Of a stretch of 64,000 nt of DNA, positions 1 through 64,000 are shown one piece after another. The stretch spans positions 24,193 through 88,192 of the forward strand of contig JABWCP010000001.1 of NCBI GenBank assembly GCA_013360215.1. Reading direction: 5' to 3'. The position numbers and the translations under genes are program-made. This DNA is from a bacterium. Its GTDB lineage: Bacteria; CLD3; SB21. The stretch's first letter is position 1. Each line of letters begins with the position of its first letter. The notes beneath the pieces were generated by a model, which had not been told where the DNA came from, did no database searches, and saw only the letters and a list, made by a program, of their open reading frames with translations.

Positions 1-897
1 GCGCACATGTTGGGCCATGAAGCGGGTTTATTCGTCCCCAGCGGTACGATGGGCAACCAATTGGCAATTAAAACACACACACGCCCTGCTAACGAAATCA
101 TCATTGAGGCCGATGCGCATATTTTTAAATACGAATGCGGTGCCTCATCCATGATTTCCGGCGTCATGACCAAAACCCTGCACGGACAACGCGGTATTCT
201 TACCGCTTCGCAGATCGCGGTAGCCATCAATGGCCCGGATATCCACAACGCGCCCACCGGCATGATCGCTTTGGAAAATACGCACAATCGCGCGGGCGGT
301 ACGATCTATCCGATTGAAACTGTAAAGCAGATTTCCGATCTGGCACGTCAACGCCATATCCCTTTGCATCTAGACGGCGCTCGTCTAATGAATGCGTGTG
401 TAGCAAGCCATATCAAACCGCAAACCTACGGTGTTTTATTCGACTCCGTGTCTCTTTGTCTGTCTAAAGGCTTAGGTGCGCCCGTAGGCTCTGTGCTGGT
501 TGGCAATAAATCTTTTATCGCACAAGCGCGCTATTACCGCAAGGCATTGGGCGGCGGTATGCGCCAGGCCGGTATTCTCGCCGCGGCCGGCTTATATGCA
601 TTACAACATCATGTCAATGATCTCGCAGACGATCACCGTAAGGCCCAAATTTTAGCTGAAACATTATCCGCGTTGCCGCCTTTTGAAATAGACGTCACGA
701 CGGTGCAAACCAATATCGTTATTTTTGATGTTGTGAATCCGGCTTTAGATGCGCAACGTGTAGTAGATCATCTCGGTTCGCAAGGTATTTTGGCGATTCC
801 ATTCGGGGAACGCAAAGTACGTTTTGTCACCCATCGCGATCTTACGTTTGAACAAATAGATGAAGCTGTTTCCATACTTCGTAAACAATACCAATAA
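1..897 (+). CDS. ltaE: Low-specificity L-threonine aldolase, 5' end truncated by the window edge
   Basis: The frame is open from nt 1. It carries the PLP-dependent threonine aldolase motifs [15 protein letters not shown] and [10 protein letters not shown]. Stop at 895-897. Confidence 0.85.
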
Positions 898-901
898 ACT
901 C

Positions 902-1795
902 ATGAGCACAGAAAAAATCATCGCTGACCAAATTGATCGCATTCTTGCGGATATCAAAGGAGTTGCCGCCGTATCCGAACCTGCATGCGATTGCCGCATC
1001 AATAAGCCCGCGACCCCAAGCGAAGCCTGCGCATGCAATACAGCAACGGAAGCCGAGATCTATAACAATTTCGTCGAATGCGGTGCGTGCCGCATTTCCG
1101 CTGCGCTCGGCATCGATGCCGAAAAAGAACGTGTCGGGCGAATGATTGATCATACGTTGCTCAAGCCCGAAGCCACGGCGAAAGAAATCGACCAACTCTG
1201 TGAAGAAGCGGCCAAATACTGTTTTGCATCCGTATGCATCAATCCAAGCTGGGTCAAACGCGCTGCACAAAAACTGGCGCGCAGCGGCGTCAAAGTGTGC
1301 ACCGTCGTAGGTTTCCCCTTAGGCGCTACGAGCACACAAGCCAAAGCTTTAGAAACTGAAATCGCCGTATCGCACGGTGCTCAAGAAGTGGATATGGTGA
1401 TCAATGTCGGTTGGCTCAAATCCGGTGAATACGAATTGGTCAAAAAAGATATCACCGCTGTGGTGCGTCATGCCGGTCGCCAAGTGCCCGTCAAAGTGAT
1501 TTTAGAAACATGCCTTCTTACCAATGAAGAAAAAATAAAAGCCTGCGTACTTTCCAAAGAAGCCGGCGCCGCTTACGTTAAAACTTCGACCGGTTTCAAC
1601 AAAGGAGGCGCTACCGCGGCCGACATTGCACTGATGCGGCATGTCGTCGGACAAGACATGGGCGTCAAAGCCTCCGGCGGCGTTCGTACGTATGAAGATG
1701 CACTGCAAATGGTTCAATCGGGCGCATCGCGTATCGGCGCAAGCGCCAGCGTAAAAATCGTTACCGGCAAATCCGGCGAAGCGGCCGGTTATTGA
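902..1795 (+). CDS. deoC: Deoxyribose-phosphate aldolase with an approx 80-aa Cys-rich N-terminal extension
   Basis: The canonical DeoC core starts at [23 protein letters not shown] and contains the Schiff-base lysine region [10 protein letters not shown] and SGGVRT. ATG 902 lies just after the ltaE stop. The extension carries CDC, CAC and CGAC cysteine pairs. Confidence 0.85.
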
Positions 1796-1841
1796 TTGAT
1801 ACGACGATTTAAAAAACATCTTAATTCATCAGGATTGCAAC

Positions 1842-2843
1842 ATGCCTAACCGTTTTAAAACCATTGAGCGACATATCATTGACATGGAACGCCTGCACCC
1901 CGAGGCATCGGGTGAATTGACGGGTCTGCTTTCCGACATTGCGCTCGCGGGTAAAATCATTTCATCGGAAGTCAATCGTGCCGGATTAGTCAACCTGCTC
2001 GGACTGGCTGGCGGCGAAAATGTTCACGGCGAAGCGGTAAAAAAGTTAGATATGTTTTCCCACGACATGCTGGTCAAAATTATTTCCGGCGGACGGGGCG
2101 AAATTTTTATGCTGGGTTCCGAAGAGATGGAACATCCTCTTTCGCTTGATGATAATTACCCCGACGGCAAGTATATCGTCAATTTTGATCCGCTTGACGG
2201 TTCATCCAATATTGATGCCAATGTCAGCGTGGGCACGATTTTTTCTATCCTAAAAAAAGACTCCTCTTCCAACCCTAAAGAAGCCTGCCGCCAGAGCGGT
2301 GTCCAGCAAGTCGCCGCGGGTTATATTATTTACGGTTCCAGTACGATGTTTGTTTACACGGCCGGTCACGGTGTCCACGGTTTCACGCTGGATCCGGGGC
2401 TCGGCGAATTTATACTCTCGCATGAAAACATAAAAACACCCGAACGCGGAAAAATATACAGTATCAATGAAGGCAATTCGAACAAGTGGCACGACGGTGT
2501 TCGGAATTACATCGCATATCTTAAAGAAGAAAATAAATCCGATAAACGCCCCTATTCCTCGCGTTATATCGGATCTTTGGTTGCCGATTTTCATCGCAAT
2601 TTACTCTATGGCGGTATTTTCCTTTATCCGGCAGATCGTTCCAATCCTGAAGGGAAATTGCGTTTATTATACGAAGCCAATCCTTTAGCCATGATCGTTG
2701 AAGCAGCCGGAGGAGCCGCTTCCGACGGACATCGGCGCATCATGGAAATCGAACCCACGGCTTTACATCAACGAGTTCCTCTTATCATCGGAAGTAAAGC
2801 GGACGTAGAAACAGCTTGTGCTTTTATTCAGGGCCAGCGTTAA
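1842..2843 (+). CDS. fbp: Fructose-1,6-bisphosphatase class 1
   Basis: FBPase-I signature FDPLDGSSNID, plus YIGSLVADFHRNLLYGGIFLYP and EANPLAMIVEAAGG. Confidence 0.9.
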   Translation: MPNRFKTIERHIIDMERLHPEASGELTGLLSDIALAGKIISSEVNRAGLVNLLGLAGGENVHGEAVKKLDMFSHDMLVKIISGGRGEIFMLGSEEMEHPLSLDDNYPDGKYIVNFDPLDGSSNIDANVSVGTIFSILKKDSSSNPKEACRQSGVQQVAAGYIIYGSSTMFVYTAGHGVHGFTLDPGLGEFILSHENIKTPERGKIYSINEGNSNKWHDGVRNYIAYLKEENKSDKRPYSSRYIGSLVADFHRNLLYGGIFLYPADRSNPEGKLRLLYEANPLAMIVEAAGGAASDGHRRIMEIEPTALHQRVPLIIGSKADVETACAFIQGQR

Positions 2844-2846
2844 TCG

Positions 2847-3719
2847 TCAATTCTGTTTTATAATGATTGGATTAAAGGCTTTGGAAACCACGGTAACGCG
2901 ATCACCGATTTGAAGTGATGCGACGTCCGAGGCCGTTGCTACAACGCGAATCAATTGCTCCCCTGATGCGATCGTGAGAATAAATATCGTATCGTTGGGT
3001 TCCATGCCCACAACTTCACCATCCATTCTAAACTTTCCGCTTAAATGTTTATCATGATAAACATCCATCGGATTACCCAGCTTAGCCATTCGCCCATTAT
3101 CCAAAACGCAAACCCGATTTGATAAGCGGCAAATTTCCGCCATGTCATGGCTTACCCAAACCATCATCGATGGCGCTTCATTCCACAGGGTCAATATCTC
3201 TTGCTGCATTTTTTTTCGCAACGCCGTATCCATTGCGGCTAGCGGTTCGTCCATTAGGAGAAGTACCGGCTTACGAATCAATGCTCGCGCCAAAGCAACA
3301 CGTTGCTTTTGACCGCCCGACAACGTATCAGGTCTTCGCGAAGCAAGACCCTCCAGTTCGGTGAGTTGCAACATTCGCCGGACCGCTTCATCATCGGGTT
3401 CACTCAACGCAAATGCGAGATTTTCATATATCGTCATATTGGGAAACAATGCATAATCCTGGAATACAAATCCTACAGCACGTCGTTCGGGAGGATGATT
3501 GATTTTTTTTTCGGAATCAAACCACGGTTGATCCTGCCAATAAATGCGACCGCTATCCGGTTCAGTGAGTCCGGCCAGCATACGAAGAAGGGTTGTTTTT
3601 CCGGAACCGGACACGCCGGTTAATGCTAAACGTTCATGCGCAGGAATCTCCATACGTATTTCCATAACGACATGCCCGGAGGAGGTTTCAATCGTTTTTT
3701 TAATATCAATGGACAGCAT
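2847..3719 (-). CDS. modC: Molybdate ABC transporter ATP-binding protein with a C-terminal TOBE domain
   Basis: Walker A GVSGSGKTT, ABC signature LSGGQKQRVALARAL and Walker B LLLMDEP, then a C-terminal TOBE-like domain. Its start overlaps the modB stop by 1 nt. Confidence 0.85.
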   Translation of the reverse strand: MLSIDIKKTIETSSGHVVMEIRMEIPAHERLALTGVSGSGKTTLLRMLAGLTEPDSGRIYWQDQPWFDSEKKINHPPERRAVGFVFQDYALFPNMTIYENLAFALSEPDDEAVRRMLQLTELEGLASRRPDTLSGGQKQRVALARALIRKPVLLLMDEPLAAMDTALRKKMQQEILTLWNEAPSMMVWVSHDMAEICRLSNRVCVLDNGRMAKLGNPMDVYHDKHLSGKFRMDGEVVGMEPNDTIFILTIASGEQLIRVVATASDVASLQIGDRVTVVSKAFNPIIIKQN

Positions 3720-4390
3720 TATCGGCCTCCGGCATTATTTTTGGACTCGATAACATGAATACCGAATAACACACACCATGAAAAAATTACTAACACAAGA
3801 GCATAGGTGTGGGCCATCGAATAATTCATTTGTTCAACGGCTTCGAATAGCGCGATAGAGGCCACTTTTGTTTTTTCAGGAATACTTCCGCCAATCATTA
3901 GTACAACGCCAAATTCGCCTACCGTATGCGCAAACGTCATGATAGACGCCGAAACGACAGCCGGACGCATATTGGGTAATAGAACATGATATAGGATCTC
4001 CCCTCTTGATTTCCCCAATGTTTGTGCCGCTTCGATCAACGATCGGTGCACTGAACCAAAACCCGTACGCAACGGATTAACCATAAACGGCAAACTGAAA
4101 ATAAACGAACCGATAAGAAGTCCCGTAAATGAAAAGGCAAGGCGCACATCAAACCATGATTCGATCGCAGCGCCAAACCAAAATTTTGGTGAAAACGCGA
4201 TCAGCAAATAAAATCCCAATACCGATGGAGGCAATACCAGAGGCATGCTTACCAACGTTTGCAACGGTATGCGCCATTTGCTTTTAGTAAATGCGAGATA
4301 GTAAGCCAACGGAATACCGGCTATCAGCAATAATACCGTCGTACAACTTGCCAATTTGAACGTCAGCCAGAAAGGCGCCCAATCCATCAT
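3719..4390 (-). CDS. modB: Molybdate ABC transporter permease
   Basis: Multi-TM permease with an EAA-like loop (EAAQTLGKSRGEILYHVLLP). It sits between modA/mop and modC. Confidence 0.85.
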   Translation of the reverse strand: MMDWAPFWLTFKLASCTTVLLLIAGIPLAYYLAFTKSKWRIPLQTLVSMPLVLPPSVLGFYLLIAFSPKFWFGAAIESWFDVRLAFSFTGLLIGSFIFSLPFMVNPLRTGFGSVHRSLIEAAQTLGKSRGEILYHVLLPNMRPAVVSASIMTFAHTVGEFGVVLMIGGSIPEKTKVASIALFEAVEQMNYSMAHTYALVLVIFSWCVLFGIHVIESKNNAGGR

Positions 4391-4391
4391 G

Positions 4392-4796
4392 CTACGCGTC
4401 CTCCCAAACAGCTACCGCTTGCGCATTCACGTATACTTCAAGATTATGATTTTCCTCCAACGACATACGCTTGGCATTTTCTGTAGTGATAACCGATCGG
4501 ATAGTACCTATCGCAGTTTGTACTTCTACTTCTGTCAAAAGTTTACCCCATCGAATATGAACAATTGTTCCTGCCCATTGATTGGACATACTACCGTGCC
4601 GGCATTCTTGCGGTAATAAGTTCACTTCGGTTTCTTTAAACACAGCGTACACTTGTATATCCGGTTTTAGATACGATGCCGTTTCAGGTGTTTCGATAAT
4701 AACGGCTGTTAACTGAGCGTTCGCGCTTTGCATCGTCACCAAAGACAATGATGCTTCGGTTTCAATAGCAACGATATGACATTTAATTTTATTCAT
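4392..4796 (-). CDS. mop: Molybdopterin/molybdate-binding Mop-like protein (two TOBE domains)
   Basis: Two approx 65-aa repeats with a TOBE-like SxxN-x-x-G-x-V pattern (SNQWAGTIV). The ORF-track start at 4814 is TTG. The first ATG is 4796 (MNKIKC). Confidence 0.65.
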   Translation of the reverse strand: MNKIKCHIVAIETEASLSLVTMQSANAQLTAVIIETPETASYLKPDIQVYAVFKETEVNLLPQECRHGSMSNQWAGTIVHIRWGKLLTEVEVQTAIGTIRSVITTENAKRMSLEENHNLEVYVNAQAVAVWEDA

Positions 4797-5562
4797 GAAT
4801 TCTTGTATAACCAAATTTCACAAAAACTTCTTTGGCTGTATCCGAATAAATAAATTCAAAGCATTGCCGGGCCTCCGACTTATCACTTAATAAAGCAGCA
4901 CTTTGTATGATCGGATTATACAGTGTCGAATCAACGATACGATAGTATCCTTTCAAACCCGTCGGTGCACTCAATACTGATGACAACGCTGTCAACCCTA
5001 TATCCGCCGTTCCGGTTGTAATGTACTGATTCACCTGGGATATATTTTCACCGAAAATCAGTTTATCCTTCACGCGTTCGTACTTTCCGGATTTTTTCAT
5101 CGCGTCCATGGCGGCCTTACCGTATGGTGCCAATGCAGGGTCAGCGATAGCAATGTGACGAATTTCGGCTTGGTCAACAGAACCCATTGCATCGTCGGAG
5201 TAAAGCGTCCTAACAGACCAAGCGACCAATTGACCTTGGGCATATGAACGCGGGCGCATACGCGTCAATTTCTTTTCATATAAAATATTTGGAAATACCG
5301 TATCGGCGGATAAAAAAATATCATAGGGTGCGCCGTGTTCGATCTGAGTCGCAAGTTTACCCGATGCGCCGGAAATGATCTCTACGCGAATTCCGGTTTG
5401 TTGCGTGAATATCGCCATCAAAGCCTTAGTTGCGGGACTTACATTGCTAGCGACGGCAATACGTACCGACGACTGCGAATGTAATTCGAAGAAGCTCAAT
5501 ACCATCACCATACACAAATTGACAAAGAGATTTTTGATCAAATGCTGTAACGAAGCGGGCAT
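4789..5562 (-). CDS. modA: Molybdate ABC transporter periplasmic substrate-binding protein
   Basis: N-terminal signal-like segment, then the ModA-like motifs ISGASGKLATQIEHGAPYDIFLSAD and DKLIFGENISQV. ATG verified at 5560-5562. Confidence 0.85.
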   Translation of the reverse strand: MPASLQHLIKNLFVNLCMVMVLSFFELHSQSSVRIAVASNVSPATKALMAIFTQQTGIRVEIISGASGKLATQIEHGAPYDIFLSADTVFPNILYEKKLTRMRPRSYAQGQLVAWSVRTLYSDDAMGSVDQAEIRHIAIADPALAPYGKAAMDAMKKSGKYERVKDKLIFGENISQVNQYITTGTADIGLTALSSVLSAPTGLKGYYRIVDSTLYNPIIQSAALLSDKSEARQCFEFIYSDTAKEVFVKFGYTRIHE

Positions 5563-5746
5563 TCGTTAATTACTTTTTTAAAATCATTGATGATGACAAC
5601 GCTCATTAAGGCCGATCTGAAATTACAAATTTAAGAGATTAATCACAACCATAGCTTATTTCGCCTCGCAGCTCAAGTTATTGAAATTTTAACGCTTATG
5701 ATGTTACCTCGAAAATGAAATTGTAAAAATTTATGCTATAATACCC

Positions 5747-5752
5747 GTGAAC
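5747..5752 (+). promoter_or_regulatory. Candidate -10 element (TATAAT) for the radical SAM gene at 5819
   Basis: GCTATAAT lies 67 nt upstream of ATG 5819 in an AT-rich 256-nt divergent intergenic region. No convincing -35 box was found. Confidence 0.2.
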
Positions 5753-5818
5753 GGTCGGTTTCCCTTGCGAACGCTAAAAGTGCGTCGTATATTTAGATGA
5801 AGACATTACTTCACACGC

Positions 5819-6826
5819 ATGACCACTTCGCCTACTTTAATACAAAAACGCTTTCAATTTCCTCCGGGTCAAAATCCCTTCATAACCGAAGAACAACGTT
5901 TTTTTTCATATAATCATTACATTCGTTCGCGTTTTGGTCAAAGGATTCATCGTGTTACGGTGGATGCCGGATTTACATGCCCCAACCGCGACGGAACGGT
6001 GGCTTCCGGCGGATGTACATATTGTAACAACGACGGTTTCAGCCCGGCTTCGCAGATTTATCGTGTAAAAAAATACCTTAAGCCTTCAACGCCGGTGCAC
6101 GATCAGATAGCCAACCATATTGATGCAATGAAAAAGCGTTTTAAAACGGATAAGTTTTTCGCGTATTTTCAGGCCTATAGCAATACGTATGCGCCGGTGG
6201 ACGAACTCGAAACGCTCTACCGAGAAGCCCTCCGTCATCCGGATATTATCGGTCTTGTCGTTGGGACACGTCCCGATTGTGTGGACGAAGAAAAGCTCCA
6301 GCTTTTACAGTCCATAGCCGAAACTCATTACGTCAGTATCGAATACGGTTGTGAATCCATATACGATAAAACATTACAATGGGTAAATCGCGGACATGAC
6401 TTTGCCTGCTTTATAGACGCGGTCGAAATGAGTGCGGGACGTAATTTGGATGTGGCCGCACATATTATTCTCGGTTTTCCGACCGAAACACGGGACGAGA
6501 TGCTTGCGATGGCTGATGCAATAAATCGCTTACCGGTAGATTTTATAAAGATTCACAACCTCCACATTGTTGCCCAAACGCCACTCGCCTTTCAATACAA
6601 AAAGTCACCTTTCCCTGTGTTTGAGCAACACGAATATGGCATGTTAGTATGTGATTTTCTTGAAAAATTGTCTCCTAACATTTGCATTCAAAGATTATAT
6701 GGCGATGCCCCGCGCGATATGCAAATCGCTCCCCGGTGGTCCACAACCGGCCAGGATATGAATCTTTGGGTTCAGGCCGAGTTGACACGTCGTCAGTCGT
6801 TTCAGGGTATTCGTACAACTGAATGA
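5819..6826 (+). CDS. TIGR01212-family radical SAM protein (YhcC-like)
   Basis: Cys triad CPNRDGTVASGGCTYC with a conserved YhcC-like N-terminus. ATG verified at 5819. Confidence 0.75.
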   Translation: MTTSPTLIQKRFQFPPGQNPFITEEQRFFSYNHYIRSRFGQRIHRVTVDAGFTCPNRDGTVASGGCTYCNNDGFSPASQIYRVKKYLKPSTPVHDQIANHIDAMKKRFKTDKFFAYFQAYSNTYAPVDELETLYREALRHPDIIGLVVGTRPDCVDEEKLQLLQSIAETHYVSIEYGCESIYDKTLQWVNRGHDFACFIDAVEMSAGRNLDVAAHIILGFPTETRDEMLAMADAINRLPVDFIKIHNLHIVAQTPLAFQYKKSPFPVFEQHEYGMLVCDFLEKLSPNICIQRLYGDAPRDMQIAPRWSTTGQDMNLWVQAELTRRQSFQGIRTTE

Positions 6827-6866
6827 TCATCTGAATTATTTGTTCTTTGCTTTGCTACTTACCACT

Positions 6867-6905
6867 GCGTTACGGTTTACTCTGTAACGCCAAAACCGTA
6901 GGAGG
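6867..6905 (+). promoter_or_regulatory. Leader with two mutually exclusive hairpins next to a strong Shine-Dalgarno site (AGGAGG, 6900-6905)
   Basis: gcgttac (6867-6873) pairs with gtaacgc (6884-6890). Alternatively acggttt (6872-6878) pairs with aaaccgt (6893-6899), which directly abuts the SD. The ATG is at 6911, a 5-nt spacer. Confidence 0.3.
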
Positions 6906-6910
6906 TCTCC

Positions 6911-8071
6911 ATGATAAGCCAAAAAACGATCGAACGGTTATCTAAAATCGGCAGCAGAGATTTTTTTATCACCAGTTTATATCTCAATTTGGATCATACA
7001 CAGAAACACGGTCAATACAAAATCGCTCTGAAAGATCTGCTGAAAGACCGTCGCCATCGTCTGGATGAATTTCGTAAGAATAAAAAAATATCCAAGGAAC
7101 AGATCAAATCGCTCGAAGATGATTTTGTTCGAATTGAAAATTATATCCAGCACGAATTTGTCAGCAAAGATTCCGGAAAAGGATTGGCCATTTTCAGCTG
7201 CAGCGCTACGCATTTCTGGGAAATTCTCGAATTGCCTCAACCGGTTCCCAATCATCTCAATGCCGATTTTGATCCCAATATCCGCATTCTAAGCGAATTA
7301 TTATGCGATTACCGTCACTATGCCATCGCTCTCGTTGATAGCAGCAAAGCTAAAATCGTTGATGTCAATCTGGGTTTCGTTCGTGAAGTGTGGTCTGTCG
7401 AACATGCGATAACCGGCAAAACCAAATTTGGCGGCGTGGATGGCACCCAAGAGCGTAATGCCGAGCGAGCGCACGATGAATCTGTTCATAAACACTTTAA
7501 GGTTGTGGCGACCGAGGTTGAAAAAGTCTTCGATCACAGCGACCATATGTGGCTTATCCTCGGCGGACGGCAAAATTTCCTACCACAGTTCGAGTCTCTT
7601 CTCTCCGCCCCGGTTCGTAAAAAAATTGTCGGCCACATCGTGATTGATCCGGAGGCATCGCTCAACGAAGTTTTGGGCAAAGCGTACACGATCGCCGAAG
7701 AAGCCGAAGCCGCCCATGAAAAAGAAATTATCGAACAATTACGCGGCGAAGCCAGTAACGGCGGTAAAGGAATTTTTGGTCTACAACCTACTCTGCAAAG
7801 CCTCCGCAAAGGCGGCGTAAGCACGCTTGTAGTGACGAAAGGATATCAGGCGCCGGGATTTGTTTGTCATAAATGTTTTTTCATAGGTACTCCTGAGGAA
7901 AAAGGCAAACACGATACTTGCCCGATCTGTTCCGGACCAGCACACAACGTCGAAGATGTCGTCGAAGAGGCTATTACTTTTGCTTATATGCAAGGATGTA
8001 AAGTAGAAACCACCAATGAAAATTCGCGCATGCGTATCATGGGTGATTTTGGAGCGCTACTTAGGTATTGA
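6911..8071 (+). CDS. Bacterial eRF1/Pelota-like protein (baeRF-type release-factor homolog) with a C-terminal zinc ribbon
   Basis: The C-terminal region aligns with eRF1/aRF1/Pelota domain 3: GIFGLQPTLQSLRKGGVSTLVV, an inserted CHKC...CPIC ribbon, and the terminal MGDFGALLRY (compare GGIxxiLRY). The central region FGGVDGTQERNAERAHDESVHKHFKVVATEV resembles the eRF1 GGQ-loop helix. Confidence 0.6.
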   Translation: MISQKTIERLSKIGSRDFFITSLYLNLDHTQKHGQYKIALKDLLKDRRHRLDEFRKNKKISKEQIKSLEDDFVRIENYIQHEFVSKDSGKGLAIFSCSATHFWEILELPQPVPNHLNADFDPNIRILSELLCDYRHYAIALVDSSKAKIVDVNLGFVREVWSVEHAITGKTKFGGVDGTQERNAERAHDESVHKHFKVVATEVEKVFDHSDHMWLILGGRQNFLPQFESLLSAPVRKKIVGHIVIDPEASLNEVLGKAYTIAEEAEAAHEKEIIEQLRGEASNGGKGIFGLQPTLQSLRKGGVSTLVVTKGYQAPGFVCHKCFFIGTPEEKGKHDTCPICSGPAHNVEDVVEEAITFAYMQGCKVETTNENSRMRIMGDFGALLRY

Positions 8072-8100
8072 CCTCATGATGAGTTTATTATATGTTTTAA

Positions 8101-8130
8101 AGGTAAGTTAAACGGCTTACCTTTTTTTTT
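8101..8130 (+). terminator. Rho-independent terminator after the eRF1-like gene
   Basis: aggtaag / cttacct stem with an 8-nt loop, followed by a T9 run. Confidence 0.55.
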
Positions 8131-8148
8131 AAACAAACACGATTAGCT

Positions 8149-9429
8149 ATGACCAACACACGCTCTGTATTTCTTACGATCTTTGTTCTATGTATCACAC
8201 AAGCCCAAAGTACCAACGGCCAAGATTTAGATCACATCGAAAAATTCAACAGCGTAAAATCCTTATTTACTTCGCGTTGCATTTCTTGCCACGGTGGTGA
8301 TGAACCGGTGGCCGGTCTACGGCTTGATCGCAATCTCTATGCACAGATCGTCAATGTTCCCAGTAACGGCAATCCCGGCTTACATCTCATTCAACCCAAC
8401 TCTCCGGAATCCAGTTACCTTTATCGAAAAGTAGCAATGCAACCGAACGAATTACCCTTTGCGGATGATCCCATGCCGCTGGACGATGTTCCGTTAAGTT
8501 CTTCTGAACTGCAAATCATACGAGAATGGATCGTCTCATTTGATCCGGCCTTATGGCCTGCGGAAAATCAAAATAGCTCGATTGTTCAAAATCCTGCTTC
8601 AGAGATCATACCAAAGTTTTTGGCTACACAATTGATCAATATGCCCACGACACAAACATTGGGTAACCGTAGTGCGGAATTTCGCATCATGCACCGTTTT
8701 GGCTTGATCAACGGCGGTCCCGACGGAGGAAATACGTATGGAGGTTTTTTTGGCATGGATGCAGGTGCTATAACAAGTATCAACCTTTCCATAGCTGTCA
8801 CGAATAATGCGGATATTCTGCTTCGGCGTACTGGAACCAATAAAGATTTTGAATTGGGCGTCAAATACGTGCCGTTTCATTTCAACGAACGTTTTCCGAC
8901 GGATATCGGTTTTTTTGGAAGCGTAGACTGGATTAGCCGGGATGACGTGCCCGCGCGTCATAAATTCTCACCTAATCTCCAAATGATGATCGGTAGCCGC
9001 CCATTTGACAACCTGAGCATACTCGTAGTGCCCGGAATCGCCTTTAAAAGCAATCACAATGCTACGATCACCAAAACGATCAATGATACTACAACCCAAG
9101 CCTATCGCGATACGCGGGCTACTACGGCTATAGGACTGGGGGCGGAATATCTGATAGGCCGAGGCTATGCGATTTCAGGTGAATACATTCCCCGTCTCGG
9201 AGGTTATAAAGGAAATTCGTTTTCAAACGATCGCAGGTTTGATAATTGGAGCCTTGCTTTTTCATACAAAGTTCGCCTCCACGTATTTCAGCTTTTAGTT
9301 TCCAATACCCAAACGATGCATACCACTCAATATTTGCCCGGAAGTTCAACTATTACCAAGAATGCATTATACAATAAGGGCTGGAATTTTCACTTCGGAT
9401 TTAACATATACAGGCAATTCAAATGGTAA
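8149..9429 (+). CDS. Secreted protein: N-terminal mono-heme cytochrome-c domain (planctomycete PSCyt1-like) fused to a predicted outer-membrane beta-barrel
   Basis: Signal peptide, then CISCHGG...GLRLD...SSSELQIIREWI (a CxxCH heme site). Then approx 300 aa of alternating amphipathic strands ending YRQFKW with a C-terminal aromatic residue. Confidence 0.5.
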   Translation: MTNTRSVFLTIFVLCITQAQSTNGQDLDHIEKFNSVKSLFTSRCISCHGGDEPVAGLRLDRNLYAQIVNVPSNGNPGLHLIQPNSPESSYLYRKVAMQPNELPFADDPMPLDDVPLSSSELQIIREWIVSFDPALWPAENQNSSIVQNPASEIIPKFLATQLINMPTTQTLGNRSAEFRIMHRFGLINGGPDGGNTYGGFFGMDAGAITSINLSIAVTNNADILLRRTGTNKDFELGVKYVPFHFNERFPTDIGFFGSVDWISRDDVPARHKFSPNLQMMIGSRPFDNLSILVVPGIAFKSNHNATITKTINDTTTQAYRDTRATTAIGLGAEYLIGRGYAISGEYIPRLGGYKGNSFSNDRRFDNWSLAFSYKVRLHVFQLLVSNTQTMHTTQYLPGSSTITKNALYNKGWNFHFGFNIYRQFKW

Positions 9430-9830
9430 AAGAAATCAAATTATTTTCGTTACTCGTTTTTGTAATGATTTTGTTATCGGCATGCGGCGAATTGAAAGAG
9501 GAATCTCAGCCGACGTTATTAGTACCGACAGATGTGCAGTCTATATTTAATGATCAATGCGTCGGTTGCCACTCCGGCTCTTCCCCTGCGGGATCGCTTA
9601 ACTTGTCCGTGGGTAATGCATATACCCAATTGATCAATGTCACAAGTACTATCGAACCGACATTAAAGCGCGTCGTACCGTCGGATACTGCAAATAGCTA
9701 TCTTGTGGATAAAATTATGGGTACACAAACAGTTGGAGAACGTATGCCGGATGGTGGGCCTTATTTGTCGGCAGCTCAAATGAACATTATCAAATTGTGG
9801 ATTCAAACCGGTGCGGAGGCCAGACCTTAA
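9423..9830 (+). CDS. Lipoprotein with a mono-heme cytochrome-c domain (PSCyt1-like), paralogous to the N-terminus of the upstream gene
   Basis: Lipobox LLSAC. CVGCHSG...SLNLS...AAQMNIIKLWIQTGAEA aligns position by position with the upstream cytochrome domain. Overlaps the upstream gene by 7 nt. Confidence 0.55.
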   Translation: MVKEIKLFSLLVFVMILLSACGELKEESQPTLLVPTDVQSIFNDQCVGCHSGSSPAGSLNLSVGNAYTQLINVTSTIEPTLKRVVPSDTANSYLVDKIMGTQTVGERMPDGGPYLSAAQMNIIKLWIQTGAEARP

Positions 9831-9875
9831 AATGCTTCCGTCGGCTGTAAGCGAAAAATAAAAAAATAATTCTGC

Positions 9876-11540
9876 TTATTTCATTAGAACTGTTACCACA
9901 GTCCAATATTTGACCGGCACACCACCGGACAAACCCTGTTCGAATAGCCATTGCTTCACAGCGGCGATCGCGGCGTCATTGATCATCTGATCCCAGTCTT
10001 TGTTACCAATGCGTTTGGAAACGTAAATTTCTTCAGGCTTTCCATCTGTTCCAACAAGTACACGCATCGAAACAGTGCCATTCAGCTTAGCCTTTTTAGC
10101 AAGATCAGGCATGACGGGGCTGACTTTTTGAAGAGCTTTAGGATTATTATCTAACTCATTGGCCATCTTTGTGGGCACAAAGACCGGTGCCGCAGGCTTA
10201 GATTCTACTGGCTTAGGCGCAGTTCCTGCGGAAGCGGCATTAGTCGTGGACGCATCCGGAGTAGTGGTCGTTATGGTTGCAGCGGCTTCTTTGTTTACGG
10301 TCACGACAGGCTGTTTTACGGTAGCCGCTGCCGCCGTTTTCTTTTGATCTTCTTCTTGTTGCTTTTGCAATGCAAGACGGCGTTCTTGCTCAATACGAAT
10401 TTGCTCCTGCTGTTTGAGCTGTTCTTCAAGTAAAGCTAAACGCTCTTTTTCCTTACGTGCATCTTCGGCTCGTTTTTGCCGCTCCGATTCGGTTAACCCT
10501 GCCCCGCCGGCTTTATCTGTAGGTTTTGCCTGAGCCAATTGTCTTTTTAAATCTTCGATTTCTTTGCGACGTTTTTCTTGCTCTGCTTTAGTATCCGTCG
10601 GTGCATCGGCCGCGATATTTTTAAACTCCAGATAAGATATGTTACCCGTGCTGTACACCGGCGTAAATACGACGAGACCGAATTTGTTATTCTCATCATC
10701 ATCATGGATAAAGCGATCGGCGTTAAAATTATCACCCCAGTCGTTACGTTGTGCGTAAACGACATTTTTGGTATGATTGTATAGATTAAACTCCAGATTA
10801 TTATAAATAGCATTTTTCCCGCTATTTTCGCCGAGCCGTGTATCGCCGATCAGCGGTTTAGAGACGTCCTGCACTAAAACACCATAACGATTGCCCGTGA
10901 TTTCATTGGCATTGATACTTGGCGATGAATTTATTTTGGCGTTAATACCGGCGTAACCGTTATTCTGTATCTGATTGTTGTTAATTTTAGGTGTGGACAT
11001 AATATCGCAAAGGATACCATTCCAATAATTTCCTTCGATACGATTACGAAATATACGCGGCGCGGAGTTGATACAGGTGATACCGTCGTAGGCAAACTCT
11101 ATCACACAGTTCGATAAAATACTGCGGTCTTCACCCCGACGAAATATCAAACCGTACCAGTCGCCCGCCTGAGGTTGAAGTGTGCTTCCCTTCTCACCCG
11201 GATCGGTGAAATTACTGGAGGTAAACCGTATTTGAAATTTTTCCTGACCTTCGGCGCGTAAAATGCCTTCCACAATCAGTTCAGACTTTGCAACGTCAAT
11301 TCCTCCGGCTTCATCATCCTGGTTCGCCATAAATCGGATCAAGGTATTGGGGCGTATGCGCACAGTAATACCCTCCGGTATCGTGACGTCTCCGGTAACG
11401 GTAATCACGCCTTCCCATGTTTCGTCTTTTCGAATGACGCCGGATTTGTCCGCAGCCCACACTGAAAAACTGTTCACCAGTACAATCGTGAGCAGTATCC
11501 GCAGCCTGCACCTATGGAATTTAAAGAAATTATACGCCAT
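9876..11540 (-). CDS. Secreted right-handed beta-helix repeat protein with a coiled-coil and low-complexity linker and a TonB C-terminal domain
   Basis: Signal peptide MAYNFFKFHRCRLRILLTIVLVNSFSVWA, then parallel beta-helix (NosD/CASH-like) repeats, then an E/K/Q/R-rich coiled coil and a T/A/P-rich linker. The C-terminus VMPDLAKKAKLNGTVSMRVLVGTDGKPEEIYV...AVKQW matches the TonB_C consensus. The ORF-track start at 11582 is GTG. ATG at 11540. Confidence 0.6.
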   Translation of the reverse strand: MAYNFFKFHRCRLRILLTIVLVNSFSVWAADKSGVIRKDETWEGVITVTGDVTIPEGITVRIRPNTLIRFMANQDDEAGGIDVAKSELIVEGILRAEGQEKFQIRFTSSNFTDPGEKGSTLQPQAGDWYGLIFRRGEDRSILSNCVIEFAYDGITCINSAPRIFRNRIEGNYWNGILCDIMSTPKINNNQIQNNGYAGINAKINSSPSINANEITGNRYGVLVQDVSKPLIGDTRLGENSGKNAIYNNLEFNLYNHTKNVVYAQRNDWGDNFNADRFIHDDDENNKFGLVVFTPVYSTGNISYLEFKNIAADAPTDTKAEQEKRRKEIEDLKRQLAQAKPTDKAGGAGLTESERQKRAEDARKEKERLALLEEQLKQQEQIRIEQERRLALQKQQEEDQKKTAAAATVKQPVVTVNKEAAATITTTTPDASTTNAASAGTAPKPVESKPAAPVFVPTKMANELDNNPKALQKVSPVMPDLAKKAKLNGTVSMRVLVGTDGKPEEIYVSKRIGNKDWDQMINDAAIAAVKQWLFEQGLSGGVPVKYWTVVTVLMK

Positions 11541-14500
11541 GCTGGGTTGCCTCAAACATTTCATCCAATAATTGGGGTCCACTCTTGAGCAAATTTTTCA
11601 AAATCGCATCTTTTTCGATCGGTACATCATCAAAAGCTTTTACCGGTTTTTTGACCGTTTTTACCTTGGTTTCCGTTTTCTTTTCTGAAATTACTTTTTC
11701 ATTCGGAGTCACCGCTTTTTCCGGTACTTTATCTAACTTAATCTCTTGGGTAAGCTCAGCTTTGATACGCGCACGGACGTCCTCGTCATTGACGGGTTTG
11801 ATATCGGTGGCTTCAGGTGCTTTTTGTTCATAACTCTGAAGTTTTCCCACGACATCGTCCACATCAACATCCGTACCGGCCGTAAGCTGTTTTAGGCGTT
11901 CAATACTCGTCTCGTAAAGGTCAATCAGTTCCGATGTGACGCGTAATTCGCCCTCATTCATTTTTTCGGCGACCGTTTCCATCGGTTTGACAAGGTTACT
12001 TATCTTTTGGAAGCCCAGCATTTTCGCCGAACTGCGAAGGCTATGCGCCGCTTTTTCGATGTCGCGCATGGATTGCCGATGCGTCATATTATTTCGCAGC
12101 GTACTTAGCGCGGCCCCGATAAGCTTGAAATAGGTGGATACTTCCTCTTTAAAAATATCGACGATCTCTTCATCAATTCCGAGTTTCGAAAAATAATTTT
12201 CTTTGGGAGCAGGTTGAGAAACCTCGGCCGGTTTTACGGGTTCGATAACGGGTTCGGGTTTCTTCTCCGGCACTTTAGTTTCAATGCCTTTATGTTTGGC
12301 TAATGATGCGCTGCCGGGAATGGCGCCTGTAAAAGTACCTGAGGCATTAAGCGAATTTTCCAGTTCAAACAACTGCTGCACCACCTGCGTTACATCCGCC
12401 GCTTTTCGGGCCGCAATCGAACGCAGAGCTGTAGTAATGGACTCCAGTAACGTGACTATCGTCGCATCAACTGATATTTCTTTTTCAACGCACCGTTCCG
12501 TGATGAGTTCTACGGCCGCCGACAAACCGCTGATACGTTCAAATCCAAGCATACGCGCCGAGCTCTTGAGACTATGGCTGGTGCGCTCCAGATCGCGAAT
12601 AGCCACGTCGTCAACTAAAGATTGCTTCAGGCGGGCGAACGCCGTATCAAATTTTTTGAAATATTCGGCGGCCTCTTGATTAAAAATATCCAAAATTTCA
12701 GGATCCACCGTATCAAAAGCTGATTCTTCCAACATCAGTTTTCCTTCGACAACCGATGATTCGACTTTTTCAGTTTTCAGCGGCGGTACTACCGTCATTG
12801 TCTTGAGCGCTTCCTTGACCGATGTCTTTTCGGGAACGGGCTTTACCTGCTCTTTGGGAAGTTCGCTTCTTTTTTTCTTGACCGTACGGCGACCGCCCGT
12901 GATGATATCTTTGGGTTCCGTATTAAGGCGTTCGGCAAAAGAAGGGATACGTAACCCATTCAATTCATCATCGGCATCACCGGCTGCCATCATAGCTAAT
13001 AAGGCTTTGGGAACTTCGATTTCTATCGTTTTAGTGTCATCCGTGACCGGCGAAGCGAGTATGGACTGACGATCATCTGCTTTTTTATCAGAGGCTGCTT
13101 TTTTTATCTCTTCCGCCGGTTTTACATCGATCTTGTTTTGTACAACGGTTTCAGCGACAAATTTAGGTTTATCTTCAACAGCCGGCAAAATAGTCTTCGT
13201 AGGTATTACACTTTGTGTACGCGTTTCTTCTTCGATTTGTAAAGTCGAATCCTTGGTATCTTTTTCAATGGGTTCAACTTTTTCCGCTTTGATATGTTGC
13301 GCAATCGGAGAATCGTTAAATTTTGCAACGACCGACTGAAATCCCTCAAGCCAGTCCGTGTTTTGTGCTACTACGGACTTCGGATCGGATATCGGTTTTG
13401 AAGACTCTTTGGGAGTTTTTATTTCCGTTTTTATAACTTCTGGCGCAACTACTTTTGTATGCTCAGATGGTGCGGCGCTTATCTCAGTCGGTTTAGCGGG
13501 TGTTACAAATGCCGTGGCTTGTTTATAATCCGAAAAACGAACCGATTGATCACTGAGCCATCGCCATTCATCGGACTGAATCGTTTGCCCGTTGACTAAA
13601 ATTTCGATACTGCGCGTCGATCGCGTCACAAGGGTGATCAATTCCGCAACGACAGGGCTTTGCGAGTAAACTACTTGTTTGAAAATCTGGAAGACCGCGT
13701 CACAATGGCCGTGCAGTAAATTGATTTTTAATAACCGCGTATTGGTCGACAGGGCACGATATACCTGCAAAAGATCTTTGATTGCTTCGGTGTCATGCGT
13801 AGCTTTTTTAAGACGGGCTAACGCCGACTGCGCCAATTCTAAATTAAACCGCACATCTTCGGCAAATACATTCCAGTCATCGTCTTGTATCGCAACACGA
13901 TCAATAGCGATTTCATTTTCAGAAACAGACTGTGCACTTGAACTTGACACCTGAACCGGCAATTCTGCAGGTTTTTCCAAATTAAATGAACCGGTAAACC
14001 GTTGCTGTAGCCGCAAAATTTCTGCAGGTGCTAGCGATTTTAAATCTGATTTATTGTTTTCGACCTGTTGAATTAAATCGTGCAACACGGCTAAGGCCTC
14101 TGGGTTCAGAGGTTTGTGATTATTATCCGCAATCGCATTCAGCGTTTCTTCGATCCGCTGGGTCGCCTCGGACAATGGCATTGCATTTTGTGTGGCGGCC
14201 TCCGCTCTGAGTTGCGACAAACCATCAGCCATGCTTATCAGAAATCGAGGCCGTGTCAGATTATCCCGCAACGTCTCCCATGCACTATTCAATCGGTCCG
14301 TAGAAAAAACCGACCGGACAGCATTTATGTTTCCTTTCGGCTCATTTTTTTCGGTTGATTGAACAGTTTGTGCAACCGATTTTTCAGGTTGTTTTTTTGT
14401 ACGCCGTGACAGGAATCCGATCATATCACCCACATGATCAAACGCTTCGGATTGCGTTATAGGCGCAACTTCCAGTAGCGAAGATTGCGGTGATGCGGAC

Positions 14501-15075
14501 GTCACCGATGTTTTTTCATGGGTAGGCTCTACACGGGAGGTATCGCGAGAAAAAGAGGGATCGTTTTTAACCACAGGTGAAGCAGTGGGTTCTGCTTTTA
14601 CGTCAGCGGAGATCGGTTTTACCTCATCCTTGGGCGTCCCTTCCGTTGGAGACGGCGTATCTTCTTGCTTGATATACGTTTTTCGTAAGGCCGGCAAATC
14701 GAGCGAAAAACCGATGGTTTGTAAATCGCTATTGAGTTGATCTTGTGAACCGGGTGTTTCTAAAATCTTTTGAAACATCTGAATGATCCGCTCGGAATCA
14801 TTTTCGAGCGTCGTGATCATCTGGCTCATCTTGTAGCCGGACTTTTCTAATTTCTCCAGGTTACTACGCAAAAACGTGGCAACCGGATGGAGCGATGCCA
14901 CGTTGAGAAAAGATTCAACCTGGCGAACCGGCTCTTGCGCTTGTCCGATGGATACGATTATTTTTTTGGTAATACTGAATTCAAGTGGTGCAAAACGATG
15001 TTCGGAAACACTTTTGACATGATTCAGTAATTCCGAAAGATAAAATTCTACGATTTTTCGCGATTTATTGTCCAA
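11530..15075 (-). CDS. Large multi-HPt (histidine phosphotransfer) scaffold protein, ChpA/FimL-like, with no kinase domain
   Basis: Two canonical HPt boxes, LERTSHSLKSSARMLGFERISGL and IEKAAHSLRSSAKMLGFQKISNL, plus an upstream degenerate HPt-like region (YRALSTNTRLLKI, His lost) and long S/T/P/E/K-rich disordered segments. No HisKA or HATPase domains. Annotated start is TTG. Confidence 0.6.
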   Translation of the reverse strand: MDNKSRKIVEFYLSELLNHVKSVSEHRFAPLEFSITKKIIVSIGQAQEPVRQVESFLNVASLHPVATFLRSNLEKLEKSGYKMSQMITTLENDSERIIQMFQKILETPGSQDQLNSDLQTIGFSLDLPALRKTYIKQEDTPSPTEGTPKDEVKPISADVKAEPTASPVVKNDPSFSRDTSRVEPTHEKTSVTSASPQSSLLEVAPITQSEAFDHVGDMIGFLSRRTKKQPEKSVAQTVQSTEKNEPKGNINAVRSVFSTDRLNSAWETLRDNLTRPRFLISMADGLSQLRAEAATQNAMPLSEATQRIEETLNAIADNNHKPLNPEALAVLHDLIQQVENNKSDLKSLAPAEILRLQQRFTGSFNLEKPAELPVQVSSSSAQSVSENEIAIDRVAIQDDDWNVFAEDVRFNLELAQSALARLKKATHDTEAIKDLLQVYRALSTNTRLLKINLLHGHCDAVFQIFKQVVYSQSPVVAELITLVTRSTRSIEILVNGQTIQSDEWRWLSDQSVRFSDYKQATAFVTPAKPTEISAAPSEHTKVVAPEVIKTEIKTPKESSKPISDPKSVVAQNTDWLEGFQSVVAKFNDSPIAQHIKAEKVEPIEKDTKDSTLQIEEETRTQSVIPTKTILPAVEDKPKFVAETVVQNKIDVKPAEEIKKAASDKKADDRQSILASPVTDDTKTIEIEVPKALLAMMAAGDADDELNGLRIPSFAERLNTEPKDIITGGRRTVKKKRSELPKEQVKPVPEKTSVKEALKTMTVVPPLKTEKVESSVVEGKLMLEESAFDTVDPEILDIFNQEAAEYFKKFDTAFARLKQSLVDDVAIRDLERTSHSLKSSARMLGFERISGLSAAVELITERCVEKEISVDATIVTLLESITTALRSIAARKAADVTQVVQQLFELENSLNASGTFTGAIPGSASLAKHKGIETKVPEKKPEPVIEPVKPAEVSQPAPKENYFSKLGIDEEIVDIFKEEVSTYFKLIGAALSTLRNNMTHRQSMRDIEKAAHSLRSSAKMLGFQKISNLVKPMETVAEKMNEGELRVTSELIDLYETSIERLKQLTAGTDVDVDDVVGKLQSYEQKAPEATDIKPVNDEDVRARIKAELTQEIKLDKVPEKAVTPNEKVISEKKTETKVKTVKKPVKAFDDVPIEKDAILKNLLKSGPQLLDEMFEATQHGV

Positions 15076-15091
15076 TGTGTATCATCCATAC

Positions 15092-15122
15092 AAAAAAACC
15101 CTAAAACACGTTTAGGGTTTTT
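15092..15122. terminator. Bidirectional hairpin/terminator between the response-regulator gene and the multi-HPt gene
   Basis: ccctaaa / tttaggg stem, flanked by A7 upstream and T5 downstream. It sits 17 nt before the multi-HPt start. Confidence 0.45.
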
Positions 15123-15146
15123 ACGATTTACGCGATGCTATGGCGT

Positions 15147-16001
15147 TTATTTACCGAGATATTCGTGTACTTTGGCAAGCAAGTCTTCATCATGGAACGG
15201 CTTATTGAGGAAATCCGTCGCGCCGTTGCTGATCGCAGCGTCTTTGTCTTGTGGACTGTCTTTACCGCTCAACACGACGATCGGCACCGTGGCAAAATAT
15301 CCGCCTGATTCACGCAACGCTTTCATCACTTCAACACCGGTCATATCAGGCAACATCATATCCAGAAGAATCAGACTGGGCTGCATCTCTTTAGCTTTGT
15401 TGATCGCATCTTCGCCTTTCATGGCCGACGTCAGATTGTAATTATCATTCTCCAACGCGATCTCAACCATTTTTTGAATCACGATACTGTCATCCACGAC
15501 AAGTATCTTTCGACCGCCGGCCGACGCAGAAGCGGCCGGAGCTACCGGTTTGGGCGCCGCTTTTTCTACTTTGGGTTCCGGTTTGGGTTCGACCTTAGGC
15601 GAATCCATTGAACCCAAAATGTCGGTTTCTTCTTTTTTAGGCACAGGCTTGGGTTCCGGTGCTTTTTCAATTTTCGGCTCCGGTTTCGGTTCTGCTTTAG
15701 GTTCCGGCTTCGGTTCCGCTTTCGCTTTAGGCACTTCTTCTTTGACGGCTTTCTTCGACGGCGCTTTCTCTTTCGCCGGTTTAGCCGCCGGAGCAGGAGC
15801 ACCGCCGGATATCAATTTTTCAGCAGATAGTTTTTGTAAAATTTCTTCGACCAACGTTGCATCGCGATCCAGTTTTTCTGCGATATCGGCCACATTGCGT
15901 TTACCGTCAACAGAAAACAAAACACGCCATTCAATTTTTTTCAACAGAATGGTTTCAACTTTTTCTCGTAAGTCTTTTACTCTGGAGTAAACTGCGTCCA
16001 C
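15147..16001 (-). CDS. Response regulator: N-terminal wHTH-like domain, Pro/Lys/Glu-repeat linker, C-terminal receiver (REC) domain
   Basis: C-terminal REC: KILVVDDSIVIQKMVE...LILLDMMLPDMTGVEV...TVPIVVLSGK. The linker carries AEPKPEPK tandem repeats. GTG start. Confidence 0.7.
   Translation of the reverse strand: MDAVYSRVKDLREKVETILLKKIEWRVLFSVDGKRNVADIAEKLDRDATLVEEILQKLSAEKLISGGAPAPAAKPAKEKAPSKKAVKEEVPKAKAEPKPEPKAEPKPEPKIEKAPEPKPVPKKEETDILGSMDSPKVEPKPEPKVEKAAPKPVAPAASASAGGRKILVVDDSIVIQKMVEIALENDNYNLTSAMKGEDAINKAKEMQPSLILLDMMLPDMTGVEVMKALRESGGYFATVPIVVLSGKDSPQDKDAAISNGATDFLNKPFHDEDLLAKVHEYLGK
15560..15800. repeat. Short tandem nucleotide repeat encoding (E/A/V)PKP(E) units in the response-regulator linker
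   Basis: Reiterated units such as aaaccggagccgaaa and gaaccgaaaccggag. The mirror-frame + strand ORF (GSGLGS-rich) is a translation artefact of the same repeat. Confidence 0.4.
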
Positions 16002-16100
16002 AATATACCTCGCCGCTTTATGATGATGAACCTGTGAGTATTCAAATCGTGTTAATAACTTTGTAAATCTAATAAAGATAAATCATTATGTCAATAAGTT

Positions 16101-16976
16101 TCAATGCCTTTTCTCTCGTTTTCTGAAAAAAGAAATCAGCGCTTCGGCATAATCACTACCCGTAAAAATATTGATCAGATCAACGCGACTGCGTTTGAAA
16201 ATTTCCTTCAATCTGTTTTCTTCGGCATCAACGCGCTGACGTAATATCGCATGGAACTGTTGATCCGCTGTGTCGATATCAATCAACGCTCCGGTCTCTT
16301 CGTCTTCCAGTGTCACCAGGCCGACCTGAGGCCAATTGTGCTCGCGCTGATCGGCGACCCGAAGACCGATCACGTCGTGCTTTTTAGCTAAGGTACGCAA
16401 GGAGGTATCAAAGCCCTGATCGAGAAAATCGCTGATTACAAAAACGATACTGCGGCGTTTGAGAATGTGCGATGTCAACTCCAGCGGAGCCGCAATGCGT
16501 GTACCGCGTGCTTTAGGCGCAAACGCGATCAGCTCGCGGATCAGACGCAACACATGAGAACGGCCTTTTTTCGGCGGAATAAATTTTTCAACTTCTTCCG
16601 TATAAATCATTAAGCCAACTTTATCATTATTTTTGATCGCGCTAAATGCCACTACCGCCGCCATTTCGATCATCAGTTCCCTTTTGGTCTGCTTATTCGT
16701 ACCAAAATCCCCTGATGCGCTGGCGTCAAAAATGATCATTAGCGTCTGCTCACGCTCTTCTTCAAATATTTTGAGGTAAGGTTTATCCAACCGCGCCGAG
16801 ACATTCCAATCGATAAAACGGATTTCATCGCCGAACTGATATTCGCGCACTTCTGAAAAAGACATTCCGCGCCCTTTGAAAACCGAATGGTATTCACCAC
16901 TAAAAACATTATTGACCAATCCGCGTGTTTTAATTTCGATACGCCGCACATTGCGGAGTAATTCTTTAGTTTCCAT
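16101..16976 (-). CDS. DUF58 family (vWA-like, normally MoxR-associated) protein
   Basis: DUF58 hallmarks FSGEYHSVFKGRGMSFSEVREYQFGDEIRFIDW and LMIIFDASASGDFG...IVFVISDF. Confidence 0.7.
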   Translation of the reverse strand: METKELLRNVRRIEIKTRGLVNNVFSGEYHSVFKGRGMSFSEVREYQFGDEIRFIDWNVSARLDKPYLKIFEEEREQTLMIIFDASASGDFGTNKQTKRELMIEMAAVVAFSAIKNNDKVGLMIYTEEVEKFIPPKKGRSHVLRLIRELIAFAPKARGTRIAAPLELTSHILKRRSIVFVISDFLDQGFDTSLRTLAKKHDVIGLRVADQREHNWPQVGLVTLEDEETGALIDIDTADQQFHAILRQRVDAEENRLKEIFKRSRVDLINIFTGSDYAEALISFFRKREKRH

Positions 16977-17017
16977 AAAATCCGCTTAGCTATGATTAAA
17001 TGCGTAATACGTTTGTA

Positions 17018-17671
17018 TCATACTACAAGCTCTTTGATCTGAATTATCTGATCAATATAAAAATCCGCACCTTCCGGTGCAACGGTATGAAATCCATAAC
17101 GAACGGCGCATGTATAAATCCTTGCGCGACGCCCCGCTTCGATATCTTGCGGACCATCGCCGATGATCATTGCCCGATCGGGATGTACGCCGGTTTTTTC
17201 TAAGATGGCTTGAATAGCCTGCGGATGCGGTTTCTTATTTGCAAACGAATCCCCGCCATATACCTCTTCAAAATACCGGGACAATCCAAGGCCATGAATA
17301 ATTTTCCGAGTAAACACTTCCGCTTTATTACTAATCACAAACTTACGACAGTGATTAAAATGAGTCAATACATCAAGGACTCCGTCGTACGTGCGAACAA
17401 AATCAAGACAATGCTCGTCGTGGTGCGCCCGATAAATGGATACGGCCGTCATCAACCGATCGTTATCCGGTTTCTCAAATTCAGATAAGGCACGCACAAG
17501 TAAGGTTTGCATGCCGTCACCGACAAAGCGACGCAGTTTTTCTTTAGGTAATGCGCTATATCCCAACGTTGTTAATGTATGATTGACAGACGCGCCGATA
17601 TCATCGAGTGAATCCACTAACGTCCCATCCAAATCAAAAAACATCACTTCGATTTTTATCACGCGATCCAT
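17018..17671 (-). CDS. HAD-superfamily hydrolase (phosphoglycolate phosphatase-like)
   Basis: HAD motif I FFDLDGTLVDS, motif II VISNK and motif IV IIGDGPQDIEAG. Confidence 0.7.
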   Translation of the reverse strand: MDRVIKIEVMFFDLDGTLVDSLDDIGASVNHTLTTLGYSALPKEKLRRFVGDGMQTLLVRALSEFEKPDNDRLMTAVSIYRAHHDEHCLDFVRTYDGVLDVLTHFNHCRKFVISNKAEVFTRKIIHGLGLSRYFEEVYGGDSFANKKPHPQAIQAILEKTGVHPDRAMIIGDGPQDIEAGRRARIYTCAVRYGFHTVAPEGADFYIDQIIQIKELVV

Positions 17672-18315
17672 CCTTTATACGACACGTACCGCCAACCCAA
17701 TATAAAACCAGACACGATCAATACCCAACCGGTGATTACGGCTATACGTCGGATCGTCGTTTCCTTCATCGTCTGACGGCGTACGGCAACCCACTCGGCA
17801 AGAAGAAAAAACCACGCAGTCGTGCCGATGGCCATACCGGCAACAAATGCCATTTGAGACTGAAAGGACGTGTGTAAAAATTGATAGGCGTACATAAAAC
17901 CCGCAGCCGCAATCCAAAAGCCGATAGCCAGCGGATTGCATAAATACATTATGCATCCATTAATAAAATTTTTCATCAATAGTCCGGCTGAAAACTCGGT
18001 ACGTTCGTGATATGCGATGCCGTTATGACGTGTGATGATCAGACGATATCCCAAAAAAACGAGCACCGGCATGCCGGCCGGCTGTAACACATCGGCCAAT
18101 GATTGTTGTAAAGCAGACATACCGAAAACACCAATGACGCAATAACCGATATCCACAACCAGTGCGCCCAAGCCGATCATCATGGCCGGCTGAAAGCCGC
18201 GGCGAAAACTTTGATCTACGATAGTCATATTGATCGGACCGAATGGAATGGAATTGATAAAACCAATACCTAAGCCCCACAAACTCGCCGTGATTATATT
18301 TTCCATCGTCATCAT
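17659..18315 (-). CDS. LysE/RhtB family amino-acid exporter
   Basis: Six-TM profile with an N-terminal GxxxPGP-type segment (SIPFGPINMTIV). The ORF-track start at 18339 is TTG. ATG 18315 forms an ATGA overlap with the ribD stop. Confidence 0.65.
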   Translation of the reverse strand: MMTMENIITASLWGLGIGFINSIPFGPINMTIVDQSFRRGFQPAMMIGLGALVVDIGYCVIGVFGMSALQQSLADVLQPAGMPVLVFLGYRLIITRHNGIAYHERTEFSAGLLMKNFINGCIMYLCNPLAIGFWIAAAGFMYAYQFLHTSFQSQMAFVAGMAIGTTAWFFLLAEWVAVRRQTMKETTIRRIAVITGWVLIVSGFILGWRYVSYKGWIA

Positions 18316-19436
18316 CGCTGCCACCGTGCACTGATCCAAATATCCGAGTCCAATATCCTAACCCGGGGCTCGGTTAAAACAACAGCATTATTAATACGTT
18401 TGACGGGTAGGCCTTCAAAAGATGATTTCCCATGTCCCAAAATTTTAGCGGCCGTAAAAATATGTATTTCATCGCACAATCCCGCATCTAAAATCTGTCC
18501 ATGGATATCCGCTCCGCCTTCGACGAATACCGACGCGATTTGAAATTTCCGCAGAAGCGTTCTAAATACAGGACGCATGGTTATCCGACTTCGCACGGAA
18601 GACATTTCAACGACCGTTACGCCCAAAGATGCCAACTGCTTTTTTTTGCGTTTGTTCGCTCCAAAAGCCGTAATGACAATGGTTTCCGAAGCGCCGGCAT
18701 CAGTGAACACCCGCGCTGTCAACGGTGAGCGCAGCCGGCCATCCACGATGACGCGACGCGGCGAAGACCCGCGAACGCCGCGTACCGTGAGTTGCGGATC
18801 GTCCGTCATCACGGTCTGTGCACCGACCAAAATCGCATCGTGCCCTGCACGTAAGCGGTGCACTTCGCGTCGGGATTTTTCATTGGTTATCCACTTGGAA
18901 GCACCGAAACCATCGGCCGTTTTTCCGTCCAAAGTCTGTGCCGTTTTTATAGTGATCCACGGCAAACCTGTTTCCACGTGCTTCAAAAAAAACCGATTTT
19001 CAATACGGCATTCACTCTCGGCTATGCCCCACTCCACGCGAACTCCGTTTTTCTTTAAAAGCGCGGCACCTTTCCCTGCCACAGCCGGAAACGGATCTTT
19101 GATACCAAATACGACATGTGGAATTTTTTCTTGTAAGATCAAAGACGTGCACGGCGGTGTTTTTCCCGTATGACAGCAGGGTTCCAGGTTAACATATAAT
19201 GTAGCATTTTTAAAATCGGTCACCCCGCGACGCCGCGCATCACGTACGGCTTCAACTTCGGCGTGCGGCTTCCCGTACCCCGTATGATAACCTCGTCCGA
19301 TAATTTCATCGCCGTCCGGGTTATGGCGCACCAAAATGGCGCCAACGAGCGGGTTTGTTTTGGTTTTACCTACGCCTTTACGCGCCAGTTTCAGCGTCTG
19401 CCGGATATAATATTCGTGTGTCTTTGGAGATGGCAT
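18312..19436 (-). CDS. ribD: Bifunctional riboflavin biosynthesis deaminase/reductase
   Basis: Deaminase zinc motifs HAEVEAV and LEPCCHTGKTPPC, then the reductase domain (ITIKTAQTLDGK, IFVEGGA). Confidence 0.9.
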   Translation of the reverse strand: MPSPKTHEYYIRQTLKLARKGVGKTKTNPLVGAILVRHNPDGDEIIGRGYHTGYGKPHAEVEAVRDARRRGVTDFKNATLYVNLEPCCHTGKTPPCTSLILQEKIPHVVFGIKDPFPAVAGKGAALLKKNGVRVEWGIAESECRIENRFFLKHVETGLPWITIKTAQTLDGKTADGFGASKWITNEKSRREVHRLRAGHDAILVGAQTVMTDDPQLTVRGVRGSSPRRVIVDGRLRSPLTARVFTDAGASETIVITAFGANKRKKKQLASLGVTVVEMSSVRSRITMRPVFRTLLRKFQIASVFVEGGADIHGQILDAGLCDEIHIFTAAKILGHGKSSFEGLPVKRINNAVVLTEPRVRILDSDIWISARWQR

Positions 19437-19604
19437 AACATGCTTTTCATATAAAATCGTGTTTTAATATTACTCAATCGCCCTACTCTGTTCAAGGGTA
19501 TAAAAATTCAATCCCTGCGATTACCATTGCGCTTGACAATGGGCTTTCGGAAGTGTACTTTGGCGAAGTTTCAATTATTTTTGAAAGTTTAAAACTAACA
19601 AAAC

Positions 19605-20153
19605 ATGCATAAAGCGCTGCACAAATCGCAAGAACTGTTTACGGCAACGTGGGGTGAGATCAGCACCTTTTGGGGCATCAATAAAGTAATGGGGCAACTG
19701 TATGCATTACTTTTTGCCAGCGATAAACCGCTCACGTTGGACGATATGTGCGAACGCCTACAAATCAGCCGCGGTAATGCCAGTATGAATATACGCGCGC
19801 TTAAAACGTGGGGCGTTATCCGCAAGGTAAGGGTTCAAGGCGACCGTAAAGATTATTACGAATTGGATGAAGATACGGGTAAAATCATGACCCGGTTTGT
19901 GCGCGAGCGAAAACGACGCGAACTCGAACCGGCGTTGGAAACGATGCGTCGCAGCGCCGTATTGCTTCGCACGGCCATTCCCGCTATGAAAAACGGAGAA
20001 CGCAAACAGGCGCAGATTTTTCTCAAGCGTATCGAAAATATGCTTATGGTCTCCGAAAGCATCAATACCCTGCTGGAACGTTTTATTCATGGCGAGTCCA
20101 TCAGCATCAACCAATTAAAAACCATACCCATAGCGTGGAAAAAAGGCGCATAA
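19605..20153 (+). CDS. GbsR/MarR-like winged-helix transcriptional regulator
   Basis: TFWGINKVMGQLYALLFASDKPLTLDDMCERLQISRGNASMNIRALKTWGVIRKV is a wHTH of GbsR/OpcR type. Confidence 0.6.
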   Translation: MHKALHKSQELFTATWGEISTFWGINKVMGQLYALLFASDKPLTLDDMCERLQISRGNASMNIRALKTWGVIRKVRVQGDRKDYYELDEDTGKIMTRFVRERKRRELEPALETMRRSAVLLRTAIPAMKNGERKQAQIFLKRIENMLMVSESINTLLERFIHGESISINQLKTIPIAWKKGA

Positions 20154-20169
20154 CACATAAAGGTATCGT

Positions 20170-21222
20170 ATGAATATCATCGAACGTGAACCGTGGATAC
20201 AAAGCTTTTTACAAGAAACCGACGCGGTCATCCACGAAGTTTTTGAAAATACGGGTAGCGCTGAATTTAAGGATATCCTCAAAACCCATCATCAGGGCGG
20301 CAAACGCCTTCGGCCGATGGTCATTGCGGCTTCCGCACAACTCGGTGACCGCCCCGCGCTACATCTCGCTTACGGCGCGGCCGCTCTCGAATTGCTCCAC
20401 TTAGCATCATTATTTCACGACGACGTGCTTGACGATACCACCATGCGTCGCGATAAACTGACCGCACGCAAACATATCGGAAATCTCAATTCGATCTTAA
20501 CCGGCGATTACCTGCTGGCCGAAGTTTTGCATACGATCGTCGAAAAATTACCCACGCCCCTTGTCAGCGCTTTTCTTGATACGATCAAACGTATGACACG
20601 AAGTGAAATTTTATCCAAAAAACTTCTGAACAATTTGCAGATCAGTACGTCTGAGTACGTTCAGATTATTGAGAACAAAACCGCAACGGTTTTTGCTTTG
20701 GCCACTTCTCTCGGTATTCGCCTGAGCACCGATGATCCGGTGCGCATTCGTCAGCTCAGTATTTACGGGATGAACCTCGGTATGGCCTATCAGATCATTG
20801 ACGACATGGAAGATATGACCGGCGCTTCGGAATTAACCGATGATGATCTTTCTCACGGTTATATCGGCATGCCGGTGATCGAGTTACTGCGTGCGGTGCC
20901 CCTCAATCAAAAACAAGAAGTGTTGCAAATGGTACGCGCCACACAGCCCGAGCAACGTGCTGCGTTGATTCGTATGATGAAAAGTTTTTCCATTTTCAAA
21001 GTCGTGCATGCCCGCGTACAACATTACCTCAATATTTCGGCCAATGCGCTTTTGGATATTAAAGCCAACACGCCGGAGCAACGGATTTCTTTGGAATTTC
21101 TGAAAGGTTTGTGCGGATACTTGGCTGATAAATCACTAAAGGCTGTGGATACGTACGAGTCAGCGGATCACATCGGCACACAAATAGTTTCGGCCTCGAC
21201 AACCGTAGCCGCTACGGCTTAG
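20170..21222 (+). CDS. Polyprenyl diphosphate synthase family protein, divergent, with a C-terminal extension
   Basis: First Asp-rich motif LFHDDVLDD, second YQIIDDMED, and GKRLRP. Confidence 0.7.
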   Translation: MNIIEREPWIQSFLQETDAVIHEVFENTGSAEFKDILKTHHQGGKRLRPMVIAASAQLGDRPALHLAYGAAALELLHLASLFHDDVLDDTTMRRDKLTARKHIGNLNSILTGDYLLAEVLHTIVEKLPTPLVSAFLDTIKRMTRSEILSKKLLNNLQISTSEYVQIIENKTATVFALATSLGIRLSTDDPVRIRQLSIYGMNLGMAYQIIDDMEDMTGASELTDDDLSHGYIGMPVIELLRAVPLNQKQEVLQMVRATQPEQRAALIRMMKSFSIFKVVHARVQHYLNISANALLDIKANTPEQRISLEFLKGLCGYLADKSLKAVDTYESADHIGTQIVSASTTVAATA

Positions 21223-21553
21223 AAGGAACAACTTCCTCCATCCATCGCAGATAGGCTTCATCGCCTTTCGTCAGAGGAACGGCTATAATCTCAGGAACCT
21301 TGTAGCTGTGCAGTGATTTTATTTTTTTGGCTAACGCGTCGAAACAATCTTCAAACGATTTAATTAAAAGCAAAACTTCCTTTTCGTCGCAAAGTTTCCC
21401 TTCCCACATATATATCGATCGAATCCCGGGACAAATATTACAACACGCCGCCAACTGCTCTGTGATAAGCGCATCGGCTATATGCTTTGCCTCTGCGTCC
21501 GACGATGCCGTCATATATACGATGATCGCCGTACGCGCCGTTACATTACTCAT
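21212..21553 (-). CDS. cutA: Divalent-cation tolerance protein CutA
   Basis: Approx 110 aa with CutA1-like IIVYMTASSDAEAKHIADALI...IRSIYMWEGK. Confidence 0.75.
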   Translation of the reverse strand: MSNVTARTAIIVYMTASSDAEAKHIADALITEQLAACCNICPGIRSIYMWEGKLCDEKEVLLLIKSFEDCFDALAKKIKSLHSYKVPEIIAVPLTKGDEAYLRWMEEVVPSKP

Positions 21554-21589
21554 AGTATGAACGCGTTGTATGATCGAATAAATTGCGGA

Positions 21590-23392
21590 TTATTCATCAC
21601 CGATTTTTAGAACGGCAAGAAACGCTTCTTGAGGAATTTCCACTTTCCCGACTTGTTTCATACGTTTTTTACCTTCTTTCTGACGCTCGAGCAGTTTGCG
21701 TTTACGGGAAATATCACCGCCGTAACACTTGGCGGTCACATCTTTACGCATTGCGCGTATCTGGTCGCGTGCAATGATTTTACTGCCGATCGCCGCCTGA
21801 ATCACCACTTCAAACATTTGGCGTGGGATCAACTCCTTGAGTTTTTCGCACATTTTGCGTCCAAACTCGTAAGCTTTATCACGGTGAATGATACCGGAAA
21901 ATGCATCCACCGGATCGCTGTTGATCAGAATATCTAATTTAACCAACTCGCCTTCTTTATATCCTATGTATTCGTAATCAAACGAGGCATATCCTTTGGT
22001 ACAGGATTTTAGTTTATCATAAAAATCGAATACGATTTCGGCCAAAGGAAACTCAAACGTAAGATCCACGCGGGTCGGAGAAATATAATTGGTATTACGG
22101 TACACACCCCGGCGTTCCATCGCGACACTCATGATATTCCCGATATATTCCGTCGGTGTGATGATTTGTGCTTTGATATACGGCTCTTCGATGTGATCAA
22201 TAATTCCTGGTGACGGCATCATCGAAGGATTGGACACTTCGATCACTTCCCCGTTCGTTTTATACACTTGATAACGCACGCTGGGTACCGTCGTGATCAT
22301 GCTGATGTTAAATTCGCGCTGCAGGCGTTCTTGCACAATCTCCATATGCAAAAGACCCAAGAAACCGCAACGGAAACCAAAACCCAAAGCCGTGGACGAC
22401 TCCGGCTCGTAGATCAGCGACGAATCATTGAGTTTGAGTTTTTCCAAAGAAGTCCGCAGTTCTTCAAAATCTTCGCTTACGGTAGGATAAATACCGCTAA
22501 ACACCATAGGCTTGATATCTTTGTATCCCTCTAGAGCCGCCGGCGCGGGATTTCCGGCATCGGTGACCGTATCGCCCACGCGGATGTGCGTGATCTCACG
22601 CACGTTGCCGACGACATATCCTACTTCACCGACAGAAATTTTATCCGCTTTGATTTTGTCCATCCGGAGGTAACCGATTTCATCGGCATCATACCGGCAG
22701 TCGTTGCTGAAAAACTTCATATGAGTACCGGTGACCAGTTCGCCTTGAAACACACGTACATAGGCGATGGCTCCGCGAAAAGGATCGAACACCGAATCGA
22801 AAATCAACGCTTGCAATGGTTTGGTCGGATCGCCTACCGGGGCGGGAATACTCTCTACGACTTTTTCAAGAATATCTTCGATACCGATACCCGCTTTGGC
22901 GCTGGCTAAAACAATATCTTCACGTTTGCAACCGATCAGATCAATAATCTCTTTGCATGTTTCTTCCGGTTGTGCGCTCGGCAAATCAATTTTATTTACG
23001 ACAGGAACGATTTGCAATCCGGCATCAATGGCAAGATACAGATTACTGATCGTCTGCGCTTCGATACCCTGGGAAGCATCCACCACAAGTATGGCCCCTT
23101 CGCATGCGGCCAAGCTGCGGGACACTTCATAAGTAAAGTCCACATGCCCCGGGGTGTCAATCAGATTGAGTACATACGTTTGCCCGTTGCGTGCTTTGTA
23201 CTCCATACGTATGGCGTGCGCTTTGATCGTAATGCCGCGTTCTTTTTCCAGATCCATGTTATCCAGGACCTGCGCTTCCATATCGCGTTTGGATATGGTT
23301 TTAGTATACTCCAAAAGGCGATCGGCCAAAGTTGACTTACCGTGGTCAATGTGTGCCACAATGCAAAAATTTCTGATTTTCTCTGTACTCAT
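21590..23392 (-). CDS. lepA: Elongation factor 4
   Basis: G-domain [17 protein letters not shown] and NKIDL, plus the LepA-specific C-terminal domain. 600 aa. Confidence 0.95.
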
Positions 23393-23544
23393 ATTTCCTT
23401 TTAAGTATTTCTTAAAACGCGCGCAATATAGAGATTCACATATGTAAAATCAATTTCTTTCGAATGTATTATTGGATTGAACGCACACGGTAATTATTCT
23501 ATATTAAGCCCGATCATACCAATCACGTTGCACACAATTTGACC

Positions 23545-25416
23545 ATGACTGTACTTCTTATTTTAAGGTATTACGCCCGAAAATCCTCTCTATGTCTGAG
23601 CTTATCCCTAGGCCTGGCATACGGCTCGATTGCGGGGTACGCGCAAGAACCGTCCGAAATTGCGTTTACTCTTGCAATGCAAAGCTACCAAAATAAGAAC
23701 TGGGCGGAAAGCCGCGATAAACTTTCGTCGTATCTTGCACAATATCCCGACAAACCTGCCACACCGGCCGCACAAATTTTATTAACACGCACCTATCTCC
23801 GTTTGGATAACCCGCGTAAAGCGCTTCAACTTATAAATCAATACAGTGCCGGTTTTTCCTCTCAATCACCTTATGCGACGGAGTTTGTATTTACCAAAGC
23901 GGAAGCTTTGGACGCTATGCATCGCTCACTCGAAGCGATACAGACGCTATTGCCTTTGGCATCCGGTAAAACTGACGCAGGATTGCGCGCCGATTCGTTG
24001 ATCGCACGTTTAGCCGAAGTGCGCCTGAGTACTGCCCAACTCAAAGAATTAACCCGATCGGTTCCTTCCTCGCCCATCAAAGAAAAATTGCAAATTCTGT
24101 ACGCGACCAAGTTAGCCGCCCAACAGCGCTACACCCGCGCATCGCGCGCAATGGATGTGTTTTTGAGAGAAAATCCGCGCAGCATTTATTATAAAAATGC
24201 GCAACAAGTGCTTCGCCGCAATCAAAACAAAGAAGACGGCCCCGTTCGGATCGGGCTCATCACTTCGCTCAGCGGTACCAATGCCGAAGCCGGCCTTGCG
24301 CTTAAATCGGGTATCGAACTGGCCGTGCGCGAATACAATACGACACACAGTACACCATTGGAAATCGTCACCTATGATGATCGCTCGGATGTGTTACAAA
24401 GTGTGTTAGCGGCGCAAGCCTTATGCCGCGAAGGAAGCATCAGCGTGATCATAGGCCCTTTGGAAAGCGACGCCATGAGCGCGGCTTCCGTCGTCTGCGA
24501 GAACGCACAAATACCGATCATTTCACCAACTGCTTCGCAAACGGGCATTACCGGCATCGGTCGCTTTGTCTATCAGGCCAATATTGATATCGAATCCAGG
24601 GCCGCCGCTTTAGCCGAATACGCGATAAAAAAAGCAGGCCACCGGACGTTTGCCATTCTCTCTCCCAATGACGTGTACGGTGCCACATCCACGAAAGCGT
24701 TTGCGGATCGCATCACACAATTGGGCGGCCGCATTATTGCATCGGAATCGTATTTTGATAATACGCAGGATTTTAAATCGCAACTCCTGCGTCTTCGCAA
24801 ACTCGGACAGATTGAGGAAGCACGCCCCGGGCTGGACTACCGCATAACGGCTAACCTGAATTTTCGTCAGATTGATTCTCTTTACAAAATGATATTCCCC
24901 GAGGACACCACGACTACCGAATCCTCCAGCGATTATAATATGCCTTCGCGCGGAATTGATGCGCTATTCATGCCGATTTATGACGACGAAATAAAATATA
25001 TAGCCCCGCAAATCGCGTATTATAATATCCAAACAAAATGGCTCGGCGGTGATCACTGGAATGCTCTTGATGAACTGCGTCGGCAAAATAAATACGTCAA
25101 CGGATGTATTTTCGTCGGAGAGTTTTACTCCAACCCTGATGCCGGACCGACCAAACAGTTTATCAAAAACTACACCGCGGTGACAAAAAAACGTCCTACA
25201 CCGGAAGCATTCTACGGATATGATATCGTCGGCGTTTTAGGGATGATTATCGAAAGAGGCGCTCAACTGCCCGATGAAGTACAAAACGAGCTGCAAAACG
25301 GTATCACGTACGAAGGCGTTCATAACCAAATACGTTTTGACAAAGGTCGTCGCGTCAATACATCCGTCCATCTTTTGCAGTTCAAAGATAACGCCATTCA
25401 TAAAATCGAACCGTAA
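23545..25416 (+). CDS. Secreted TPR-repeat protein fused to a type-I periplasmic-binding-protein domain (LpoA/LivK-like architecture)
   Basis: Signal peptide, then TPR repeats, then a PBP1 fold (VRIGLITSLSGTNAEAGLALKSGIELAV). The ORF-track start at 23539 is TTG. ATG at 23545. Confidence 0.5.
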   Translation: MTVLLILRYYARKSSLCLSLSLGLAYGSIAGYAQEPSEIAFTLAMQSYQNKNWAESRDKLSSYLAQYPDKPATPAAQILLTRTYLRLDNPRKALQLINQYSAGFSSQSPYATEFVFTKAEALDAMHRSLEAIQTLLPLASGKTDAGLRADSLIARLAEVRLSTAQLKELTRSVPSSPIKEKLQILYATKLAAQQRYTRASRAMDVFLRENPRSIYYKNAQQVLRRNQNKEDGPVRIGLITSLSGTNAEAGLALKSGIELAVREYNTTHSTPLEIVTYDDRSDVLQSVLAAQALCREGSISVIIGPLESDAMSAASVVCENAQIPIISPTASQTGITGIGRFVYQANIDIESRAAALAEYAIKKAGHRTFAILSPNDVYGATSTKAFADRITQLGGRIIASESYFDNTQDFKSQLLRLRKLGQIEEARPGLDYRITANLNFRQIDSLYKMIFPEDTTTTESSSDYNMPSRGIDALFMPIYDDEIKYIAPQIAYYNIQTKWLGGDHWNALDELRRQNKYVNGCIFVGEFYSNPDAGPTKQFIKNYTAVTKKRPTPEAFYGYDIVGVLGMIIERGAQLPDEVQNELQNGITYEGVHNQIRFDKGRRVNTSVHLLQFKDNAIHKIEP

Positions 25417-25436
25417 CCCGCCGCCGGAAACCACGT

Positions 25437-28400
25437 ATGCGACAATTACGTTTTTTTATTCTGCTGATATTTACCGCCATACCGCTTGCCTTCGCTCAGA
25501 GTGACAGCATCACAATATCCGAAGTGATGTTTAGTACAAGTAATACATTGGACTTCATTGAACTTTATAACTACAGTAAGACACAAACTATTGATCTCGC
25601 TAAATACATAATTACGGATGGTGCGGGCAATAATGACTCCGATCGGATCAGTAGTGCCGGTGAGGGCTTACTTTTATATCCGGGCCAATTTGCCATTCTC
25701 CTTGACCCCGATTACTTTTTACCGCCCAACGCTTCCGGACGTGTTTACGATATTTCCATTCCGGATACTGCACGCATCGTCACAATTGATACTAACCAAA
25801 CCGGCGGTTTTGTTCTCGGAAACGGATCGTTAAGTAATACAACCGCAGAAACAATTCACTTAATCAAGGTACAATCCGGAATTCCGCGTGACACAATAAG
25901 TCGTTATACCTATTCATTAGGTAACAACACCTCATATAGCGATGAAAAAATCACCTTAAACAATGATAACAATTCATCCAATTGGACGAATTCGATTTAC
26001 CTGAACGGTACACCGGGTGCGCCGCCGGAGACGAATCTTTCGATCAACGATCATCGCATGATCTTCACACCACCTGATCCGCTCACCGGAGCAAGCGTGA
26101 CCATCGGTGCTATCGTAACCAACAAAGCGATTACTACGAGCGATTCATTTCGTGTGCTCTTTTATCTGGACGCCGATAAAAATGGAACAGCGGATGTTTC
26201 CGAACTTCTGGATTCGGTTTCCTATAACGGGTCACTACCCCGCAATACGTCCGACACGATTTTTTTTACAACATCTTCGATAGCCTCCGGTATCAATTAT
26301 TATATAGCCCGTATCGGTTCGATTTATCCTTATGCCGATACTGTTTTATCCGATCAATCGCTACGCGATTCCGTACAAACGACTCCGGCCTATAACGTAT
26401 CATGGTCTGCTTCTTCTGTTTTTTCACCGAGTTCACCGACCACCGGTGATACCGTTACCTATGCGCGTGCGATGTACAATACAGGTATCGCCGACATCAC
26501 TCACTTTGCCGCTTATTTGTACATAGATCAAAACCATAACGGGATGGTCGAAACCGGTGAAAAGGTCGATTCGTCAAATTATAACGATATCCTGCCAAGC
26601 GGTGATTCGGTGGTCATTTATTTTACGATCCCGGACGTCCAACGCGGAAAGCTGAATCTATTATTAGACTTGCCGGCCGATTCTTTAGGTCCTGTGCCGG
26701 ACGAACAACCGGCCGATAATCGGACATCCGATTCTGCCAATATCCGTGCGGCCATGAGCTTAACCCTCACATCGGCCAGTGCGCTTAAGCCGTCGTATAA
26801 TTACATCGCCGATACCATGGCGATAAAGGCTGTCGTACACAATAACGGAAGCACAACCGCGAGCGGTTTTTCTGTGATGTTGTATCACGATGCAAACACC
26901 GACGGATTGCCCGACACGAACGAACGCGTGGATTCTGTGCGCTATACATCGTCATTGGATGCAACGGTAAGTGATTCCATCACTTTGTATTGGCTACCGA
27001 CGTCTGAAGGTAACGTCTCGCTCATCGTCAAACTCGACTCGTCCACAGTCCAACCCCTGACGGATGAAGATGGATCCGATAATACACATACGCTGAATGC
27101 ACTCATCTACCCTCGCCCGGATTCGATCACTTTTTCAGAAATCATGTTTGATCCGCTGGGCTCCGAAGATTCTAATGAATTTGTTGAATTGTACAATTTT
27201 GGCTCACACGCTGTTGATCTGCTCAATTGGCAGATCGCAGACAGCCTTGGACATGATGCGATACAAGATGCCGGAAATGGGACGGTCTTACAAGCGGGAC
27301 AATATGCCATCGTATTCGAAAATGAATACGCACTGAATACAGGTCGTTATACATCGCGTATCCCATCGTCGGCATTAGTCTTAACGATCAACGGCTCCAC
27401 CTTTGGCAGCAGTTCAAGCGGATTGGTGGGAACCTATCCGAAACAATTATTTCTGGTACGCAGTTTAGGTGATACGATCTCAACGTACCGCTATTCCCTC
27501 GACAATACCGAAGGACATTCCGATACAAAAATCAATCCCTCGGAAATCAACACGCCCGCGAATTGGGCGAACAGTCTCATCACCGATGGCACACCGGGCG
27601 CTCATGCGGAAGTCAACTTGTCACTCCTCGGTCAGCGTTTGCGATTTGCGCCTTCTGAAATTCCATCCGGTACTCAAACTGTGATATCCGTGACTGTTAA
27701 AGATTCCGGCATCGCACCGGTGAATATTTTCAAAATCGCTATGTATCATGATACTAACCGAAACGCCATTCCTGAACCGGAAGAAATCATTGATTCCCTG
27801 GTATTTTCAGGGCAATTGTATTTCGGTGACAGCGTGATATTTACGGCAAATACACCGGCGCTCTCCTATGGCGTACATTATTTTATTGCACGTATATCGC
27901 AAGGCGAGGTCTCGCCGTACGGTGATACGCTCTACTATAACGATATGCTCGCCGACAGTATAAAGACAAAACCATCCGGCGACATCGCACTGAATCGAGG
28001 ACGCCTGATATTGGGCGAAATTGCAACGCGAGGTAATTCCTTTTCGATCGGTGCGTACGCGTACAATATGGGCACGCAACCCGTTCAATCGTTTACCGTT
28101 CGATGGTATGAAGATCGCGACGGAAATTATACTACCGCACCGGAGGAACGAATAGACTCCAACACATATACCGGAAATCTTTTGCCCGGAGATTCAACCT
28201 TTTTACAGATCAACTACCCCAATGCGACCTACGGTAAACATCGAATTATGGCTGAAGCTATATCATCCTCCGTACAGCCTATTGCCGATGAAGAGCCGTC
28301 AAACAATCTACTTGTGGATTCGATTGAAGCCGGAGCACGCCCACGCGATATTCTAATCAGCGAATTTATGTATCTTGCCGTAACGGATAGTATCCCCGAG

Positions 28401-31400
28401 TGGATCGAAATCTACAATTCTTCTGCGCTCTCCATATCACTGATGAATTGGCAGCTGTACGACAAAACATCCGATGTCGTATTGACGGATCGAAGCGACA
28501 CTTTGCACGCCGGCCAATTTGGAATCATCGTCAAAGATTCTGTCGTGTTTCACAAAAAATACGGTAACAAGTTATCAGACGTTCTATATATCTATCCGCC
28601 CTCCATGCCGAGTCTTAATAATACCGGCGGCGATATTATCAAACTGAGCACACCCGCGGGACTTACCGTGGACAGTCTTAACTATCTGACATCATGGGGC
28701 GATGATGAGGGTATCAGTCTAGAGCGCAAACTAAATGATAGTGCATCGTTCAGTATGAATAACTGGACGCTTAGCAGCGACCCTTCCGGCGGTACCCCGG
28801 GTACAAAGAACACAGCTACACCACAGCTTCGCGATCTGTCCATCACTTCGCACGACATTCTCTGGACACCCGCTTATCCGACGCTAGGAGAAATTTTTCA
28901 AGTCAAAGCTACTGTACGAAATCTAGGCATTACCTCGAGCGGGGCATCCACTATTTTACTCTATGCCTACAGCGGTCATGATTCCACATTATTACAGACA
29001 ACGAATTCGCCCGCCATATTACCCGGTGATTCTTTGGTGATCGTCTCATCCCCGATCACCAACGAACCTCAAACCTATGTCGGCATTCAAATTGATTACG
29101 CGGAAGATGAACGCTTATCCAATAACTTTGCTAAACGCTTCGTACCTGCTGCCACACCAAGGCAAACGGTGGTCATCAATGAAATCATGTACAAACCCGG
29201 AACCGGACATACGGAATGGATCGAACTTTACAACCGCTCCCAAAACGCTGTGGATCTGCGTTCATGGCGTATATCCGACGGCAATGCCGACCTAACCGCA
29301 CCGGCTACTGCTAAAACTATAACCACTCAAAGTGTCATACTTCAACCGGATAGTTTTATCATCATCGCCAAAGATTCCGCTCAATTTTCATCGCAGTATG
29401 GAACACCTTTGCACGCCGTTTATCTGAGCAGTATGCCTGCACTCAATGATCCGGGTGATATGATCACAATACAAGACAGCTTAGGCGGCATTGTGGATAG
29501 TCTTGTGTATCTATCCGGTTGGGGCGGCAGTTCGGATCGTACATTGGAACGACGTTTCTATGATTCCGTTTCGTATTTAACTTCCAACTGGCTTAGCTGT
29601 GAAATCCCTATCGGCGCAACTCCGGGCCACCCCAACAGTGTCAAGCCATTGCATCATGACTTATCTGTAAAGGCATCTCCCTTGCGCGTAACGCCTTCGT
29701 ATCCACGTATCGGCGAAGCATTTACAATAACTGCACCGATATACAATCAGGGTTTAGAACCCGTGAATGATGCCTCACTGCGATGGTTGCGTATTCGCGC
29801 ACAACATGATACAGTGATTCTCTCAGACGAGATCATCGGTACGTTGAATGCCGGCGATTCATTAAAAATTTCTTATTCGGACACGGCACGCCAAATCGGT
29901 GATTCCATCGTAGCGCTTATCCTAAGTGGATCGGACGAACGTACACTCAACAATAAATCCGCAGTTCCTCTGATAACCTCCACTCGTCGTAATGCACTGG
30001 TGATCAATGAAATCATGTACGATCCCGGTTCGAACAGACCCGAATGGATCGAACTGTATAACCCGGGTGCGGATACTATTGATCTTAAAAACTGGCGCAT
30101 GGCGGATGAATCCACCATCGCAAATCCTAAAACTTTTGCTGGTACTTCCTTACGTATTCCGTCACAACATTACGTCATCATTACCAAAGATGCATCCGCA
30201 TTAGCCCTTACTTATCCGTTACTATCATCGCCCGTCGTGACCATGTCCTCGTTTCCCACGCTCAATCAAACCGGTGATTTGATTCTACTGACGGATAGTC
30301 TGAGTGTAACAGTTGACAGTGTGTTTTACGAAAACACGTGGGGCGGTGCGAACGGTTTTTCGATCGAGCGTATCAGCGCAACCGATAACGCCAATTCACC
30401 GAATAACTGGAAAACCTCTGAAGCCAATGCCGGCGCCACACCGGGGGTAATGAATAGCACAACACCGGTGGCTCTGGACCTCAGCATTCGAACGAATGAT
30501 GTATGGTTTGATCCGCCGTTTCCTTCACCGGGCCAACCCGTACAGATCCATATACGCATTCGCAATAAAGGCCTTCAAAACATCACAAACGCAGCGGTAG
30601 TGCGTGTCTATAACGATATCAATAATGATAGTATTCCTCAGATAACGGAGATCATTGATTCTACGATCGTACCGGCTTTATTATCCGGCGATTCGCTGTT
30701 TGTAACCATTCAATGGACAATCCCCGTTTCGGCATCTCGTCGTTTATCCAAAGCACTATCTATGGGATCCCGTAAAATCATTATCCAGCTTGATTTTGCA
30801 GGCGATGAACGCACTGAAAATAACCTCCTATTTACTGCGTTGCCGTTGGGTACGCCGTTTCAGTCTGTCGTGATCAATGAATTTATGTATGAGACGGATA
30901 CTTCACGCACAGAATTTATCGAACTGTATAATCCCGGTACTACCTCATGGGACTTGAAAGATTGGAAAATCGCCGATGGTAGCAGCGTCGTATCTATCAC
31001 CGACGTTTCGGTTTCATTTTTATCAGGCACCTATAAAGTGCTGGCGCCGGACAGTTCATTCTTCCGCAAATTCTCTACGACCCCGGCCTCGTCCGTAATC
31101 ATCGTGCCGGGTTTACCAAGCCTCAATAATACGGGTGACGCCATCCGTTTAGCCGATGATCTCGGTGCAACGGTGGATAGCCTGACGTATAGTAACACAT
31201 GGGGCGGCGCTAAAAATATCAGCGTCGAGCGTATCGATGCCGACGTATCATCGGATGAACCAAACAATTGGACAACGTCCTTAACGACGCAAGGACACTC
31301 AGCCGGCCTTGTCAATAGCATTGTATCGGCTGAGCCCTTTGTCAAACAATCGCTCATCATCAATGAAATCATGTTTAGCCCTATGAGCGGCGAACCGGAG

Positions 31401-32141
31401 TATATCGAACTATACAACCGCAGCGAAGCAGCCATTTCCCTGCTCAATTGGGCCATCACGGTTGGCGACGATAAAACACTTCTCGCGCAAACCGATATAT
31501 CCGTTCCTCCGCATGCATACGTCGTGATCGCCGGGACCAAAACATTTCCGGATCGTTACGATTTGGATAAGACGCAGATTATCGTTCCGGTAACCAACCT
31601 TGCCGCGTTACCGGCTAATGGTACGGCGCTGGTGTTGCAGGATTGGGTTGGCACTACGATTGACAGCTTAGCTTATACGGAACTTTGGGGTGGCGGAGAC
31701 GGTTACGCTTTGGAACGAATCCAACCGGACGCCGCATCCGATCTGATGACCTCATGGCGAACATGTGTATTCGTCGAAGGCGGCACGCCGGGAAAAATCA
31801 ACTCGGTGTACAATGGCGATAAGCCTAAAAAAATTCGCATTACCGCCGATCCGAATCCTTTTTTGACAGATGTCGCGGAGAATACCACAATCACCCTCGA
31901 AATGCCGGTAACTTATGCGCGGGTTACGATGAAAATATATGACAACCAGGGTCGTCTTATGATTACCCTGCTCAACAATCAACCGACCGGTGCGCACCGC
32001 GAAGTGATGTGGGATGGACGGGACAAAAACGGCCAACGCGTTCGTATGGGAATATATATTATTTTTATCGAGGCTATCGAAGAGTCCGGCGGATTTAATA
32101 AAACGGCTAAACAAACGATCGTTGTCGGAAAAAGATTATAA
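25437..32141 (+). CDS. Giant (2234 aa) T9SS cargo surface protein: seven lamin-tail-domain (LTD) repeats interleaved with CARDB/Ig-like domains, ending in a Por-secretion-tail sorting domain
   Basis: Seven LTD starts: ITISEVMFS, ITFSEIMFDP, ILISEFMYL, VVINEIMYKPGTGHTEWIELYN, VINEIMYDPGSNRPEWIELYNPG, VINEFMYETDTSRTEFIELYNPG and IINEIMFSPMSGEPEYIELYN, each followed by DL(x)NW. CARDB-like spacers. The C-terminus ARVTMKIYDNQGRLMITLLNNQPTGAHREVMWDGRDKNGQRVRMGIYIIFIEA matches the Por_Secre_tail consensus. Confidence 0.75.
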   Translation: MRQLRFFILLIFTAIPLAFAQSDSITISEVMFSTSNTLDFIELYNYSKTQTIDLAKYIITDGAGNNDSDRISSAGEGLLLYPGQFAILLDPDYFLPPNASGRVYDISIPDTARIVTIDTNQTGGFVLGNGSLSNTTAETIHLIKVQSGIPRDTISRYTYSLGNNTSYSDEKITLNNDNNSSNWTNSIYLNGTPGAPPETNLSINDHRMIFTPPDPLTGASVTIGAIVTNKAITTSDSFRVLFYLDADKNGTADVSELLDSVSYNGSLPRNTSDTIFFTTSSIASGINYYIARIGSIYPYADTVLSDQSLRDSVQTTPAYNVSWSASSVFSPSSPTTGDTVTYARAMYNTGIADITHFAAYLYIDQNHNGMVETGEKVDSSNYNDILPSGDSVVIYFTIPDVQRGKLNLLLDLPADSLGPVPDEQPADNRTSDSANIRAAMSLTLTSASALKPSYNYIADTMAIKAVVHNNGSTTASGFSVMLYHDANTDGLPDTNERVDSVRYTSSLDATVSDSITLYWLPTSEGNVSLIVKLDSSTVQPLTDEDGSDNTHTLNALIYPRPDSITFSEIMFDPLGSEDSNEFVELYNFGSHAVDLLNWQIADSLGHDAIQDAGNGTVLQAGQYAIVFENEYALNTGRYTSRIPSSALVLTINGSTFGSSSSGLVGTYPKQLFLVRSLGDTISTYRYSLDNTEGHSDTKINPSEINTPANWANSLITDGTPGAHAEVNLSLLGQRLRFAPSEIPSGTQTVISVTVKDSGIAPVNIFKIAMYHDTNRNAIPEPEEIIDSLVFSGQLYFGDSVIFTANTPALSYGVHYFIARISQGEVSPYGDTLYYNDMLADSIKTKPSGDIALNRGRLILGEIATRGNSFSIGAYAYNMGTQPVQSFTVRWYEDRDGNYTTAPEERIDSNTYTGNLLPGDSTFLQINYPNATYGKHRIMAEAISSSVQPIADEEPSNNLLVDSIEAGARPRDILISEFMYLAVTDSIPEWIEIYNSSALSISLMNWQLYDKTSDVVLTDRSDTLHAGQFGIIVKDSVVFHKKYGNKLSDVLYIYPPSMPSLNNTGGDIIKLSTPAGLTVDSLNYLTSWGDDEGISLERKLNDSASFSMNNWTLSSDPSGGTPGTKNTATPQLRDLSITSHDILWTPAYPTLGEIFQVKATVRNLGITSSGASTILLYAYSGHDSTLLQTTNSPAILPGDSLVIVSSPITNEPQTYVGIQIDYAEDERLSNNFAKRFVPAATPRQTVVINEIMYKPGTGHTEWIELYNRSQNAVDLRSWRISDGNADLTAPATAKTITTQSVILQPDSFIIIAKDSAQFSSQYGTPLHAVYLSSMPALNDPGDMITIQDSLGGIVDSLVYLSGWGGSSDRTLERRFYDSVSYLTSNWLSCEIPIGATPGHPNSVKPLHHDLSVKASPLRVTPSYPRIGEAFTITAPIYNQGLEPVNDASLRWLRIRAQHDTVILSDEIIGTLNAGDSLKISYSDTARQIGDSIVALILSGSDERTLNNKSAVPLITSTRRNALVINEIMYDPGSNRPEWIELYNPGADTIDLKNWRMADESTIANPKTFAGTSLRIPSQHYVIITKDASALALTYPLLSSPVVTMSSFPTLNQTGDLILLTDSLSVTVDSVFYENTWGGANGFSIERISATDNANSPNNWKTSEANAGATPGVMNSTTPVALDLSIRTNDVWFDPPFPSPGQPVQIHIRIRNKGLQNITNAAVVRVYNDINNDSIPQITEIIDSTIVPALLSGDSLFVTIQWTIPVSASRRLSKALSMGSRKIIIQLDFAGDERTENNLLFTALPLGTPFQSVVINEFMYETDTSRTEFIELYNPGTTSWDLKDWKIADGSSVVSITDVSVSFLSGTYKVLAPDSSFFRKFSTTPASSVIIVPGLPSLNNTGDAIRLADDLGATVDSLTYSNTWGGAKNISVERIDADVSSDEPNNWTTSLTTQGHSAGLVNSIVSAEPFVKQSLIINEIMFSPMSGEPEYIELYNRSEAAISLLNWAITVGDDKTLLAQTDISVPPHAYVVIAGTKTFPDRYDLDKTQIIVPVTNLAALPANGTALVLQDWVGTTIDSLAYTELWGGGDGYALERIQPDAASDLMTSWRTCVFVEGGTPGKINSVYNGDKPKKIRITADPNPFLTDVAENTTITLEMPVTYARVTMKIYDNQGRLMITLLNNQPTGAHREVMWDGRDKNGQRVRMGIYIIFIEAIEESGGFNKTAKQTIVVGKRL

Positions 32142-32145
32142 AAAA

Positions 32146-32207
32146 AACCGCTGCCTCAGAAATAAATTTATTGGGATAAATTTTTTTTTCTTCTGGGACA
32201 GCGGTTC
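32146..32207. terminator. Long imperfect hairpin between convergent genes (bidirectional terminator candidate)
   Basis: aaaccgctgcctcagaa pairs with ttctgggacagcggttc, approx 16 bp with one mismatch and one G-U, around an AT-rich loop that contains T9. Confidence 0.4.
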
Positions 32208-32221
32208 AAATAAATTTCACA

Positions 32222-33016
32222 TCAGAACGGATGTTCCATAGATAAATAAACAAAGATCTGTTTGGTTTTAGAGGAACCGTTGAGTTGCAGCGGTACCGAT
32301 AATCCGGGCACCACCTGCATCGAACCGATTTCTTTGGCAAAGCAGAAACCGGGGTTGATGATATGTGTTCCTTTATTCTTCAGCGACGTCCCGTCAACTT
32401 CATCTTCAAATACGCCCACATATTCTATGAAAACATTCAGATTGGATTTTACCAACCATATCGCGCTGGCGCCGATATTATATGCTTTTTGAATTTTCTT
32501 TTTGCTGCCTACATCCACACCGGGAACCATCGTCATACCCACATTCACATGCGCTGCCCATTGGGCGGAGAAACGTTTACTGACAGGTAGACCGATCTGA
32601 TAGCCTATTTTGCCGGAGCCTAAACCTTTATTATCGTTACCGGTCGGCAGCAGAACCGTAAAACGCGGTGACACATTGTATCCCGCAGGATCGGCCATCC
32701 ACTGATATCGGTAGTTAACAGCCACATCGCCAAAACCGCTCGGACCGTTATGAAGCCACTGATAAGGCAATGTATAACTCAACTGATGTTTTTCCTGATG
32801 CGGTAAAAAAAACATCGGCCACTCCTGCGTCAAACCGTATTCCCAATCTTTCGACGGTCTTGTATAGATAAGACCCGAAATGTGCTGCACGACCCGCGCT
32901 TCCTGATTGTAAGCTTCCTCCAGCATAAACGAATTGTCACTGATTGCTTCGGGATATTCGGTTTGCGCCCAAAGGCTTTGAACACCGACCAAAATGAAGA
33001 GTAACCGCTTAATCAT
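32222..33016 (-). CDS. Outer-membrane beta-barrel protein (MetA/phenol-degradation-type transporter family)
   Basis: Signal peptide MIKRLLFILVGVQSLWA, alternating-strand pattern and a C-terminal F. First ATG consistent with the signal peptide is 33016. Confidence 0.5.
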   Translation of the reverse strand: MIKRLLFILVGVQSLWAQTEYPEAISDNSFMLEEAYNQEARVVQHISGLIYTRPSKDWEYGLTQEWPMFFLPHQEKHQLSYTLPYQWLHNGPSGFGDVAVNYRYQWMADPAGYNVSPRFTVLLPTGNDNKGLGSGKIGYQIGLPVSKRFSAQWAAHVNVGMTMVPGVDVGSKKKIQKAYNIGASAIWLVKSNLNVFIEYVGVFEDEVDGTSLKNKGTHIINPGFCFAKEIGSMQVVPGLSVPLQLNGSSKTKQIFVYLSMEHPF

Positions 33017-33029
33017 GATGATCTCCTTG

Positions 33030-33734
33030 TTAATGATGATGTTTACGTTTGATGACATGAAGTCTTTGCGGGCGAATCGTAATTTCGGAAATCACTGTCC
33101 CGTCACGCTGCGTAAGTACGTACCCAACGGTATCTGCTACCTCCTGAGGTTCAATATACGTATCGGTTTCGTCAGACGGTGAAAAATTCAGATTATCGTA
33201 AAATGCAGTACGCGTAATATCCGGATTGATATTCACGACTTTTACGCCTTGTTTGCGGCATTCATCAAATAAAGAAGCCGAAAAATGCCGTAAACCCGCT
33301 TTGGTGGCGGCATAAGCGGCGCCCATACGGCTGGGTTCCAAGGCCGTTACGGAAGCAATATGAATGATAAACCCGCGTTGTTCGCGAATACGGCGTAAAA
33401 AAAGATGCGTAAGAATAAGCGGCGCCGTCAGATTGGTCGTTACCATATCCTGTAGCGTGCGCAAAGGAATTTCCTCATGCGGCGCAAAATATCCGAATCC
33501 GGCGCTGTGTATTAACACATCCAGCGATTCTTTCGTCGGCCATTTTTTTTCAACTTCTTCGAGCGCATTTATATCCCGAACGTCACACACTATCGGTACG
33601 AAGTTCGCATGACGCCAGGTTGTTTTATCAAAATTACGTGCAAGTCCATAAACCCGGTACCCCATTTCAGTAAGCTTCTGCGCCGTGGCCAATCCTATCC
33701 CGGATGAAGCGCCGGTTATCAATGCCGTTTTCAT
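33030..33734 (-). CDS. SDR-family short-chain dehydrogenase/reductase
   Basis: TGASSGIG Rossmann motif and catalytic YAATK. ATGA overlap with the upstream radical SAM gene. Confidence 0.8.
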   Translation of the reverse strand: MKTALITGASSGIGLATAQKLTEMGYRVYGLARNFDKTTWRHANFVPIVCDVRDINALEEVEKKWPTKESLDVLIHSAGFGYFAPHEEIPLRTLQDMVTTNLTAPLILTHLFLRRIREQRGFIIHIASVTALEPSRMGAAYAATKAGLRHFSASLFDECRKQGVKVVNINPDITRTAFYDNLNFSPSDETDTYIEPQEVADTVGYVLTQRDGTVISEITIRPQRLHVIKRKHHH

Positions 33735-34750
33735 AGGATTATCCTCTCCTCTTGGACATAAGGACTCATTGTTTTACGAATGAAATCCAGCATACTTTCC
33801 CGATCGAGGTCAGTATAACTCATAGTTTGATCTTTTTCGTCGTACGGATAAAACAAAATATCGGAATCAACACGCATAGCACGAATATTATTAAGATAAT
33901 TTTTATTCATACGAAAAACACCCAGACTTACATCATGCAGCGCTGCGCCCGGAATACGTTCGAATATGTATTCAATACAACGGCTATATACGGCTTGCCA
34001 ATCCTTGATTTTCAAAATCGGATCGATACACAAACGCACTTTCCGTCCGTCTTTTACAGCTTGTGCCATCGCCGAAAGTCTTGTATCTAATGGCGGCGTG
34101 CCGGATTCATATACTTTTATAATCTCATCCGGTGAGCATGTCCATGCCAAAATCACGTTATCTGAAACCGGCGTATCGCGTATGGCATCATAAGCGCCGG
34201 ATTTGGTGCGAATTTCAACCACCAGATCCCGTCGTTGTGCGGCGAAATGAATCCAGCGATGACACTGCGGGAGAAATGACTCCATCGCCAGCAAATCGGT
34301 ATCGTACGATACACACAAATACAGGGGACCCTTGGCCAACTCAGCAACGACGCTATCAAAAAAAGCATCCGGATTGACAAAGAACAAAAGATGCGCTGAC
34401 GGGAACATACCCTGCAAATAACAATAATCACAATTGTAAACACAGTTGAGCGCCATCGCATTGTAAAAAAAACGATCATGCCCGAAACTCGGCGTCTGCG
34501 GTGAACCGGCGTATAAATAACCTTCGCGTTTGACAGCAAGAATGATATCCATCGCCCGTTTTTGAAGCTGAAAGTCTTGATGCTTGCGGTTAAAAACATC
34601 TTTATAATGCCGTATCGGAATGCGTCGGGCTGTCGGAAACCGCGCAAGAATAGTTTGCGCGTCCGGATAAGCTTCTGCGCCGTCCTCGATATAAATACGG
34701 CTAAAATGTTTACTGAATGAGCTTTTGTCGAAGCCGCTCCACGCGTGCAT
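33731..34750 (-). CDS. Spore-photoproduct-lyase-like (SPL family) radical SAM protein
   Basis: CVYNCDYCYL (CxxxCxxC, SPL type) and SPL-like length and fold features. Confidence 0.65.
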   Translation of the reverse strand: MHAWSGFDKSSFSKHFSRIYIEDGAEAYPDAQTILARFPTARRIPIRHYKDVFNRKHQDFQLQKRAMDIILAVKREGYLYAGSPQTPSFGHDRFFYNAMALNCVYNCDYCYLQGMFPSAHLLFFVNPDAFFDSVVAELAKGPLYLCVSYDTDLLAMESFLPQCHRWIHFAAQRRDLVVEIRTKSGAYDAIRDTPVSDNVILAWTCSPDEIIKVYESGTPPLDTRLSAMAQAVKDGRKVRLCIDPILKIKDWQAVYSRCIEYIFERIPGAALHDVSLGVFRMNKNYLNNIRAMRVDSDILFYPYDEKDQTMSYTDLDRESMLDFIRKTMSPYVQEERIIL

Positions 34751-35543
34751 TGCGCTCCTGTTTATTTTCTCCGGCCCATTGTGTCATATCCATGAGATCA
34801 CCGGGTAAGTAACCATTACGAATTTTATAACTGCGTGCCGCATCAAAAAGCGCTATACGCTGGGCATGACTGGGTTTGATCATTTCAAAAATGTGCTGCA
34901 TGGTTTCCTGTTCATTCACACCCAACACTTCTTTATCAATATACATCGCCGACAGAACATCCAGACACGAGGAAAACTTCGGCAAACATTGCATAGTAAG
35001 ATTTTCGATAAAATCCGAAGTTATACCCTTGATTTGTAAATGATCGGACACGATTTTCAGAACATGAATACGTTCTAACGGCAAAAAACGCGTTGATGCA
35101 ACAAAAAAACCGCTCGCCTCCATATCATAGAGCGCATGGTCAACGGAACTTACAGACTGGTTTTCTTGCGGCCGATCTACGGTTCGCAAAACACTCTCCC
35201 CCATCGTCAAACGGATACTCCCGTCGGGATAATAATCTCTGCCGGAAACTACGTCCGTGATCTTGTGAATGCGCCAAAGCGAGCCGATATCGAGTGATGT
35301 ATCCGATGCGCCGCAGATTCCGAAATTCCACAACGTATGAAGATGGCCTGTCGTGTAGAGGTACGTAGCAGCCGTTGCTGATTTGATTTTTCCGATCCCG
35401 CTGACGATCAGGCTTATGGTTTCGTTTTCGAACACTTCAAACGCCGTATGCGCGATGTTTTTTTTCAATCGCCATGCGCGTATCAGCGGCGCGGCTTCCG
35501 GGCGTAATGCGACGACGATACCGTGCTTAGTGCTTTTTTTCAC
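34710..35543 (-). CDS. PNP_UDP_1-family nucleosidase (MTA/SAH-nucleosidase-like) with a C-terminal extension
   Basis: HGIVVALRPEAAPLI...ISLIVSGIGKIKSA...WNFGICGA matches the MTAN/PNP fold. The ORF-track start at 35585 is TTG. GTG 35543 gives a conventional N-terminus. Exact start is uncertain. Confidence 0.5.
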   Translation of the reverse strand: MKKSTKHGIVVALRPEAAPLIRAWRLKKNIAHTAFEVFENETISLIVSGIGKIKSATAATYLYTTGHLHTLWNFGICGASDTSLDIGSLWRIHKITDVVSGRDYYPDGSIRLTMGESVLRTVDRPQENQSVSSVDHALYDMEASGFFVASTRFLPLERIHVLKIVSDHLQIKGITSDFIENLTMQCLPKFSSCLDVLSAMYIDKEVLGVNEQETMQHIFEMIKPSHAQRIALFDAARSYKIRNGYLPGDLMDMTQWAGENKQERNARVERLRQKLIQ

Positions 35544-35937
35544 AAAGCTCCAGTAATACGCCGCCTGTGGACTTAGGATGCACAAATGCTATTTTGGCGC
35601 CGTGCGCACCTGTTTTCGGTACTTCATCAATAAGCTGAAATCCTTTAGCTTTGAGATCGGCGAGTTTTTCTTCGATTCCCGTCACACCGATCGCGACATG
35701 CGCAATACCGCCTTTACCATTATTTTTTTCAATGAATTTGGTAATCGGGCTTTCGGGATCAGTACCCGCAAGTAATTCGATCGAAGATTCGCCGACTTTA
35801 AAAAAAGCCGTCTCGACTTTTTGATCCGCCACGATTTCGCGACCATGGTATTCAAATCCCATAGCCTTATATAATTCGATGAATTTTTCAAGATCGGGTA
35901 CTGCAATTCCGAGATGATCGATTTTTTCGAGTTTCAT
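35527..35937 (-). CDS. mce: Methylmalonyl-CoA epimerase (VOC/glyoxalase family)
   Basis: 136 aa. IDHLGIAV...GIAHVAIGV...GVLLEL. Confidence 0.75.
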   Translation of the reverse strand: MKLEKIDHLGIAVPDLEKFIELYKAMGFEYHGREIVADQKVETAFFKVGESSIELLAGTDPESPITKFIEKNNGKGGIAHVAIGVTGIEEKLADLKAKGFQLIDEVPKTGAHGAKIAFVHPKSTGGVLLELCEKKH

Positions 35938-35942
35938 CTGCG

Positions 35943-36818
35943 TTATCCTTGTTTTGCCGCTTTAAGTGTATTTTTGAGTAGCATAACGATCGTCATCGGA
36001 CCCACACCGCCGGGAACGGGTGTGATGGCTGACGCCACTTCTTTGGCCGAATCAAAGTGAACATCCCCTACCAAACGTGATCCCGATTTGGTGGACGGAT
36101 CGGATATGCGATTGATTCCCACGTCAATCACCACCGCGCCCGGCTTGAGCATTTCGCCGCGTATCATTTCCGCACGCCCCACCGCCGCAACGACGATATC
36201 GGCTTGCTTGATAAAATATGTCATGTCCGGTGTTCCCGTATGGCATACCGTCACGGTAGAATTAGCGCCTTTGGCTTTTTGCACCAGCATATTGGCCAAA
36301 GGTTTTCCCACGATATTGCTACGTCCTACGATCACGGTATGTTTTCCTGATGGGTCGGCGTCCGAACGCATGAGTAATTCCTGCACCCCGGCCGGTGTAC
36401 ATGGCAAAAAAATCGCATCCCCTATCGCCAAACGGCCGACGTTAAAAGGATGAAAACAATCTACGTCCTTGGCCGGATTGATGGCATTGATGATAAGCGA
36501 TTCATTGATGTGTTTTGGCAAAGGCAATTGCACTAAAATACCGGTGACCGAAGGATCCTTGTTAAGCCGATCAATCAGAGCCAGCAGATCTTTTTCAGGC
36601 ATCGTTGTGGGTTGTTTGATCGTTTCATGTGCCATGCCGACTTGTTCACAGGCCAACCCTTTGTTGCGAACATAAACTTGTGAGGCCGGATCTTCGCCGA
36701 CTAAGACAACGACCAATTTGGGCTGCACATTTTTTATTTTAAGCGCTTCGACTTCTTGCGCAATTTCACGTTTGATGGATTCGGCGATTTGTTTACCATC
36801 GATTATTTTTGCATTCAC
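35943..36818 (-). CDS. folD: Bifunctional methylenetetrahydrofolate dehydrogenase/cyclohydrolase
   Basis: IIDGKQIAESIK, PGGVGPMT and GRSNIVGKP. GTG start. Confidence 0.9.
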   Translation of the reverse strand: MNAKIIDGKQIAESIKREIAQEVEALKIKNVQPKLVVVLVGEDPASQVYVRNKGLACEQVGMAHETIKQPTTMPEKDLLALIDRLNKDPSVTGILVQLPLPKHINESLIINAINPAKDVDCFHPFNVGRLAIGDAIFLPCTPAGVQELLMRSDADPSGKHTVIVGRSNIVGKPLANMLVQKAKGANSTVTVCHTGTPDMTYFIKQADIVVAAVGRAEMIRGEMLKPGAVVIDVGINRISDPSTKSGSRLVGDVHFDSAKEVASAITPVPGGVGPMTIVMLLKNTLKAAKQG

Positions 36819-36875
36819 GGATGTATCCTCGTATATAGATTCGATAATGAAGTTATTTTTACAAACCGATTGTTT

Positions 36876-38555
36876 CTAATATCCAGCCGCATATCCCATA
36901 ATTCGTTGATCCGCTTCCCCGTGATAATATCCAGTCCGAGGATCAATCCAGATGGAATGGGCGTCACCGATAAATGGCCGTTCTGATAATATATATCCGT
37001 TTCGTAATAAAAAAGCACGTCGCGTTTCGTCTAGTTTATCTTTTTCGTAGGATAACACATTCGGTGACCACGTATGACTCAAGCGTGGACGATCCACCGC
37101 CTTCCGCAAGGAATCCCCATAATCTATCATACCGATGATGATTTGCAGTACGGTATTGATGATTGTTTTACCGCCGGGCGAACCCGTGATCAAAAACGGT
37201 TTGTCATCTTTGAGAATGATCACCGGTGTCATCGAACTCAACATGCGCTTATGCGGTTCGATACGATTGGGTTTTTGCCCATGAACGGGAAAACGATTAC
37301 TATCCGGAAAAATATCAAAATCATGCATTTCATTATTGAGCAAAAATCCTAAACCGGTCACCACAGCTTTGGAACCAAAATTATCTTCGAGAGTATAGGT
37401 ATTGGAAACGCAATTACCGTCTTTATCAATGACCGAAAAATGTGTAGTCTCGTTCGGCTCCTGCTTCATGGCTAAGGCCGGTATTTTAGCATTGATACGC
37501 GCCGAATCAATCCATGAAGCCAACTTGCGAGCCAGTACTTTATCCGTCAGAGCGGAAACCGGAATATCTGAAAAATCAGGATCACCGAGATAAACTAACC
37601 TGTCTAAAAAGGAACGGCGCATCGTTTCGATCACGCGGCGCGTTGATATCGAATCGTCATGCAGTGTAAAATTTTCGAGTATATTCAACATCTCGATCAA
37701 TGTCACTCCACCCGAAGACGGCGGCGGCATGCTGTATATGGTATAACCGCGATAATTCCCTCGTATGGGTTCCCGCACCACCGCTTCGTAGGCCGCAAGA
37801 TCCGCCTGCGTGATCAGACCGCCATGCGCTTTCATATCATCGGCTATTTGTGTGGCGATTTTACCCCGGTAAAAAACATCCGCACCTTCATCGGCTATAG
37901 CACGCAAAGTCGCTGCTAGTTCTTTTTGAATCCACCGTTCGCCCTCGGCATAAGGTGATCCGTCGGCTTTAAAAAACATGCGCGCCGTTTCATCAAACCG
38001 TTTGAGTGCCGGCGCAAATTCACTTAGTCGCCGTGCTTCTGCCGCCTCGAGAATAAACCCTTCTTCCGCGAGACGTATCGCGGGGTTTATCAGTTCCGAC
38101 CAGGGCAGCTTACCGTACAATTTCCATGCTTTTTCAAGCCCGCGAACTGTTCCCGGCACACCGGCAACTTTGTATCCATAATTACTGGCGATCGTATCCT
38201 CGCTGCCATCCGCATTCAAAAACATGCGTGCATGCGCTTGATGCGGCGCTTTTTCACGATAGTCTATGGCTTTCACATTTCCGTCGGATGTTCGCACCAT
38301 CATAAATCCGCCACCGCCGATATTGCCGGCTTGCGGATACGTCACGGCCAAAGCAAAAGCCGTAGCAATAGCCGCGTCCACGGCATGGCCGCCTTTTTGT
38401 AAAATTTCCAACCCGACACGCGCCGCATTCTGATCAACACAGACCACGACACCGTTTTGTGCGGTTACGGAAGATGATATACGCGATGTTTGGTGCGAAT
38501 TCTGACAGGAGGGAAAAATTATCAGTGCGGTAAGAAAAAAAATCCGAAGAAGCAT
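36876..38555 (-). CDS. ggt: Gamma-glutamyltranspeptidase
   Basis: Catalytic threonine segment TTHFSVIDKDGN, plus GSPGGKTII. Confidence 0.9.
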   Translation of the reverse strand: MLLRIFFLTALIIFPSCQNSHQTSRISSSVTAQNGVVVCVDQNAARVGLEILQKGGHAVDAAIATAFALAVTYPQAGNIGGGGFMMVRTSDGNVKAIDYREKAPHQAHARMFLNADGSEDTIASNYGYKVAGVPGTVRGLEKAWKLYGKLPWSELINPAIRLAEEGFILEAAEARRLSEFAPALKRFDETARMFFKADGSPYAEGERWIQKELAATLRAIADEGADVFYRGKIATQIADDMKAHGGLITQADLAAYEAVVREPIRGNYRGYTIYSMPPPSSGGVTLIEMLNILENFTLHDDSISTRRVIETMRRSFLDRLVYLGDPDFSDIPVSALTDKVLARKLASWIDSARINAKIPALAMKQEPNETTHFSVIDKDGNCVSNTYTLEDNFGSKAVVTGLGFLLNNEMHDFDIFPDSNRFPVHGQKPNRIEPHKRMLSSMTPVIILKDDKPFLITGSPGGKTIINTVLQIIIGMIDYGDSLRKAVDRPRLSHTWSPNVLSYEKDKLDETRRAFLLRNGYILSERPFIGDAHSIWIDPRTGYYHGEADQRIMGYAAGY

Positions 38556-38691
38556 AATCCCAATCTCAAACTAAATTGCTGAAGCAATTTAGCGAATATG
38601 ATAAAAAACCACAAGCAACGATTGTATAACGTGTAAGCTTCGTTTCGCGATTTTTATAGTTAAAACGAAGCTTACGCAAGGTTCAAAAAAA

Positions 38692-39168
38692 TCACATCAA
38701 GGCTTCACGCACCGCGGCTTCAAATTTGGCCTTGGATTGCAAACCGATCATGGTTTTTACGGATTTACCGTTTTTATCAATGATCACCGTCGTGGGAAAT
38801 GCCTGCACTTGAAACTGTTGGGCGAACGCATCGTCACCATACCATACCGGATAATTGATATTAAATTCTTTCACCGTCGGCTTCGAAGCTTCGGCGGATT
38901 CGGACTCGAGAAGAACACCGAGCACAACTACATCTTTGTCCTTCATTTCGTTATGCAAAGCGATGAGATCCGGAATTTCTTTTTTACATGGTCCGCACCA
39001 CGTCGCCCAAATATTTAATAAAACCGTTTTGCCGCGGTATTGTGAAAGCGAAACGGTATTCCCGTCGAGATCTTTGATCGTAAAATCCACAGCGCCACCC
39101 GATCCGGGTTTATTGCAACCCGATAACATGAGTCCTGACAAAACAAATATCGCGAGAGACCAACGCAT
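38692..39168 (-). CDS. TlpA-like thiol-disulfide oxidoreductase lipoprotein
   Basis: Lipobox LSGC and thioredoxin active site WATWCGPC. Confidence 0.8.
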   Translation of the reverse strand: MRWSLAIFVLSGLMLSGCNKPGSGGAVDFTIKDLDGNTVSLSQYRGKTVLLNIWATWCGPCKKEIPDLIALHNEMKDKDVVVLGVLLESESAEASKPTVKEFNINYPVWYGDDAFAQQFQVQAFPTTVIIDKNGKSVKTMIGLQSKAKFEAAVREALM

Positions 39169-39185
39169 AAAAACTCCTTATGAAG

Positions 39186-41177
39186 TTATTTTTGACTTTT
39201 TTGTAATCCGTCAGCTAAAAATGATTTAAAAATTTCGGGGTCGCGTTCAAGCCCGCCGAAACGAGCCAATACTTTTTCATCGGGCGTGATGATAACGTAA
39301 AACGGCAAAGCTACACTGCCGACCAAACGCTGCTGCAATTCCTGATAACGTTCCATGTCTTCTCCAAAATCAGTCCACAGCCGCGTCAACACCATACGAT
39401 CAAAGTAGGATTGAACGTCAGCGCGCGTAAACATGGTTTTTTCCATGAGGCGACAATTGGTGCAGGTTTTGCCGGTAAAATCAATAAACAACGGTTTGCC
39501 GGAAGTACGGGCTTCACGAAGCGCGGCCTCGTAATTTTCGATCCATGTGCCGTGTGACTCTGTACTCTTGGCATTTCCGGCCGTACGCACTACGCCATAA
39601 TCCGACGGTGGCAAATACGCATCCATATCAGCTTGTAACGGATTTCCGAAAAGCCCGCTGAGCAAATAGACCGTAAACGAAATAAATAAAAGTCCGGTCA
39701 TCGTACGGCCAAAACCTATTTCTTCGACTTCATCTTCGACAGACCAGCGAATTTTCCCCAACAGATAAATACCGCTGACGCCAAACAATGTGATCCATAT
39801 CGAAAGCATGGCCGGGCGTGTGAGCCACTGCAGATCCCAGACTAAGTCAACATTACTAAAAAATTTGAACGCCGCGGCTATTTCGACCAATCCCATGACA
39901 ATTTTTGTCGCATGAAGCCATCCGCCGCTTTTAGGTAGATTAGCGAGGTATTGCGGAAATAAAGAAAGAAAGAAAAATGGTGTAGAAAATGCCGTCGCAA
40001 AACACAACATCCCAATCACCGGCAGAAACCACTCTCCGTCGGCTGCCGCCACCATCAAAAGCCCGAGAAATTGCACGGTACAGGTAAATGAAACCAAAGT
40101 AAATGTAACACCGGCCATCAGCGTACCGATCGTTTGTCCGGTATGGGCTTGCTGTTGCGAAAAATTGACAATAAACGACGGTAGCCGAATTTCAAAAACC
40201 CCAAATAAACTCATTGCAAAAACGATGAATAAAATTCCGATCGCGAGATTCACCCAGGCGTTGGCAGCAAAATTTTGTGCTCCGGTAGCGCCGACGACAA
40301 GCGACATAAGCCATCCGAATAACGTAAACGACGCGATAATTCCGACGACATAGATCACCGACTGACGCACCGCCCCCGCCCGGCTTGATGCCGAATGTTT
40401 GGTAAAATATGAAACCGTAATCGGAATCATCGGAAAGACGCAGGGAGTGAGTAGCGCCAAGAGCCCTGTAAGAAATGCTAATCCGATGAATGAGGCCAAT
40501 GATTCTTGACGCAAACTTTCGTACGAAGCCGTGCGCTCCTGTATCGTCGAAACTTTATCCGACGCTGTTTGAGCGACGCTATCATGGGACGCAGAGCTTT
40601 TGTTTTCGGGATCAGCGACCGAATGGTTCTGCGGGCTGATGGTTTCAACGGCTTGGTTAGGATTTATTTTTTTTAAGGGTTTTATCGTCCCCGCGGATAA
40701 TCCGATCCATTGTTGCGAAATGGTATGCGTAGTCCGTATTGTTTTAGGAGGAAGGCAATAAGATTCGGTACACGCCTGATACGTCATCGCGACGGTTATT
40801 ATGTCGCTCGTTTTTGCCGTTGCGTTAAGCTTGAGCTTCTGTTTAAATACAGCTTTACCGGAGTGCCACGTCACGTCAATGCCAAATCCCTCATCATGAT
40901 GACGTTTCCCCTCCGGGCTCATCACTTCTCCGACGAGCTCTATACCTTCCGGCAACGTAAATTTAAATTCCGTTGCGATGGGACCGTCGAGTTTTTCCAT
41001 TCCGTAAACGTGGTATTTCGAATCAATATCAGCTACGATTTCCAAAACCGGTTGGCCGTTTTCGATCGCCTCACGGGTTGAAAGTTTAACTACGTTGGTT
41101 TGCGCACGTGCCGGTATGCCGGAGAAAATTAAGAATGTAAGAATAACGACAATCGTTCGCTTTGTTTTATACATCAT
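39186..41177 (-). CDS. dsbD: Thiol:disulfide interchange protein DsbD (alpha, beta-TM and gamma-thioredoxin domains)
   Basis: TM-domain cysteines LTPCVFPMIP and FTCTVQF, and the C-terminal thioredoxin CTNC. The ORF-track start at 41216 is TTG. ATG at 41177. Confidence 0.8.
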   Translation of the reverse strand: MMYKTKRTIVVILTFLIFSGIPARAQTNVVKLSTREAIENGQPVLEIVADIDSKYHVYGMEKLDGPIATEFKFTLPEGIELVGEVMSPEGKRHHDEGFGIDVTWHSGKAVFKQKLKLNATAKTSDIITVAMTYQACTESYCLPPKTIRTTHTISQQWIGLSAGTIKPLKKINPNQAVETISPQNHSVADPENKSSASHDSVAQTASDKVSTIQERTASYESLRQESLASFIGLAFLTGLLALLTPCVFPMIPITVSYFTKHSASSRAGAVRQSVIYVVGIIASFTLFGWLMSLVVGATGAQNFAANAWVNLAIGILFIVFAMSLFGVFEIRLPSFIVNFSQQQAHTGQTIGTLMAGVTFTLVSFTCTVQFLGLLMVAAADGEWFLPVIGMLCFATAFSTPFFFLSLFPQYLANLPKSGGWLHATKIVMGLVEIAAAFKFFSNVDLVWDLQWLTRPAMLSIWITLFGVSGIYLLGKIRWSVEDEVEEIGFGRTMTGLLFISFTVYLLSGLFGNPLQADMDAYLPPSDYGVVRTAGNAKSTESHGTWIENYEAALREARTSGKPLFIDFTGKTCTNCRLMEKTMFTRADVQSYFDRMVLTRLWTDFGEDMERYQELQQRLVGSVALPFYVIITPDEKVLARFGGLERDPEIFKSFLADGLQKSQK

Positions 41178-42249
41178 GTTTTTCCTTAATTGCAAGTTGC
41201 CCGCAAGCCGCCGCAATATCCCTGCCCCGGGAGCGACGTAATGTTAAAGGCGATGAAATACCTGAAACTAATTTCATAAATCGCGCGATATGCTCCGGCG
41301 AAGGGCGTTTCAGATCGGGGCCTTCGATGGGATTGTACGGTATAACATTCACTTTACATTTTCCTAATTGTTTAGCCATCGTACGTAAGCGTTTGGCATC
41401 GTCATCCGAATCATTAACGCCCGCAAGTAAAACATATTCCAGCGTCGCCGGGTTTTTTCGCCGGGCATTGAGATATTGGATAGATTCCAGCAAATCCTTA
41501 AGCGGATATTTTTTGGTAATGGGCATCACTTTTTGCCGCACCTCATCCGTCGTGGCATTGACACTGATCGCGAGATTGTAAGGCAAATCGGCGGCGGCAA
41601 ACTCATAAATTTTGGGGATAATACCTGAGGTGGATATGGTGATTCGTTTAGGCGCCAAACCGGGACCATGTTCCGATATTATAATGCCCGCCGCATTCAT
41701 GACATTTTCATAATTAAGAAACGGTTCGCCCATGCCCATAAAAACAATATTGGATATCTCAGGATCGATTTCACGACGGATATACATAAGCTGCCCGATG
41801 ATCTCGCCGACACTAAGGTTGCGACGAAACCCCATCCAGCCTGTGGCGCAAAATTGGCATGCTACCGCACAGCCGACCTGGGAGGAAATACAAACCGTTT
41901 TACGCCCCTCATCGGGTATATACACGGCCTCAACTTTTTCACCGTCCGCAAGCTGAAATAAAATTTTTCGCGTTACGTCGTTCTCTTTTTCGCCGGAAGT
42001 TTGGATTTTGATCACGGTATCGGTTATGATAACGGCGGATGCATGCAGCTTATCCCGTAAGGATTTGGACAAATCCGACATATCATCAAAATTTGTGACA
42101 CCGCGTTTATACATCCATTGAAAAACCTGTACGGCACGGAATTTTTTTTCACCCAACGCTTCAAAAAACGATTCCAGTTCGGGCAATGTCTTGCCGAAAA
42201 TATTGATCGTCTCGGGCTTTAAATTTTGATTTTTTGCAATGCTTTTCAT
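41167..42249 (-). CDS. rlmN: 23S rRNA / tRNA adenine C2 methyltransferase, radical SAM
   Basis: CISSQVGCAVACQFCATG and the N-terminal FRAVQVFQWMY. A conventional start is ATG 42249. Confidence 0.9.
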   Translation of the reverse strand: MKSIAKNQNLKPETINIFGKTLPELESFFEALGEKKFRAVQVFQWMYKRGVTNFDDMSDLSKSLRDKLHASAVIITDTVIKIQTSGEKENDVTRKILFQLADGEKVEAVYIPDEGRKTVCISSQVGCAVACQFCATGWMGFRRNLSVGEIIGQLMYIRREIDPEISNIVFMGMGEPFLNYENVMNAAGIIISEHGPGLAPKRITISTSGIIPKIYEFAAADLPYNLAISVNATTDEVRQKVMPITKKYPLKDLLESIQYLNARRKNPATLEYVLLAGVNDSDDDAKRLRTMAKQLGKCKVNVIPYNPIEGPDLKRPSPEHIARFMKLVSGISSPLTLRRSRGRDIAAACGQLAIKEKHDV

Positions 42250-42337
42250 TGGTTTGCAACATATTAACTCCGGTGAAGATAAACAAGATTTTTTAGCCGC
42301 CCCTTGCACGTCACGGCAAATCATTGTATCATGCGCC

Positions 42338-42973
42338 ATGAATTTTTATGCACGTGTAACCGTATTTCTTTTATCCTTGGTCTCCATTTTATTAACGGCA
42401 TGTTCCGGAAAATCGTATTCAACCGATACCCCGGAAAACTGCCATAATGCCGTGGTGACTGCGATCCGTACGCAGGATTTTGGCGCCTTATATACTCTGA
42501 TAGACACCGCCATTCGTTCCGATGTACGTACATACTTTCACAATACACGCTCTGTATTATCCATGATCGATTTGTCCTATCCTCCCAGCCAGCATATCGC
42601 GGCACGCGGTGATCTGACGTTACGATTCAACAATGACTCTCTGACGATGGCGTATTTTGAAAAAATCAGTACCGACACGGTTTTGTTTTCCGATGTTTCA
42701 TCGCGCAGCATCGGTAATGTTTCGTGGTGGGAAAACATTATCCAGGCCTATCGTGCACACGCTGAAAAAATTATCGAGGAAGATGGTTTTGCTTCTGTCA
42801 TCACGTCTGCCGGTGATACGGTGCTCTATCAACGTTATAACGACGGTAAATGGTACTGCCTATTGCCGGTTCATACGTTTTGGAAAACTCTCGCCACGGT
42901 CAGTCGGCAAAACTTAGAAGTAACCCGTCGCAATAGTATCGTTTTTTCATCCGCATTACAGGATACGCTATGA
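42338..42973 (+). CDS. Lipoprotein of unknown function
   Basis: Lipobox LLTACSGKS. No recognisable domain. Confidence 0.45.
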   Translation: MNFYARVTVFLLSLVSILLTACSGKSYSTDTPENCHNAVVTAIRTQDFGALYTLIDTAIRSDVRTYFHNTRSVLSMIDLSYPPSQHIAARGDLTLRFNNDSLTMAYFEKISTDTVLFSDVSSRSIGNVSWWENIIQAYRAHAEKIIEEDGFASVITSAGDTVLYQRYNDGKWYCLLPVHTFWKTLATVSRQNLEVTRRNSIVFSSALQDTL

Positions 42974-43611
42974 GTCTAAAGTTACCTTGGGATATCGAAT
43001 CGCTGCATCTGATTTGCGAACGTGACGAAGAATCTTGGCTTCACGGTGGCACGCATTATTTCCATGACAATAATTCTTCGATCCTCGCCGTAGCCCATCT
43101 GGATTGTGTTCAGGCATATGCGGGATTTGACTTTGAAGAAACCGACGGGCATTCGACGGTGCATTGCACTACATTGGACGATCGCCTTGGGGTATATATC
43201 ATTACGGAATTACTTCCCACCATAGGAGTGACTACGGATATACTCTTAAGTACCGATGCACGGCATGGTGAAAGTACGGCACAAATGTTTATACCGGAAA
43301 AAAGATACCATTGGATCTTTTCGTTTGATCGAAAAGGGTCGGGTGTTGTTTTATACCAATACGGCGATGCGGAAACCATACAGCGAATGCAAAAATACGG
43401 ATTTGATGTGCATGAAGGCTACCGCTCGGACATTGTTTTGATGGATCACTTGGAGTGCAAAGCATTTAATTTTGGCTGTGGATATCATGAACCTTTGACA
43501 GACAAATCCTTTGCGGTATTGGACGAATCGGAGGCAAATATTCTCCGATTTCAACAATTTTACAACGATCATAAAAACACGCTGATGCCGCATGTGCCGT
43601 CGTATTTATAA
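42970..43611 (+). CDS. Hypothetical protein with metallopeptidase-like HxD and DDR motifs (possibly a minimal M42/M20-like fold)
   Basis: AVAHLDCVQ and TLDDRLGVYII are spaced as in M42/M28 metal sites. It lacks the EE pair and is only 213 aa. ATGA overlap with the preceding lipoprotein gene. Confidence 0.3.
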   Translation: MSLKLPWDIESLHLICERDEESWLHGGTHYFHDNNSSILAVAHLDCVQAYAGFDFEETDGHSTVHCTTLDDRLGVYIITELLPTIGVTTDILLSTDARHGESTAQMFIPEKRYHWIFSFDRKGSGVVLYQYGDAETIQRMQKYGFDVHEGYRSDIVLMDHLECKAFNFGCGYHEPLTDKSFAVLDESEANILRFQQFYNDHKNTLMPHVPSYL

Positions 43612-43650
43612 CATTATGCAACTTTAATTTATCAACCAATCATACTTTTT

Positions 43651-46377
43651 ATGTCCGAACGTTTATTCTTATTAGATGGTATGGCCTTAGCTTATCGCGC
43701 ATATTTTGCATTTATTCATAATCCTTTGAAAAATGCTAAAGGTGAAAATACCAGCGCGGTATTCGGTTTTATTAATGCCTTGATCAAAATCCGTGATGAA
43801 GAAAAACCGGATTACATCGCCGTTGCGTTTGATCTCGCTGAACCTACGTTTCGACACAAGCAATATAGCGAATACAAAGCAACGCGTGAAAAAATGCCGG
43901 AAGACATGGTGCCGCAACTTCATTATCTCAAAGAACTGACTGAAGCCATGGGCGTACCTATTCTCGAGTACCCGGGCTATGAAGCAGATGATGTGATCGG
44001 TACATTATCCGTACGCGCCGCACAGCAAGGTGTCGTGGCACACATGGTGACGGGTGATAAAGATTTCATGCAGCTGATCGGCCCCAATATCGTAATGTAT
44101 AATCCCTTAAAAAAAGGCGGCGAAAAAGAAATCATCGGACGCGAAGGTGTTCTTGAAAAATTTGGCGTCGAGCCTTCGCAAGTCACCGATATACTGGGCC
44201 TCATGGGCGATGCCGCTGATAATATACCCGGCGTAAAAGGTATCGGAGAAAAAACTGCGGCCAAATTGATCAATCAATACGGCTCCATCGAAAAAATATA
44301 CGAACAAATTGATAGCATCAAAGGAAAGCTGCGCGAAAACCTGGAACAACATAAAGAGGATGCTTTCCTTTCCAAGTCGCTCGCAACGATTGCACTGGAT
44401 GTGCCGCTTCGCGAAGATATCCATGATCTGCGTGGCCGGACGCCGGATCATCAAAAAGTCACTCGCCTTCTTACCGAACTCGAATTCAAGTCTTTGATTA
44501 AAAAAATTTTAAAAAACGAATCCGATTTATTCGTCGATGATACACCGCCTCAGCGTGAACGTGCGCCGGAAGCCGCTCGTAATTATCATACACTCCAAAC
44601 CGAAGTGGCTATTCAAGAACTTGTCACCAAGTTAACGAACTCAGGCGGCTTCGCGTGGGACACAGAAACGACCGATGCCGATCCGATGCGTGCTGAGTTA
44701 GTGGGCTTTTCATTCAGTTGGACCGAAGGCGAAGCCTTTTACATTCCTTGCAATGGAAACGTCCCTGTCGAAACAATTTGCACTTTATTGAAACCCGTAT
44801 TGGAAGACTCGTCCATTCCCAAGTGGGGACAAAATACCAAATACGATATCATCGTCGTATCACACTATGGTATCGAAGTACAAGGAACTGCTTTTGACAC
44901 TATGATAGCGGGGCATCTGTTGCACTCCGACAAAGAGGTCAACATTGACGCTCTAGCCGCGTCCTATCTTGGGATTGAAAAAATTCCCACAACGGATCTG
45001 ATCGGCACCGGAAAAAATCAGATTACGATGCGGGATGTCCCCATCGAAAAAGTCAGCGTTTATGCCAGTGAAGACGCGGACTGCGTCGTACGTTTAAAAA
45101 ATGTCATGTCCCCTTTGCTCAAAGAAACGCATAGTGCAAAAATTTTTAATACGATTGAAATGCCGCTTATTCCGGTGCTTCAACTAATGGAACGCCACGG
45201 CGTATGGCTTGATTTGGAAATTTTAAGTACGATGTCCAAAGATTTTGCCGTACAAATCACTCAGGAAGAACAACGCATTTTCAAAGAAGCCGGAACTGAC
45301 TTCAATATGAATTCGCCTCAACAGCTTGGTGAAATACTTTTTGAAAAACTGCAAATTCATAAATTGGCCGGTATCGAAAAACCGAAACTAACGGGTAAGA
45401 CCAAACAATACGCCACGGATGTAAAAATATTAGAACAATATCGTACGCTACCGATCGTTGAGGCTATACTCAATTACCGCCAGCTGACCAAACTTAAGTC
45501 AACTTATATTGACGGCCTTCCCCCGCTTCGTAATCCTCGAACCGGGCGTATTCACACGACATTCAATCAAACGATCGCCGCTACTGGACGTTTATCATCG
45601 ACTAATCCCAATTTTCAAAATATCCCTATACGTACCGACATGGGCCGTGAAATTCGTCGCGCATTTACAGCACAGGAAAAAGGTTGGGTTTTGTTATCAG
45701 CCGATTATTCGCAGATCGAACTTCGTGTTATGGCGCACATGTCCGGAGATGAAAATTTAATAGCGGCGTTTTCTGAGGATGCTGATATTCACACAAGTAC
45801 AGCCGCAAGGGTGTTCGGCGTCCCGGCCAATGAAGTGACAAAGGACTTGCGCCGAAAGGCTAAAGACATTAATTTCGGCGTCATTTACGGTATTTCACCG
45901 TTTGGCTTGGCACAACGAATCGGCATGAGCCAAGCCGAAGCACGCGACTTTATTCATAGTTACTTTGCTACATATCCTAAAGTAAAGTCGTATATCGAAT
46001 CGGTTATTGCCAAGGGAAAAGAAGACGCCTTTGTAACAACTCTCTTTGGTCGCCGACGGTATTTACCGGACTTACAAAGTAAAAACTTTACAGTACGCCA
46101 GTTTGCAGAGCGCGCAGCGACTAATACGCCGATACAAGGAACGGCCGCTGAGATTATAAAAATGGCTATGCTCAAAACACATGCGGCGCTTGAGAAAAGT
46201 TCACTTTCGGCAAAAATGATTTTACAGGTTCATGATGAATTGGTATTTGAAACACCACAGACCGAATTACAGCAACTTGAAGCGTTAGTTCGTTCGTCCA
46301 TGGAGTCTGCTGTTCAGATGAAAGTTGCACTTAAGGTGGATATGGGCAGCGGTGACAATTGGTTAGAAACAAAATAA
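43651..46377 (+). CDS. polA: DNA polymerase I
   Basis: 5'-3' exo, 3'-5' exo and polymerase domains. Motif B RRKAKDINFGVIYG and motif C VHDELVFE. Confidence 0.95.
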   Translation: MSERLFLLDGMALAYRAYFAFIHNPLKNAKGENTSAVFGFINALIKIRDEEKPDYIAVAFDLAEPTFRHKQYSEYKATREKMPEDMVPQLHYLKELTEAMGVPILEYPGYEADDVIGTLSVRAAQQGVVAHMVTGDKDFMQLIGPNIVMYNPLKKGGEKEIIGREGVLEKFGVEPSQVTDILGLMGDAADNIPGVKGIGEKTAAKLINQYGSIEKIYEQIDSIKGKLRENLEQHKEDAFLSKSLATIALDVPLREDIHDLRGRTPDHQKVTRLLTELEFKSLIKKILKNESDLFVDDTPPQRERAPEAARNYHTLQTEVAIQELVTKLTNSGGFAWDTETTDADPMRAELVGFSFSWTEGEAFYIPCNGNVPVETICTLLKPVLEDSSIPKWGQNTKYDIIVVSHYGIEVQGTAFDTMIAGHLLHSDKEVNIDALAASYLGIEKIPTTDLIGTGKNQITMRDVPIEKVSVYASEDADCVVRLKNVMSPLLKETHSAKIFNTIEMPLIPVLQLMERHGVWLDLEILSTMSKDFAVQITQEEQRIFKEAGTDFNMNSPQQLGEILFEKLQIHKLAGIEKPKLTGKTKQYATDVKILEQYRTLPIVEAILNYRQLTKLKSTYIDGLPPLRNPRTGRIHTTFNQTIAATGRLSSTNPNFQNIPIRTDMGREIRRAFTAQEKGWVLLSADYSQIELRVMAHMSGDENLIAAFSEDADIHTSTAARVFGVPANEVTKDLRRKAKDINFGVIYGISPFGLAQRIGMSQAEARDFIHSYFATYPKVKSYIESVIAKGKEDAFVTTLFGRRRYLPDLQSKNFTVRQFAERAATNTPIQGTAAEIIKMAMLKTHAALEKSSLSAKMILQVHDELVFETPQTELQQLEALVRSSMESAVQMKVALKVDMGSGDNWLETK

Positions 46378-46401
46378 AAATTGATATAACAAGGAGACAG
46401 T

Positions 46402-47454
46402 ATGGCTTCCGTGAAAGCAAGTAAGATCAATTACAAAACAATAGTCATAGCGGTATGCGGGTTAATACTCGTGGGATTGGCAATTTGGTACTTCTTTTTA
46501 CGTTCTAAAGAATATCCGGGCGTACCCCGTACGGCCGTAAAGTATTATAAAGAAGGTTTGGATTCGTTAGATGCCGGACGTATCGAAGCCGCCGCAAATC
46601 TCTTCACTAAGGCCGTGGATCTGGATCATACCTTTGCGGATGCATGTGCCAAGTTGGCAGAAACTTATTATCAGGCTGGCGCTGTTCATAAACGAAATAA
46701 AGATATTAAAATGCAAAACGCGATGTTTGATCAATCCAAGAGGTTCATGAATATGGCCTTTGATGCAAACCCACTAAATGGAAATGCGTATTTTGTTCGC
46801 GGTTTATTGCATTACGAAAATGAAGAATGGTCAGATGCTACGCGTGATTTAGAATTAGCCATTATTTATGGAGTTAGTAATTTCAACGTGCACTCGACAC
46901 TGGCTTATTTATATAATCAAAGTGAGCTCACGGCAAAATGTGTCGAACAGTATCAAAAAGCGTTGAACTACAAGAAAAATGATGTGCGGACATTAACCAA
47001 TTTGGGCGATATATATTTTCAGTTGGAAAATTATACAGTAGCAACCGATTATTACTCAAGTGTTCTTAAAGAAAACGAGAGTAATATTAAAATTAAAACT
47101 CGCTATGCGGTTGCTCTTTGGAAATCCGGGCAACAAGAAACGGCTAAAAATATTTTGAATCAAATTTTATCAGATGATGCCGGTAAAAAAGTTCAAAACT
47201 ATAACGCTATCGCATGGGCGTTAGTAGATAACGATGTTGACTATGAATGGGGACTCAAGCTTGCTCAAGCTGCCGATGAAATGAAACCCAACAATATTGA
47301 ATCTTTAAATATCTTAGGTTGGGCTTATTTTAAGTTAAAAGATTATGATAAAGCCATCCAACATTTGAGCAAGTCATACAAACAAACCAAATCAGATGAT
47401 GTAAAAGAAAGAATTCGCCTCATCAAAGAGCAACAAGAAAAATCGAGTAAATAA
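46402..47454 (+). CDS. Membrane-anchored TPR-repeat protein
   Basis: N-terminal TM segment, then multiple TPR repeats. AAGGAGA RBS upstream. Confidence 0.6.
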   Translation: MASVKASKINYKTIVIAVCGLILVGLAIWYFFLRSKEYPGVPRTAVKYYKEGLDSLDAGRIEAAANLFTKAVDLDHTFADACAKLAETYYQAGAVHKRNKDIKMQNAMFDQSKRFMNMAFDANPLNGNAYFVRGLLHYENEEWSDATRDLELAIIYGVSNFNVHSTLAYLYNQSELTAKCVEQYQKALNYKKNDVRTLTNLGDIYFQLENYTVATDYYSSVLKENESNIKIKTRYAVALWKSGQQETAKNILNQILSDDAGKKVQNYNAIAWALVDNDVDYEWGLKLAQAADEMKPNNIESLNILGWAYFKLKDYDKAIQHLSKSYKQTKSDDVKERIRLIKEQQEKSSK

Positions 47455-47470
47455 TAAATCCAAATAAATT

Positions 47471-49327
47471 CTACGATTGACCGCCTAACGCCTGCTCTAC
47501 CAACCGCAGGCGTTTTCTTATTTCATTTTGATATATGGATTTTGGAAATTTTACTAACAATTGCCGATAGAGCTGAATCGCTCTATCAGGTCGATTTAAT
47601 TTATAATCGTAAATTTCGGCCGCTTTTTTTAAAGCCAAATCAGCCTGAATGCCTTGGGGTTCAGCTGTCAAAACTTGATAAAACGTACTCACGGCTTCAT
47701 TGTACTGACCGAGCCGCTCGTGGGTTATTCCGATCCGCATCAAAATCCATTCTTTTAGACGACTCTCCCCCAGCGTTTCGCTGATATGGTTGAGCTCACG
47801 CAAAGCTTCTGTATACTTTCGTTGCTCTGCCAGCAAATCGGATTTTGCGATAGCCTTCTGAAACGATAAATTCTTCTTACTCTCCTGCAAAAGTAAAATG
47901 AAAGAAAGCGCATCGTTGACATATAAACCGTTAGGTACTTTAGCCAAAGACTGCATACGTTTATAGCACGTATCTATGTGACCGTTATAAAAATCAATTT
48001 TAGCTAAGGCAAATTCAGCGCGCTCCAAGTAAATTGGAGTACGGTTGATCCGCATGGCTTCTTTATAACGCTGAGCACTGTTATCTATTTCGCCGCGAAT
48101 CAAATGACATTCGCCCAAGCGAAACAACGATTCGATGGCGAAATTATTTTTAGCAAAATTTCGGTACACCGCTTCATAGTGACGAATAGCTTCATCAACG
48201 TCAAACATTCGGTTTAAATAAATTTCTCCAAGTCGAAAATGCGCTTCGGCCGCCCACTCTAAATTTTTATATTTTTCAGCAATGTTTTTGTAAACTTCGA
48301 TGGCTTGATTAGTATAGCGCAATTCGGCTACCATAGCTTGGCCAAGCGATGTATCCTGAAAAGCTTTTACTTCCGATGTGCGTACATCTTGATTTTCCCA
48401 ACATCGCGCTAAACCCATTTCAGCTTGCGGCGCATTAGGGTACTGATTAAGAAATGATTTGTAGGCTTTCTCAGCTATCGTATATCGTTGTGCGCCAAAT
48501 GCCATATCCGCAAATGCGAGGAACTCCGTCCCCTGTTTTTGAAACTGTTCATCTAATTGAATTGTGGTAGCAAACGCCGCATCCATGCGTCCGGTTTTAA
48601 ATTGAAGTTCTCCAATGAGCTTGAGCAGTTTAGGTTCTTTGGGTAATTGCTGAATATAGATTTTTACAGCGTTTACGATAGTATCCAAATCTGCGGATAC
48701 ATCGCCGAATTGTAATATTTGCTGACGCACGTAATCAAATGTCCCCATGCCGTAAGACCAAAACGAGAGAAATTCAAGCGTAGCCGCATGATAGTCGCCG
48801 CGATATTGCTGCAAGTTGGCCATTTCAGCAATAAACAGTTTTTCGTTACGCAATGTTTTACGCGCCGATTTATACAATCGTTCCAATTCATCCCATCGAC
48901 GGTTTTCCATTAAAATCGAAGCAAATACGCGGTAATTCCCGATTGGGTTTTGTCCGGTAGAAATATACTTTTGTATTATGGTAGCAGCTAGCTCCGGGCG
49001 TTTAAGTTTATAATAATTATCAGTTAATTCTGCCCAAAATGTAATTTGGGACGAATCACTTTGAATCTGCGCCAAAAGTACGCGCTCTCTCAATTCATAT
49101 TTTCCTAAAGTTTTATACGCGCGTTTCAGGCGATCTGCTATAACGATATTTGAGGGGTCTTTTTGATATAATTTTTCATAAATGGTCACTGCTTTTTCAA
49201 ATTGACCATCCGCTTCCAGACTTTGTGCGAGGCTCATCGGATCACCGCTTTGCGCGCTGATTGGAACTATCTTAAAAAGAAAAACAGCAACGTAAAAAGT
49301 TGCTGTTATTAAAATACGACTGAACAT
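47471..49327 (-). CDS. Secreted TPR-repeat protein
   Basis: Signal peptide and more than 10 TPR-like repeats. Confidence 0.6.
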   Translation of the reverse strand: MFSRILITATFYVAVFLFKIVPISAQSGDPMSLAQSLEADGQFEKAVTIYEKLYQKDPSNIVIADRLKRAYKTLGKYELRERVLLAQIQSDSSQITFWAELTDNYYKLKRPELAATIIQKYISTGQNPIGNYRVFASILMENRRWDELERLYKSARKTLRNEKLFIAEMANLQQYRGDYHAATLEFLSFWSYGMGTFDYVRQQILQFGDVSADLDTIVNAVKIYIQQLPKEPKLLKLIGELQFKTGRMDAAFATTIQLDEQFQKQGTEFLAFADMAFGAQRYTIAEKAYKSFLNQYPNAPQAEMGLARCWENQDVRTSEVKAFQDTSLGQAMVAELRYTNQAIEVYKNIAEKYKNLEWAAEAHFRLGEIYLNRMFDVDEAIRHYEAVYRNFAKNNFAIESLFRLGECHLIRGEIDNSAQRYKEAMRINRTPIYLERAEFALAKIDFYNGHIDTCYKRMQSLAKVPNGLYVNDALSFILLLQESKKNLSFQKAIAKSDLLAEQRKYTEALRELNHISETLGESRLKEWILMRIGITHERLGQYNEAVSTFYQVLTAEPQGIQADLALKKAAEIYDYKLNRPDRAIQLYRQLLVKFPKSIYQNEIRKRLRLVEQALGGQS

Positions 49328-49338
49328 ATTATCCCTGA

Positions 49339-50196
49339 TTATTTGATGGATTCCACGCGAAGTTTTCCTAGCCCGGTTTCCAAGTGTAATTCCAAAACAG
49401 CATCCGAAGCGTCAAATCCTTTGGAAATATATAACCCGTCACGCTTCTTCACAAAATCATTATGATCAATTCGAATTGATGATAAATACGATTCGTCCGT
49501 ATGTATTTTTACGGCAAGGTTCTGAGGCAATCGTATAATAAGACTACCGATGCCTACTGTAATATGCGCCGACGCACTTTGTGTCATCGTTCCCGAAAAA
49601 TCCAACATATAATTTCCTACACCGCCTTCAAACTCTAGTTTTTCGAAGTTGGCATTGCCTAAGCCGTACATATTAAGCTTAGAAATACCGGCTTCGATTC
49701 TAAATTTATTGATGCGATCACGATTGAGTGTCGAGAAGCGTATATTGGACGAACTGGCACCCATATTGAGCGTAAGATCGCGAACGCGTAACTGAGTAAA
49801 ATCCATCTCACTCTCACAGGCACCCAAATCAATTTTAAACGATACTGGTATCTTGTCCGTCAGATACATCTGTATATCTTGATTGCCCACATCGAAGAAG
49901 CCCACATTGTTTTCTTCGTCCATACGCATGGAAATCATACCGGTGGTACCGTTTTTTTCATAGTCCACGGTCGGTTTGACTTCACGATCTTCTGATTGTA
50001 TCGTTATTCGAGCAAGCTTGTCCGTTGAAATCCTTTTTAGCGATAACTTGCCGGCGGCATACTCAAGACGAACTTTTAATTCCTTTTCATCCGTACGTTC
50101 GATCTCCTGCACATCATATTGCCCAACTGCAGGCAATACCTGTAAAATAAACAGCCATAAAAAGTAGAAGATCTTATTTGCTGGATTGAACGTCAT
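49339..50196 (-). CDS. DUF4097/LiaF-C-like putative adhesin (beta-helical), membrane anchored
   Basis: N-terminal TM segment and a repetitive beta-strand domain. Overlaps the stop of the upstream ECF sigma gene. Confidence 0.45.
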   Translation of the reverse strand: MTFNPANKIFYFLWLFILQVLPAVGQYDVQEIERTDEKELKVRLEYAAGKLSLKRISTDKLARITIQSEDREVKPTVDYEKNGTTGMISMRMDEENNVGFFDVGNQDIQMYLTDKIPVSFKIDLGACESEMDFTQLRVRDLTLNMGASSSNIRFSTLNRDRINKFRIEAGISKLNMYGLGNANFEKLEFEGGVGNYMLDFSGTMTQSASAHITVGIGSLIIRLPQNLAVKIHTDESYLSSIRIDHNDFVKKRDGLYISKGFDASDAVLELHLETGLGKLRVESIK

Positions 50197-50975
50197 TACA
50201 GTACCTTATCTATTTTTCCTTTTAGGAATTTATTCAACATTTCACGCGCTCGAAAAATCCGCGCTTTTACTGTCCCGATCGGTATGTTGAGCATTTCAGA
50301 AATTTCTTCATACGATAATTCTTCCGAATGCCTTAAAAATATAACCCGTTTGTATTTTTCCGGTAATTCGTCGATCGCACCCTTGATCATTTGCGTTCTC
50401 TCGTTACGCATCATTTCTTTTTCGGGGTGATACGTAAGATCGGGTATCTCAATCTGATACTCAGAATCCTTATATTGTACCGGTGCATCAATCGAATACG
50501 TCTGCAACTTTTTCTTGCGAAGGTGGTCTATACAGTTATTGGTTGCAATTTTGTATAACCATGTGCTGAATGCATATTCGTAATTAAAATTACTTAATGA
50601 GGTAAAAGCCTTCATAAATGCTTCCTGCACCAAGTCCTCGGCTTCCTCGGATTTATGTACCATACGATACATCAAACCGAATATCTGAGGACGATACCTA
50701 TTCATCAGCAGTTCGAATGCTTTTTGATCGCCACCGACGGCCCGAGCTATGAACTCAAAATCTTCTTTTTTCTGCTTTTCACGCTTTTCCAAAAGAAGCC
50801 GATTGGGATCCTCCGGCGTTAACGGCACATCAAGATCCAAATCATCGTCAAGTTTTGGCTTGGACGGTGGTTGCTCAGAAACCACTGATTGTAGCGGGGT
50901 TTTCAAAGAGCGTTGAACCGGCTTACGCTTGGCTTTCGCAGTCGGTTTATTTTTCTTTATTGCGCGCTTGGCCAT
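50196..50975 (-). CDS. ECF (sigma-70 family) RNA polymerase sigma factor with a charged N-terminal extension
   Basis: Region 2 DLVQEAFMKAF and region 4 SYEEISEMLNIPIGTVKARIFRAR. An approx 70-aa K-rich then D-rich N-terminal extension. The ORF-track start at 50981 is TTG. ATG at 50975. Confidence 0.8.
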   Translation of the reverse strand: MAKRAIKKNKPTAKAKRKPVQRSLKTPLQSVVSEQPPSKPKLDDDLDLDVPLTPEDPNRLLLEKREKQKKEDFEFIARAVGGDQKAFELLMNRYRPQIFGLMYRMVHKSEEAEDLVQEAFMKAFTSLSNFNYEYAFSTWLYKIATNNCIDHLRKKKLQTYSIDAPVQYKDSEYQIEIPDLTYHPEKEMMRNERTQMIKGAIDELPEKYKRVIFLRHSEELSYEEISEMLNIPIGTVKARIFRAREMLNKFLKGKIDKVL

Positions 50976-51004
50976 TTCCAAACCAATAGTGATACGTTAA
51001 ATGT

Positions 51005-52351
51005 TTATTCTAAGTTTCGATTATTTTCGATTTCTTTTAAACCGTGTTTATCCAGAACGCCGTAAATTAAGGGTTTTTTATCCGGTGCATTATACTCTAT
51101 TTTATAAGCACTCTGTATTCGATGCGCGACCGTTTTTCCATCCACGCGGGGTGAATGATAAATTTCGGCAATGAGGTCATTGGCTTTGACGGCATCACCC
51201 ACTTTTTTCTTTATAACTATACCGGCTGTCGGGTCAATCGTATCTTCTTTTTTACTGCGACCGGCACCGATCGCAACCGACGCTAAACCGATCTGCAATG
51301 TATCCGTCGCCGTGACAAATCCGTCCGTTTGAGCATACACCGGAGTTTTGCATTCGGCTTCAGGATACGTTTCAGGCCGGTCAATATAGGATAAATTACC
51401 GCCATGTACACGCACGATTTCACGAAATTTATCAAATGCTTTGCCGTTATTCAAATTATCTTTACACCGCGCATAGGCTTCGTCATACGTCATACCGGGA
51501 TTAGCAAACATGAGCATATACGCCGTTTGCGCTAATGTCAGTTGAATAATATCCTGCGGGCCGCCGCCGCGTAAAACATCCAGCGATTCACGCACTTCCA
51601 GCCAATTGCCAATTCCCTCGCCGAGTGGTTCATCCATATTGGTAAGTAACGCCACAACCGATTTGCCGGCCGATTCACCGATAGATACCAAGTGTTGTGC
51701 CAGATTGACGGCGTCATCAAAGTGCCGCATAAAAGCGCCATTGCCCACTTTGACATCCAGTACAAGTGCGTCTATGCCTTCTGCTAGTTTCTTGCTCATA
51801 ATACTTGCCGAAATCAGCGGTATAGATTCTACGGTCGCTGTCACGTCACGCAGCGCGTATAGTTTTTTATCGGCTGGAGCAATTTCCGCCGTTTGACCGA
51901 TCATGCAAACTCCGATGGATCGCAGTACGTTTATGAATTTTTCCATCGAAAAAAAAATATCGAATCCGGTTATGGATTCAAGTTTATCCAATGTACCCCC
52001 CGTATGACCAAGACCGCGACCACTGATCATCGGCACGACAACGCCCAGCGAAGCTGCCAGTGGAGCAAGTATCAAAGAAATTTTATCGCCGACGCCGCCG
52101 GTACTGTGTTTGTCTACTTTGATACCCGGTATGGACGATAAATCAACAACCACTCCGGAATCCCGCATTGCCAAAGTCAGGTCCGTCGTTTCACGGAATG
52201 TCATTCCGTTAAAAAAAACGCTCATCAGCCATGCGGACATCTGATAATCGGGAATTTCGCCGTCGGTATACGACCGTATAAGCCACCGAATTTCATCGCC
52301 GGACAACTCCTGGCGATTTCTTTTTTTCATTATGATTTCATATGGCGACAT
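51005..52351 (-). CDS. deoA: Thymidine (pyrimidine-nucleoside) phosphorylase
   Basis: HSTGGVGDK and the glycosyl-transferase-family-3 fold. Confidence 0.9.
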   Translation of the reverse strand: MSPYEIIMKKRNRQELSGDEIRWLIRSYTDGEIPDYQMSAWLMSVFFNGMTFRETTDLTLAMRDSGVVVDLSSIPGIKVDKHSTGGVGDKISLILAPLAASLGVVVPMISGRGLGHTGGTLDKLESITGFDIFFSMEKFINVLRSIGVCMIGQTAEIAPADKKLYALRDVTATVESIPLISASIMSKKLAEGIDALVLDVKVGNGAFMRHFDDAVNLAQHLVSIGESAGKSVVALLTNMDEPLGEGIGNWLEVRESLDVLRGGGPQDIIQLTLAQTAYMLMFANPGMTYDEAYARCKDNLNNGKAFDKFREIVRVHGGNLSYIDRPETYPEAECKTPVYAQTDGFVTATDTLQIGLASVAIGAGRSKKEDTIDPTAGIVIKKKVGDAVKANDLIAEIYHSPRVDGKTVAHRIQSAYKIEYNAPDKKPLIYGVLDKHGLKEIENNRNLE

Positions 52352-53105
52352 AGTTTTTCTTTCTTAAAACAAAATGAACGCGCTCCGATGCCTCACTTCC
52401 GTCCGTAAAACCAAGATTGGCTAATTGCGCAACGCAGGTAAATGGTGATGCACGGATTATCGCATGGATTTCATCCAAAGAATAAATTCGTTGTTGATGG
52501 GTTTCATGAAACAAGGTTCCGTTTATTTCTGCTTCGATTTCGTTAAATTGTGTTCGGGAAACGCGATCATAGTAACTGCGGCGTTTGTAATGATGCGTTC
52601 GATCCAGTTCATACCTCTGATCGAAGTGATCAAGTGAGTTTTTTTCAGTACAGACATCAAAAATAAAAACACCACGGTCCGTGATACACTCAGAAACATG
52701 ATTAAAGAAATTCAGGATATCTTCAGCTTTCATCAGATAATTAACACTGTCATATAGGCAAAGCGCGGCATCGCATTCGACAGTAGGCTTGAAAGAAAGC
52801 ATATCGCCAGTAAAAAATTGCATCTTATCCGATTGAGCAACGGGTTTTTTACGTGCGGTCATGATCATGGTTTCAGACCGATCGCTGCATATCATCGTAT
52901 AAGGAAACGCGGCCATCGCTGCGGCAAAATTACCGGTTCCGCAGGCAAATTCACAGACGGTTGATATACCAGACCCGTAACGCTCGAATATTTGATGAAT
53001 AAATGACGACCATGTCCGGTAATCCACATGCTCCATCATGCCGTCATAAAAATCTGCAAGCATAGAATACGGAGGTACATTCTTTTTTTCAAGAAAAGGC
53101 TGCAT
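52338..53105 (-). CDS. Class I SAM-dependent methyltransferase
   Basis: Motif I VCEFACGTGNFA and motif II LCLYDSVNYL. Confidence 0.7.
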   Translation of the reverse strand: MQPFLEKKNVPPYSMLADFYDGMMEHVDYRTWSSFIHQIFERYGSGISTVCEFACGTGNFAAAMAAFPYTMICSDRSETMIMTARKKPVAQSDKMQFFTGDMLSFKPTVECDAALCLYDSVNYLMKAEDILNFFNHVSECITDRGVFIFDVCTEKNSLDHFDQRYELDRTHHYKRRSYYDRVSRTQFNEIEAEINGTLFHETHQQRIYSLDEIHAIIRASPFTCVAQLANLGFTDGSEASERVHFVLRKKNYVAI

Positions 53106-53751
53106 GCGCCATCACTTTCAGTGAAAATAAGTCCGGAATTACAACATCCGCTTCATTCAAATATTTTTGATCTAGGGTCGTCGTCAGTGCGATACACGCC
53201 ATCTTCGCTTTTTTGGCTGCAGTTACTCCCAAAGGTGCGTTTTCTATCACAATGCACCGTTCGGGTGATACGGAAAGCCTCGTCGCCGCTGTCGTGTAGG
53301 GCTCCGGATCAGGTTTGGTTTTCATAACGTCATCAGCCGTTATGATGACTTCAAATCGTTTTGTAAAATCCGGCCCCACTGTTTTATAAAAACGGTCCCG
53401 ATGCGCTCCGGTAACCAATCCGGTTTTCAGACCTTGTTTGCGAAACCATTCGATCAAGTCCTCAGCCCCATCGTAAAGCTTAGGTTTTGCCGTATTCAGG
53501 TATAAATTATTCTTCTTCTTTCCAATCTCCTGACCATATTTAATATCCACGCCGTGGTTCATACATAATTGTTCGGCTATTACAAAAAGGCTTTGGCCTT
53601 CGAGTAAACAAAATTCGTCCCAGTTTATGGAAACGCCGTATTCAGAAAAAACACTATTCCAAGAGCGATGGTGATCGCCAATACTATCCATGAGTACGCC
53701 GTCAAAATCAAAGAGTACGGCTGAAAATTCCTGTAAACGTAAGTTTGACAT
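53089..53751 (-). CDS. HAD-superfamily hydrolase (beta-phosphoglucomutase-like subfamily)
   Basis: LFDFDGVLMDS, LVTGAHR and ENAPLGVTAAKKA. Confidence 0.7.
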   Translation of the reverse strand: MSNLRLQEFSAVLFDFDGVLMDSIGDHHRSWNSVFSEYGVSINWDEFCLLEGQSLFVIAEQLCMNHGVDIKYGQEIGKKKNNLYLNTAKPKLYDGAEDLIEWFRKQGLKTGLVTGAHRDRFYKTVGPDFTKRFEVIITADDVMKTKPDPEPYTTAATRLSVSPERCIVIENAPLGVTAAKKAKMACIALTTTLDQKYLNEADVVIPDLFSLKVMAHAAFS

Positions 53752-54459
53752 CTATCGTTTTTTCATTCTGCGATGATATCGCATTTCTAATTCTTCCGGT
53801 GAAGCACCCAGCAAACGAAAACGAATAATCACTTCCGCCGCGATACATATGCGCTTGACGATACCGGAAGAAAAATATCGGCGCGACGAAACGATAACCG
53901 GATCTTTTATGATAATCATTCGCCCTGCCTTTTTCATTGCATCACAAAATATCACATCTTCCAACAAAGACACTTGTTTAAATCCGCCAAGCTGATGAAA
54001 TACGCTTGATCGGACAAAGATCGCATTGGTACCAACGAGATTACGCAACCAAAGTGTGCGGATCGTATTGATGAGGATACGGTACAATCGCATGAGCATA
54101 TTTTCGGGATTATATTTTTTTTGAAATCCGCCGCCGATGCATTGGGGATCGCTCAGAAATTGTTCGACGGATTTAAACGCATCCGGAGGAAGTTGGCAAT
54201 CTACATGCAAAAAGAGCAGTACCTCACCTTTAGCGGCTTGGGCTCCCCGATTAAGTTGGTTCGCTCGCCCTTTATCACCCGATACGACGGTGCACGGAAA
54301 AGATAAATTTTTCAAATCACTTACACGTTCGAGCGTTCCATCTGTACTGCCACCGTCGGAAACGATAACTTCGAATACGCCGGTCTGATGTTTCAGTTGT
54401 TCAATACAATGGGTTATCCACTGGCCTTCATTGAGGACAGGTATGATGACAGAGATCAT
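53752..54459 (-). CDS. Family 2 glycosyltransferase (resembles the TIGR04283-type rSAM/selenodomain-associated GT2s)
   Basis: SVIIPVLNE, VSDGGSTDGT, GRANQLNRGA...LLFLHVDCQLP, LLEDVIFCDAMKKAG and VSSRRY. Confidence 0.7.
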   Translation of the reverse strand: MISVIIPVLNEGQWITHCIEQLKHQTGVFEVIVSDGGSTDGTLERVSDLKNLSFPCTVVSGDKGRANQLNRGAQAAKGEVLLFLHVDCQLPPDAFKSVEQFLSDPQCIGGGFQKKYNPENMLMRLYRILINTIRTLWLRNLVGTNAIFVRSSVFHQLGGFKQVSLLEDVIFCDAMKKAGRMIIIKDPVIVSSRRYFSSGIVKRICIAAEVIIRFRLLGASPEELEMRYHRRMKKR

Positions 54460-55580
54460 CCCGGAGAATTTCCGTTTTGTTGGAGACCAAGACGTTGATT
54501 GACAGCATCCATTTGTCGCTGTTTGTATTTACTATGGCTGCCCTCGCCGATCTCATTATTCTGGTACGTCATCTGGTCCATGATCTGTATTTCGACCGGC
54601 ACAAAAATAATACGGCCAAATTCGGAAAAATCCGGTGTGTATAAAAAATCATCCACCCGTATCGGTATATCCATAACGATATTGATGGAACGATAGCTTG
54701 TGCTTGAAAATTTATTTTCTTTGGATACTTCATCCGGATCAAAACCGTGCGTATCTTTTCGTCTGAGAAATTTTGCGTACGATCTCAGATTGGGAAACAT
54801 CTCAACGAGCTCTGCAAAGGCAATCAGATTATTATGCGAACTCCCCGGAATAACATAATTAAACGGACAAATCGTGCGGCCTAAAAAATACAATACCGGC
54901 AGTATGTCTTCGAGCGTCTGAGTAATGATACGAAAGCGGATACGGTCATAGATAGCCGCCGCATGATTTTCTTTCTTGGCCATCAGTTTGGTAACCATGC
55001 TCATCTTGTCTTTATGGCTTCCGTAAAAATCAACGATATGAAATTCGTTATTTTTCATCGTCGTAACGGCATGTTCCACTTTCCGTTCGACGGCAAAATA
55101 AAGATCCGAAGCCCGCATCTGGCACCGGTGGAAAAGTTCGCGCGCATCCAGGTGGTTGATCGTATGCATGATCTTGAGGACCATACACGCATAAAATTGA
55201 TGTTTATTTTTTCGTGCGGACTGTGAAGCGAGATACAGAAGTTGTTCGATGGTGGCCGATTCCGGTCGGATTTCTTTGGGTATACGATGCGGGTATTTAC
55301 TGTCGAGATATTCGACCGCTTCGCGATGAATTTTTTCAATACGTTTGTGGTCCTGCACATTGGTAAGATCGTAGCCGTTGACTTGTAAAAAAAGCTGAAC
55401 CTGATCCGGTGTATGAAAATCTAGACGGAACCAATCAATCACCGAATCTCCGTTGAGTACCAGCCGAATGGCTTCGAGATCACTCAAACGCATATCGCTG
55501 AGATAGAGTATCTCCTGCGGAGAAAAAATATTTTTCACCGGCGGAACATACAACGGCGCTTTTTTCTTGGGATCAATCAT
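54456..55580 (-). CDS. Divergent RelA/SpoT-domain nucleotidyltransferase (small-alarmone-synthetase-like)
   Basis: Aligns with the Rel synthetase core. AIYDRIRFRII matches EIYDLLAVRII, SYRSINIV matches YQSLHTTV, PVEIQIMD matches LEVQIRT, and GSHSKYK matches AAHWAYK. ATG 55580 forms an ATGA overlap with the PHP gene. Confidence 0.5.
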   Translation of the reverse strand: MIDPKKKAPLYVPPVKNIFSPQEILYLSDMRLSDLEAIRLVLNGDSVIDWFRLDFHTPDQVQLFLQVNGYDLTNVQDHKRIEKIHREAVEYLDSKYPHRIPKEIRPESATIEQLLYLASQSARKNKHQFYACMVLKIMHTINHLDARELFHRCQMRASDLYFAVERKVEHAVTTMKNNEFHIVDFYGSHKDKMSMVTKLMAKKENHAAAIYDRIRFRIITQTLEDILPVLYFLGRTICPFNYVIPGSSHNNLIAFAELVEMFPNLRSYAKFLRRKDTHGFDPDEVSKENKFSSTSYRSINIVMDIPIRVDDFLYTPDFSEFGRIIFVPVEIQIMDQMTYQNNEIGEGSHSKYKQRQMDAVNQRLGLQQNGNSPG

Positions 55581-56428
55581 GCGTTTACTTTGCGCAAAGC
55601 TTGTGCGCGATCCTTGAGTCGCTGGACGACGGAATACGGGACACGGTACTGACCTATGAGCGGCACTTGCCCTCGCCCGTGGCAATCGGAACCGCCGCTT
55701 TCTTCGAGTCCGTATTGTACAGTAAGGCGTCGGTAATATGCGGTCGAATCGGCCGTATGTTTGGGATGAATGCACTCGATTCCGTGGATACCGGCTTTGA
55801 TCATATCATAGACATGCGTTTCTTTCATATTAAGCGTAGGATGCGCCAAAACGGCTACACCCCCGGCCTTTTCGATGAGCTCGACGGCAAAACGCGGTGA
55901 AATTTTATATTTATCCTCATAGGCTGTACCGTCAGGGCCGAGAAACCGCGCAAAAACATCGTTGATATTGTACGCCAATTTTTTGGATAACATCACATCG
56001 GCAATGTGCGGTCTGCCGATCACACCGCGACCGGCTTTCATTTCGACTTCTTCGATCGTAATCTCCATGCCTTGTTTTTGAAGACGGTCAATAATACGTA
56101 TGGCCCGGTGGCGCCGCTCATCTCGGTAAAGCTGCAGTTGCGCATCCAATGCCGCATCGGTGTGATCAAAACAATATCCCAAAACGTGAATATCGCGTCC
56201 ATCCCAAGTCGTGCTGAGTTCTATGCCGGTCAGGACTTCCACATTATGTTTATTCCCCGCTTCTGTGGCTTCATCCACGGCCTTCACCGTGTCATGATCG
56301 GTGATCGCTATACAGTTCAGGCCGATTTTGGCGGCGTACTTTACAATGGCTTCCGGCGATAATATGCCATCCGAATAATAGGAATGCATATGCAGATCGG
56401 CCCAAAGTTCGGACGTTTTTTCGATCAT
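55577..56428 (-). CDS. PHP-family phosphoesterase, TrpH/YciV (RNase AM / 3',5'-bisphosphonucleotide phosphatase)-like
   Basis: DLHMHSYYSDG, IAITDHDT, GIELSTTWDGRDIHVLGY, GGVAVLAHP and GSDCHG match TrpH-type PHP enzymes. Confidence 0.8.
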   Translation of the reverse strand: MIEKTSELWADLHMHSYYSDGILSPEAIVKYAAKIGLNCIAITDHDTVKAVDEATEAGNKHNVEVLTGIELSTTWDGRDIHVLGYCFDHTDAALDAQLQLYRDERRHRAIRIIDRLQKQGMEITIEEVEMKAGRGVIGRPHIADVMLSKKLAYNINDVFARFLGPDGTAYEDKYKISPRFAVELIEKAGGVAVLAHPTLNMKETHVYDMIKAGIHGIECIHPKHTADSTAYYRRLTVQYGLEESGGSDCHGRGQVPLIGQYRVPYSVVQRLKDRAQALRKVNA

Positions 56429-56434
56429 AAATCC

Positions 56435-57526
56435 TTAGAGTAATTCCGATAATAGCGGCGCTTGTTTTTTAAAAGCCATCCGAAGTCCGCCGAGATTGAC
56501 TTCCGGTTCGCATAAGACAAATAACCATTCTTTGCGACCGGGCACTGGCGCCATGAAAATGGTTTTCTTATTGAAATCAAGAGTGATAAAACGAAGCCCT
56601 TCGCCTTTCAGTTCCGTATCCACTTTCAGCAGATATTCCAAGCCTGGTGGAATGATCGTACTCAGAAGCGTGATATCCATACGCTCTTCTTTTTTTTCAT
56701 TAAAAAGCGACGCTCTCGAAAACCCGGCATCATCGATCACAGCTACCAGATCCACACCTTTGATTTTGATAAACTCCGCTATAGATGACTTTATTTTTTC
56801 GAGCATCTCCTGACGCGATTCTTCTTTGATCTGCGTTTTCGTCTCGGGCGAATATTCATCTTTGCGGCGCATTCCTTCCAATAAAAGACTTTGCCACCCT
56901 TTATCTATAGTCTCTTTTTCGGGATCTTCACCTTTACGAAATTCAAAACGTCCGTTTTCCCATGCCAATATTTTATAAAACGCTTCTTCGCCGATCAGCG
57001 TACCGCATTCGGCATGAACAATATTACCATCACTAAAGTATAATGTTCCCTTCTCTTCATCTTTGTTTACCACCAAGGCGGCTTTCATACGCCCGAGTAT
57101 ATTCATTTGGATAAGATCGGACAACTGAAAGTCGGAAACTTTACCGTCAAATCCTTTTTTCTCCGTCAGTGCACGGTGTATCAGCGTACGCAGCTCTTCG
57201 ATTTCAAACGGTTTTTCGATGTAGTACAACGAACCGCGATCCGTAGCTTCACGTTGAACTTCGGCGGAACCAAAGGCTGTCATAATGATAACCTTGGTTG
57301 TCGAATACGTTTCTTTGATTTTTACAAGCAGTTCCAACCCGGACATACCCGGCATTTTGATGTCGCTTACTACCAGATCCACAGGTAATTGGGAAAGAAC
57401 ATTAAGCGCCTCTTGAGCGTTATTGACACAGATCAGGTCAAAACTATCCTTGTCTTTAGATAAATTTTTGGAAATGCTCCACGTAAGGTCTTCTTCGTCG
57501 TCAACTATGAGTACTTTTTTTTGCAT
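56435..57526 (-). CDS. Response-regulator receiver protein with a DUF4388 domain and a C-terminal roadblock-like segment
   Basis: REC: KVLIVDDEED...DLVVSDIKMPGMSGLEL. The DUF4388 pattern is FQLSDLIQMNILGRMKAALVV...GTLYFSDGNIVHAECGTLIGEEAFYKILAWENGRFEF. Confidence 0.65.
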   Translation of the reverse strand: MQKKVLIVDDEEDLTWSISKNLSKDKDSFDLICVNNAQEALNVLSQLPVDLVVSDIKMPGMSGLELLVKIKETYSTTKVIIMTAFGSAEVQREATDRGSLYYIEKPFEIEELRTLIHRALTEKKGFDGKVSDFQLSDLIQMNILGRMKAALVVNKDEEKGTLYFSDGNIVHAECGTLIGEEAFYKILAWENGRFEFRKGEDPEKETIDKGWQSLLLEGMRRKDEYSPETKTQIKEESRQEMLEKIKSSIAEFIKIKGVDLVAVIDDAGFSRASLFNEKKEERMDITLLSTIIPPGLEYLLKVDTELKGEGLRFITLDFNKKTIFMAPVPGRKEWLFVLCEPEVNLGGLRMAFKKQAPLLSELL

Positions 57527-57539
57527 ATGGATTTAACGG

Positions 57540-59654
57540 TTAGATGGTTGTTGTCAATGTATGCCGGTTTTCCAATATAGATTTTGATTTTTCTGCACAA
57601 GGTATGTGCATGATGAATGTTGTACCTTTACCCGGTACACTTTCCACTTTGATTTCACCTCCGTGCTCCTGCACGATACGATACACGATCGAAAGACCTA
57701 ACCCGATACCACCGGGTTTAGTCGTAAAAAAAGGATCAAAAATGGAACGAACTTGCTCTTGAGGAATACCTTTCCCCGTATCGCTGACGCGTATTTCCGC
57801 CATAGTTACCGGTAAATCATAGTTATTCAGCGGTGTACGCTGAACGGATTGAGCAAGGATCGCGATGCGCCCTCCTTGACCGATCGCATCCATAGCGTTC
57901 ATCATAAGATTAAGCATGACTTGCGAAAATTGATTTTCATCCACCTCGATGGGCACAAGTTTTTCGTCATACGCTTCGTGTATTTCGATGTGATCCGTCT
58001 CGGCACGCGCTTTCAAAAGAGCCTTGATTTCTTGTATCAGTTCCGGCAGTGCACAGGCTTTTTTCTCCGGGCGCACGGGTTTGGCATAGGTGAAAAAAGC
58101 TTTAAGCAAATCGTTGAGCCGGTTAATCTGTTTGATAATGCGATAAACATACTCATGGCGCGGGTCATCGGGCGGCAGTTCCTTTTGAAGGGCCTGTGCG
58201 ATGGTTTTAATGCCCGCCAAAGGGTTGCGAATTTCATGCGCAATGGCACTGGTCAATGCGCCCGATGCGGCGAGACGATCCATTCGCATGATCGTCTCAT
58301 GCATGGATTTGACCAGGGAAATATCTTTGAAACTGATAATATACCCTACCATGTTGTGGTCGACGTCGTAACGCATAGTGGTCGTAAAACCTAGAAAAAG
58401 GCGTGTACCGTCTTTTTGTCGAACCTGCACCTCCGCATTGCCCGGGGCGGATTCATTTTCTACCGTCGGATGAAGCATGCGTGAGGCCTCTTCGCGACCA
58501 AAAATTGTTTCCATTTTGTGATCGAGCAATTCGTTATCGGAATATCCTAAAATGGATTTGGCGGCACGATTGACAAATAAAATGCGCCCGGAAAAATCAG
58601 CCGTGATGATACCGGCGCTGACATTGTGCAAAATACTCTCATTAAAATTTTTCAAATCCACCAATGCATGCGTCGCCTGCCGAATTTGATCCTGCAAGTT
58701 ACGATTGAAATCCGACAACTTATTAAAAAGCTGCATATTCTCCATCGCTAAGGCGATTTGACCGGACACCGTCATGAGTAATGAAAGGTCGCCGTGTTCG
58801 AAACCCATCTGTGTTTTTTTATTGATGATCATCATCACCCCCATGAGCTGACCGCGTATGTATATGGGTGTACATATCGCTGCACGCAACGGATTGGGCG
58901 TCAGTGCATAAATCGCCGCGGGTATCCTTTCATCGCGAACGGCATCATTGACGATCATCGGCTTTTCATAACGCTCGATATATTCAAAAATCGAACCGCC
59001 ATGCGGTAATAACGTCCCGATGTGTTTTTCGGAAATATGAGATGACAATGTATGAATCGCCCAGTCCGATCCTTCCCGCGTTATGAGCAGAGCAACTTCG
59101 ACGCCAAACGCGGCCGTTATTTTATCAATAATTTCCGCTAATACGATTTTCTGTTCTTTGAGCGAAATAACAATCCGCGCTATGTCCGATAGAAGTTGCA
59201 GTTCGCGGGTACGTTCTTCTAATTTACGTTTTTCGGTTTCTTTTTCAGATATCAAATTTTCCAAACGATCGTGCAGATGCTTGATGCGCAAGAGGTTGAC
59301 GACACGCGACAACAGTTCGACACGATTGTACGGTTTCGTGATAAATTCGTCCGCACCCGCCTGTATCGCGCGATTGCGCGTTACTTTATCGGACATACCG
59401 GAAGCCAGCATCACCGGAATATGCCGCGTTCGTTCGCTCTCTTTAAGCAAACGGCACACCTGAAAGCCGTCCATCGCATACGTATCGGTAGCAATCAGCG
59501 CCAAATCATAATCGAGGCTTTTTACCTTATCGAGCACATCGTGGCCGTCATGTGCATGAACCAATGCATAATCGTTGGAGACGAGAATTTCCGTCAATGC
59601 GGACGCGGAGTCCGGATGCGGGTCACAAATTACGATAGTGGCTTTTTTCTTCAT
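57540..59654 (-). CDS. Hybrid sensor: REC, GAF, PAS, HisKA and HATPase histidine kinase
   Basis: N-terminal REC (LALIATDTYAMDG), GAF and PAS segments, H-box AHEIRNPL, and the G-boxes DTGKGIP and GGIGLGLSI. Confidence 0.85.
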   Translation of the reverse strand: MKKKATIVICDPHPDSASALTEILVSNDYALVHAHDGHDVLDKVKSLDYDLALIATDTYAMDGFQVCRLLKESERTRHIPVMLASGMSDKVTRNRAIQAGADEFITKPYNRVELLSRVVNLLRIKHLHDRLENLISEKETEKRKLEERTRELQLLSDIARIVISLKEQKIVLAEIIDKITAAFGVEVALLITREGSDWAIHTLSSHISEKHIGTLLPHGGSIFEYIERYEKPMIVNDAVRDERIPAAIYALTPNPLRAAICTPIYIRGQLMGVMMIINKKTQMGFEHGDLSLLMTVSGQIALAMENMQLFNKLSDFNRNLQDQIRQATHALVDLKNFNESILHNVSAGIITADFSGRILFVNRAAKSILGYSDNELLDHKMETIFGREEASRMLHPTVENESAPGNAEVQVRQKDGTRLFLGFTTTMRYDVDHNMVGYIISFKDISLVKSMHETIMRMDRLAASGALTSAIAHEIRNPLAGIKTIAQALQKELPPDDPRHEYVYRIIKQINRLNDLLKAFFTYAKPVRPEKKACALPELIQEIKALLKARAETDHIEIHEAYDEKLVPIEVDENQFSQVMLNLMMNAMDAIGQGGRIAILAQSVQRTPLNNYDLPVTMAEIRVSDTGKGIPQEQVRSIFDPFFTTKPGGIGLGLSIVYRIVQEHGGEIKVESVPGKGTTFIMHIPCAEKSKSILENRHTLTTTI

Positions 59655-59694
59655 ATGATTTATGCGCGGGCAATATACGGAAGCACCTTTTCAA

Positions 59695-59730
59695 AAGCCA
59701 AAAAAACAAAAGCCAACCGTAGGGCTGGCT
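59695..59730 (-). terminator. Rho-independent terminator downstream of the crp-family gene (minus-strand sense)
   Basis: On the minus strand, aagccagccctacggttggctt forms a hairpin followed by ttgttttttt. Confidence 0.45.
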
Positions 59731-59754
59731 TTGGGCTGCATTCCATATTTATTC

Positions 59755-60459
59755 TTAAACCAAATCTTTTTTAAATTTTTCAAAATCTCTGATCACAAGT
59801 TTATTACCATCTTTAGATACATAACCATCATTGATAAAACGCTGTAGCACCCGGGAGATCGTCTCGCGACTTGTTCCTGACATATTGGCCAAGTCCTGTT
59901 GCGTCGGTAAATTGGGAATTTCGATGGTACTGCCGTTATTGGGAATACCAATATCTTCGGCTAAGCGTGCGATCGTACCGGCTACTTTGCCGGTCGAATT
60001 TTTCAGCGATAGATTTTTAATCTGAGAATCGGATTTTCGCATACGACTTGCCAATTCACGCAGAAGTTGGATAGCGATTTGCGGAAATTCACTAAGTAAG
60101 TTGAGAAAATCATCCCGGTTAATAAGAAGCATCTCTGCATCTTTTGTACAAACCACATTAGCCGAACGCGACTGGCCATCTAGCAACGACAATTCGCCAA
60201 AAAAATCTCCCTCCGCCATAACAGCCAATATTACTTCACGGCCATCTTCACTGATGCGTGAAATTTTGACTTGCCCGGTCATCACAATAAAGAGCGTTTG
60301 GCCGCCTTCATCCTCGAAAAGCACAACCTGCTCTTTTGTGTAACTGCGTTGAAAGGCTACGTTCGCTATTTTCTCCAGGTCTTTAATACCAAGGCCGGAA
60401 AAAATAGGTACTATTTTTAGCGTCTCAAGTTTCCGCGTTACGGATTTGTTATCGTTCAT
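59755..60459 (-). CDS. Crp/Fnr-family transcriptional regulator
   Basis: cNMP-binding GDFFGELSLLDG, and the C-terminal HTH TQQDLANMSGTSRETISRVLQ. The ORF-track start at 60516 is TTG. ATG at 60459. Confidence 0.8.
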   Translation of the reverse strand: MNDNKSVTRKLETLKIVPIFSGLGIKDLEKIANVAFQRSYTKEQVVLFEDEGGQTLFIVMTGQVKISRISEDGREVILAVMAEGDFFGELSLLDGQSRSANVVCTKDAEMLLINRDDFLNLLSEFPQIAIQLLRELASRMRKSDSQIKNLSLKNSTGKVAGTIARLAEDIGIPNNGSTIEIPNLPTQQDLANMSGTSRETISRVLQRFINDGYVSKDGNKLVIRDFEKFKKDLV

Positions 60460-60523
60460 AGATATTGTTTGAAGGGATTTTGGAACGGCACAAAGTACAA
60501 TATTCGCATCCTGCAATCAAGAA

Positions 60524-61414
60524 CTAATTAGGTACAAGCACTTTGAGGCGCCCCGGCAGAATTTTAAAATGTAAGGTGTTATTTGTTTCGCGCGCTTCGC
60601 CGTCCATGTGATAATATATTTTACCGGACGGTATCACCTCGGCTTCCTGCACACGCAAGCTGACCACATCTTTGACTTTATCAATCGTACCGTTAAATAA
60701 ACGCCATCCGTTTAAAAGACCTTTAACAAAAGACATGGACTGTATCATGGAAATATCAAAGGCACCGTCATCCGGTAAGGCATTAGGGGCGATACGCGCA
60801 CCATTACCGTATTCATCCGTATTAGCTATCGCTAAGATAAAGGGTTTGCCGGAGTACAACACATCATCGGCTTTCAAAGTAAGCGCCACCGGCGCATAAC
60901 CATTGTACGCCGTGAGCGATAAATATACATACGGCAGAAGCCCGCGGCGCCCTTTGCGTTGATTAAAAAGCCGCCCGATGTAAGCATCGTAACCGATACC
61001 GGCAAATCCGAAAAATAACCGCTCCTGTGGGCCATCAGTGAGTTGCCCGACATCAATGCGGCGAACTTTTCCGTTTGGAATACCTTGTACTGCCGTGGAT
61101 GGCTTAAGTGGTATCGCCAAACCGCGTGCCAAACCATTGCCTGAACCGTAAGGGATAATCGTAAAAGCCGAATCAGAATCCATAACGCCCTGTGCCGTTT
61201 CATTGGCCGTGCCGTCTCCGCCTGCCGATGCGATAACATCATATCCTTGTTGCACTAAATTTCGCGCCATTACCGTCGCATCGCCCGGGCCTTGGGTTTT
61301 GTGTAATGTTATCGTATGACCCTGAGCAACCAATTTGCCGGCCAAAGCGCTAACCTCTTCGTATGCATTATGATGCGTTCCCGCACGCGGGTTGACGATA
61401 AAACCTATTTTCAT
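60524..61414 (-). CDS. Diacylglycerol/lipid kinase (YegS/DagK family)
   Basis: KIGFIVNPRAG and the GGDGT motif (ASAGGDGTANE). Confidence 0.8.
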   Translation of the reverse strand: MKIGFIVNPRAGTHHNAYEEVSALAGKLVAQGHTITLHKTQGPGDATVMARNLVQQGYDVIASAGGDGTANETAQGVMDSDSAFTIIPYGSGNGLARGLAIPLKPSTAVQGIPNGKVRRIDVGQLTDGPQERLFFGFAGIGYDAYIGRLFNQRKGRRGLLPYVYLSLTAYNGYAPVALTLKADDVLYSGKPFILAIANTDEYGNGARIAPNALPDDGAFDISMIQSMSFVKGLLNGWRLFNGTIDKVKDVVSLRVQEAEVIPSGKIYYHMDGEARETNNTLHFKILPGRLKVLVPN

Positions 61415-61425
61415 CTATTGTTCGA

Positions 61426-62514
61426 CTACACCTTTCCCAATTTTAACTGCAACGTAAGACGCTTCTTTTCGCGTAATACCTCGACATCTACGACATCGCC
61501 GGCACGCAAGTCGTCGCCTAACGTGATTTTTCGAAAATCGTATTCTGAATTGATCGGTTTATCATTGATTTTTACGATAAGATCGCCGACCAGCAATCCG
61601 GCATTTTCAGCCGGGCCGTTTTTGATAATTTCGGAAACGACGATACCTCGTAATTCTTTTAGACCAAGGTATTTGGCGATCATTTGATCCACCTGCTGAT
61701 AGCGAAAACCCATCGTAAAATAACGATCCACCTTACCGTTGGATTTTAGTTCGGATATAATTTTATCTATGCGATGAATCGGTATTGCAAACCCGATACC
61801 GATACTCGTTTTTGAAGTGTTACTTCCGCTGTAAATGAAAGTATTCATCCCTATCACTTCGCCATTACTGTTCAGTAAAGGCCCCCCGCTATTTCCACCG
61901 TTAATCGCAGCGTCGGTTTGTATCATGTTTTGGTAGACGTGATCGTTATCTACGAGCCCGAAATCACGATTGGTCGCACTGATCACACCGACCGTTACCG
62001 TAGGTTGGCTATTGATGTCAAACAAACCGAACGGATTGCCCATGGCAATAACCCATTCGCCGATAAGCAGTTTTTCCGAATCGCCAAATTCGAGATATTT
62101 GAGTTTGCGCTCCGGTTCGATCTTGAGTAACGCGATGTCCGTAGTTTTATCGCCGCCGACTATTTTAGCGGGATATTTTGTACCGTCGGTCAATGTAACA
62201 ACGATCTCTACGGCACCATTGATCACATGGTGATTGGTGACAATATACCCATCCGATGAGATGATGAAGCCCGACCCAAGGCCTTTGACTTTATCGTAAT
62301 ATTTTTGCTTCGGAAAAAATTGGCTGAAAAAATCGTCATTAAAAAAAGGATTCCCGTAGGTAAATTCTTGAATCTGTACGACGTTGATACCGACGACGGC
62401 AGGTAACGCCTTTTTGACGGAACGGGTAATCGCATTTTGACGCGACGACGTAATGTCATCTTGCGCAACAAGAGAGAAACATACGAAGAAAAATATTAAA
62501 CCCCAGCGCTTCAT
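61426..62514 (-). CDS. htrA: HtrA/DegP-family periplasmic serine protease with a PDZ domain
   Basis: Catalytic His TNHHVI and Ser GNSGGPL, then a C-terminal PDZ. The signal peptide fits the ATG at 62514. Confidence 0.85.
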   Translation of the reverse strand: MKRWGLIFFFVCFSLVAQDDITSSRQNAITRSVKKALPAVVGINVVQIQEFTYGNPFFNDDFFSQFFPKQKYYDKVKGLGSGFIISSDGYIVTNHHVINGAVEIVVTLTDGTKYPAKIVGGDKTTDIALLKIEPERKLKYLEFGDSEKLLIGEWVIAMGNPFGLFDINSQPTVTVGVISATNRDFGLVDNDHVYQNMIQTDAAINGGNSGGPLLNSNGEVIGMNTFIYSGSNTSKTSIGIGFAIPIHRIDKIISELKSNGKVDRYFTMGFRYQQVDQMIAKYLGLKELRGIVVSEIIKNGPAENAGLLVGDLIVKINDKPINSEYDFRKITLGDDLRAGDVVDVEVLREKKRLTLQLKLGKV

Positions 62515-62605
62515 CCGGAACCTCCTGAAATGTTGTACTTCATTATATGCAACCTTGCTTACGTAGGGTAAATCCAAAAGGTTCCGGCGCGTACTGATTC
62601 ATTCA

Positions 62606-63259
62606 TTATTTTCCGGCTTTTACTTTGGCCCAATCTTCAAGAAACTTTTTCAAACCGAGGTCGGTCAACGGATGCGCGATCAGCTGATCAATCACTTTAT
62701 AAGGCATCGTACAAACATGCGCACCGATCTGAGCGGCTTCGACCACATGCATCGGATGACGTACGCTGGCCACGAGAACCTGCGTCTCATACCCATAATT
62801 GATATACATATTCACGATTTCTTCGATAAGTTGCATACCGTTGGTGCTGATATCGTCAAGACGACCCACAAAAGGACTGATAAATGTGGCACCTGCTTTC
62901 GCAGCCATCAAAGCCTGATTGGGCGAAAAGCATAGCGTCACATTCGTCTTTATACCGTCCGACGTAAAACGTTTGCAAGCCTGTAAGCCGGATTTGATCA
63001 ATGGTAATTTGACCGTGATGTTGGAGTGAATTTTGGCTAATTCGTAACCTTCTTTGAGCATGCCGTCCAGATCGGTACTGACCACTTCCGCCGATATAGG
63101 TCCGTCAACGACTTTACAAATCTCTTTCAGCAAATCATGAAAATTGACATTTTTTTCGCGCGCTACCAGAGATGGGTTGGTTGTCACACCATCCAAAATG
63201 CCCAACGATGCGGCTTCGCGAATTTCATCTAAATTGGCGGTATCAATAAAAAACTTCAT
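62606..63259 (-). CDS. tal: Fructose-6-phosphate aldolase / short-form transaldolase
   Basis: 217 aa. [18 protein letters not shown] and ITVKLP show the TalC/FSA subfamily signature. Confidence 0.85.
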
Positions 63260-63474
63260 ACGACGACCTCCTGCGGTTAATAAACGGCCTCAACTCTTCG
63301 ATTAATTTTAGCAGAACGGTCTCAAAATAGCCCTTTGATTTTATCCAATCAAGGCTATTTCTGCATATGAAATTTATGCAAAGCACAAGCACATTATTGA
63401 TACATTTGTTTTTTCATTGTTATTTTTTTATATACTGACATAAGGTTGTCACTACGATCGTGTATATTTGATGT

Positions 63475-64000
63475 ATGGAATTTAAACTCAAATCCGATTA
63501 TGCCCTACAAGGCGATCAAAAAGAAGCCGTAGCCCATCTTGTGCGGGGCATCCGAGACGGACAGCAACACCAAACTCTATTGGGCGTTACCGGTTCAGGT
63601 AAAACATTTACCATGGCTAATGTCATAGCTCAGATCGGCAAACCTACCCTCGTACTCTCTCATAATAAGACTCTGGCGGCGCAGCTTTACGGTGAACTCA
63701 AACAATTTTTTCCGGACAATGCCGTCGAATATTTTATCAGTTATTACGATTATTACCAACCTGAAGCCTACGTCGCGTCAACGGACACCTACATCGCTAA
63801 AGATATGTCCATCAATGACGAAATCGAAAAATTACGTCTTCGCGCTACCAGTTCGTTATTGGAACGTCAGGATGTCATAATTGTCGCATCAGTAAGTTGT
63901 ATTTACGGCATCGGGTCACCGCAAGATTACAAAGATATGTTTGTTTTTGCAGAAAAAGGGCAAACCGTTGATCGTAATAAAATGCTCGCCCGTTTGGTAG
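63475..64000 (+). CDS. uvrB: Excinuclease ABC subunit B, 3' end truncated by the window edge
   Basis: Hand translation from ATG 63475 gives [23 protein letters not shown]...[15 protein letters not shown]...[10 protein letters not shown]. The frame stays open to the window end, so the ORF is absent from the supplied track. Confidence 0.9.

Follow-up and report, generated by a model that had tools for sequence, protein, structure and literature searches.

The window analysed here, a stretch of 64 000 nt, carries at 6911..8071 of its forward strand a gene with an ATG start codon that encodes a protein of 386 aa plus stop, which we assign to baeRF-1 family 10 and to the three-domain aeRF1 fold. 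Direct reading of the sequence places a Shine–Dalgarno site, AGGAGG (6900..6905), 5 nt upstream of the ATG. Upstream on the same strand, and ending 84 nt before the start codon, is an ORF at 5819..6826 whose product matched TIGR01212 with 320 bits against a cut-off of 180 and was also matched by both the Radical_SAM and Radical_SAM_C models of Pfam; TIGR01212 is now named by NCBIfam as the tRNA modification radical SAM protein MnmL/YtqA. Downstream, 28 nt past the stop codon, our scan identified a terminator-like hairpin with a T run (8099..8134, forward strand), consisting of an 11-pair stem and a 4 nt loop. The neighbours at this locus are MnmL, a DUF5777 protein with a cytochrome c, and an ABC transporter. 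The protein contains LQSLRKGGVSTLVV, has CHKC at residues 319–322 and CPIC at residues 337–340, and ends in MGDFGALLRY, whilst residues 173–190 read FGGVDGTQERNAERAHDE. The reading frame, these motifs, the AGGAGG site and the 84 nt gap after the TIGR01212 gene were all found where a preliminary description of this DNA had placed them.

By sequence, the 386-aa protein is a clear member of baeRF family 10 within the bacterial aeRF1 clade, and homology is far beyond chance. It matched PF18854 (baeRF_family10) with 77.5 bits against a cut-off of 27.1 (E = 1.7e-21) over residues 122–262, covering profile positions 1–142 of 143, and this match above the cut-off bears out the preliminary assignment to a baeRF-type protein of the eRF1/Pelota fold. 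The Pfam models eRF1_2 (residues 137–259) and eRF1_3 (residues 268–386) also matched, below threshold. A database protein with 99 % identity exists, 304 homologues were found at E ≤ 1e-3, and a search with the family profile returned 2021 cluster representatives at E ≤ 1e-30, based on clusters at 50 % identity. The finding is a correct homology call to a family that is already catalogued, and the conjecture of a loop glutamine and possible catalysis in family 10 has already been published by Burroughs & Aravind (PMC6514570). Our literature search found no experimental study of any family 10 member, and PADLOC returned no defence-system match for the protein. In common with family 10 as described (PMC6514570), the protein has a score above the gathering threshold, an N-M-C architecture and a zinc ribbon. 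It differs in having an extended N-domain tip, a longer zinc-ribbon spacer (14 residues compared to 9) and the loop of its own subgroup, GGx[DE]G[TS]Q (20/266 sampled members), as opposed to a GGW[SA]Q subgroup (30/266) in which the Gln is conserved; of the sampled members, this subgroup alone shows the well-conserved loop Gln that Burroughs & Aravind noted for family 10.

The protein is predicted, from the model and the alignments, to have the full aeRF1 architecture. An N-terminal domain (residues 1–121; 6911..7273) was delimited by full-length alignment of the family profile to aRF1 and Msmeg1130, and is followed by a middle domain (residues 122–262; 7274..7696) equivalent to the Pfam baeRF_family10 region, and by a Pelota-type C-terminal domain with a zinc ribbon inserted (residues 263–386; 7697..8068), which finishes in GALLRY; all three are encoded on the forward strand. 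The AlphaFold2 model was of high confidence (pLDDT 92.6, pTM 0.85), the least confident block being the tip loop at residues 171–180 (pLDDT 66). The best Foldseek matches were to ribosome-bound Msmeg1130, a Balon protein (8v9l_z and 8v9j_z; E 1e-25, TM 0.79–0.84, rmsd 3.5–3.6 Å over ~390 columns). Our comparison of Balon structures covered Msmeg1130 (8v9j/8v9l), Rv2629 (8v9k) and P. urativorans Balon (8rd8/8rdv/8rdw), with TM values of 0.64–0.72 for 8rd8, 8rdw and 8v9k. The aRF1/eRF1 structures gave a TM of about 0.5, and Pelota gave E values of 1e-9 to 1e-7 with a TM of 0.23–0.41. When the family profile was compared to the PDB, Msmeg1130 was again the best match, at full length (5.7e-25), followed by aRF1 (3e-20), Rv2629 (9e-12), Pelota (3e-10) and P. 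urativorans Balon (5.8e-9). The preliminary description had proposed superposition of a predicted structure on the eRF1/Pelota domains as a check; as the model does superimpose on eRF1-fold proteins, and best on Msmeg1130, the fold assignment stands.

The predicted zinc ribbon (C319-H-K-C322 ... C337-P-I-C340; 7865..7930, forward strand), identified from the sequence and its alignment within the C-terminal domain, shows the highest conservation of any family feature in our alignments. The four Cys residues are 95–99 % conserved among 264 family members, a CxxC-(9 to 14 residues)-CxxC pattern is present in 112/120 homologues, and G290, L384 and R385 are also among the most conserved family positions. 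The ribbon occupies the site of the zinc-binding insert of aRF1, in agreement with the earlier comparison to the archaeal factor, and this is also the site of an insertion in Msmeg1130, which carries YVGTVGADGSLYADGEIAPHSH here and has no Cys. The ribbon is an ancestral feature that the protein has retained.

The tip loop of the middle domain shows a different pattern. This ‘GGQ-like’ segment, K172-F-G-G-V-D-G-T-Q-E181 (7424..7453, forward strand), was located by profile alignment and has a core of GGVDGTQ. Residues G174-G175 align to the GG of the eRF1/aRF1 GGQ motif and are followed by a 3-residue insert, such that the eRF1 Gln aligns to T179 and Q180 lies one residue beyond. Among 23 close relatives K172, G175, G178 and E181 are invariant, whereas Q180 is kept in 18, being replaced by Lys in three, Asp in one and Glu in one; in the next group the column holds Gln in 0/13 members, and among members of the large sister group with GGWxGY[DE]E it is Asp/Glu. 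A rough neighbour-joining tree suggests that the Gln is derived, having arisen inside the clade. None of the loop positions is conserved over the 264 members of the family, in contrast to the zinc-ribbon cysteines and the C-terminus at 95–99 %. This combination of a highly conserved ribbon and a poorly conserved loop is, at the level of alignment, the opposite of that in catalytic release factors, and the loop as aligned is not a retained GGQ. The preliminary description had suggested that a GGQ-like loop might retain peptidyl-tRNA hydrolase capacity; conservation lends this no support, because Q180 is only partly kept beside invariant neighbours and its Gln appears to be derived.

The preliminary description also regarded bacterial homologues as functionally uncharacterized, which is out of date, as Balon, Msmeg1130 and Rv2629 have been characterized as A-site ribosome hibernation factors that act with EF-Tu (PMC10901736, Nature 2024), and part of what it proposed on function has been superseded by this 2024 work. 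Balon hibernation factors belong to the same superfamily as baeRF-1 family 10. The working definition of a Balon is an aeRF1 homologue without both NIKS and GGQ (PMC10901736, PMC13324472), and our protein fits this, although it keeps the GG and has a Gln one residue later. NIKS and YxCxxxF are absent from the 386-aa protein, the aligned segments being KISK (K59-I-S-K62) and L116-N-A-D-F-D-P122, respectively. In common with the Balons, it has the three-domain aeRF1 fold, its best whole-chain superposition (TM 0.81–0.84 to Msmeg1130), a bacterial host and, compared with Msmeg1130, a C-domain insertion at the same point. Other hallmarks of the Balons are an extended loop at the decoding centre (HP motif), a bL27 trap, and mRNA-independent binding to the A site with EF-Tu(GDP), which inhibits translation. 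Identity, however, is only 14–18 %, and the scores against the Balon models of NCBIfam were all below cut-off (NF052287, 59 of 330 bits; NF052288, 53.1 of 480; NF052289, 40.2 of 320) and none exceeded the 67 bits obtained for aRF1. Close relatives matched the MSMEG_1130 and Rv2629 Balon models in 19/19 cases and the AOC03_06830 model in 18/19 (best E 1e-22, 9e-18 and 6e-18), and a phmmer search with an Msmeg1130 sequence rebuilt from the profile alignment matched only itself.

Taken together, we lean towards the interpretation that the 386-aa protein is a non-catalytic, Balon-like plug of the A site, that is, a hibernation factor, and rate this as somewhat better than an even chance. If it behaves like Balon, Msmeg1130 and Rv2629, the protein would bind in the A site of the ribosome, recognize no stop codon there, and have its N-domain at the decoding centre. 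The K-x-G-G-x-x-G-x-x-E loop and a basic, His-rich helix would reach toward the peptidyl-transferase centre and no peptidyl-tRNA would be hydrolysed, whilst the C-domain with its zinc ribbon would touch EF-Tu. The net outcome would be ribosomes that are both silenced and protected. Family membership, Msmeg1130 as the best structural and profile match, the lack of stop-codon motifs and a loop Gln that is not conserved all favour a Balon-like role. So does Msmeg1130 itself, whose loop also has a Gly-Gln where the two align, although experiments identified it as an A-site binder without catalytic activity (PMC10901736). The genomic setting of some relatives points the same way, as stress-gene contexts have been reported for Balon (PMC10901736) and some family members adjoin genes for HPF (S30AE), GrpE, Hsp20-Lon or, in five loci, ClpB/C with a ClpP-like protease.

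Several observations weigh against a Balon-like role. The NCBIfam Balon scores are far below their cut-offs, and the intact four-Cys zinc ribbon is an aRF1 feature, whereas the EF-Tu-binding C domain of characterized Balons has a Cys-free hairpin or loop in its place, an insertion that replaces the aRF1 ribbon and is said to prevent binding of EF-Tu-GTP. Unlike the loop of Balon, that of our protein keeps the GG and a fixed length, and its close relatives mostly have G-[TS]-Q as well, a GG/G-[TS]-Q pattern that Burroughs & Aravind tied to active families (PMC6514570). Balon genes are often, but not universally, found in operons with stress genes or HPF (RaiA), and the locus studied here has neither; a search of the window with an HPF seed gave no match. 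A general association of the family with HPF was considered and rejected, as adjacency was seen on one contig only (L019, identical to L046) among ~94 other loci; the search relied on one HPF seed and could have overlooked divergent HPFs. Unbiased clustering of the family neighbours revealed no dominant partner. If the Balon-like interpretation is correct, it would add a zinc-ribbon-bearing, aRF1-proximal branch of ~2000 clusters (50 % identity, E ≤ 1e-30) to the Balon-type factors and would place such a factor in an uncultured lineage of Bacteroidota. Family 10 would then be a good system in which to ask how the aRF1–aEF1alpha interface became the Balon–EF-Tu interface, because the ribbon lies at the EF-Tu-contact site of Balon and is conserved more strongly than anything else in the family.

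An active peptidyl-tRNA hydrolase or rescue factor, in which G-G-x-x-G-[TS]-Q is an expanded GGQ that releases the nascent chain on stalled ribosomes and the zinc ribbon perhaps allows delivery by EF-Tu, is in our judgement unlikely, yet it accounts for a number of features. The GG matches that of GGQ, Q180 is one residue off the eRF1 Gln position at the N-terminus of a long helix, G-[TS]-Q and a fixed loop length hold in the closest clade, and family 10 was singled out as possibly catalytic by Burroughs & Aravind (PMC6514570). By its zinc ribbon and overall sequence the protein is as near to aRF1 as to the Balons: it shares with aRF1/eRF1 (4af1, 1dt9) the fold, domain order, loop GG, a zinc insert in the C-domain and a C-terminal G-x-LRY. 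Nonetheless, it lacks NIKS, YxCxxxF and GGQ and has the 3-residue loop insert, its whole-chain TM to these structures is about 0.5, and it scored 67.4 bits against TIGR03676 where the cut-off is 234.7. The loop may also be compared with the GSQ of Vms1 and the GGxSQ of VLRF-1, as its G-[ST]-Q is similar to the GSQ/GxuQ motifs of Vms1/ANKZF1 and bacterial VLRF-1 (PMC6514570). However, the acVLRF1 Pfam score was below cut-off (16.9 against 27.1 bits), the Gln is not conserved, and the N-terminal extension typical of bacterial VLRF-1 families according to PMC6514570 is missing.

Against hydrolase activity, no residue of the loop core is less conserved than Q180, whereas G175, G178 and E181 are invariant; the sister group has Asp/Glu in the same column, and the rough tree suggests that the Gln is derived. 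The non-catalytic Msmeg1130 has a loop Gln as well, and the 386-aa protein has no stop-codon recognition motif. The Gln of GGW[SA]Q, well conserved in its subgroup, would speak for catalysis, but helix register places it at E181 and not at Q180. Matching to the catalytic Gln by helix register gives answers that differ by 1–2 residues, and we therefore treat such arguments as soft evidence. An archaeal-type release or rescue factor active in bacteria would be a real surprise.

A more specific proposal, to which we give rather less credence, is that the Bacteroidota-type members of family 10 are catalytically competent bacterial eRF1s. Here the expanded loop would act like the GSQ of Vms1, R62 and Q64 at the N-domain tip would sense the state of the A-site mRNA, and the ribbon would serve delivery by EF-Tu-GTP, comparable to that of aRF1 by aEF1alpha. 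Besides RF1/RF2 and ArfA/ArfB/tmRNA, bacteria would then have a third, archaeal-type route of release or rescue, and its factor would be expressed together with an enzyme that modifies wobble uridine in tRNA.

The N-domain tip also bears on a non-catalytic rescue factor similar to Pelota/Dom34, which would sense stalled or mRNA-truncated ribosomes through its tip extension and promote subunit splitting or recycling, rather than long hibernation. At the helical-hairpin tip (residues 56–64), the site equivalent to NIKS, the clade has a specific extension of 4–9 residues in which Q64 is invariant and R62 near-invariant. The fold is common to Pelota, with which the protein shares a superfamily, the C-terminal domain and a non-catalytic precedent, no catalytic Gln is required, and a Dom34-like action was proposed for baeRF-1 proteins by Burroughs & Aravind. 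However, the structural and profile match is much weaker than that to Balon or aRF1 (Foldseek TM 0.23–0.41; profile E 3e-10), the protein did not match the Pelota model TIGR00111, and only 2/19 relatives reached 1e-6 with it. The gene contexts examined contained neither RtcB nor any other gene for repair or rescue. We know of no ABCE1-like partner in bacteria, which counts further against a Pelota-like role, and we regard it as improbable.

The neighbouring mnmL gene was suggested previously as a test of co-occurrence, and the outcome depends upon the lineage. In 15/15 related loci from Bacteroidota-labelled MAGs, in which the flanking genes vary, the gene immediately upstream is a TIGR01212 homologue of the same orientation, at a distance of 12–119 nt, so the association was upheld within this lineage; it was found in 0/94 other family 10 loci. 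A radical SAM link beyond the clade was rejected, as the radical SAM gene beside P0031 belongs to an activase-like family and not to TIGR01212. The pairing of mnmL with the baeRF gene is real and confined to one Bacteroidota-labelled lineage, where the two genes are probably co-transcribed; our scan of the window detected no terminator-like site between them. We read the pairing as a lineage-specific, translation-related operon and not as mechanistic coupling. Alternatively, the tRNA-shaped protein might assist MnmL in tRNA metabolism away from the ribosome, where it could, for instance, present or sense tRNA or EF-Tu in the pathway of wobble-uridine modification. This is very improbable, as the constant pairing within the lineage and the lack of a terminator between the two genes in the window are offset by the absence of the pairing from 94/94 other loci, by the different family of the P0031-adjacent gene, by characterized relatives that all act on the ribosome and by an MnmL that apparently needs no partner of this kind in Bacillus, in Streptococcus or, as YhcC, in E. 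coli.

Some minor features of the locus were also considered. An Rfam search of the window gave no matches, and a candidate hairpin in the intergenic region (6867–6890) was not significant (z = -1.58). In the orthologous loci, no hairpin with a T run similar to that at 8099..8134 was evident within 90 nt past the stop codon; the following gene is usually met there within 20–60 nt. A Shine–Dalgarno core of at least 5 nt precedes only 5/49 genes of the window, in keeping with an SD-poor Bacteroidota genome, and the strong site of the baeRF gene was considered as an oddity on this background. An AAGGAG or GGAGG core is present at the equivalent place in 13/15 orthologous loci, with weaker sites in L006 and L013 (12/13 by regex scan). 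The site is not special, however, because the orthologous loci have such sequences on other genes too, namely those for DUF5777 (6/10) and a response regulator (5/6).

The protein encoded at 6911..8071 of the window (forward strand) is, with near certainty, a baeRF-1 family 10 member of the Balon/aeRF1 superfamily, and its gene is clearly coding. The ORF begins with ATG and specifies 386 aa, in which FGGVDGTQERNAERAHDE spans residues 173-190, CHKC residues 319-322 and CPIC residues 337-340, and in which LQSLRKGGVSTLVV and a C-terminal MGDFGALLRY were also found. A Shine–Dalgarno site, AGGAGG, lies at 6900-6905 on the same strand, 5 nt 5' of the start codon, and an upstream forward-strand ORF (5819..6826) ends 84 nt before the gene. 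This upstream ORF scored 320 bits against TIGR01212 (cut-off 180), a model that NCBIfam now calls tRNA modification radical SAM protein MnmL/YtqA. The ORF, motifs, AGGAGG site and 84-nt gap were all located where the preliminary description had placed them. The public protein collection contained one protein 99 % identical to the query and 304 homologues at E≤1e-3, and a family profile retrieved 10,105 cluster representatives at E≤1e-3, of which 2,021 reached E≤1e-30.

Residues 122-262 scored 77.5 bits against baeRF_family10 (Pfam PF18854; cut-off 27.1), with sub-threshold Pfam matches to other baeRF families, eRF1_2, eRF1_3 and acVLRF1. Sub-threshold NCBIfam scores were comparable for aRF1 (67 bits) and the three Balon ribosome-hibernation-factor families (59, 53 and 40 bits), a pattern shared by all 19 close relatives. 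The AlphaFold2 model, built from an alignment of 68 sequences, was confident (pLDDT 92.6, pTM 0.85) and uncertain only at the tip loop of the middle domain, around residues 171-180. When searched against the PDB with Foldseek, this model ranked ribosome-bound Msmeg1130, a Balon, first (E 1e-25, TM 0.79–0.84), superposing at an rmsd of about 3.5 Å over about 390 columns; other Balons gave TM scores of 0.64–0.72. The family profile likewise found Msmeg1130 as its best PDB sequence, end to end (5.7e-25), followed by aRF1 (3e-20), eRF1 (about 1e-15), Rv2629 (9e-12) and P. urativorans Balon (5.8e-9). Used as a phmmer query at E≤0.01, Msmeg1130 (PDB chain 8v9j_z) detected none of Rv2629 (8v9k_z), P. 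urativorans Balon and aRF1, all of which the family 10 profile detects, and 'Balon' is therefore a name for several very divergent baeRF families. Judged by these profiles, family 10 is placed between the Balons and aRF1, bridging them. The eRF1/Pelota-type (baeRF) homology initially proposed was thus upheld by the PF18854 score and the structural match to Msmeg1130 and aRF1/eRF1. The PDB chain of P. urativorans Balon (8rd8_B) still carries the label 'Methyl-accepting chemotaxis protein'.

The baeRF-1 clade was defined by Burroughs & Aravind (PMC6514570), who derived it from a single early transfer from archaea and found the C-domain zinc ribbon swapped for a two-strand insert in many of its families and the catalytic Gln absent from most. 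Family 10 was described there as retaining a conserved Gln and as a possible active hydrolase, so that the idea of a functional loop Gln is not new. Bacterial homologues can no longer be called uncharacterised, as the preliminary description supposed: Helena-Bueno et al. (PMC10901736) demonstrated by experiment that Balon, Msmeg1130 and Rv2629 are hibernation factors that bind the A site with EF-Tu(GDP). These proteins are without NIKS and GGQ and possess, in addition to a C-domain insertion, a decoding-centre loop and a bL27 trap. Our literature search found no paper characterising a family 10 protein specifically. By analogy with the Balons, we favour, with moderate confidence, a non-catalytic A-site occupant that would silence and protect ribosomes, its N-domain lying at the decoding centre, its zinc-ribbon C-domain on EF-Tu, and its conserved loop and helix close to the peptidyl-transferase centre.

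Alignments placed KISK (residues 59-62) at the NIKS-equivalent positions and LNADFDP at the YxCxxxF region, so the protein is not expected to read stop codons. In the N-domain, the helical-hairpin tip (window 7076-7102, residues 56-64), which is the NIKS site in eRF1, exceeds its counterparts elsewhere in family 10 by 4–9 residues; within the query's clade this extension, in which Q64 is invariant and R62 near-invariant, could reach toward the mRNA channel. The zinc ribbon recognized in the preliminary description is genuine and occupies, by profile alignment, the site at which aRF1 has its zinc-binding insert and Msmeg1130 a Cys-free insertion. A CxxC...CxxC ribbon occurs in 112 of 120 homologues, with a 14-residue spacer in the query (CxxC-14-CxxC) and a 9-residue one in most family members (CxxC-9-CxxC). 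The corresponding insertion of Balon sits in the EF-Tu-binding C-domain (PMC10901736), and by this analogy the ribbon would be the likeliest EF-Tu contact. The remaining interest of the protein lies in this retained ribbon at an EF-Tu-facing site, the clade-specific N-tip and putative catalysis.

An active hydrolase or rescue factor is the strongest alternative, although we consider it unlikely. In release factors the Gln side chain counts less than the glycine backbone, and here both G175 and G178, like K172, E181, K194 and H195, are invariant in the 23 closest relatives (48–66 % identity). In pairwise as well as profile alignments, the GG of the aRF1/eRF1 GGQ aligned to G174-G175, followed by a three-residue insert, and the eRF1 Gln aligned to T179; Q180 is the next residue, at the N-terminal end of a long helix (179-209). 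However, conservation gave no support to the hydrolase capacity earlier read into this loop, as Q180 was kept in only 18 of the 23 closest relatives (replaced by Lys in three, Asp in one and Glu in one) and Gln never occupied its column in the next group (34–36 % identity). A large sister set of equal loop length, GGWxG[YL][DE]E, has Asp or Glu there, and a rough neighbour-joining tree suggests that the Gln was gained within the clade, once its most basal member had diverged. No position of the loop was conserved among 264 family members, whereas conservation stood at 95–99 % for G290, G316, the C-terminal L-R and all four cysteines of the zinc ribbon; this is the reverse of the pattern in catalytic release factors. 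Msmeg1130, non-catalytic by experiment, also has Gly-Gln at the aligned spot. The tip loop is clearly under selection in the query's clade, but in a pattern more in keeping with a binding loop than with a GGQ active site. Loops are heterogeneous among family 10 homologues (e.g. P0040, P0041, P0141, P0149; P0042-P0084), which include a large Gln-free GGWxGY[DE]E group and a group, several of its members labelled Acidimicrobiales, with a literal, though variable, DDGGQLGKDQ. A well-conserved loop Gln was found only in a different subgroup, GGW[SA]Q (30 of 266 sampled), where it lines up in helix register with the query's invariant E181, not Q180; if any family 10 members are catalytic, this subgroup would be the best candidate.

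A Pelota-like rescue factor acting without catalysis is more doubtful still; the Foldseek TM scores of the model were about 0.5 for aRF1/eRF1 and at most 0.41 for Pelota/Dom34. A MnmL- or tRNA-linked role is very improbable: the TIGR01212 gene lay directly upstream on the same strand, 12–119 nt away, in all 15 related loci, but a homologue was present in none of 94 other family loci outside the query's clade, so that the association raised earlier stands only as a lineage-specific one.

These 15 loci came from species-representative genomes (11 labelled uncultured Bacteroidota or Bacteroidetes MAGs, four only 'bacterium') and encode proteins 48–65 % identical to the query. The Shine–Dalgarno site is kept upstream of the orthologous gene in 13 and is weaker in L006 and L013; in the window, a core of at least 5 nt precedes only five of 49 larger ORFs, that of the query gene being a perfect AGGAGG. 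Other genes of the orthologous loci also carry such sites (DUF5777, 6/10; response regulator, 5/6), so this lineage uses them for a gene subset and the AGGAGG is not unusual. A terminator scan found no terminator-like site in the mnmL–baeRF10 gap of the window and one such hairpin 3' of the query gene (8099-8134); none comparable was evident after the baeRF gene in orthologous loci. Downstream (8149-9830) lie two ORFs overlapping by 7 nt, for a DUF5777 beta-barrel protein that carries a PSCyt1 cytochrome c domain at its N-terminus and for a small cytochrome c; they are kept in 11 of the 15 loci (the cytochrome c gene in 10), with no evident link to translation. Genes further upstream in these loci vary. 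At 11530-16001 (minus strand), a 1,180-aa protein whose sole Pfam match is an Hpt domain adjoins a TonB_C/beta-helix protein and one of the response-regulator type, and this group is kept alongside the baeRF block in six related loci.

Elsewhere in family 10 the contexts are heterogeneous and no universal partner gene was found among those examined, but a minority echo the stress contexts reported for Balon: HPF/S30AE directly downstream on one contig, an adjoining GrpE gene, and Hsp20 with Lon nearby. In one subgroup, a ClpB/ClpC-type AAA+ chaperone directly follows the family 10 gene in five loci (L081, L085, L094, L096 and L104; about 5100-8600 in each), with a ClpP-like SDH-type serine protease after it in all but L085; such a proteostasis context does not figure among the Balon neighbourhoods cited from PMC10901736. 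Sm_multidrug_ex, IF-2B-family and FGGY genes lie near family 10 genes in 6–9 loci, and Rhomboid and other genes are also among the neighbours.

Within the window there was no second baeRF copy, no match to the HPF seed and no Rfam RNA family, and PADLOC gave no defence match for the query. The content of the window is otherwise ordinary chromosome (LepA, PolA, DsbD, FBPase and an ABC transporter). A 2,234-aa ORF at 25437-32141, unrelated to the baeRF gene, carries seven Lamin Tail Domain repeats, CARDB and a FlgD-Ig-like C-terminal domain, and probably encodes a large protein that is secreted or located at the surface.

Follow-up and report, generated by a model that had tools for sequence, protein, structure and literature searches.

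The stretch of DNA analysed here (the window, 64 kb) holds four open reading frames that were confirmed on the minus strand. They encode a DUF58/VWA protein (16976..16101; Pfam DUF58 at 7.7e-79, together with VWA_2), a response regulator of 284 amino acids (16001..15147; Pfam Response_reg at 1e-26), a kinase-less multi-HPt protein of 1181 amino acids (15075..11530; Pfam Hpt at 8e-26, in three stretches), and a secreted protein of 554 amino acids, counted from the ATG at 11540, in which a beta-helix, a long helix, a linker and a TonB_C domain follow each other (11540, or GTG 11582, to 9876; Pfam, alignment and AlphaFold). The HPt gene ends with a TAA stop at 11532-11530, which gives the downstream gene, when read from its ATG at 11540, an overlap of 11 nt. 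This overlap had already been pointed out in an earlier, sequence-only reading of the window, and it is real with that start, which is backed by 25 homologues that without exception open with a short signal peptide. The two genes are probably a conserved, co-translated pair. Promoter-like sites in the window are no more numerous than in shuffled sequence, and terminator-like sites lie only ~2 standard deviations above the shuffles; neither scan rises above chance, and no minus-strand terminator-like sites were seen inside the unit formed by the last three genes. Rfam families and tRNAs were not found in the window.

The sequence-only reading had placed all four genes in one cluster. In close relatives of the window they are indeed syntenic and on the same strand. 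In the loci L001 and L012, however, three opposite-strand genes lie between DUF58 and the regulator, and DUF58 is missing from locus L005 and from all Calditrichota loci. With its linkage broken in this way, the DUF58 gene drops out of the cluster: it is an adjacent neighbour outside the conserved unit, which is made up of three genes, for the regulator, the HPt protein and the beta-helix/TonB_C protein.

The HPt protein scores 90.5 bits against the Pfam HPt profile (PF01627, cut-off 24.6), and HisKA, HATPase_c, H-kinase_dim and CheW gave no Pfam match to it at E <= 1. Two intact HPt boxes and one degenerate HPt-like region had been proposed, and Pfam, HMM and structure matches all support them, the two boxes at the proposed places. 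The description of the protein as ChpA/FimL-type, with neither HisKA nor HATPase, likewise stands, based on Pfam and on an alignment with the ChpA N-terminus. The N-terminal helical domain (residues 1-130, 14686..15075, minus strand) is common to the N-terminus of ChpA. In an alignment of 23 sequences from both lineages that carry the unit, the window's own and Calditrichota, F11 is invariant and Y12 and E15 are nearly so; the AlphaFold model of this domain is helical at low confidence, and a PDB sequence search found no relative. H19 was rejected as an extra phospho-site, being conserved in the window's lineage only and not in Calditrichota. Further along, domain B (residues 402-497, 13585..13872, minus strand; family HPt HMM E 1.3e-8) is a degenerate HPt-like domain, modelled as a helical bundle with pLDDT ~80, and has Arg440 at the position of the acceptor His. 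Most members of the lineage have R or K here, and L017 and L005 have kept the His.

The two intact domains are much closer to the profile. Domain C (residues 789-889, 12409..12711, minus strand; HMM E 1.9e-41) carries its acceptor H834 (nt 12574-12576) in the box HSLKSSARMLGF (nt 12576-12541). All 13 of the 13 orthologues compared have this His, as does every member listed in a motif comparison, and the motif matches that of the first His-bearing HPt of Calditrichota ChpA (HSLKSSARLMG). Domain D (residues 966-1067, 11875..12180, minus strand; HMM E 3.6e-44) has H1011 (nt 12043-12045) as its acceptor, within the box HSLRSSAKMLGF (nt 12045-12010); this His is conserved in 92% of orthologues and replaced by Gln in L005. 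A phmmer match of domain D to the P1 domain of T. maritima CheA (2ld6/1tqg, E 1.6e-6) puts this His on the phospho-acceptor His. Around both acceptors the box HSL[KR]SSA[KR]MLG is kept across sequences that are otherwise 30-40% identical. AlphaFold predicts helical bundles at residues 390-510, 780-920 and 965-1085 and disordered linkers at 135-250 and 518-777, with ~55% of the residues modelled at pLDDT below 50, and Foldseek matches the protein to CheA P1 domains (1tqg, TM 0.90; CheA3-P1 3kyj, TM 0.81).

The C-terminal tail ends in a lineage-specific motif, F-x-D-[IV]-x4-[DE]-P-I-[LF]-K-x8-L-L-x-[DE]-M (residues 1148-1173, 11557..11634, minus strand), which 14 of the 15 HPt-only orthologues carry, whereas neither L005 nor any of the Calditrichota ChpA sequences has it. 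Helices are modelled at 1157-1164 and 1168-1180, and the motif may be a docking peptide, predicted to be helical. A remnant of the P3 domain was looked for in the tail and none was found; the motif has no ChpA counterpart. Between close orthologues of the HPt protein dN/dS is 0.16-0.18, which indicates purifying selection. An assembly or frameshift artefact was also considered as the origin of the HPt-only gene, and was rejected on the grounds of this ratio, of the overlap with the downstream gene, and of the gene being intact in ~15 independent MAGs.

Among the closest precedents for such a protein is FimL of P. aeruginosa, which stands alone, has no kinase part and is homologous to the N-terminus of ChpA; it consists of HPt-like domains and acts with the Chp pathway (PMC3019171, PMC12632253). 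Binding to PilG and FimV at the pole is another trait of FimL. The window protein is also a kinase-less homologue of the ChpA N-terminus. FimL, however, has Gln at both acceptor sites and no canonical phosphotransfer (PMC3019171), whereas the window protein keeps two His boxes. FimL is moreover a paralogue that exists beside a full ChpA, while the window protein occupies the ChpA position in the operon and at 1181 amino acids is twice as long. The Pfam family FimL_C was not detected in it, and a 'faint' match was seen only in the L001 orthologue. These comparisons bear on the idea that the protein is purely a scaffold, which would hold the regulator and other partners by its HPt-like bundles, N-terminal domain and C-terminal motif and have no use for phosphate. 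FimL works in this manner (PMC3019171) and some Xpt domains of ChpA have been proposed as scaffolds (PMC12632253); the degenerate domain B, the docking-like C-terminal motif and the large low-confidence share of the model, which fits long disordered linkers, would suit such a role too. Against the Gln residues of FimL stand an invariant H834, a 92% conserved H1011 and a preserved box, and the receiver encoded next door keeps all of its catalytic residues, so a pure scaffold appears improbable. The conserved acceptor His residues and the dN/dS of about 0.17 therefore argue for a working relay hub, FimL-like yet phosphorylatable.

Where this protein comes from can be seen in Calditrichota. In ~18 genomes of this phylum an operon encodes, in this order, a ParA-like ATPase, an HTH-REC regulator, CheW, an MCP and a ChpA of ~1800 amino acids, followed by the beta-helix/TonB_C gene. 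ChpA is a single ORF of that length in 11 of the genomes, the one split ChpA, at locus L007, being a frameshifted exception. Its domains are arranged as the N-terminal domain, a degenerate HPt, three His-bearing HPt domains, and dimerisation, ATPase, CheW-like and REC domains. When the HPt family was compared with the ChpA family in hhalign, residues 8-1083 were colinear with 10-992 of 1813 (probability 100, E 7.7e-44), and the best database relatives of the HPt protein outside its own family are annotated as ChpA. Judged by these alignments, the window protein and the N-terminal ~990 residues of Calditrichota ChpA are orthologous. By motif, domains C and D match the first and second His-bearing HPt domains, and the third (HTLKGSA type) is absent. 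The genes cheW, mcp and parA are missing from the window's lineage, and its chpA lacks the 3' two-fifths, that is, the last canonical HTLKGSA-type HPt together with P3, P4, P5 and REC. We assume here that the kinase part was lost in the window's lineage and not gained in the other.

The reduced form, with an intact HPt gene, occurs in ~15 MAGs labelled as Bacteroidota, and searches of ~15 x 20 kb of related loci found none of CheA, CheW and MCP. A gene for the beta-helix/TonB_C protein lies directly downstream of the ChpA or HPt gene in all ~35 loci that have enough upstream sequence, from the Bacteroidota-labelled MAGs and Calditrichota alike, which upholds the earlier proposal of a conserved gene pair. 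Genes on the other side of the pair vary (cytochrome c/DUF5777, GFO_IDH or Metalloenzyme). In locus L005, at 45% identity, the pair is kept in an unrelated neighbourhood and the regulator is missing. What had been presented as a free-standing new system is on this evidence a reduced derivative of a complete chemosensory operon of the ChpA type. The statement that it is not a described system has to be divided: for the beta-helix/TonB_C protein no description was found in the literature searched, and within that literature it is previously undescribed, but the set as a whole has ChpA-type ancestry and, in TonB3, a precedent (see below).

The question of the missing kinase was approached both in the window and in the databases. 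No CheA, CheW, MCP, pilus, ExbBD or TonB-dependent receptor genes are present in the 64-kb window. When Calditrichota CheW, MCP and kinase core were compared with it by tblastn, only receiver domains matched. Among essentially all of its ORFs of at least 150 amino acids, a Pfam scan picked out a single kinase, with the domains REC-GAF-PAS-HisKA-HATPase; it is unrelated, and lies at a distance of 42 kb beside a REC-PATAN regulator. That no cognate kinase is encoded nearby, as had been noted from the sequence, is thus confirmed for the window. In the database search with the kinase core, Calditrichota orthologues came first and generic ChpA/PixL proteins at ~30-35% identity followed; none of the best 120 matches was a kinase-core orthologue traceable to the window's lineage. 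Two NCBI matches (P0059 and P0061) were traced to unrelated assemblies.

A kinase in two pieces is known from R. sphaeroides, where CheA3, which has no P3 or P4, is phosphorylated in trans by CheA4 and passes the phosphate to a regulator (PMC3591291). By the same arrangement a separate P3-P4-P5 protein from another part of the genome, with dimerisation, ATPase and CheW-like domains, could phosphorylate H834 and H1011, and the module would then remain a true CheA-type pathway fed by chemoreceptors. Besides this precedent, the conserved acceptor His residues would fit, as would the nature of domains C and D, which are four-helix bundles of the CheA-P1 type by both sequence and structure, the latter including CheA3-P1 itself. 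CheA3 differs in keeping P5, which the window protein does not have, and in being encoded beside CheA4 and receptors. The HPt that was lost in the window's lineage is precisely the one that adjoins the kinase core in full-length ChpA, and neither an orthologous kinase core of the lineage, among the best 120 database matches, nor CheW or MCP, in the window and the related loci, was found. A split kinase is for these reasons possible but rather doubtful.

Residues 1-67 of the regulator form a MarR-like HTH domain, which a Pro/Lys/Glu-rich linker of ~100 amino acids joins to a receiver (166-278). The receiver residues D170/D171, D214, S245 and K267 are intact and conserved across both lineages. 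Its orthologue in Calditrichota, over the full length, is the regulator that comes first in the ChpA operon (33% identity, tblastn 2.7e-35). The GTG start of the window gene at 16001 is backed by a conserved N-terminus, M-[DE]-x-V-[YF]-x-R. The profile of the N-terminal domain weakly matches HTH regulators of the MarR type (AdcR 5yhz, E 3.5e-4). This domain has no wing, and whether it binds DNA is uncertain. A PATAN identity was also considered for it and is not supported: DUF4388 was not matched and the profile points, weakly, to MarR-type HTH instead.

The last gene of the unit encodes a protein whose architecture had been correctly recognised, with Pfam in agreement with AlphaFold and Foldseek. 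On the minus strand, a signal peptide (residues 1-29, nt 11454-11540; conserved in the family alignment) is followed by the beta-helix (30-295, nt 10656-11453; Pfam Beta_helix 5e-11, NosD 1.5e-9, and the model), a long helical segment (318-406, nt 10323-10589; AlphaFold), a disordered T/A/P linker (409-452, nt 10185-10316; AlphaFold) and an alpha/beta TonB_C domain (457-553, nt 9882-10172; Pfam TonB_C 4.7e-10 and Foldseek). The family alignment of 26 sequences has 52 invariant columns and a conserved short signal peptide that ends in an A-x-A-type site. In the AlphaFold model (pLDDT 75.6; ~90 in the beta-helix) the signal helix covers residues 3-23, and the long helical segment is interrupted at 339-349, where confidence is low, which leaves one helix at 318-337 and another at 351-406. 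The beta-helix profiles PF13229 and NosD PF05048 score 42.9 and 38 bits, above their cut-offs, and there are weak Foldseek matches to the beta-helices of AlgG, AlgE4 and tailspikes. TonB_C (PF03544) scores 40.2 bits against a cut-off of 24.6, and Foldseek aligns the domain with solved TonB C-terminal domains at TM 0.69-0.82 and probability 1.00 (6i97_D, TM 0.82). A Myxococcus AgmX/PglI-type TonB_C tail was tried as a relative and rejected (E 0.042, far below the cut-off).

From these domains it had been proposed that the periplasmic-contact domain of TonB was moved onto a soluble beta-helix. The N-terminus of the protein is a cleavable signal peptide, with neither a membrane anchor nor a His-containing anchor motif, and ExbBD genes are not found in the window. 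With no membrane anchor it is therefore not energised by ExbBD and not a TonB energy transducer. A passive periplasmic tether is, from the sequence, more likely. The same observations weigh on the broader proposal of a self-contained system of four genes, from DUF58 to a TonB_C effector, or of a genuine TonB transducer on a beta-helix. In favour of it are the shared strand and synteny in close relatives and a TonB_C domain that is a true Pfam and structural match; however, the linkage of DUF58 to the rest is not conserved, the TIGR01352 score of 23.1 falls short of the cut-off (27.1), the anchor is missing, and the window has no ExbBD or TonB-dependent receptor genes. This proposal is highly improbable and largely refuted by the comparative data.

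It is a separate question if the TonB_C protein belongs to the pathway at all. Its link to it, and so its 'effector' role, is unproven, being suggested by gene adjacency alone. The gene may be a mere neighbour, kept by inheritance and encoding an unrelated glycan-binding protein of the periplasm or surface: the products lie in different compartments, the evidence for coupling is all positional, and the beta-helix module is also found in 4-22 tandem copies in giant proteins unrelated to signalling. But the adjacency holds in all of the ~35 loci, across two phylum-level groups, whereas what flanks the pair on its far side changes, and the pair is kept where the kinase, CheW and MCP are gone and, in L005, where the regulator is gone as well, with short gaps between the two genes that go down to the 11-nt overlap. 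It is thus unlikely that the two are unrelated.

P. aeruginosa offers a precedent for a TonB-family gene beside a Pil-Chp cluster: its tonB3 (PA14_05300) is two locus tags away from pilG (PA14_05320; cluster PA14_05320-05390) and is needed for twitching (PMC6321873, PMC5285504). Pilus assembly and polar localisation depend on TonB3, possibly by contact with the N0 domain of PilQ (PMC5285504). TonB3 is anchored in the inner membrane and works with the ExbBD-like PocAB, whereas the window protein is soluble and secreted; it has a beta-helix and a long helix where TonB3 has an anchor and a proline-rich rod, and the likeness is that of the TonB_C fold.

Taken together, the three-gene unit is fairly probably a reduced descendant of an operon of the ChpA type, resembling the type IV pilus class, that combines a phosphorylatable relay hub with a passive periplasmic tether. 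The HPt protein would act as a cytoplasmic phosphotransfer hub and scaffold, with H834 and H1011 phosphorylated in trans and exchanging phosphoryl groups with D214 in the HTH-REC regulator encoded next to it. Phosphate could come from the receiver of a hybrid kinase or of a regulator, or else from a CheA-type kinase core with a gene of its own, and the likely output would be the small HTH-like domain of the regulator. The TonB_C protein would be exported to the periplasm by its cleavable Sec signal peptide; its TonB_C domain may dock on a strand of an outer-membrane beta-barrel (as a Ton box does) or on peptidoglycan, the helical segment of ~90 residues and the 45-residue linker may serve as a spacer, and the beta-helix may bind a glycan or protein partner. 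The products of the cluster would lie in cytoplasm and periplasm, and the reduced cluster keeps no membrane protein that bridges them. A more far-reaching version is tentative: the TonB_C protein would be an obligatory periplasmic part of the ChpA pathway, an ExbBD-independent tether that fastens the signalling apparatus, or the structure under its control (such as a pilus or secretin), to the cell wall or the outer membrane, and the kinase-less ChpA remnant would be a free-standing phosphorelay node with several sites, fed by unrelated kinases.

A known system of this kind, Pil-Chp of P. aeruginosa (PilG-PilH-PilI-PilJ-ChpA), has, like the Calditrichota orthologue, a multi-HPt CheA with a C-terminal receiver. 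As in the window's cluster the regulator gene comes first, and some of its HPt-like domains are non-phosphorylatable (PMC12632253). The window differs in having no kinase core, CheW, MCP, CheB or CheR, and pil genes are not nearby; nor are they adjacent in any of the loci, and a pilus connection of the unit would be by analogy only. Its regulator has an N-terminal HTH-like domain and a long linker where PilG and PilH are single-domain proteins. The beta-helix/TonB_C gene is invariant in the window and Calditrichota loci, in contrast to Pil-Chp, and the Calditrichota form opens with the ParA-like ATPase.

The HPt protein can be seen as a state, found in nature, that lies between a complete ChpA kinase and a scaffold like FimL, in which two acceptor His residues and a receiver have been kept under selection. 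This bears on the working of the auxiliary HPt domains in ChpA-type kinases, some of which can apparently function without a kinase in cis. In both phylum-level groups no partner of this ChpA lineage is kept as faithfully as the beta-helix/TonB_C protein, and this parallels the requirement for TonB3 in Pseudomonas pilus assembly. If the tether reading is true, the unit represents an undescribed, envelope-linked branch of the pilus-class chemosensory systems in the FCB superphylum, offers an independent handle on the need of type IV pili for TonB3, and shows a partnership important enough to outlast kinase, receptor and coupling protein in a state between ChpA and FimL. Caldithrix abyssi is cultured and carries the complete operon, which makes the link testable. 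Outside the CheA family, LuxU, Ypd1 and HptB also perform His-phosphotransfer with no kinase activity of their own, shuttling between receiver domains. LuxU weakly matches domain C (E 2.5e-5, far below the cut-off) and Ypd1 and HptB are weak fold matches, but these are single domains of ~110-170 amino acids, whereas the window protein is a multi-domain CheA derivative.

The four genes at the centre of this analysis all lie on the reverse strand of the window. A DUF58/VWA gene (16976..16101; Pfam DUF58 7.7e-79, plus VWA_2) is followed by a response regulator gene (16001..15147; Response_reg 1e-26), a gene for an 1181-aa protein with three stretches matching the Hpt profile (15075..11530; 8e-26) and a beta-helix/TonB_C gene (11582/11540..9876; Beta_helix 5e-11, NosD 1.5e-9, TonB_C 4.7e-10). 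An earlier sequence-only reading had described this set as a kinase-less signalling cluster, and the ORFs, Pfam domains, His boxes and gene overlap are all as it stated; Pfam searches matched the three domain types in question (HPt, TonB_C and beta-helix). Its two HPt boxes are located at H834 and H1011, in domains C and D, and its degenerate HPt-like region is a third domain, B, at residues 402-497, with Arg at the acceptor position. The HPt gene ends in TAA (11532-11530), and with the ATG at 11540 the following gene overlaps it by 11 nt. Twenty-five homologues begin with a comparable short signal peptide that closes with an A-x-A-type site, which speaks for this start and for a cleaved soluble product. 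In the gap between the DUF58 and regulator genes there is a near-consensus sigma-70-like site (TTGACA-17-TAGATT, 16066-16094, reverse strand), which would fit a separate promoter for a three-gene unit, but such sites in the region are not more numerous than the shuffled expectation, and Bacteroidota-type promoters differ from the sigma-70 consensus.

To place these genes, one genome per species was scanned for the beta-helix/TonB_C gene, and its neighbours were mapped by tblastn and by calling genes with Pfam matches. Matches of 55-64% identity come from about 15 MAGs whose label is Bacteroidota or "bacterium", and matches of 27-35% from about 18 Calditrichota genomes, including a Caldithrix abyssi MAG. 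All Bacteroidota-labelled loci are arranged as in the window, with DUF58, the regulator, an HPt-only protein of 850-1160 aa and beta-helix/TonB_C. In every Calditrichota locus a ParA-like ATPase is instead followed by a REC regulator whose N-terminal domain is that of the window's regulator, then by CheW, MCP, a ChpA-type kinase, beta-helix/TonB_C and a PF01676 metalloenzyme. Caldithrix abyssi, a species in culture, is among the carriers of this full operon. The kinase is one ORF of ~1800 aa in 11 genomes, which runs from an N-terminal helical domain through one degenerate HPt, whose acceptor position holds Gln or Lys, and three His-bearing HPt domains to H-kinase_dim, HATPase_c, CheW-like and REC domains. 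In one further Calditrichota locus (L007:4223-9831) it is split into ORFs of 1400 and 468 aa that overlap by 1 nt, probably by a frameshift or assembly error, since eleven other genomes carry the single ORF. The ATPase that opens this operon and the ~300-aa metalloenzyme that ends it (L007:186-953 and 11397-12305; likewise in L023, L028-L030 and L037-L040), the latter overlapping the beta-helix/TonB_C gene, are absent from the window's lineage. By analogy with ParC/PpfA, the ATPase may position the array.

Comparison of these loci also shows which genes belong together. The sequence-only reading had counted DUF58 in, but neither the Calditrichota loci nor L005, a locus of a more distant lineage (45% identity), contain this gene, and in L001 and L012 three opposite-strand genes separate it from the regulator; DUF58 is a neighbour and not a member of the unit. 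In L005 only the HPt-only and beta-helix/TonB_C genes are kept, in an otherwise unrelated neighbourhood. This pair is conserved across the related genomes: the adjacency of HPt protein or ChpA to beta-helix/TonB_C holds in two phylum-level groups while the genes on the far side differ, and the intergenic distances are short or negative.

The 1181-aa protein itself corresponds to the front part of the Calditrichota kinase. In a profile-profile alignment its residues 8-1083 are colinear with ChpA 10-992 of 1813 (probability 100, E 7.7e-44), and its two His boxes, HSLKSSARMLG in domain C and HSLRSSAKMLG in domain D, are near-identical to those of the first and second His-bearing HPt of ChpA. The third (HTLKGSA), canonical and CheA-like, borders on the dimerisation domain in ChpA; it is missing, as are all parts that follow it. 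Orthology of the regulator with that of the Calditrichota operon extends over the whole protein (33% identity). The set, which had been proposed as a new system, is probably a reduced derivative of a known kind of operon: it is of the ChpA type, without kinase core, CheW and MCP, and retains a phosphorylatable HPt array, the regulator and the secreted partner.

Judged from its sequence, the truncated HPt gene is alive, because about 15 independent assemblies have it as an unbroken ORF, its dN/dS is 0.16-0.18 (three close pairs), and the His and receiver residues are kept. Among sequences of otherwise 30-40% identity H834 never varies and H1011 is conserved in 92%, and the receiver retains D170/D171, D214, S245 and K267. 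In a shallow AlphaFold model of the HPt protein (3 sequences, pLDDT 50), confidence is confined to the three HPt bundles, and the stretches 135-250 and 518-777 are predicted to be long disordered linkers. For the bundles the structural matches are CheA P1 domains, R. sphaeroides CheA3-P1 among them, and in an alignment of domain D with T. maritima CheA P1 the His residues coincide. At residues 1148-1173 (window 11557-11634, reverse strand) is a motif, F-x-D-[IV]-x4-[DE]-P-I-[LF]-K-x8-L-L-x-[DE]-M, that is predicted to be helical, is conserved in the window's lineage and has no counterpart in full-length ChpA. It is a gain of this lineage, and may serve the kinase-less HPt proteins as a docking peptide. 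The N-terminal 67 residues of the regulator give a weak MarR-type HTH profile match (E 3.5e-4), and its output is possibly transcriptional or protein-binding.

The reading of the HPt protein as a kinase-less ChpA/FimL-type hub is borne out by its homology to the ChpA N-terminus and by a Pfam search that detected no kinase domain in it. No CheA, CheW, MCP, pilus, ExbBD or TonB-dependent receptor genes occur in the 64-kb window. Its sole kinase is an unrelated REC-GAF-PAS-HisKA-HATPase protein (57540..59654, reverse strand), so that no cognate kinase is encoded nearby, as had been noted. On the same strand this kinase is preceded by a cNMP-binding Crp-like regulator (59755..60516) and followed by a REC-DUF4388 (PATAN) regulator (56435..57526), and the three make up a second signalling set (56435-59654 and 59755-60516); PATAN-REC regulators are usually tied to the control of pili or gliding motility. 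Searched against a sequence database, the Calditrichota kinase core matched orthologues from Calditrichota at no less than 42% identity, followed by generic ChpA/PixL proteins at about 30-35%, and none of the best 120 matches was traceable to the window's lineage, which is weak negative evidence.

We propose that the HPt protein acts as scaffold and phosphotransfer hub: its histidines would be loaded in trans, and phosphate would pass between them and the neighbouring regulator. The donor could be a separately encoded CheA core, as in the split kinase CheA3/CheA4 (PMC3591291), but the HPt domain that was lost is precisely the one adjoining the kinase core in full-length ChpA. For this reason a receiver-fed relay, with a hybrid kinase or another regulator as donor, is favoured. 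The closest known system is the Pil-Chp/ChpA class (PMC12632253), in which FimL, like the window protein, is a kinase-less homologue of the ChpA N-terminus. A pure scaffold of the FimL kind is less likely, since FimL has non-phosphorylatable Gln at both acceptor sites (PMC3019171) whereas the window protein keeps two His in conserved boxes.

Among 1.8 billion representatives, the compact beta-helix/TonB_C family accounts for about 50 clusters at 50% identity. AlphaFold (26-sequence alignment, pLDDT 75.6) predicts a signal helix, a beta-helix at 30-295, a long helical segment at 318-406 whose two helices are separated by a low-confidence stretch (339-349), then a disordered T/A/P linker (409-452) and an alpha/beta domain (457-553). 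The latter superposes on solved TonB C-terminal domains (6i97_D, TM 0.82). Since a cleavable signal peptide takes the place of an ExbBD-coupled anchor, this protein cannot act as a TonB energy transducer. Resemblance of its beta-helix to AlgG, AlgE4, tailspikes and pectate lyases is weak. The module of ~270 aa (profile positions ~20-290) is also found in arrays of 4-22 tandem copies within giant, presumably surface, proteins of 1000-7400 aa (P0160-P0308), of which it looks like a building block; such arrays fit a role in binding or structure better than an enzymatic one. One protein of 4806 aa has 17 copies and another of 5408 aa has 22, and the locus L042 has six tandem matches at 8672-17946.

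From the invariant adjacency alone we infer that this protein is coupled to the pathway. It would form a periplasmic tether in which TonB_C docks on the cell wall or on a strand of an outer-membrane beta-barrel, while the helical segment and linker serve as spacer and the beta-helix as binding module. Of the earlier proposal of a TonB_C effector, the adjacency to the HPt gene stands and the effector role is unproven. P. aeruginosa offers a precedent for a gene of the TonB family next to a Pil-Chp cluster: there tonB3 (PA0406/PA14_05300) lies two locus tags from pilG (PA14_05320) and is required for twitching and pilus localisation (PMC6321873, PMC5285504, PMC12838275). However, TonB3 is membrane-anchored and works with PocAB, whereas the window protein has a cleavable signal peptide. 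The literature searched yielded no account of chemosensory systems with a beta-helix/TonB_C partner. In the C. abyssi genome paper (PMC5317091), as far as a term search of its text covers it, flagellar and type IV pilus clusters are reported and the ChpA/beta-helix/TonB_C operon is not mentioned. What is new here is the invariant secreted TonB_C partner, together with a phosphorylatable kinase-less ChpA intermediate.

Several other genes in the window are worth recording. Converging on the beta-helix/TonB_C gene are a gene that fuses a PSCyt1 haem-binding domain to a DUF5777 outer-membrane beta-barrel (8149..9429, forward strand) and a small c-type cytochrome gene that it overlaps (9423..9830, forward); these are syntenic only within the window's lineage. 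A radical SAM gene (5819..6826, forward) is followed by a gene of the bacterial eRF1-like baeRF family 10 (6911..8071, forward), a pair that is syntenic in L001 and L003. Finally, the gene at 25437-32141 (forward) encodes a 2234-aa protein that combines seven lamin-tail domains with a CARDB domain and, at the C-terminus, a domain of FlgD_ig type; it has the look of the large secreted or surface proteins typical of the FCB group of bacteria.

Follow-up and report, generated by a model that had tools for sequence, protein, structure and literature searches.

RSH enzymes are central in bacterial stress signaling, and the divergent RSH branches studied recently have each brought a surprise, whether as (p)ppApp toxins, as tRNA-pyrophosphorylating defense toxins or as exported synthetases. 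The described systems with which the protein analyzed here can be compared are RelP and RelQ, the SYNTH domain of long Rel, the toxSAS and (p)ppApp synthetases (CapRel, FaRel2, FaRel and Tas1) and DsRel. The toxSAS and (p)ppApp synthetases use acceptors other than GDP and GTP, namely tRNA CCA ends and ATP, which is a precedent for acceptor switching. DsRel, or SAS-TPR (Treponema denticola Tde-SAS), is a two-domain SAS of Deltaproteobacteria and spirochetes that makes both (p)ppGpp and (p)ppApp (PMC10434055).

The TIGR04552 family and its sister subfamily

The window, by which we mean the whole 64,000-nucleotide stretch of DNA that was analyzed, carries a TIGR04552-family gene at 54456..55580 on the minus strand, delimited by its ORF, translation and NCBIfam match and encoding a protein of 374 amino acids. 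An earlier sequence-only reading had marked out precisely this one gene, and every motif string that it quoted occurs in the translation. The ATG start (55580-55578) overlaps the TGA of an upstream PHP gene as ATGA, and the TGA stop (54458-54456) overlaps the ATG of a downstream glycosyltransferase likewise; a longer GTG-started ORF reaching up to 55775 is not the gene, and it overlaps the PHP gene in a different frame. The identical 374-amino acid product appears in public gene calls on 20 contigs.

The protein clearly belongs to TIGR04552, with a score of 316.6 bits (cutoff 125) over residues 33-364, and over the same residues it scores 308.2 bits against TIGR04562 (cutoff 140). TIGR04552 is a named family, already catalogued in databases but uncharacterized, which comprises about 1,080 clusters at 50% identity, is present in at least 570 species genomes, and behaves as part of the core genome in Myxococcota, Bdellovibrio, Vampirovibrio, Cyanobacteria and a Bacteroidota-labelled MAG clade. 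The window's gene is one ordinary member of it, and the result for this gene alone is modest. Our literature search found no published assay for any member, and the papers that name the family do not address its function; a 2026 transposon screen did assign a motility-like developmental phenotype to the Myxococcus xanthus member MXAN_4858, which provides a genetic handle on the family in that organism. For its Anaeromyxobacter, Haliangium and Bdellovibrio strains the 2011 RSH census listed either Rel alone or Rel plus a small alarmone hydrolase (SAH). Other members of these genera or orders carry the TIGR04552 family (PMC9888234, and our own search), which suggests, in a comparison made at the genus or order level, that the census missed the family or did not count it. 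Identity with the bdRel of that census was rejected, since bdRel was given for Acidovorax, Ralstonia and Pelobacter and not for the strains with only Rel, with or without SAH.

Domain fusions were looked for in longer relatives and none were seen, and a plasmid search returned no copies of the family. The sole "phage" match is in Microcystis phage MaAM05, a record that also carries glyS, secDF and mtgA and whose homologue is 93% identical to a protein of Vampirovibrio chlorellavorus, and for these reasons we regard it as a mislabelled bacterial record and reject a phage origin.

The TIGR04562 branch is found in V. chlorellavorus, Melainabacteria and Cyanobacteria, and its proteins also bear the NCBI name "TIGR04552 family protein." It has the same length and two-domain architecture as the window's protein, with 28% identity over 88% of the query, and it shares the catalytic set described below, the hallmark EFQIxD with an invariant D335, and the N-terminal residues G44, S46, K136 and H139. 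It differs in keeping the canonical DLxGxR, with Gly at position 215 where the window's branch has R215, and the canonical YRSLH; in having Arg at position 304 and being His-rich at 188/189, where the window's branch has D304 and a small residue at 188; and in that most of its proteins have a precomputed Pfam RelA_SpoT match, whereas most of those in the window's branch have none.

A divergent RSH synthetase domain behind a helical domain

Residues 178-366 (54483..55049, minus strand) form a RelA/SpoT-type (RSH) synthetase-like domain, recognized with Pfam, hhalign and Foldseek. The Pfam model PF04607 (RelA_SpoT) scores 25.4 bits on the 374-amino acid protein (E 1.8e-5), missing its gathering cutoff of 27 by 1.6 bits, and it matches 40 of 52 relatives at E<=0.01 (best 9.2e-8); the relative P0106 lies above the cutoff, reaching 30.3 bits in a match that spans model positions 4-112 of 113. 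When the family profile was compared with PDB sequences, the only match was RelSeq (1vj7), at E 0.012 to 0.0023 and with the same motifs aligned, and hhalign against a Rel SYNTH profile gave E 1.8e-5 over 118 columns with a probability of only 78%. In Foldseek searches with the AF2 model of the protein (pLDDT 87), the 50 best PDB matches were all Rel, RelP, RelQ or SpoT (best E 3.4e-5), with modest TM-scores of 0.45-0.59 on the target, and the named BFVD matches with high probability were RelA/SpoT, YjbM and Tas1. All five RSH motifs are present in RSH order, and the E-to-H spacing is 19 residues, as in RSH. The resemblance of the protein to Rel exceeds chance, and it is a highly divergent RSH relative with the RSH fold. 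The alignment to the Rel synthetase core that had been made by eye in the sequence-only reading is borne out by Pfam, the PDB profile search, hhalign and Foldseek, and the profile-profile and predicted-structure comparisons that it proposed returned RelA/SpoT synthetases only as best matches, with no other nucleotidyltransferase superfamily among them.

The best domain-level structural matches are to RelP and RelQ (PDB 6EWZ, 6FGX, 5DED and 5F2V; target TM 0.45-0.59, probability 1.0), from which the window's protein differs in having only ~16% sequence identity and in adding a 175-residue N-terminal domain, an insertion of ~40 residues ahead of the G-loop Tyr and ~12 residues in the beta4-beta5 turn. 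Long Rel provides both the only PDB match at the sequence level, the SYNTH domain of RelSeq (1VJ7), which has an identical motif order and E-to-H spacing, and the top Foldseek match, B. subtilis Rel (8ACU), but the window's protein has no HD hydrolase domain and no TGS or ACT regions (no Pfam match to HD, TGS or ACT in the 374 residues), and its C terminus lies 8 residues past the SYNTH domain. The toxSAS and (p)ppApp synthetases likewise have divergent RSH synthetase domains, and Tas1-like proteins and RelA/SpoT phage proteins are among the weak BFVD matches.

The N-terminal helical domain (residues 1-177; 55050..55580, minus strand) consists of seven helices in the AF2 models and contains the invariants G44, S46, K136 and H139 that are common to both subfamilies. 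This additional conserved domain places the protein outside the single-domain SAS class. The earlier suggestion of a new small-alarmone-synthetase subfamily is supported with qualifications: the protein is a divergent RSH relative, but the family already exists as NCBIfam TIGR04552, and it is not "small," having the extra N-terminal domain and two insertions in its catalytic domain. A separate AF2 model of residues 1-180 (pLDDT 80) found no match in a Foldseek search of the PDB (best E 1.4) and no RSH hydrolase among the hits, and on this basis the idea that it is a decayed HD domain, a pseudo-hydrolase like that of RelA, was rejected. [quoted passage not shown]

Catalytic residues and the acceptor side

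Residue roles were taken from the SaRelP and RelSeq structures (PMC5794853; PMC7983052), and conservation was assessed in 238 family sequences and in a set of 237 made up of 121 TIGR04552-like and 116 TIGR04562-like sequences. The Syn1-like motif YGSHKDKMSMVTKLMAKK (54972..55025, minus strand), placed by profile alignments and conservation, contains K190, S194 and K198, which correspond to SaRelP K80, S84 and K88, the residues that contact the ATP phosphates (PMC5794853). Where RelSeq and SaRelP have their first adenine-stacking Arg (R241 and R78, respectively), the protein has S188 and the TIGR04552 subfamily as a whole has Ser, Gly or Asn, so that ATP binding may be altered; in the adenine-site region of the TIGR04552 branch, position 189 is R or H and R215 is subfamily-specific. 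The Syn2-like motif IYDRIRFRIIT (54921..54953, minus strand; alignments, with roles from PMC5794853 and PMC7983052) lies where AAAIYDRIRFRIIT contains D212...R217, D212 being the counterpart of the Mg2+ ligand RelSeq D264 (SaRelP D107) and R217 that of the adenine-stacking Arg R269 (SaRelP R112).

In the Syn4-like motif PVEIQIMD (54576..54599, minus strand; profile alignments), E330 corresponds to the catalytic Glu and Mg2+ ligand RelSeq E323 (SaRelP E174) and Q332 is kept, but EXQIRT is not intact, the query reading VEIQIMD with M334 (Met, Val, Ile or Leu in the family) in place of R327 and D335 in place of T328; D335 is invariant in 237/237 sequences across both subfamilies. The Syn5-like motif HSKYKQRQ (54513..54536, minus strand; profile alignments), within the string GSHSKYKQRQ, provides H349, the equivalent of the ribose-contacting His (SaRelP H190; PMC5794853), and keeps Y352 and K353. 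The profile alignments give the same three motif equivalences as the sequence-only reading, which had the Asp of D-x-x-x-x-R kept (D212), the Glu of EVQIRT kept with RT replaced, and AHWAYK retained as SHSKYK. Its further claim, that the residues for pyrophosphotransfer are kept, is right for the Mg2+ ligands, K190/S194/K198, R217 and H349, and fails at the first adenine-stacking Arg position with its Ser, Gly or Asn. Counterparts of SaRelP K80, S84, K88, D107, R112, Y151, E174 and H190 are all present in the protein, but one of R78 is not.

The core residues K190, D212, R217, E330, Q332 and H349 are conserved in 226, 227, 218, 216, 213 and 211 of the 238 family sequences, respectively, and all six are 100% conserved among both the 121 TIGR04552-like and the 116 TIGR04562-like sequences. 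In one small subclade of the 238-sequence set D212, R217 and E330 are lost, indicating that non-catalytic members exist.

The region around the acceptor site departs further from Rel. The invariant loop CPFNYVIPGSSHNNL, with P239, N241, P245 and N250, leads into a helical insertion of about 36 residues (253-288), and the two together (54717..54869, minus strand; hhalign, secondary structure and conservation) separate the beta3 region from the G-loop Tyr; hhalign leaves the stretch as an insertion relative to Rel. The Syn3/G-loop-like motif NKFSSTSYRSIN (54681..54716, minus strand; hhalign) has N289, Y296 and N300 at the positions of RelSeq N306, Y308 and H312, and the acceptor-base-stacking G-loop Tyr position, Y296, is Tyr or Phe in 237/237 sequences. 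A HMMER register that laid the family DxPVRVD on Rel MPGRFKD was rejected in favor of this hhalign register, because the YRSLH of the sister subfamily falls exactly there; the canonical DLxGxR and YRSLH of the sister confirm the alignment register. Further invariants are N342 and the basic residues R215, R308, R355, R363 and K202.

Gene neighborhood, proposed activity and competing readings

The gene lies in a minus-strand string headed by a hybrid REC-GAF-PAS histidine kinase (57540-59654), upstream of which are a promoter-like site (59701-59672) and a terminator-like site (59732-59709), followed by a DUF4388/PatA_N response regulator (56435-57526), both identified from Pfam and synteny. A PHP-family phosphoesterase (55577..56428; Pfam PHP) comes immediately upstream, translationally coupled through the ATGA overlap; the best NCBIfam matches of its product, both below cutoff, are 3',5'-nucleoside bisphosphate phosphatase and RNase RNM, and its PDB relatives are 3e0f, 7ug9 and 2yb1. 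Downstream are a GT2 gene (53752-54459), a HAD hydrolase (53089-53751), a SAM methyltransferase (52338-53105) and a pyrimidine-nucleoside phosphorylase (51005-52351), packed with overlaps into a block at 51005..54459 on the same strand. The gene order is kept in 10 related MAG loci (L001-L010), three of which are without GT2, and the PHP gene adjoins the TIGR04552 gene in all ten. No PHP gene was found near 70 Myxococcota homologues, in whose high-GC loci ORFs came from a GC3-filtered caller. In Polyangia the gene adjoins yicC and gmk, a neighborhood that in E. coli holds spoT; in other lineages it stands alone, the neighbors vary among lineages, and no family-wide partner was found across the lineages compared. 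The context of two-component system, PHP, HAD and nucleoside phosphorylase genes suggests signal-controlled nucleotide metabolism and is lineage-specific, and because the neighbors of the gene change from one lineage to another, they are a poor guide to the substrate. The window had no Rfam match.

From the preserved motifs, we think it reasonably probable that this is a two-domain cytoplasmic TIGR04552 protein whose C-terminal divergent RSH domain would act as an Mg2+/ATP-dependent pyrophosphokinase with a noncanonical acceptor or noncanonical control of it. The beta,gamma-pyrophosphate of ATP would be transferred to the 3'-OH of a ribose-bearing acceptor, as in RelP, RelQ and Rel. That the acceptor or its control differs from those of the canonical GDP/GTP enzymes is suggested more weakly, by the apparently rebuilt acceptor side: the insertion before Y296, N300 for H312, a hydrophobic residue and D335 for the RT of EXQIRT, N342, the extra basic residues and the N-terminal domain. 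A different acceptor nucleotide was one of the two readings offered from the sequence alone, and it would follow from this remodelled region. In the window's lineage the gene would be co-transcribed with the two-component system, PHP phosphoesterase, HAD phosphatase and nucleoside phosphorylase genes. The large TIGR04552 family keeps its catalytic core intact and has a remodelled acceptor side, and its members, if active, would be either an overlooked alarmone source where development depends on (p)ppGpp, as in myxobacteria, or makers of another product.

A bolder and rather doubtful extension is that TIGR04552 and TIGR04562 make up an ancient branch of their own among the RSH-fold pyrophosphokinases. 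Their acceptor would be something other than GDP or GTP, either an RNA 3' end or a different nucleotide, which would yield a new second messenger. The PHP protein, as a 3'-phosphoesterase, would be the opposing hydrolase in the window's lineage, and both would be under the REC-GAF-PAS kinase and the DUF4388 regulator, in an unrecognized pathway for signaling or for marking RNA ends that would be enriched in predatory bacteria (Myxococcota, Bdellovibrio and Vampirovibrio).

The retention of the donor-site and catalytic residues (apart from the first adenine-stacking Arg), of the G-loop Tyr and of N289 (N306 in RelSeq) would also suit an ordinary (p)ppGpp synthetase that uses GDP or GTP and serves as a second housekeeping alarmone source beside long Rel, as would the canonical YRSLH and DLxGxR of the sister subfamily and the yicC-gmk adjacency in Polyangia; moreover, Tde-SAS is a divergent SAS that still makes (p)ppGpp (PMC10434055). 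We nonetheless consider this unlikely, in that the changes, including the insertion before Y296, Asn for H312, the hydrophobic residue for R327, Asp for T328 and N342, fall on the acceptor side, and the 2011 census, as compared at the genus or order level, seemingly did not count the family as an alarmone synthetase.

The loss of one adenine-stacking Arg, the altered EXQIRT and the minor subclade without catalytic residues might instead point to a pseudoenzyme, in which the RSH fold would be a sensor or scaffold that binds ATP or an alarmone but carries out no transfer, and the sizeable additional N-terminal domain could serve for contacts with other proteins. This is distinctly improbable, since the metal ligands, the Lys/Ser/Lys set, R217 and H349 are essentially invariant over about 240 sequences with ~40% mean identity in two subfamilies, a pattern that selection on catalysis produces.

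It is very improbable that the protein acts like a toxSAS, pyrophosphorylating tRNA or RNA 3' ends or depleting ATP under the restraint of the coupled PHP protein or of its own N-terminal domain. Such a role could draw on the ATGA overlap with the PHP gene, on the placement of the PHP protein in the 3',5'-bisphosphate phosphatase/RNase AM group, on the invariant R215, R308, R355, R363 and K202, which could bind RNA, and on the precedent of CapRel, reportedly a toxSAS with a fused regulatory domain. The toxSAS enzymes, though, are toxins of conserved two-gene modules, secretion systems or defense islands, whereas TIGR04552 is a partnerless core-chromosome family: the PHP gene adjoins it in a single clade, that of the 10 MAG loci, and is missing around the 70 Myxococcota homologues, with the gene alone in other lineages, and a toxSAS or defense module was rejected for want of a conserved partner, a PADLOC defense match or a plasmid copy, the "phage" match being the mislabelled one. 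No mobile-element signal was found, and the window, whose GC content is even, holds ordinary chromosomal genes such as lepA, ggt, dsbD and polA.

RSH synthetases belong to the polymerase-beta-like nucleotidyltransferase fold class, and given this kinship and the weak sequence scores to Rel one might read the protein as a nucleotidyl- rather than pyrophospho-transferase of that broader fold, but this is barely credible, as the significant profile and structure matches are all to RSH enzymes and to no other nucleotidyltransferase, and the five motifs stand in RSH order with the 19-residue E-to-H spacing.

Family membership of the RelA/SpoT-like protein

The span that the sequence-only reading had assigned to a divergent RelA/SpoT homologue (RSH), window 54456-55580 on the minus strand, is exactly one gene of 374 aa, whose translation contains the three strings picked out there: IYDRIRFRII (D212 to R217), VEIQIMD (E330, Q332, M334 and D335) and SHSKYK (H349, Y352 and K353). 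Its ATG (55580-55578) shares an ATGA with the TGA of the upstream gene, and its own TGA (54458-54456) shares another with the ATG of the downstream gene; the same 374-aa product appears in public gene calls on 20 contigs. Against NCBIfam TIGR04552, whose cutoff is 125 bits, the protein reaches 316.6 bits, and against the sister model TIGR04562 it reaches 308.2. In a word-indexed search 412 relatives came up at 90% clustering, and those bearing names carry the sole annotation "TIGR04552 family protein". An exhaustive profile search gave 1,082 clusters (50% identity) at E<=1e-3, 820 of them at E<=1e-10, and when a single genome of each species was scanned, at least 570 genomes had a relative. 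Among the matches listed, the nearest relatives are in Bacteroidota-labelled MAGs (56-67% identity), with a second tier in Myxococcota at about 40%.

The RelA/SpoT assignment of the sequence-only reading is supported, with the best profile and structure matches all falling within RSH. The family is not a new one: the protein is one more member of the catalogued TIGR04552, and the RelA/SpoT link is Pfam-visible in many members. The family as a whole is an architecturally distinct, widely distributed RSH synthetase variant with an intact catalytic core, apparently outside the published RSH nomenclature. The 2011 RSH census lists Rel alone, or Rel plus a small alarmone hydrolase, in its Anaeromyxobacter, Haliangium and Bdellovibrio strains, while other Anaeromyxobacter species, Haliangiales and one Bdellovibrio strain (PMC9888234) carry the family, so it seems to have gone uncounted as an RSH, with the caveat that the carriers are related taxa and not the census strains themselves. 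Of the two papers naming TIGR04552 in the literature library searched, one reports an indel gained by the gene in a Bdellovibrio evolution experiment (PMC9888234) and the other, a 2026 M. xanthus transposon screen, reports weak motility-gene-like behaviour for MXAN_4858, which lies near the gliding-motility G1 cluster; neither mentions RelA/SpoT.

Fold, architecture and active-site residues

Against Pfam PF04607 the protein scores 25.4 bits (E 1.8e-5), slightly under the gathering score of 27. Of 52 aligned relatives, 40 match this model (best E 9.2e-8), and one relative, P0106, is above the cutoff over the whole model. The family profile has a single match among PDB sequences, the long Rel RelSeq (1vj7), with E 0.012 at full length and 0.0023 for the C-terminal domain alone. 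Profile-profile comparison, the check proposed in the sequence-only reading, bears out the assignment, as hhalign ties the C-terminal domain to a canonical Rel synthetase alignment, built from RelSeq stretches in the HMMER output plus homologues of RelSeq, with 78% probability and E 1.8e-5 over 118 columns. The AlphaFold2 model, from the 52-sequence alignment, has pLDDT 87 and pTM 0.86, and when it was searched against the PDB with Foldseek, every one of the top 50 entries was a Rel, RelP, RelQ or SpoT (best E 3.4e-5; target TM up to 0.59, for RelQ). The protein has the RSH fold and the RSH motif order.

A homologue in the "Microcystis phage MaAM05" record, found by tblastn (28% identity over 88% of the query, E 8e-26) and scoring on TIGR04562, carries DLVGVR, YRSLH and EIQMLD. 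It joins canonical Syn2 and Syn3 motifs to a family-type Syn4, which fixes the alignment register and provides an independent tie between the family and RSH. Proteins related to it come from Vampirovibrio, Melainabacteria and Cyanobacteria, and most have precomputed PF04607 matches.

Compared with Rel, RelP and RelQ, the AlphaFold2 model and hhalign place an invariant loop, PFNYVIPGxSHNN, and then a helical insertion (residues 238-288) before the G-loop Tyr, and the beta4-beta5 connection is longer (309-323). Residues 1-177 form a seven-helix N-terminal domain with invariant residues of its own (G44, S46, W50, D77, R80, K136, H139 and H143). Modelled separately (pLDDT 80), it has no PDB match by Foldseek (best E 1.4), which rules out a degenerate HD hydrolase domain. 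No extra Pfam domains occur in longer relatives.

Residue equivalences were taken from the combined profile alignments to the PDB (full-length and C-terminal domain) and hhalign, with roles from the SaRelP and RelSeq structures (PMC5794853; PMC7983052). The ATP-phosphate residues K80/K243, S84/S247 and K88/K251 (SaRelP/RelSeq) correspond to K190, S194 and K198, the Mg2+ ligands D107/D264 and E174/E323 to D212 and E330, the adenine-stacking R112/R269 to R217, the ribose-contacting H190 of SaRelP to H349, and the G-loop Tyr Y151/Y308 to Y296. In addition, N306 becomes N289, Q325 becomes Q332 and the YK pair is Y352/K353, and the E-to-H spacing is 19 residues, as in RelSeq. The mapped catalytic residues are near-invariant among 238 family sequences and 100% conserved in 121 TIGR04552-like and 116 TIGR04562-like sequences, a conservation that takes in metal, triphosphate, ribose and base-stacking residues. 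Against canonical RSH enzymes, the second adenine-stacking Arg (R78/R241) is replaced by Ser, Gly or Asn at 188, with R or H at 189; H312 is N300, R327 is a hydrophobic residue at 334, T328 is D335 (invariant in 237/237 sequences) and A335 is N342. The two branches also show a strict swap: TIGR04552-like sequences (n=121) have R215, D304 and a small residue at 188, and TIGR04562-like ones (n=116) have G215, R304 and His-rich 188/189. An arginine required near the ATP site may thus have shifted between adjacent strands.

Probable activity

The conserved core suggests that the protein is probably active as a pyrophosphokinase that uses ATP to modify a 3'-OH. More weakly, since it is the acceptor side where most of the changes lie and the protein has gained a new domain, we infer that its acceptor or mode of regulation departs from that of the GDP/GTP enzymes. 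An ordinary (p)ppGpp synthetase is unlikely. A pseudoenzyme is improbable for this protein with its catalytic residues in place; it draws on a small subclade (the P0227 cluster with P0176 and P0289, all relatives) that lacks D212, R215, R217, E330 and Q332 and, judged by these losses, may be non-catalytic. Less probable still is a toxSAS-like toxin with the neighbouring PHP protein as antidote; PADLOC gave no match, a plasmid search found no copies of the family, and no family-wide partner gene emerged across the MAG, Myxococcota and Vampirovibrio loci compared. A nucleotidyltransferase outside RSH is very improbable, because no other such family is among the matches from Pfam, the PDB profile search, hhalign or the Foldseek top 50.

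Gene neighbourhoods and occurrence

The pyrophosphokinase candidate sits in a closely packed same-strand gene string that runs from a hybrid REC-GAF-PAS histidine kinase, with terminator-like and promoter-like sites immediately upstream, through a REC-DUF4388 response regulator, a PHP phosphoesterase akin to 3',5'-bisphosphate phosphatase and RNase AM structures, and the TIGR04552 gene, to a GT2 glycosyltransferase, a HAD hydrolase, a SAM methyltransferase and a pyrimidine-nucleoside phosphorylase. The GT2 gene (window 53752-54459, minus strand) overlaps the 3' end of the TIGR04552 gene, and its product is above the cutoff of NCBIfam TIGR04283, "arsenosugar biosynthesis glycosyltransferase" (200 versus 182 bits). 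The HAD hydrolase (window 53089-53751, minus strand) has as its top NCBIfam match NF053653, a BT2127-type inorganic diphosphatase, at 141 bits, under the cutoff of 245; a diphosphatase-like HAD beside a putative pyrophosphokinase is notable but unproven.

The entire block is kept in 10/10 related MAG loci, apart from GT2, absent in 3/10, and this conservation is partly plain synteny, because unrelated flanking genes are kept too. In Polyangia (a subset of the homologue loci L014-L080, e.g. L059:7100-8497) the genes directly after the TIGR04552 gene, in the same orientation, are DUF507, yicC (endoribonuclease), gmk, a PNP-family phosphorylase and a PfkB kinase; nucleotide- and RNA-processing genes thus occur both here and in the gene string of the window. 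In Anaeromyxobacter the gene lies behind a giant TPR protein and a zinc-ribbon, TonB-C-like protein, and it is on its own in other Myxococcota and in Vampirovibrio.

The window is ordinary chromosome of even GC, with lepA, ggt, dsbD and polA. It also encodes a large 2,234-aa protein (25437-32141, plus strand), probably secreted or located at the surface, that has seven lamin-tail domains, CARDB and, at its C-terminus, a FlgD_ig-like domain. A 1,181-aa ORF (11530-15075, minus strand) whose sole Pfam matches are Hpt domains lies within a 6-kb stretch (10001-16000) where AT skew is strongly negative (-0.13 to -0.18).

Three of the lineages with the family, Myxococcota, Bdellovibrio and Vampirovibrio, are predatory and unrelated to one another, a pattern that may reflect lifestyle or sampling; Cyanobacteria and one Bacteroidota-labelled MAG clade also have it. 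The MaAM05 record (273,876 bp) includes glyS, secDF, mtgA and gatD, and its TIGR04562 homologue, at 5872-7089 of locus L088 (GenBank MW495066.1, 117543-130607), is 93% identical to a Vampirovibrio chlorellavorus protein; the record looks like part of the genome of a predatory bacterium that was misfiled as phage.
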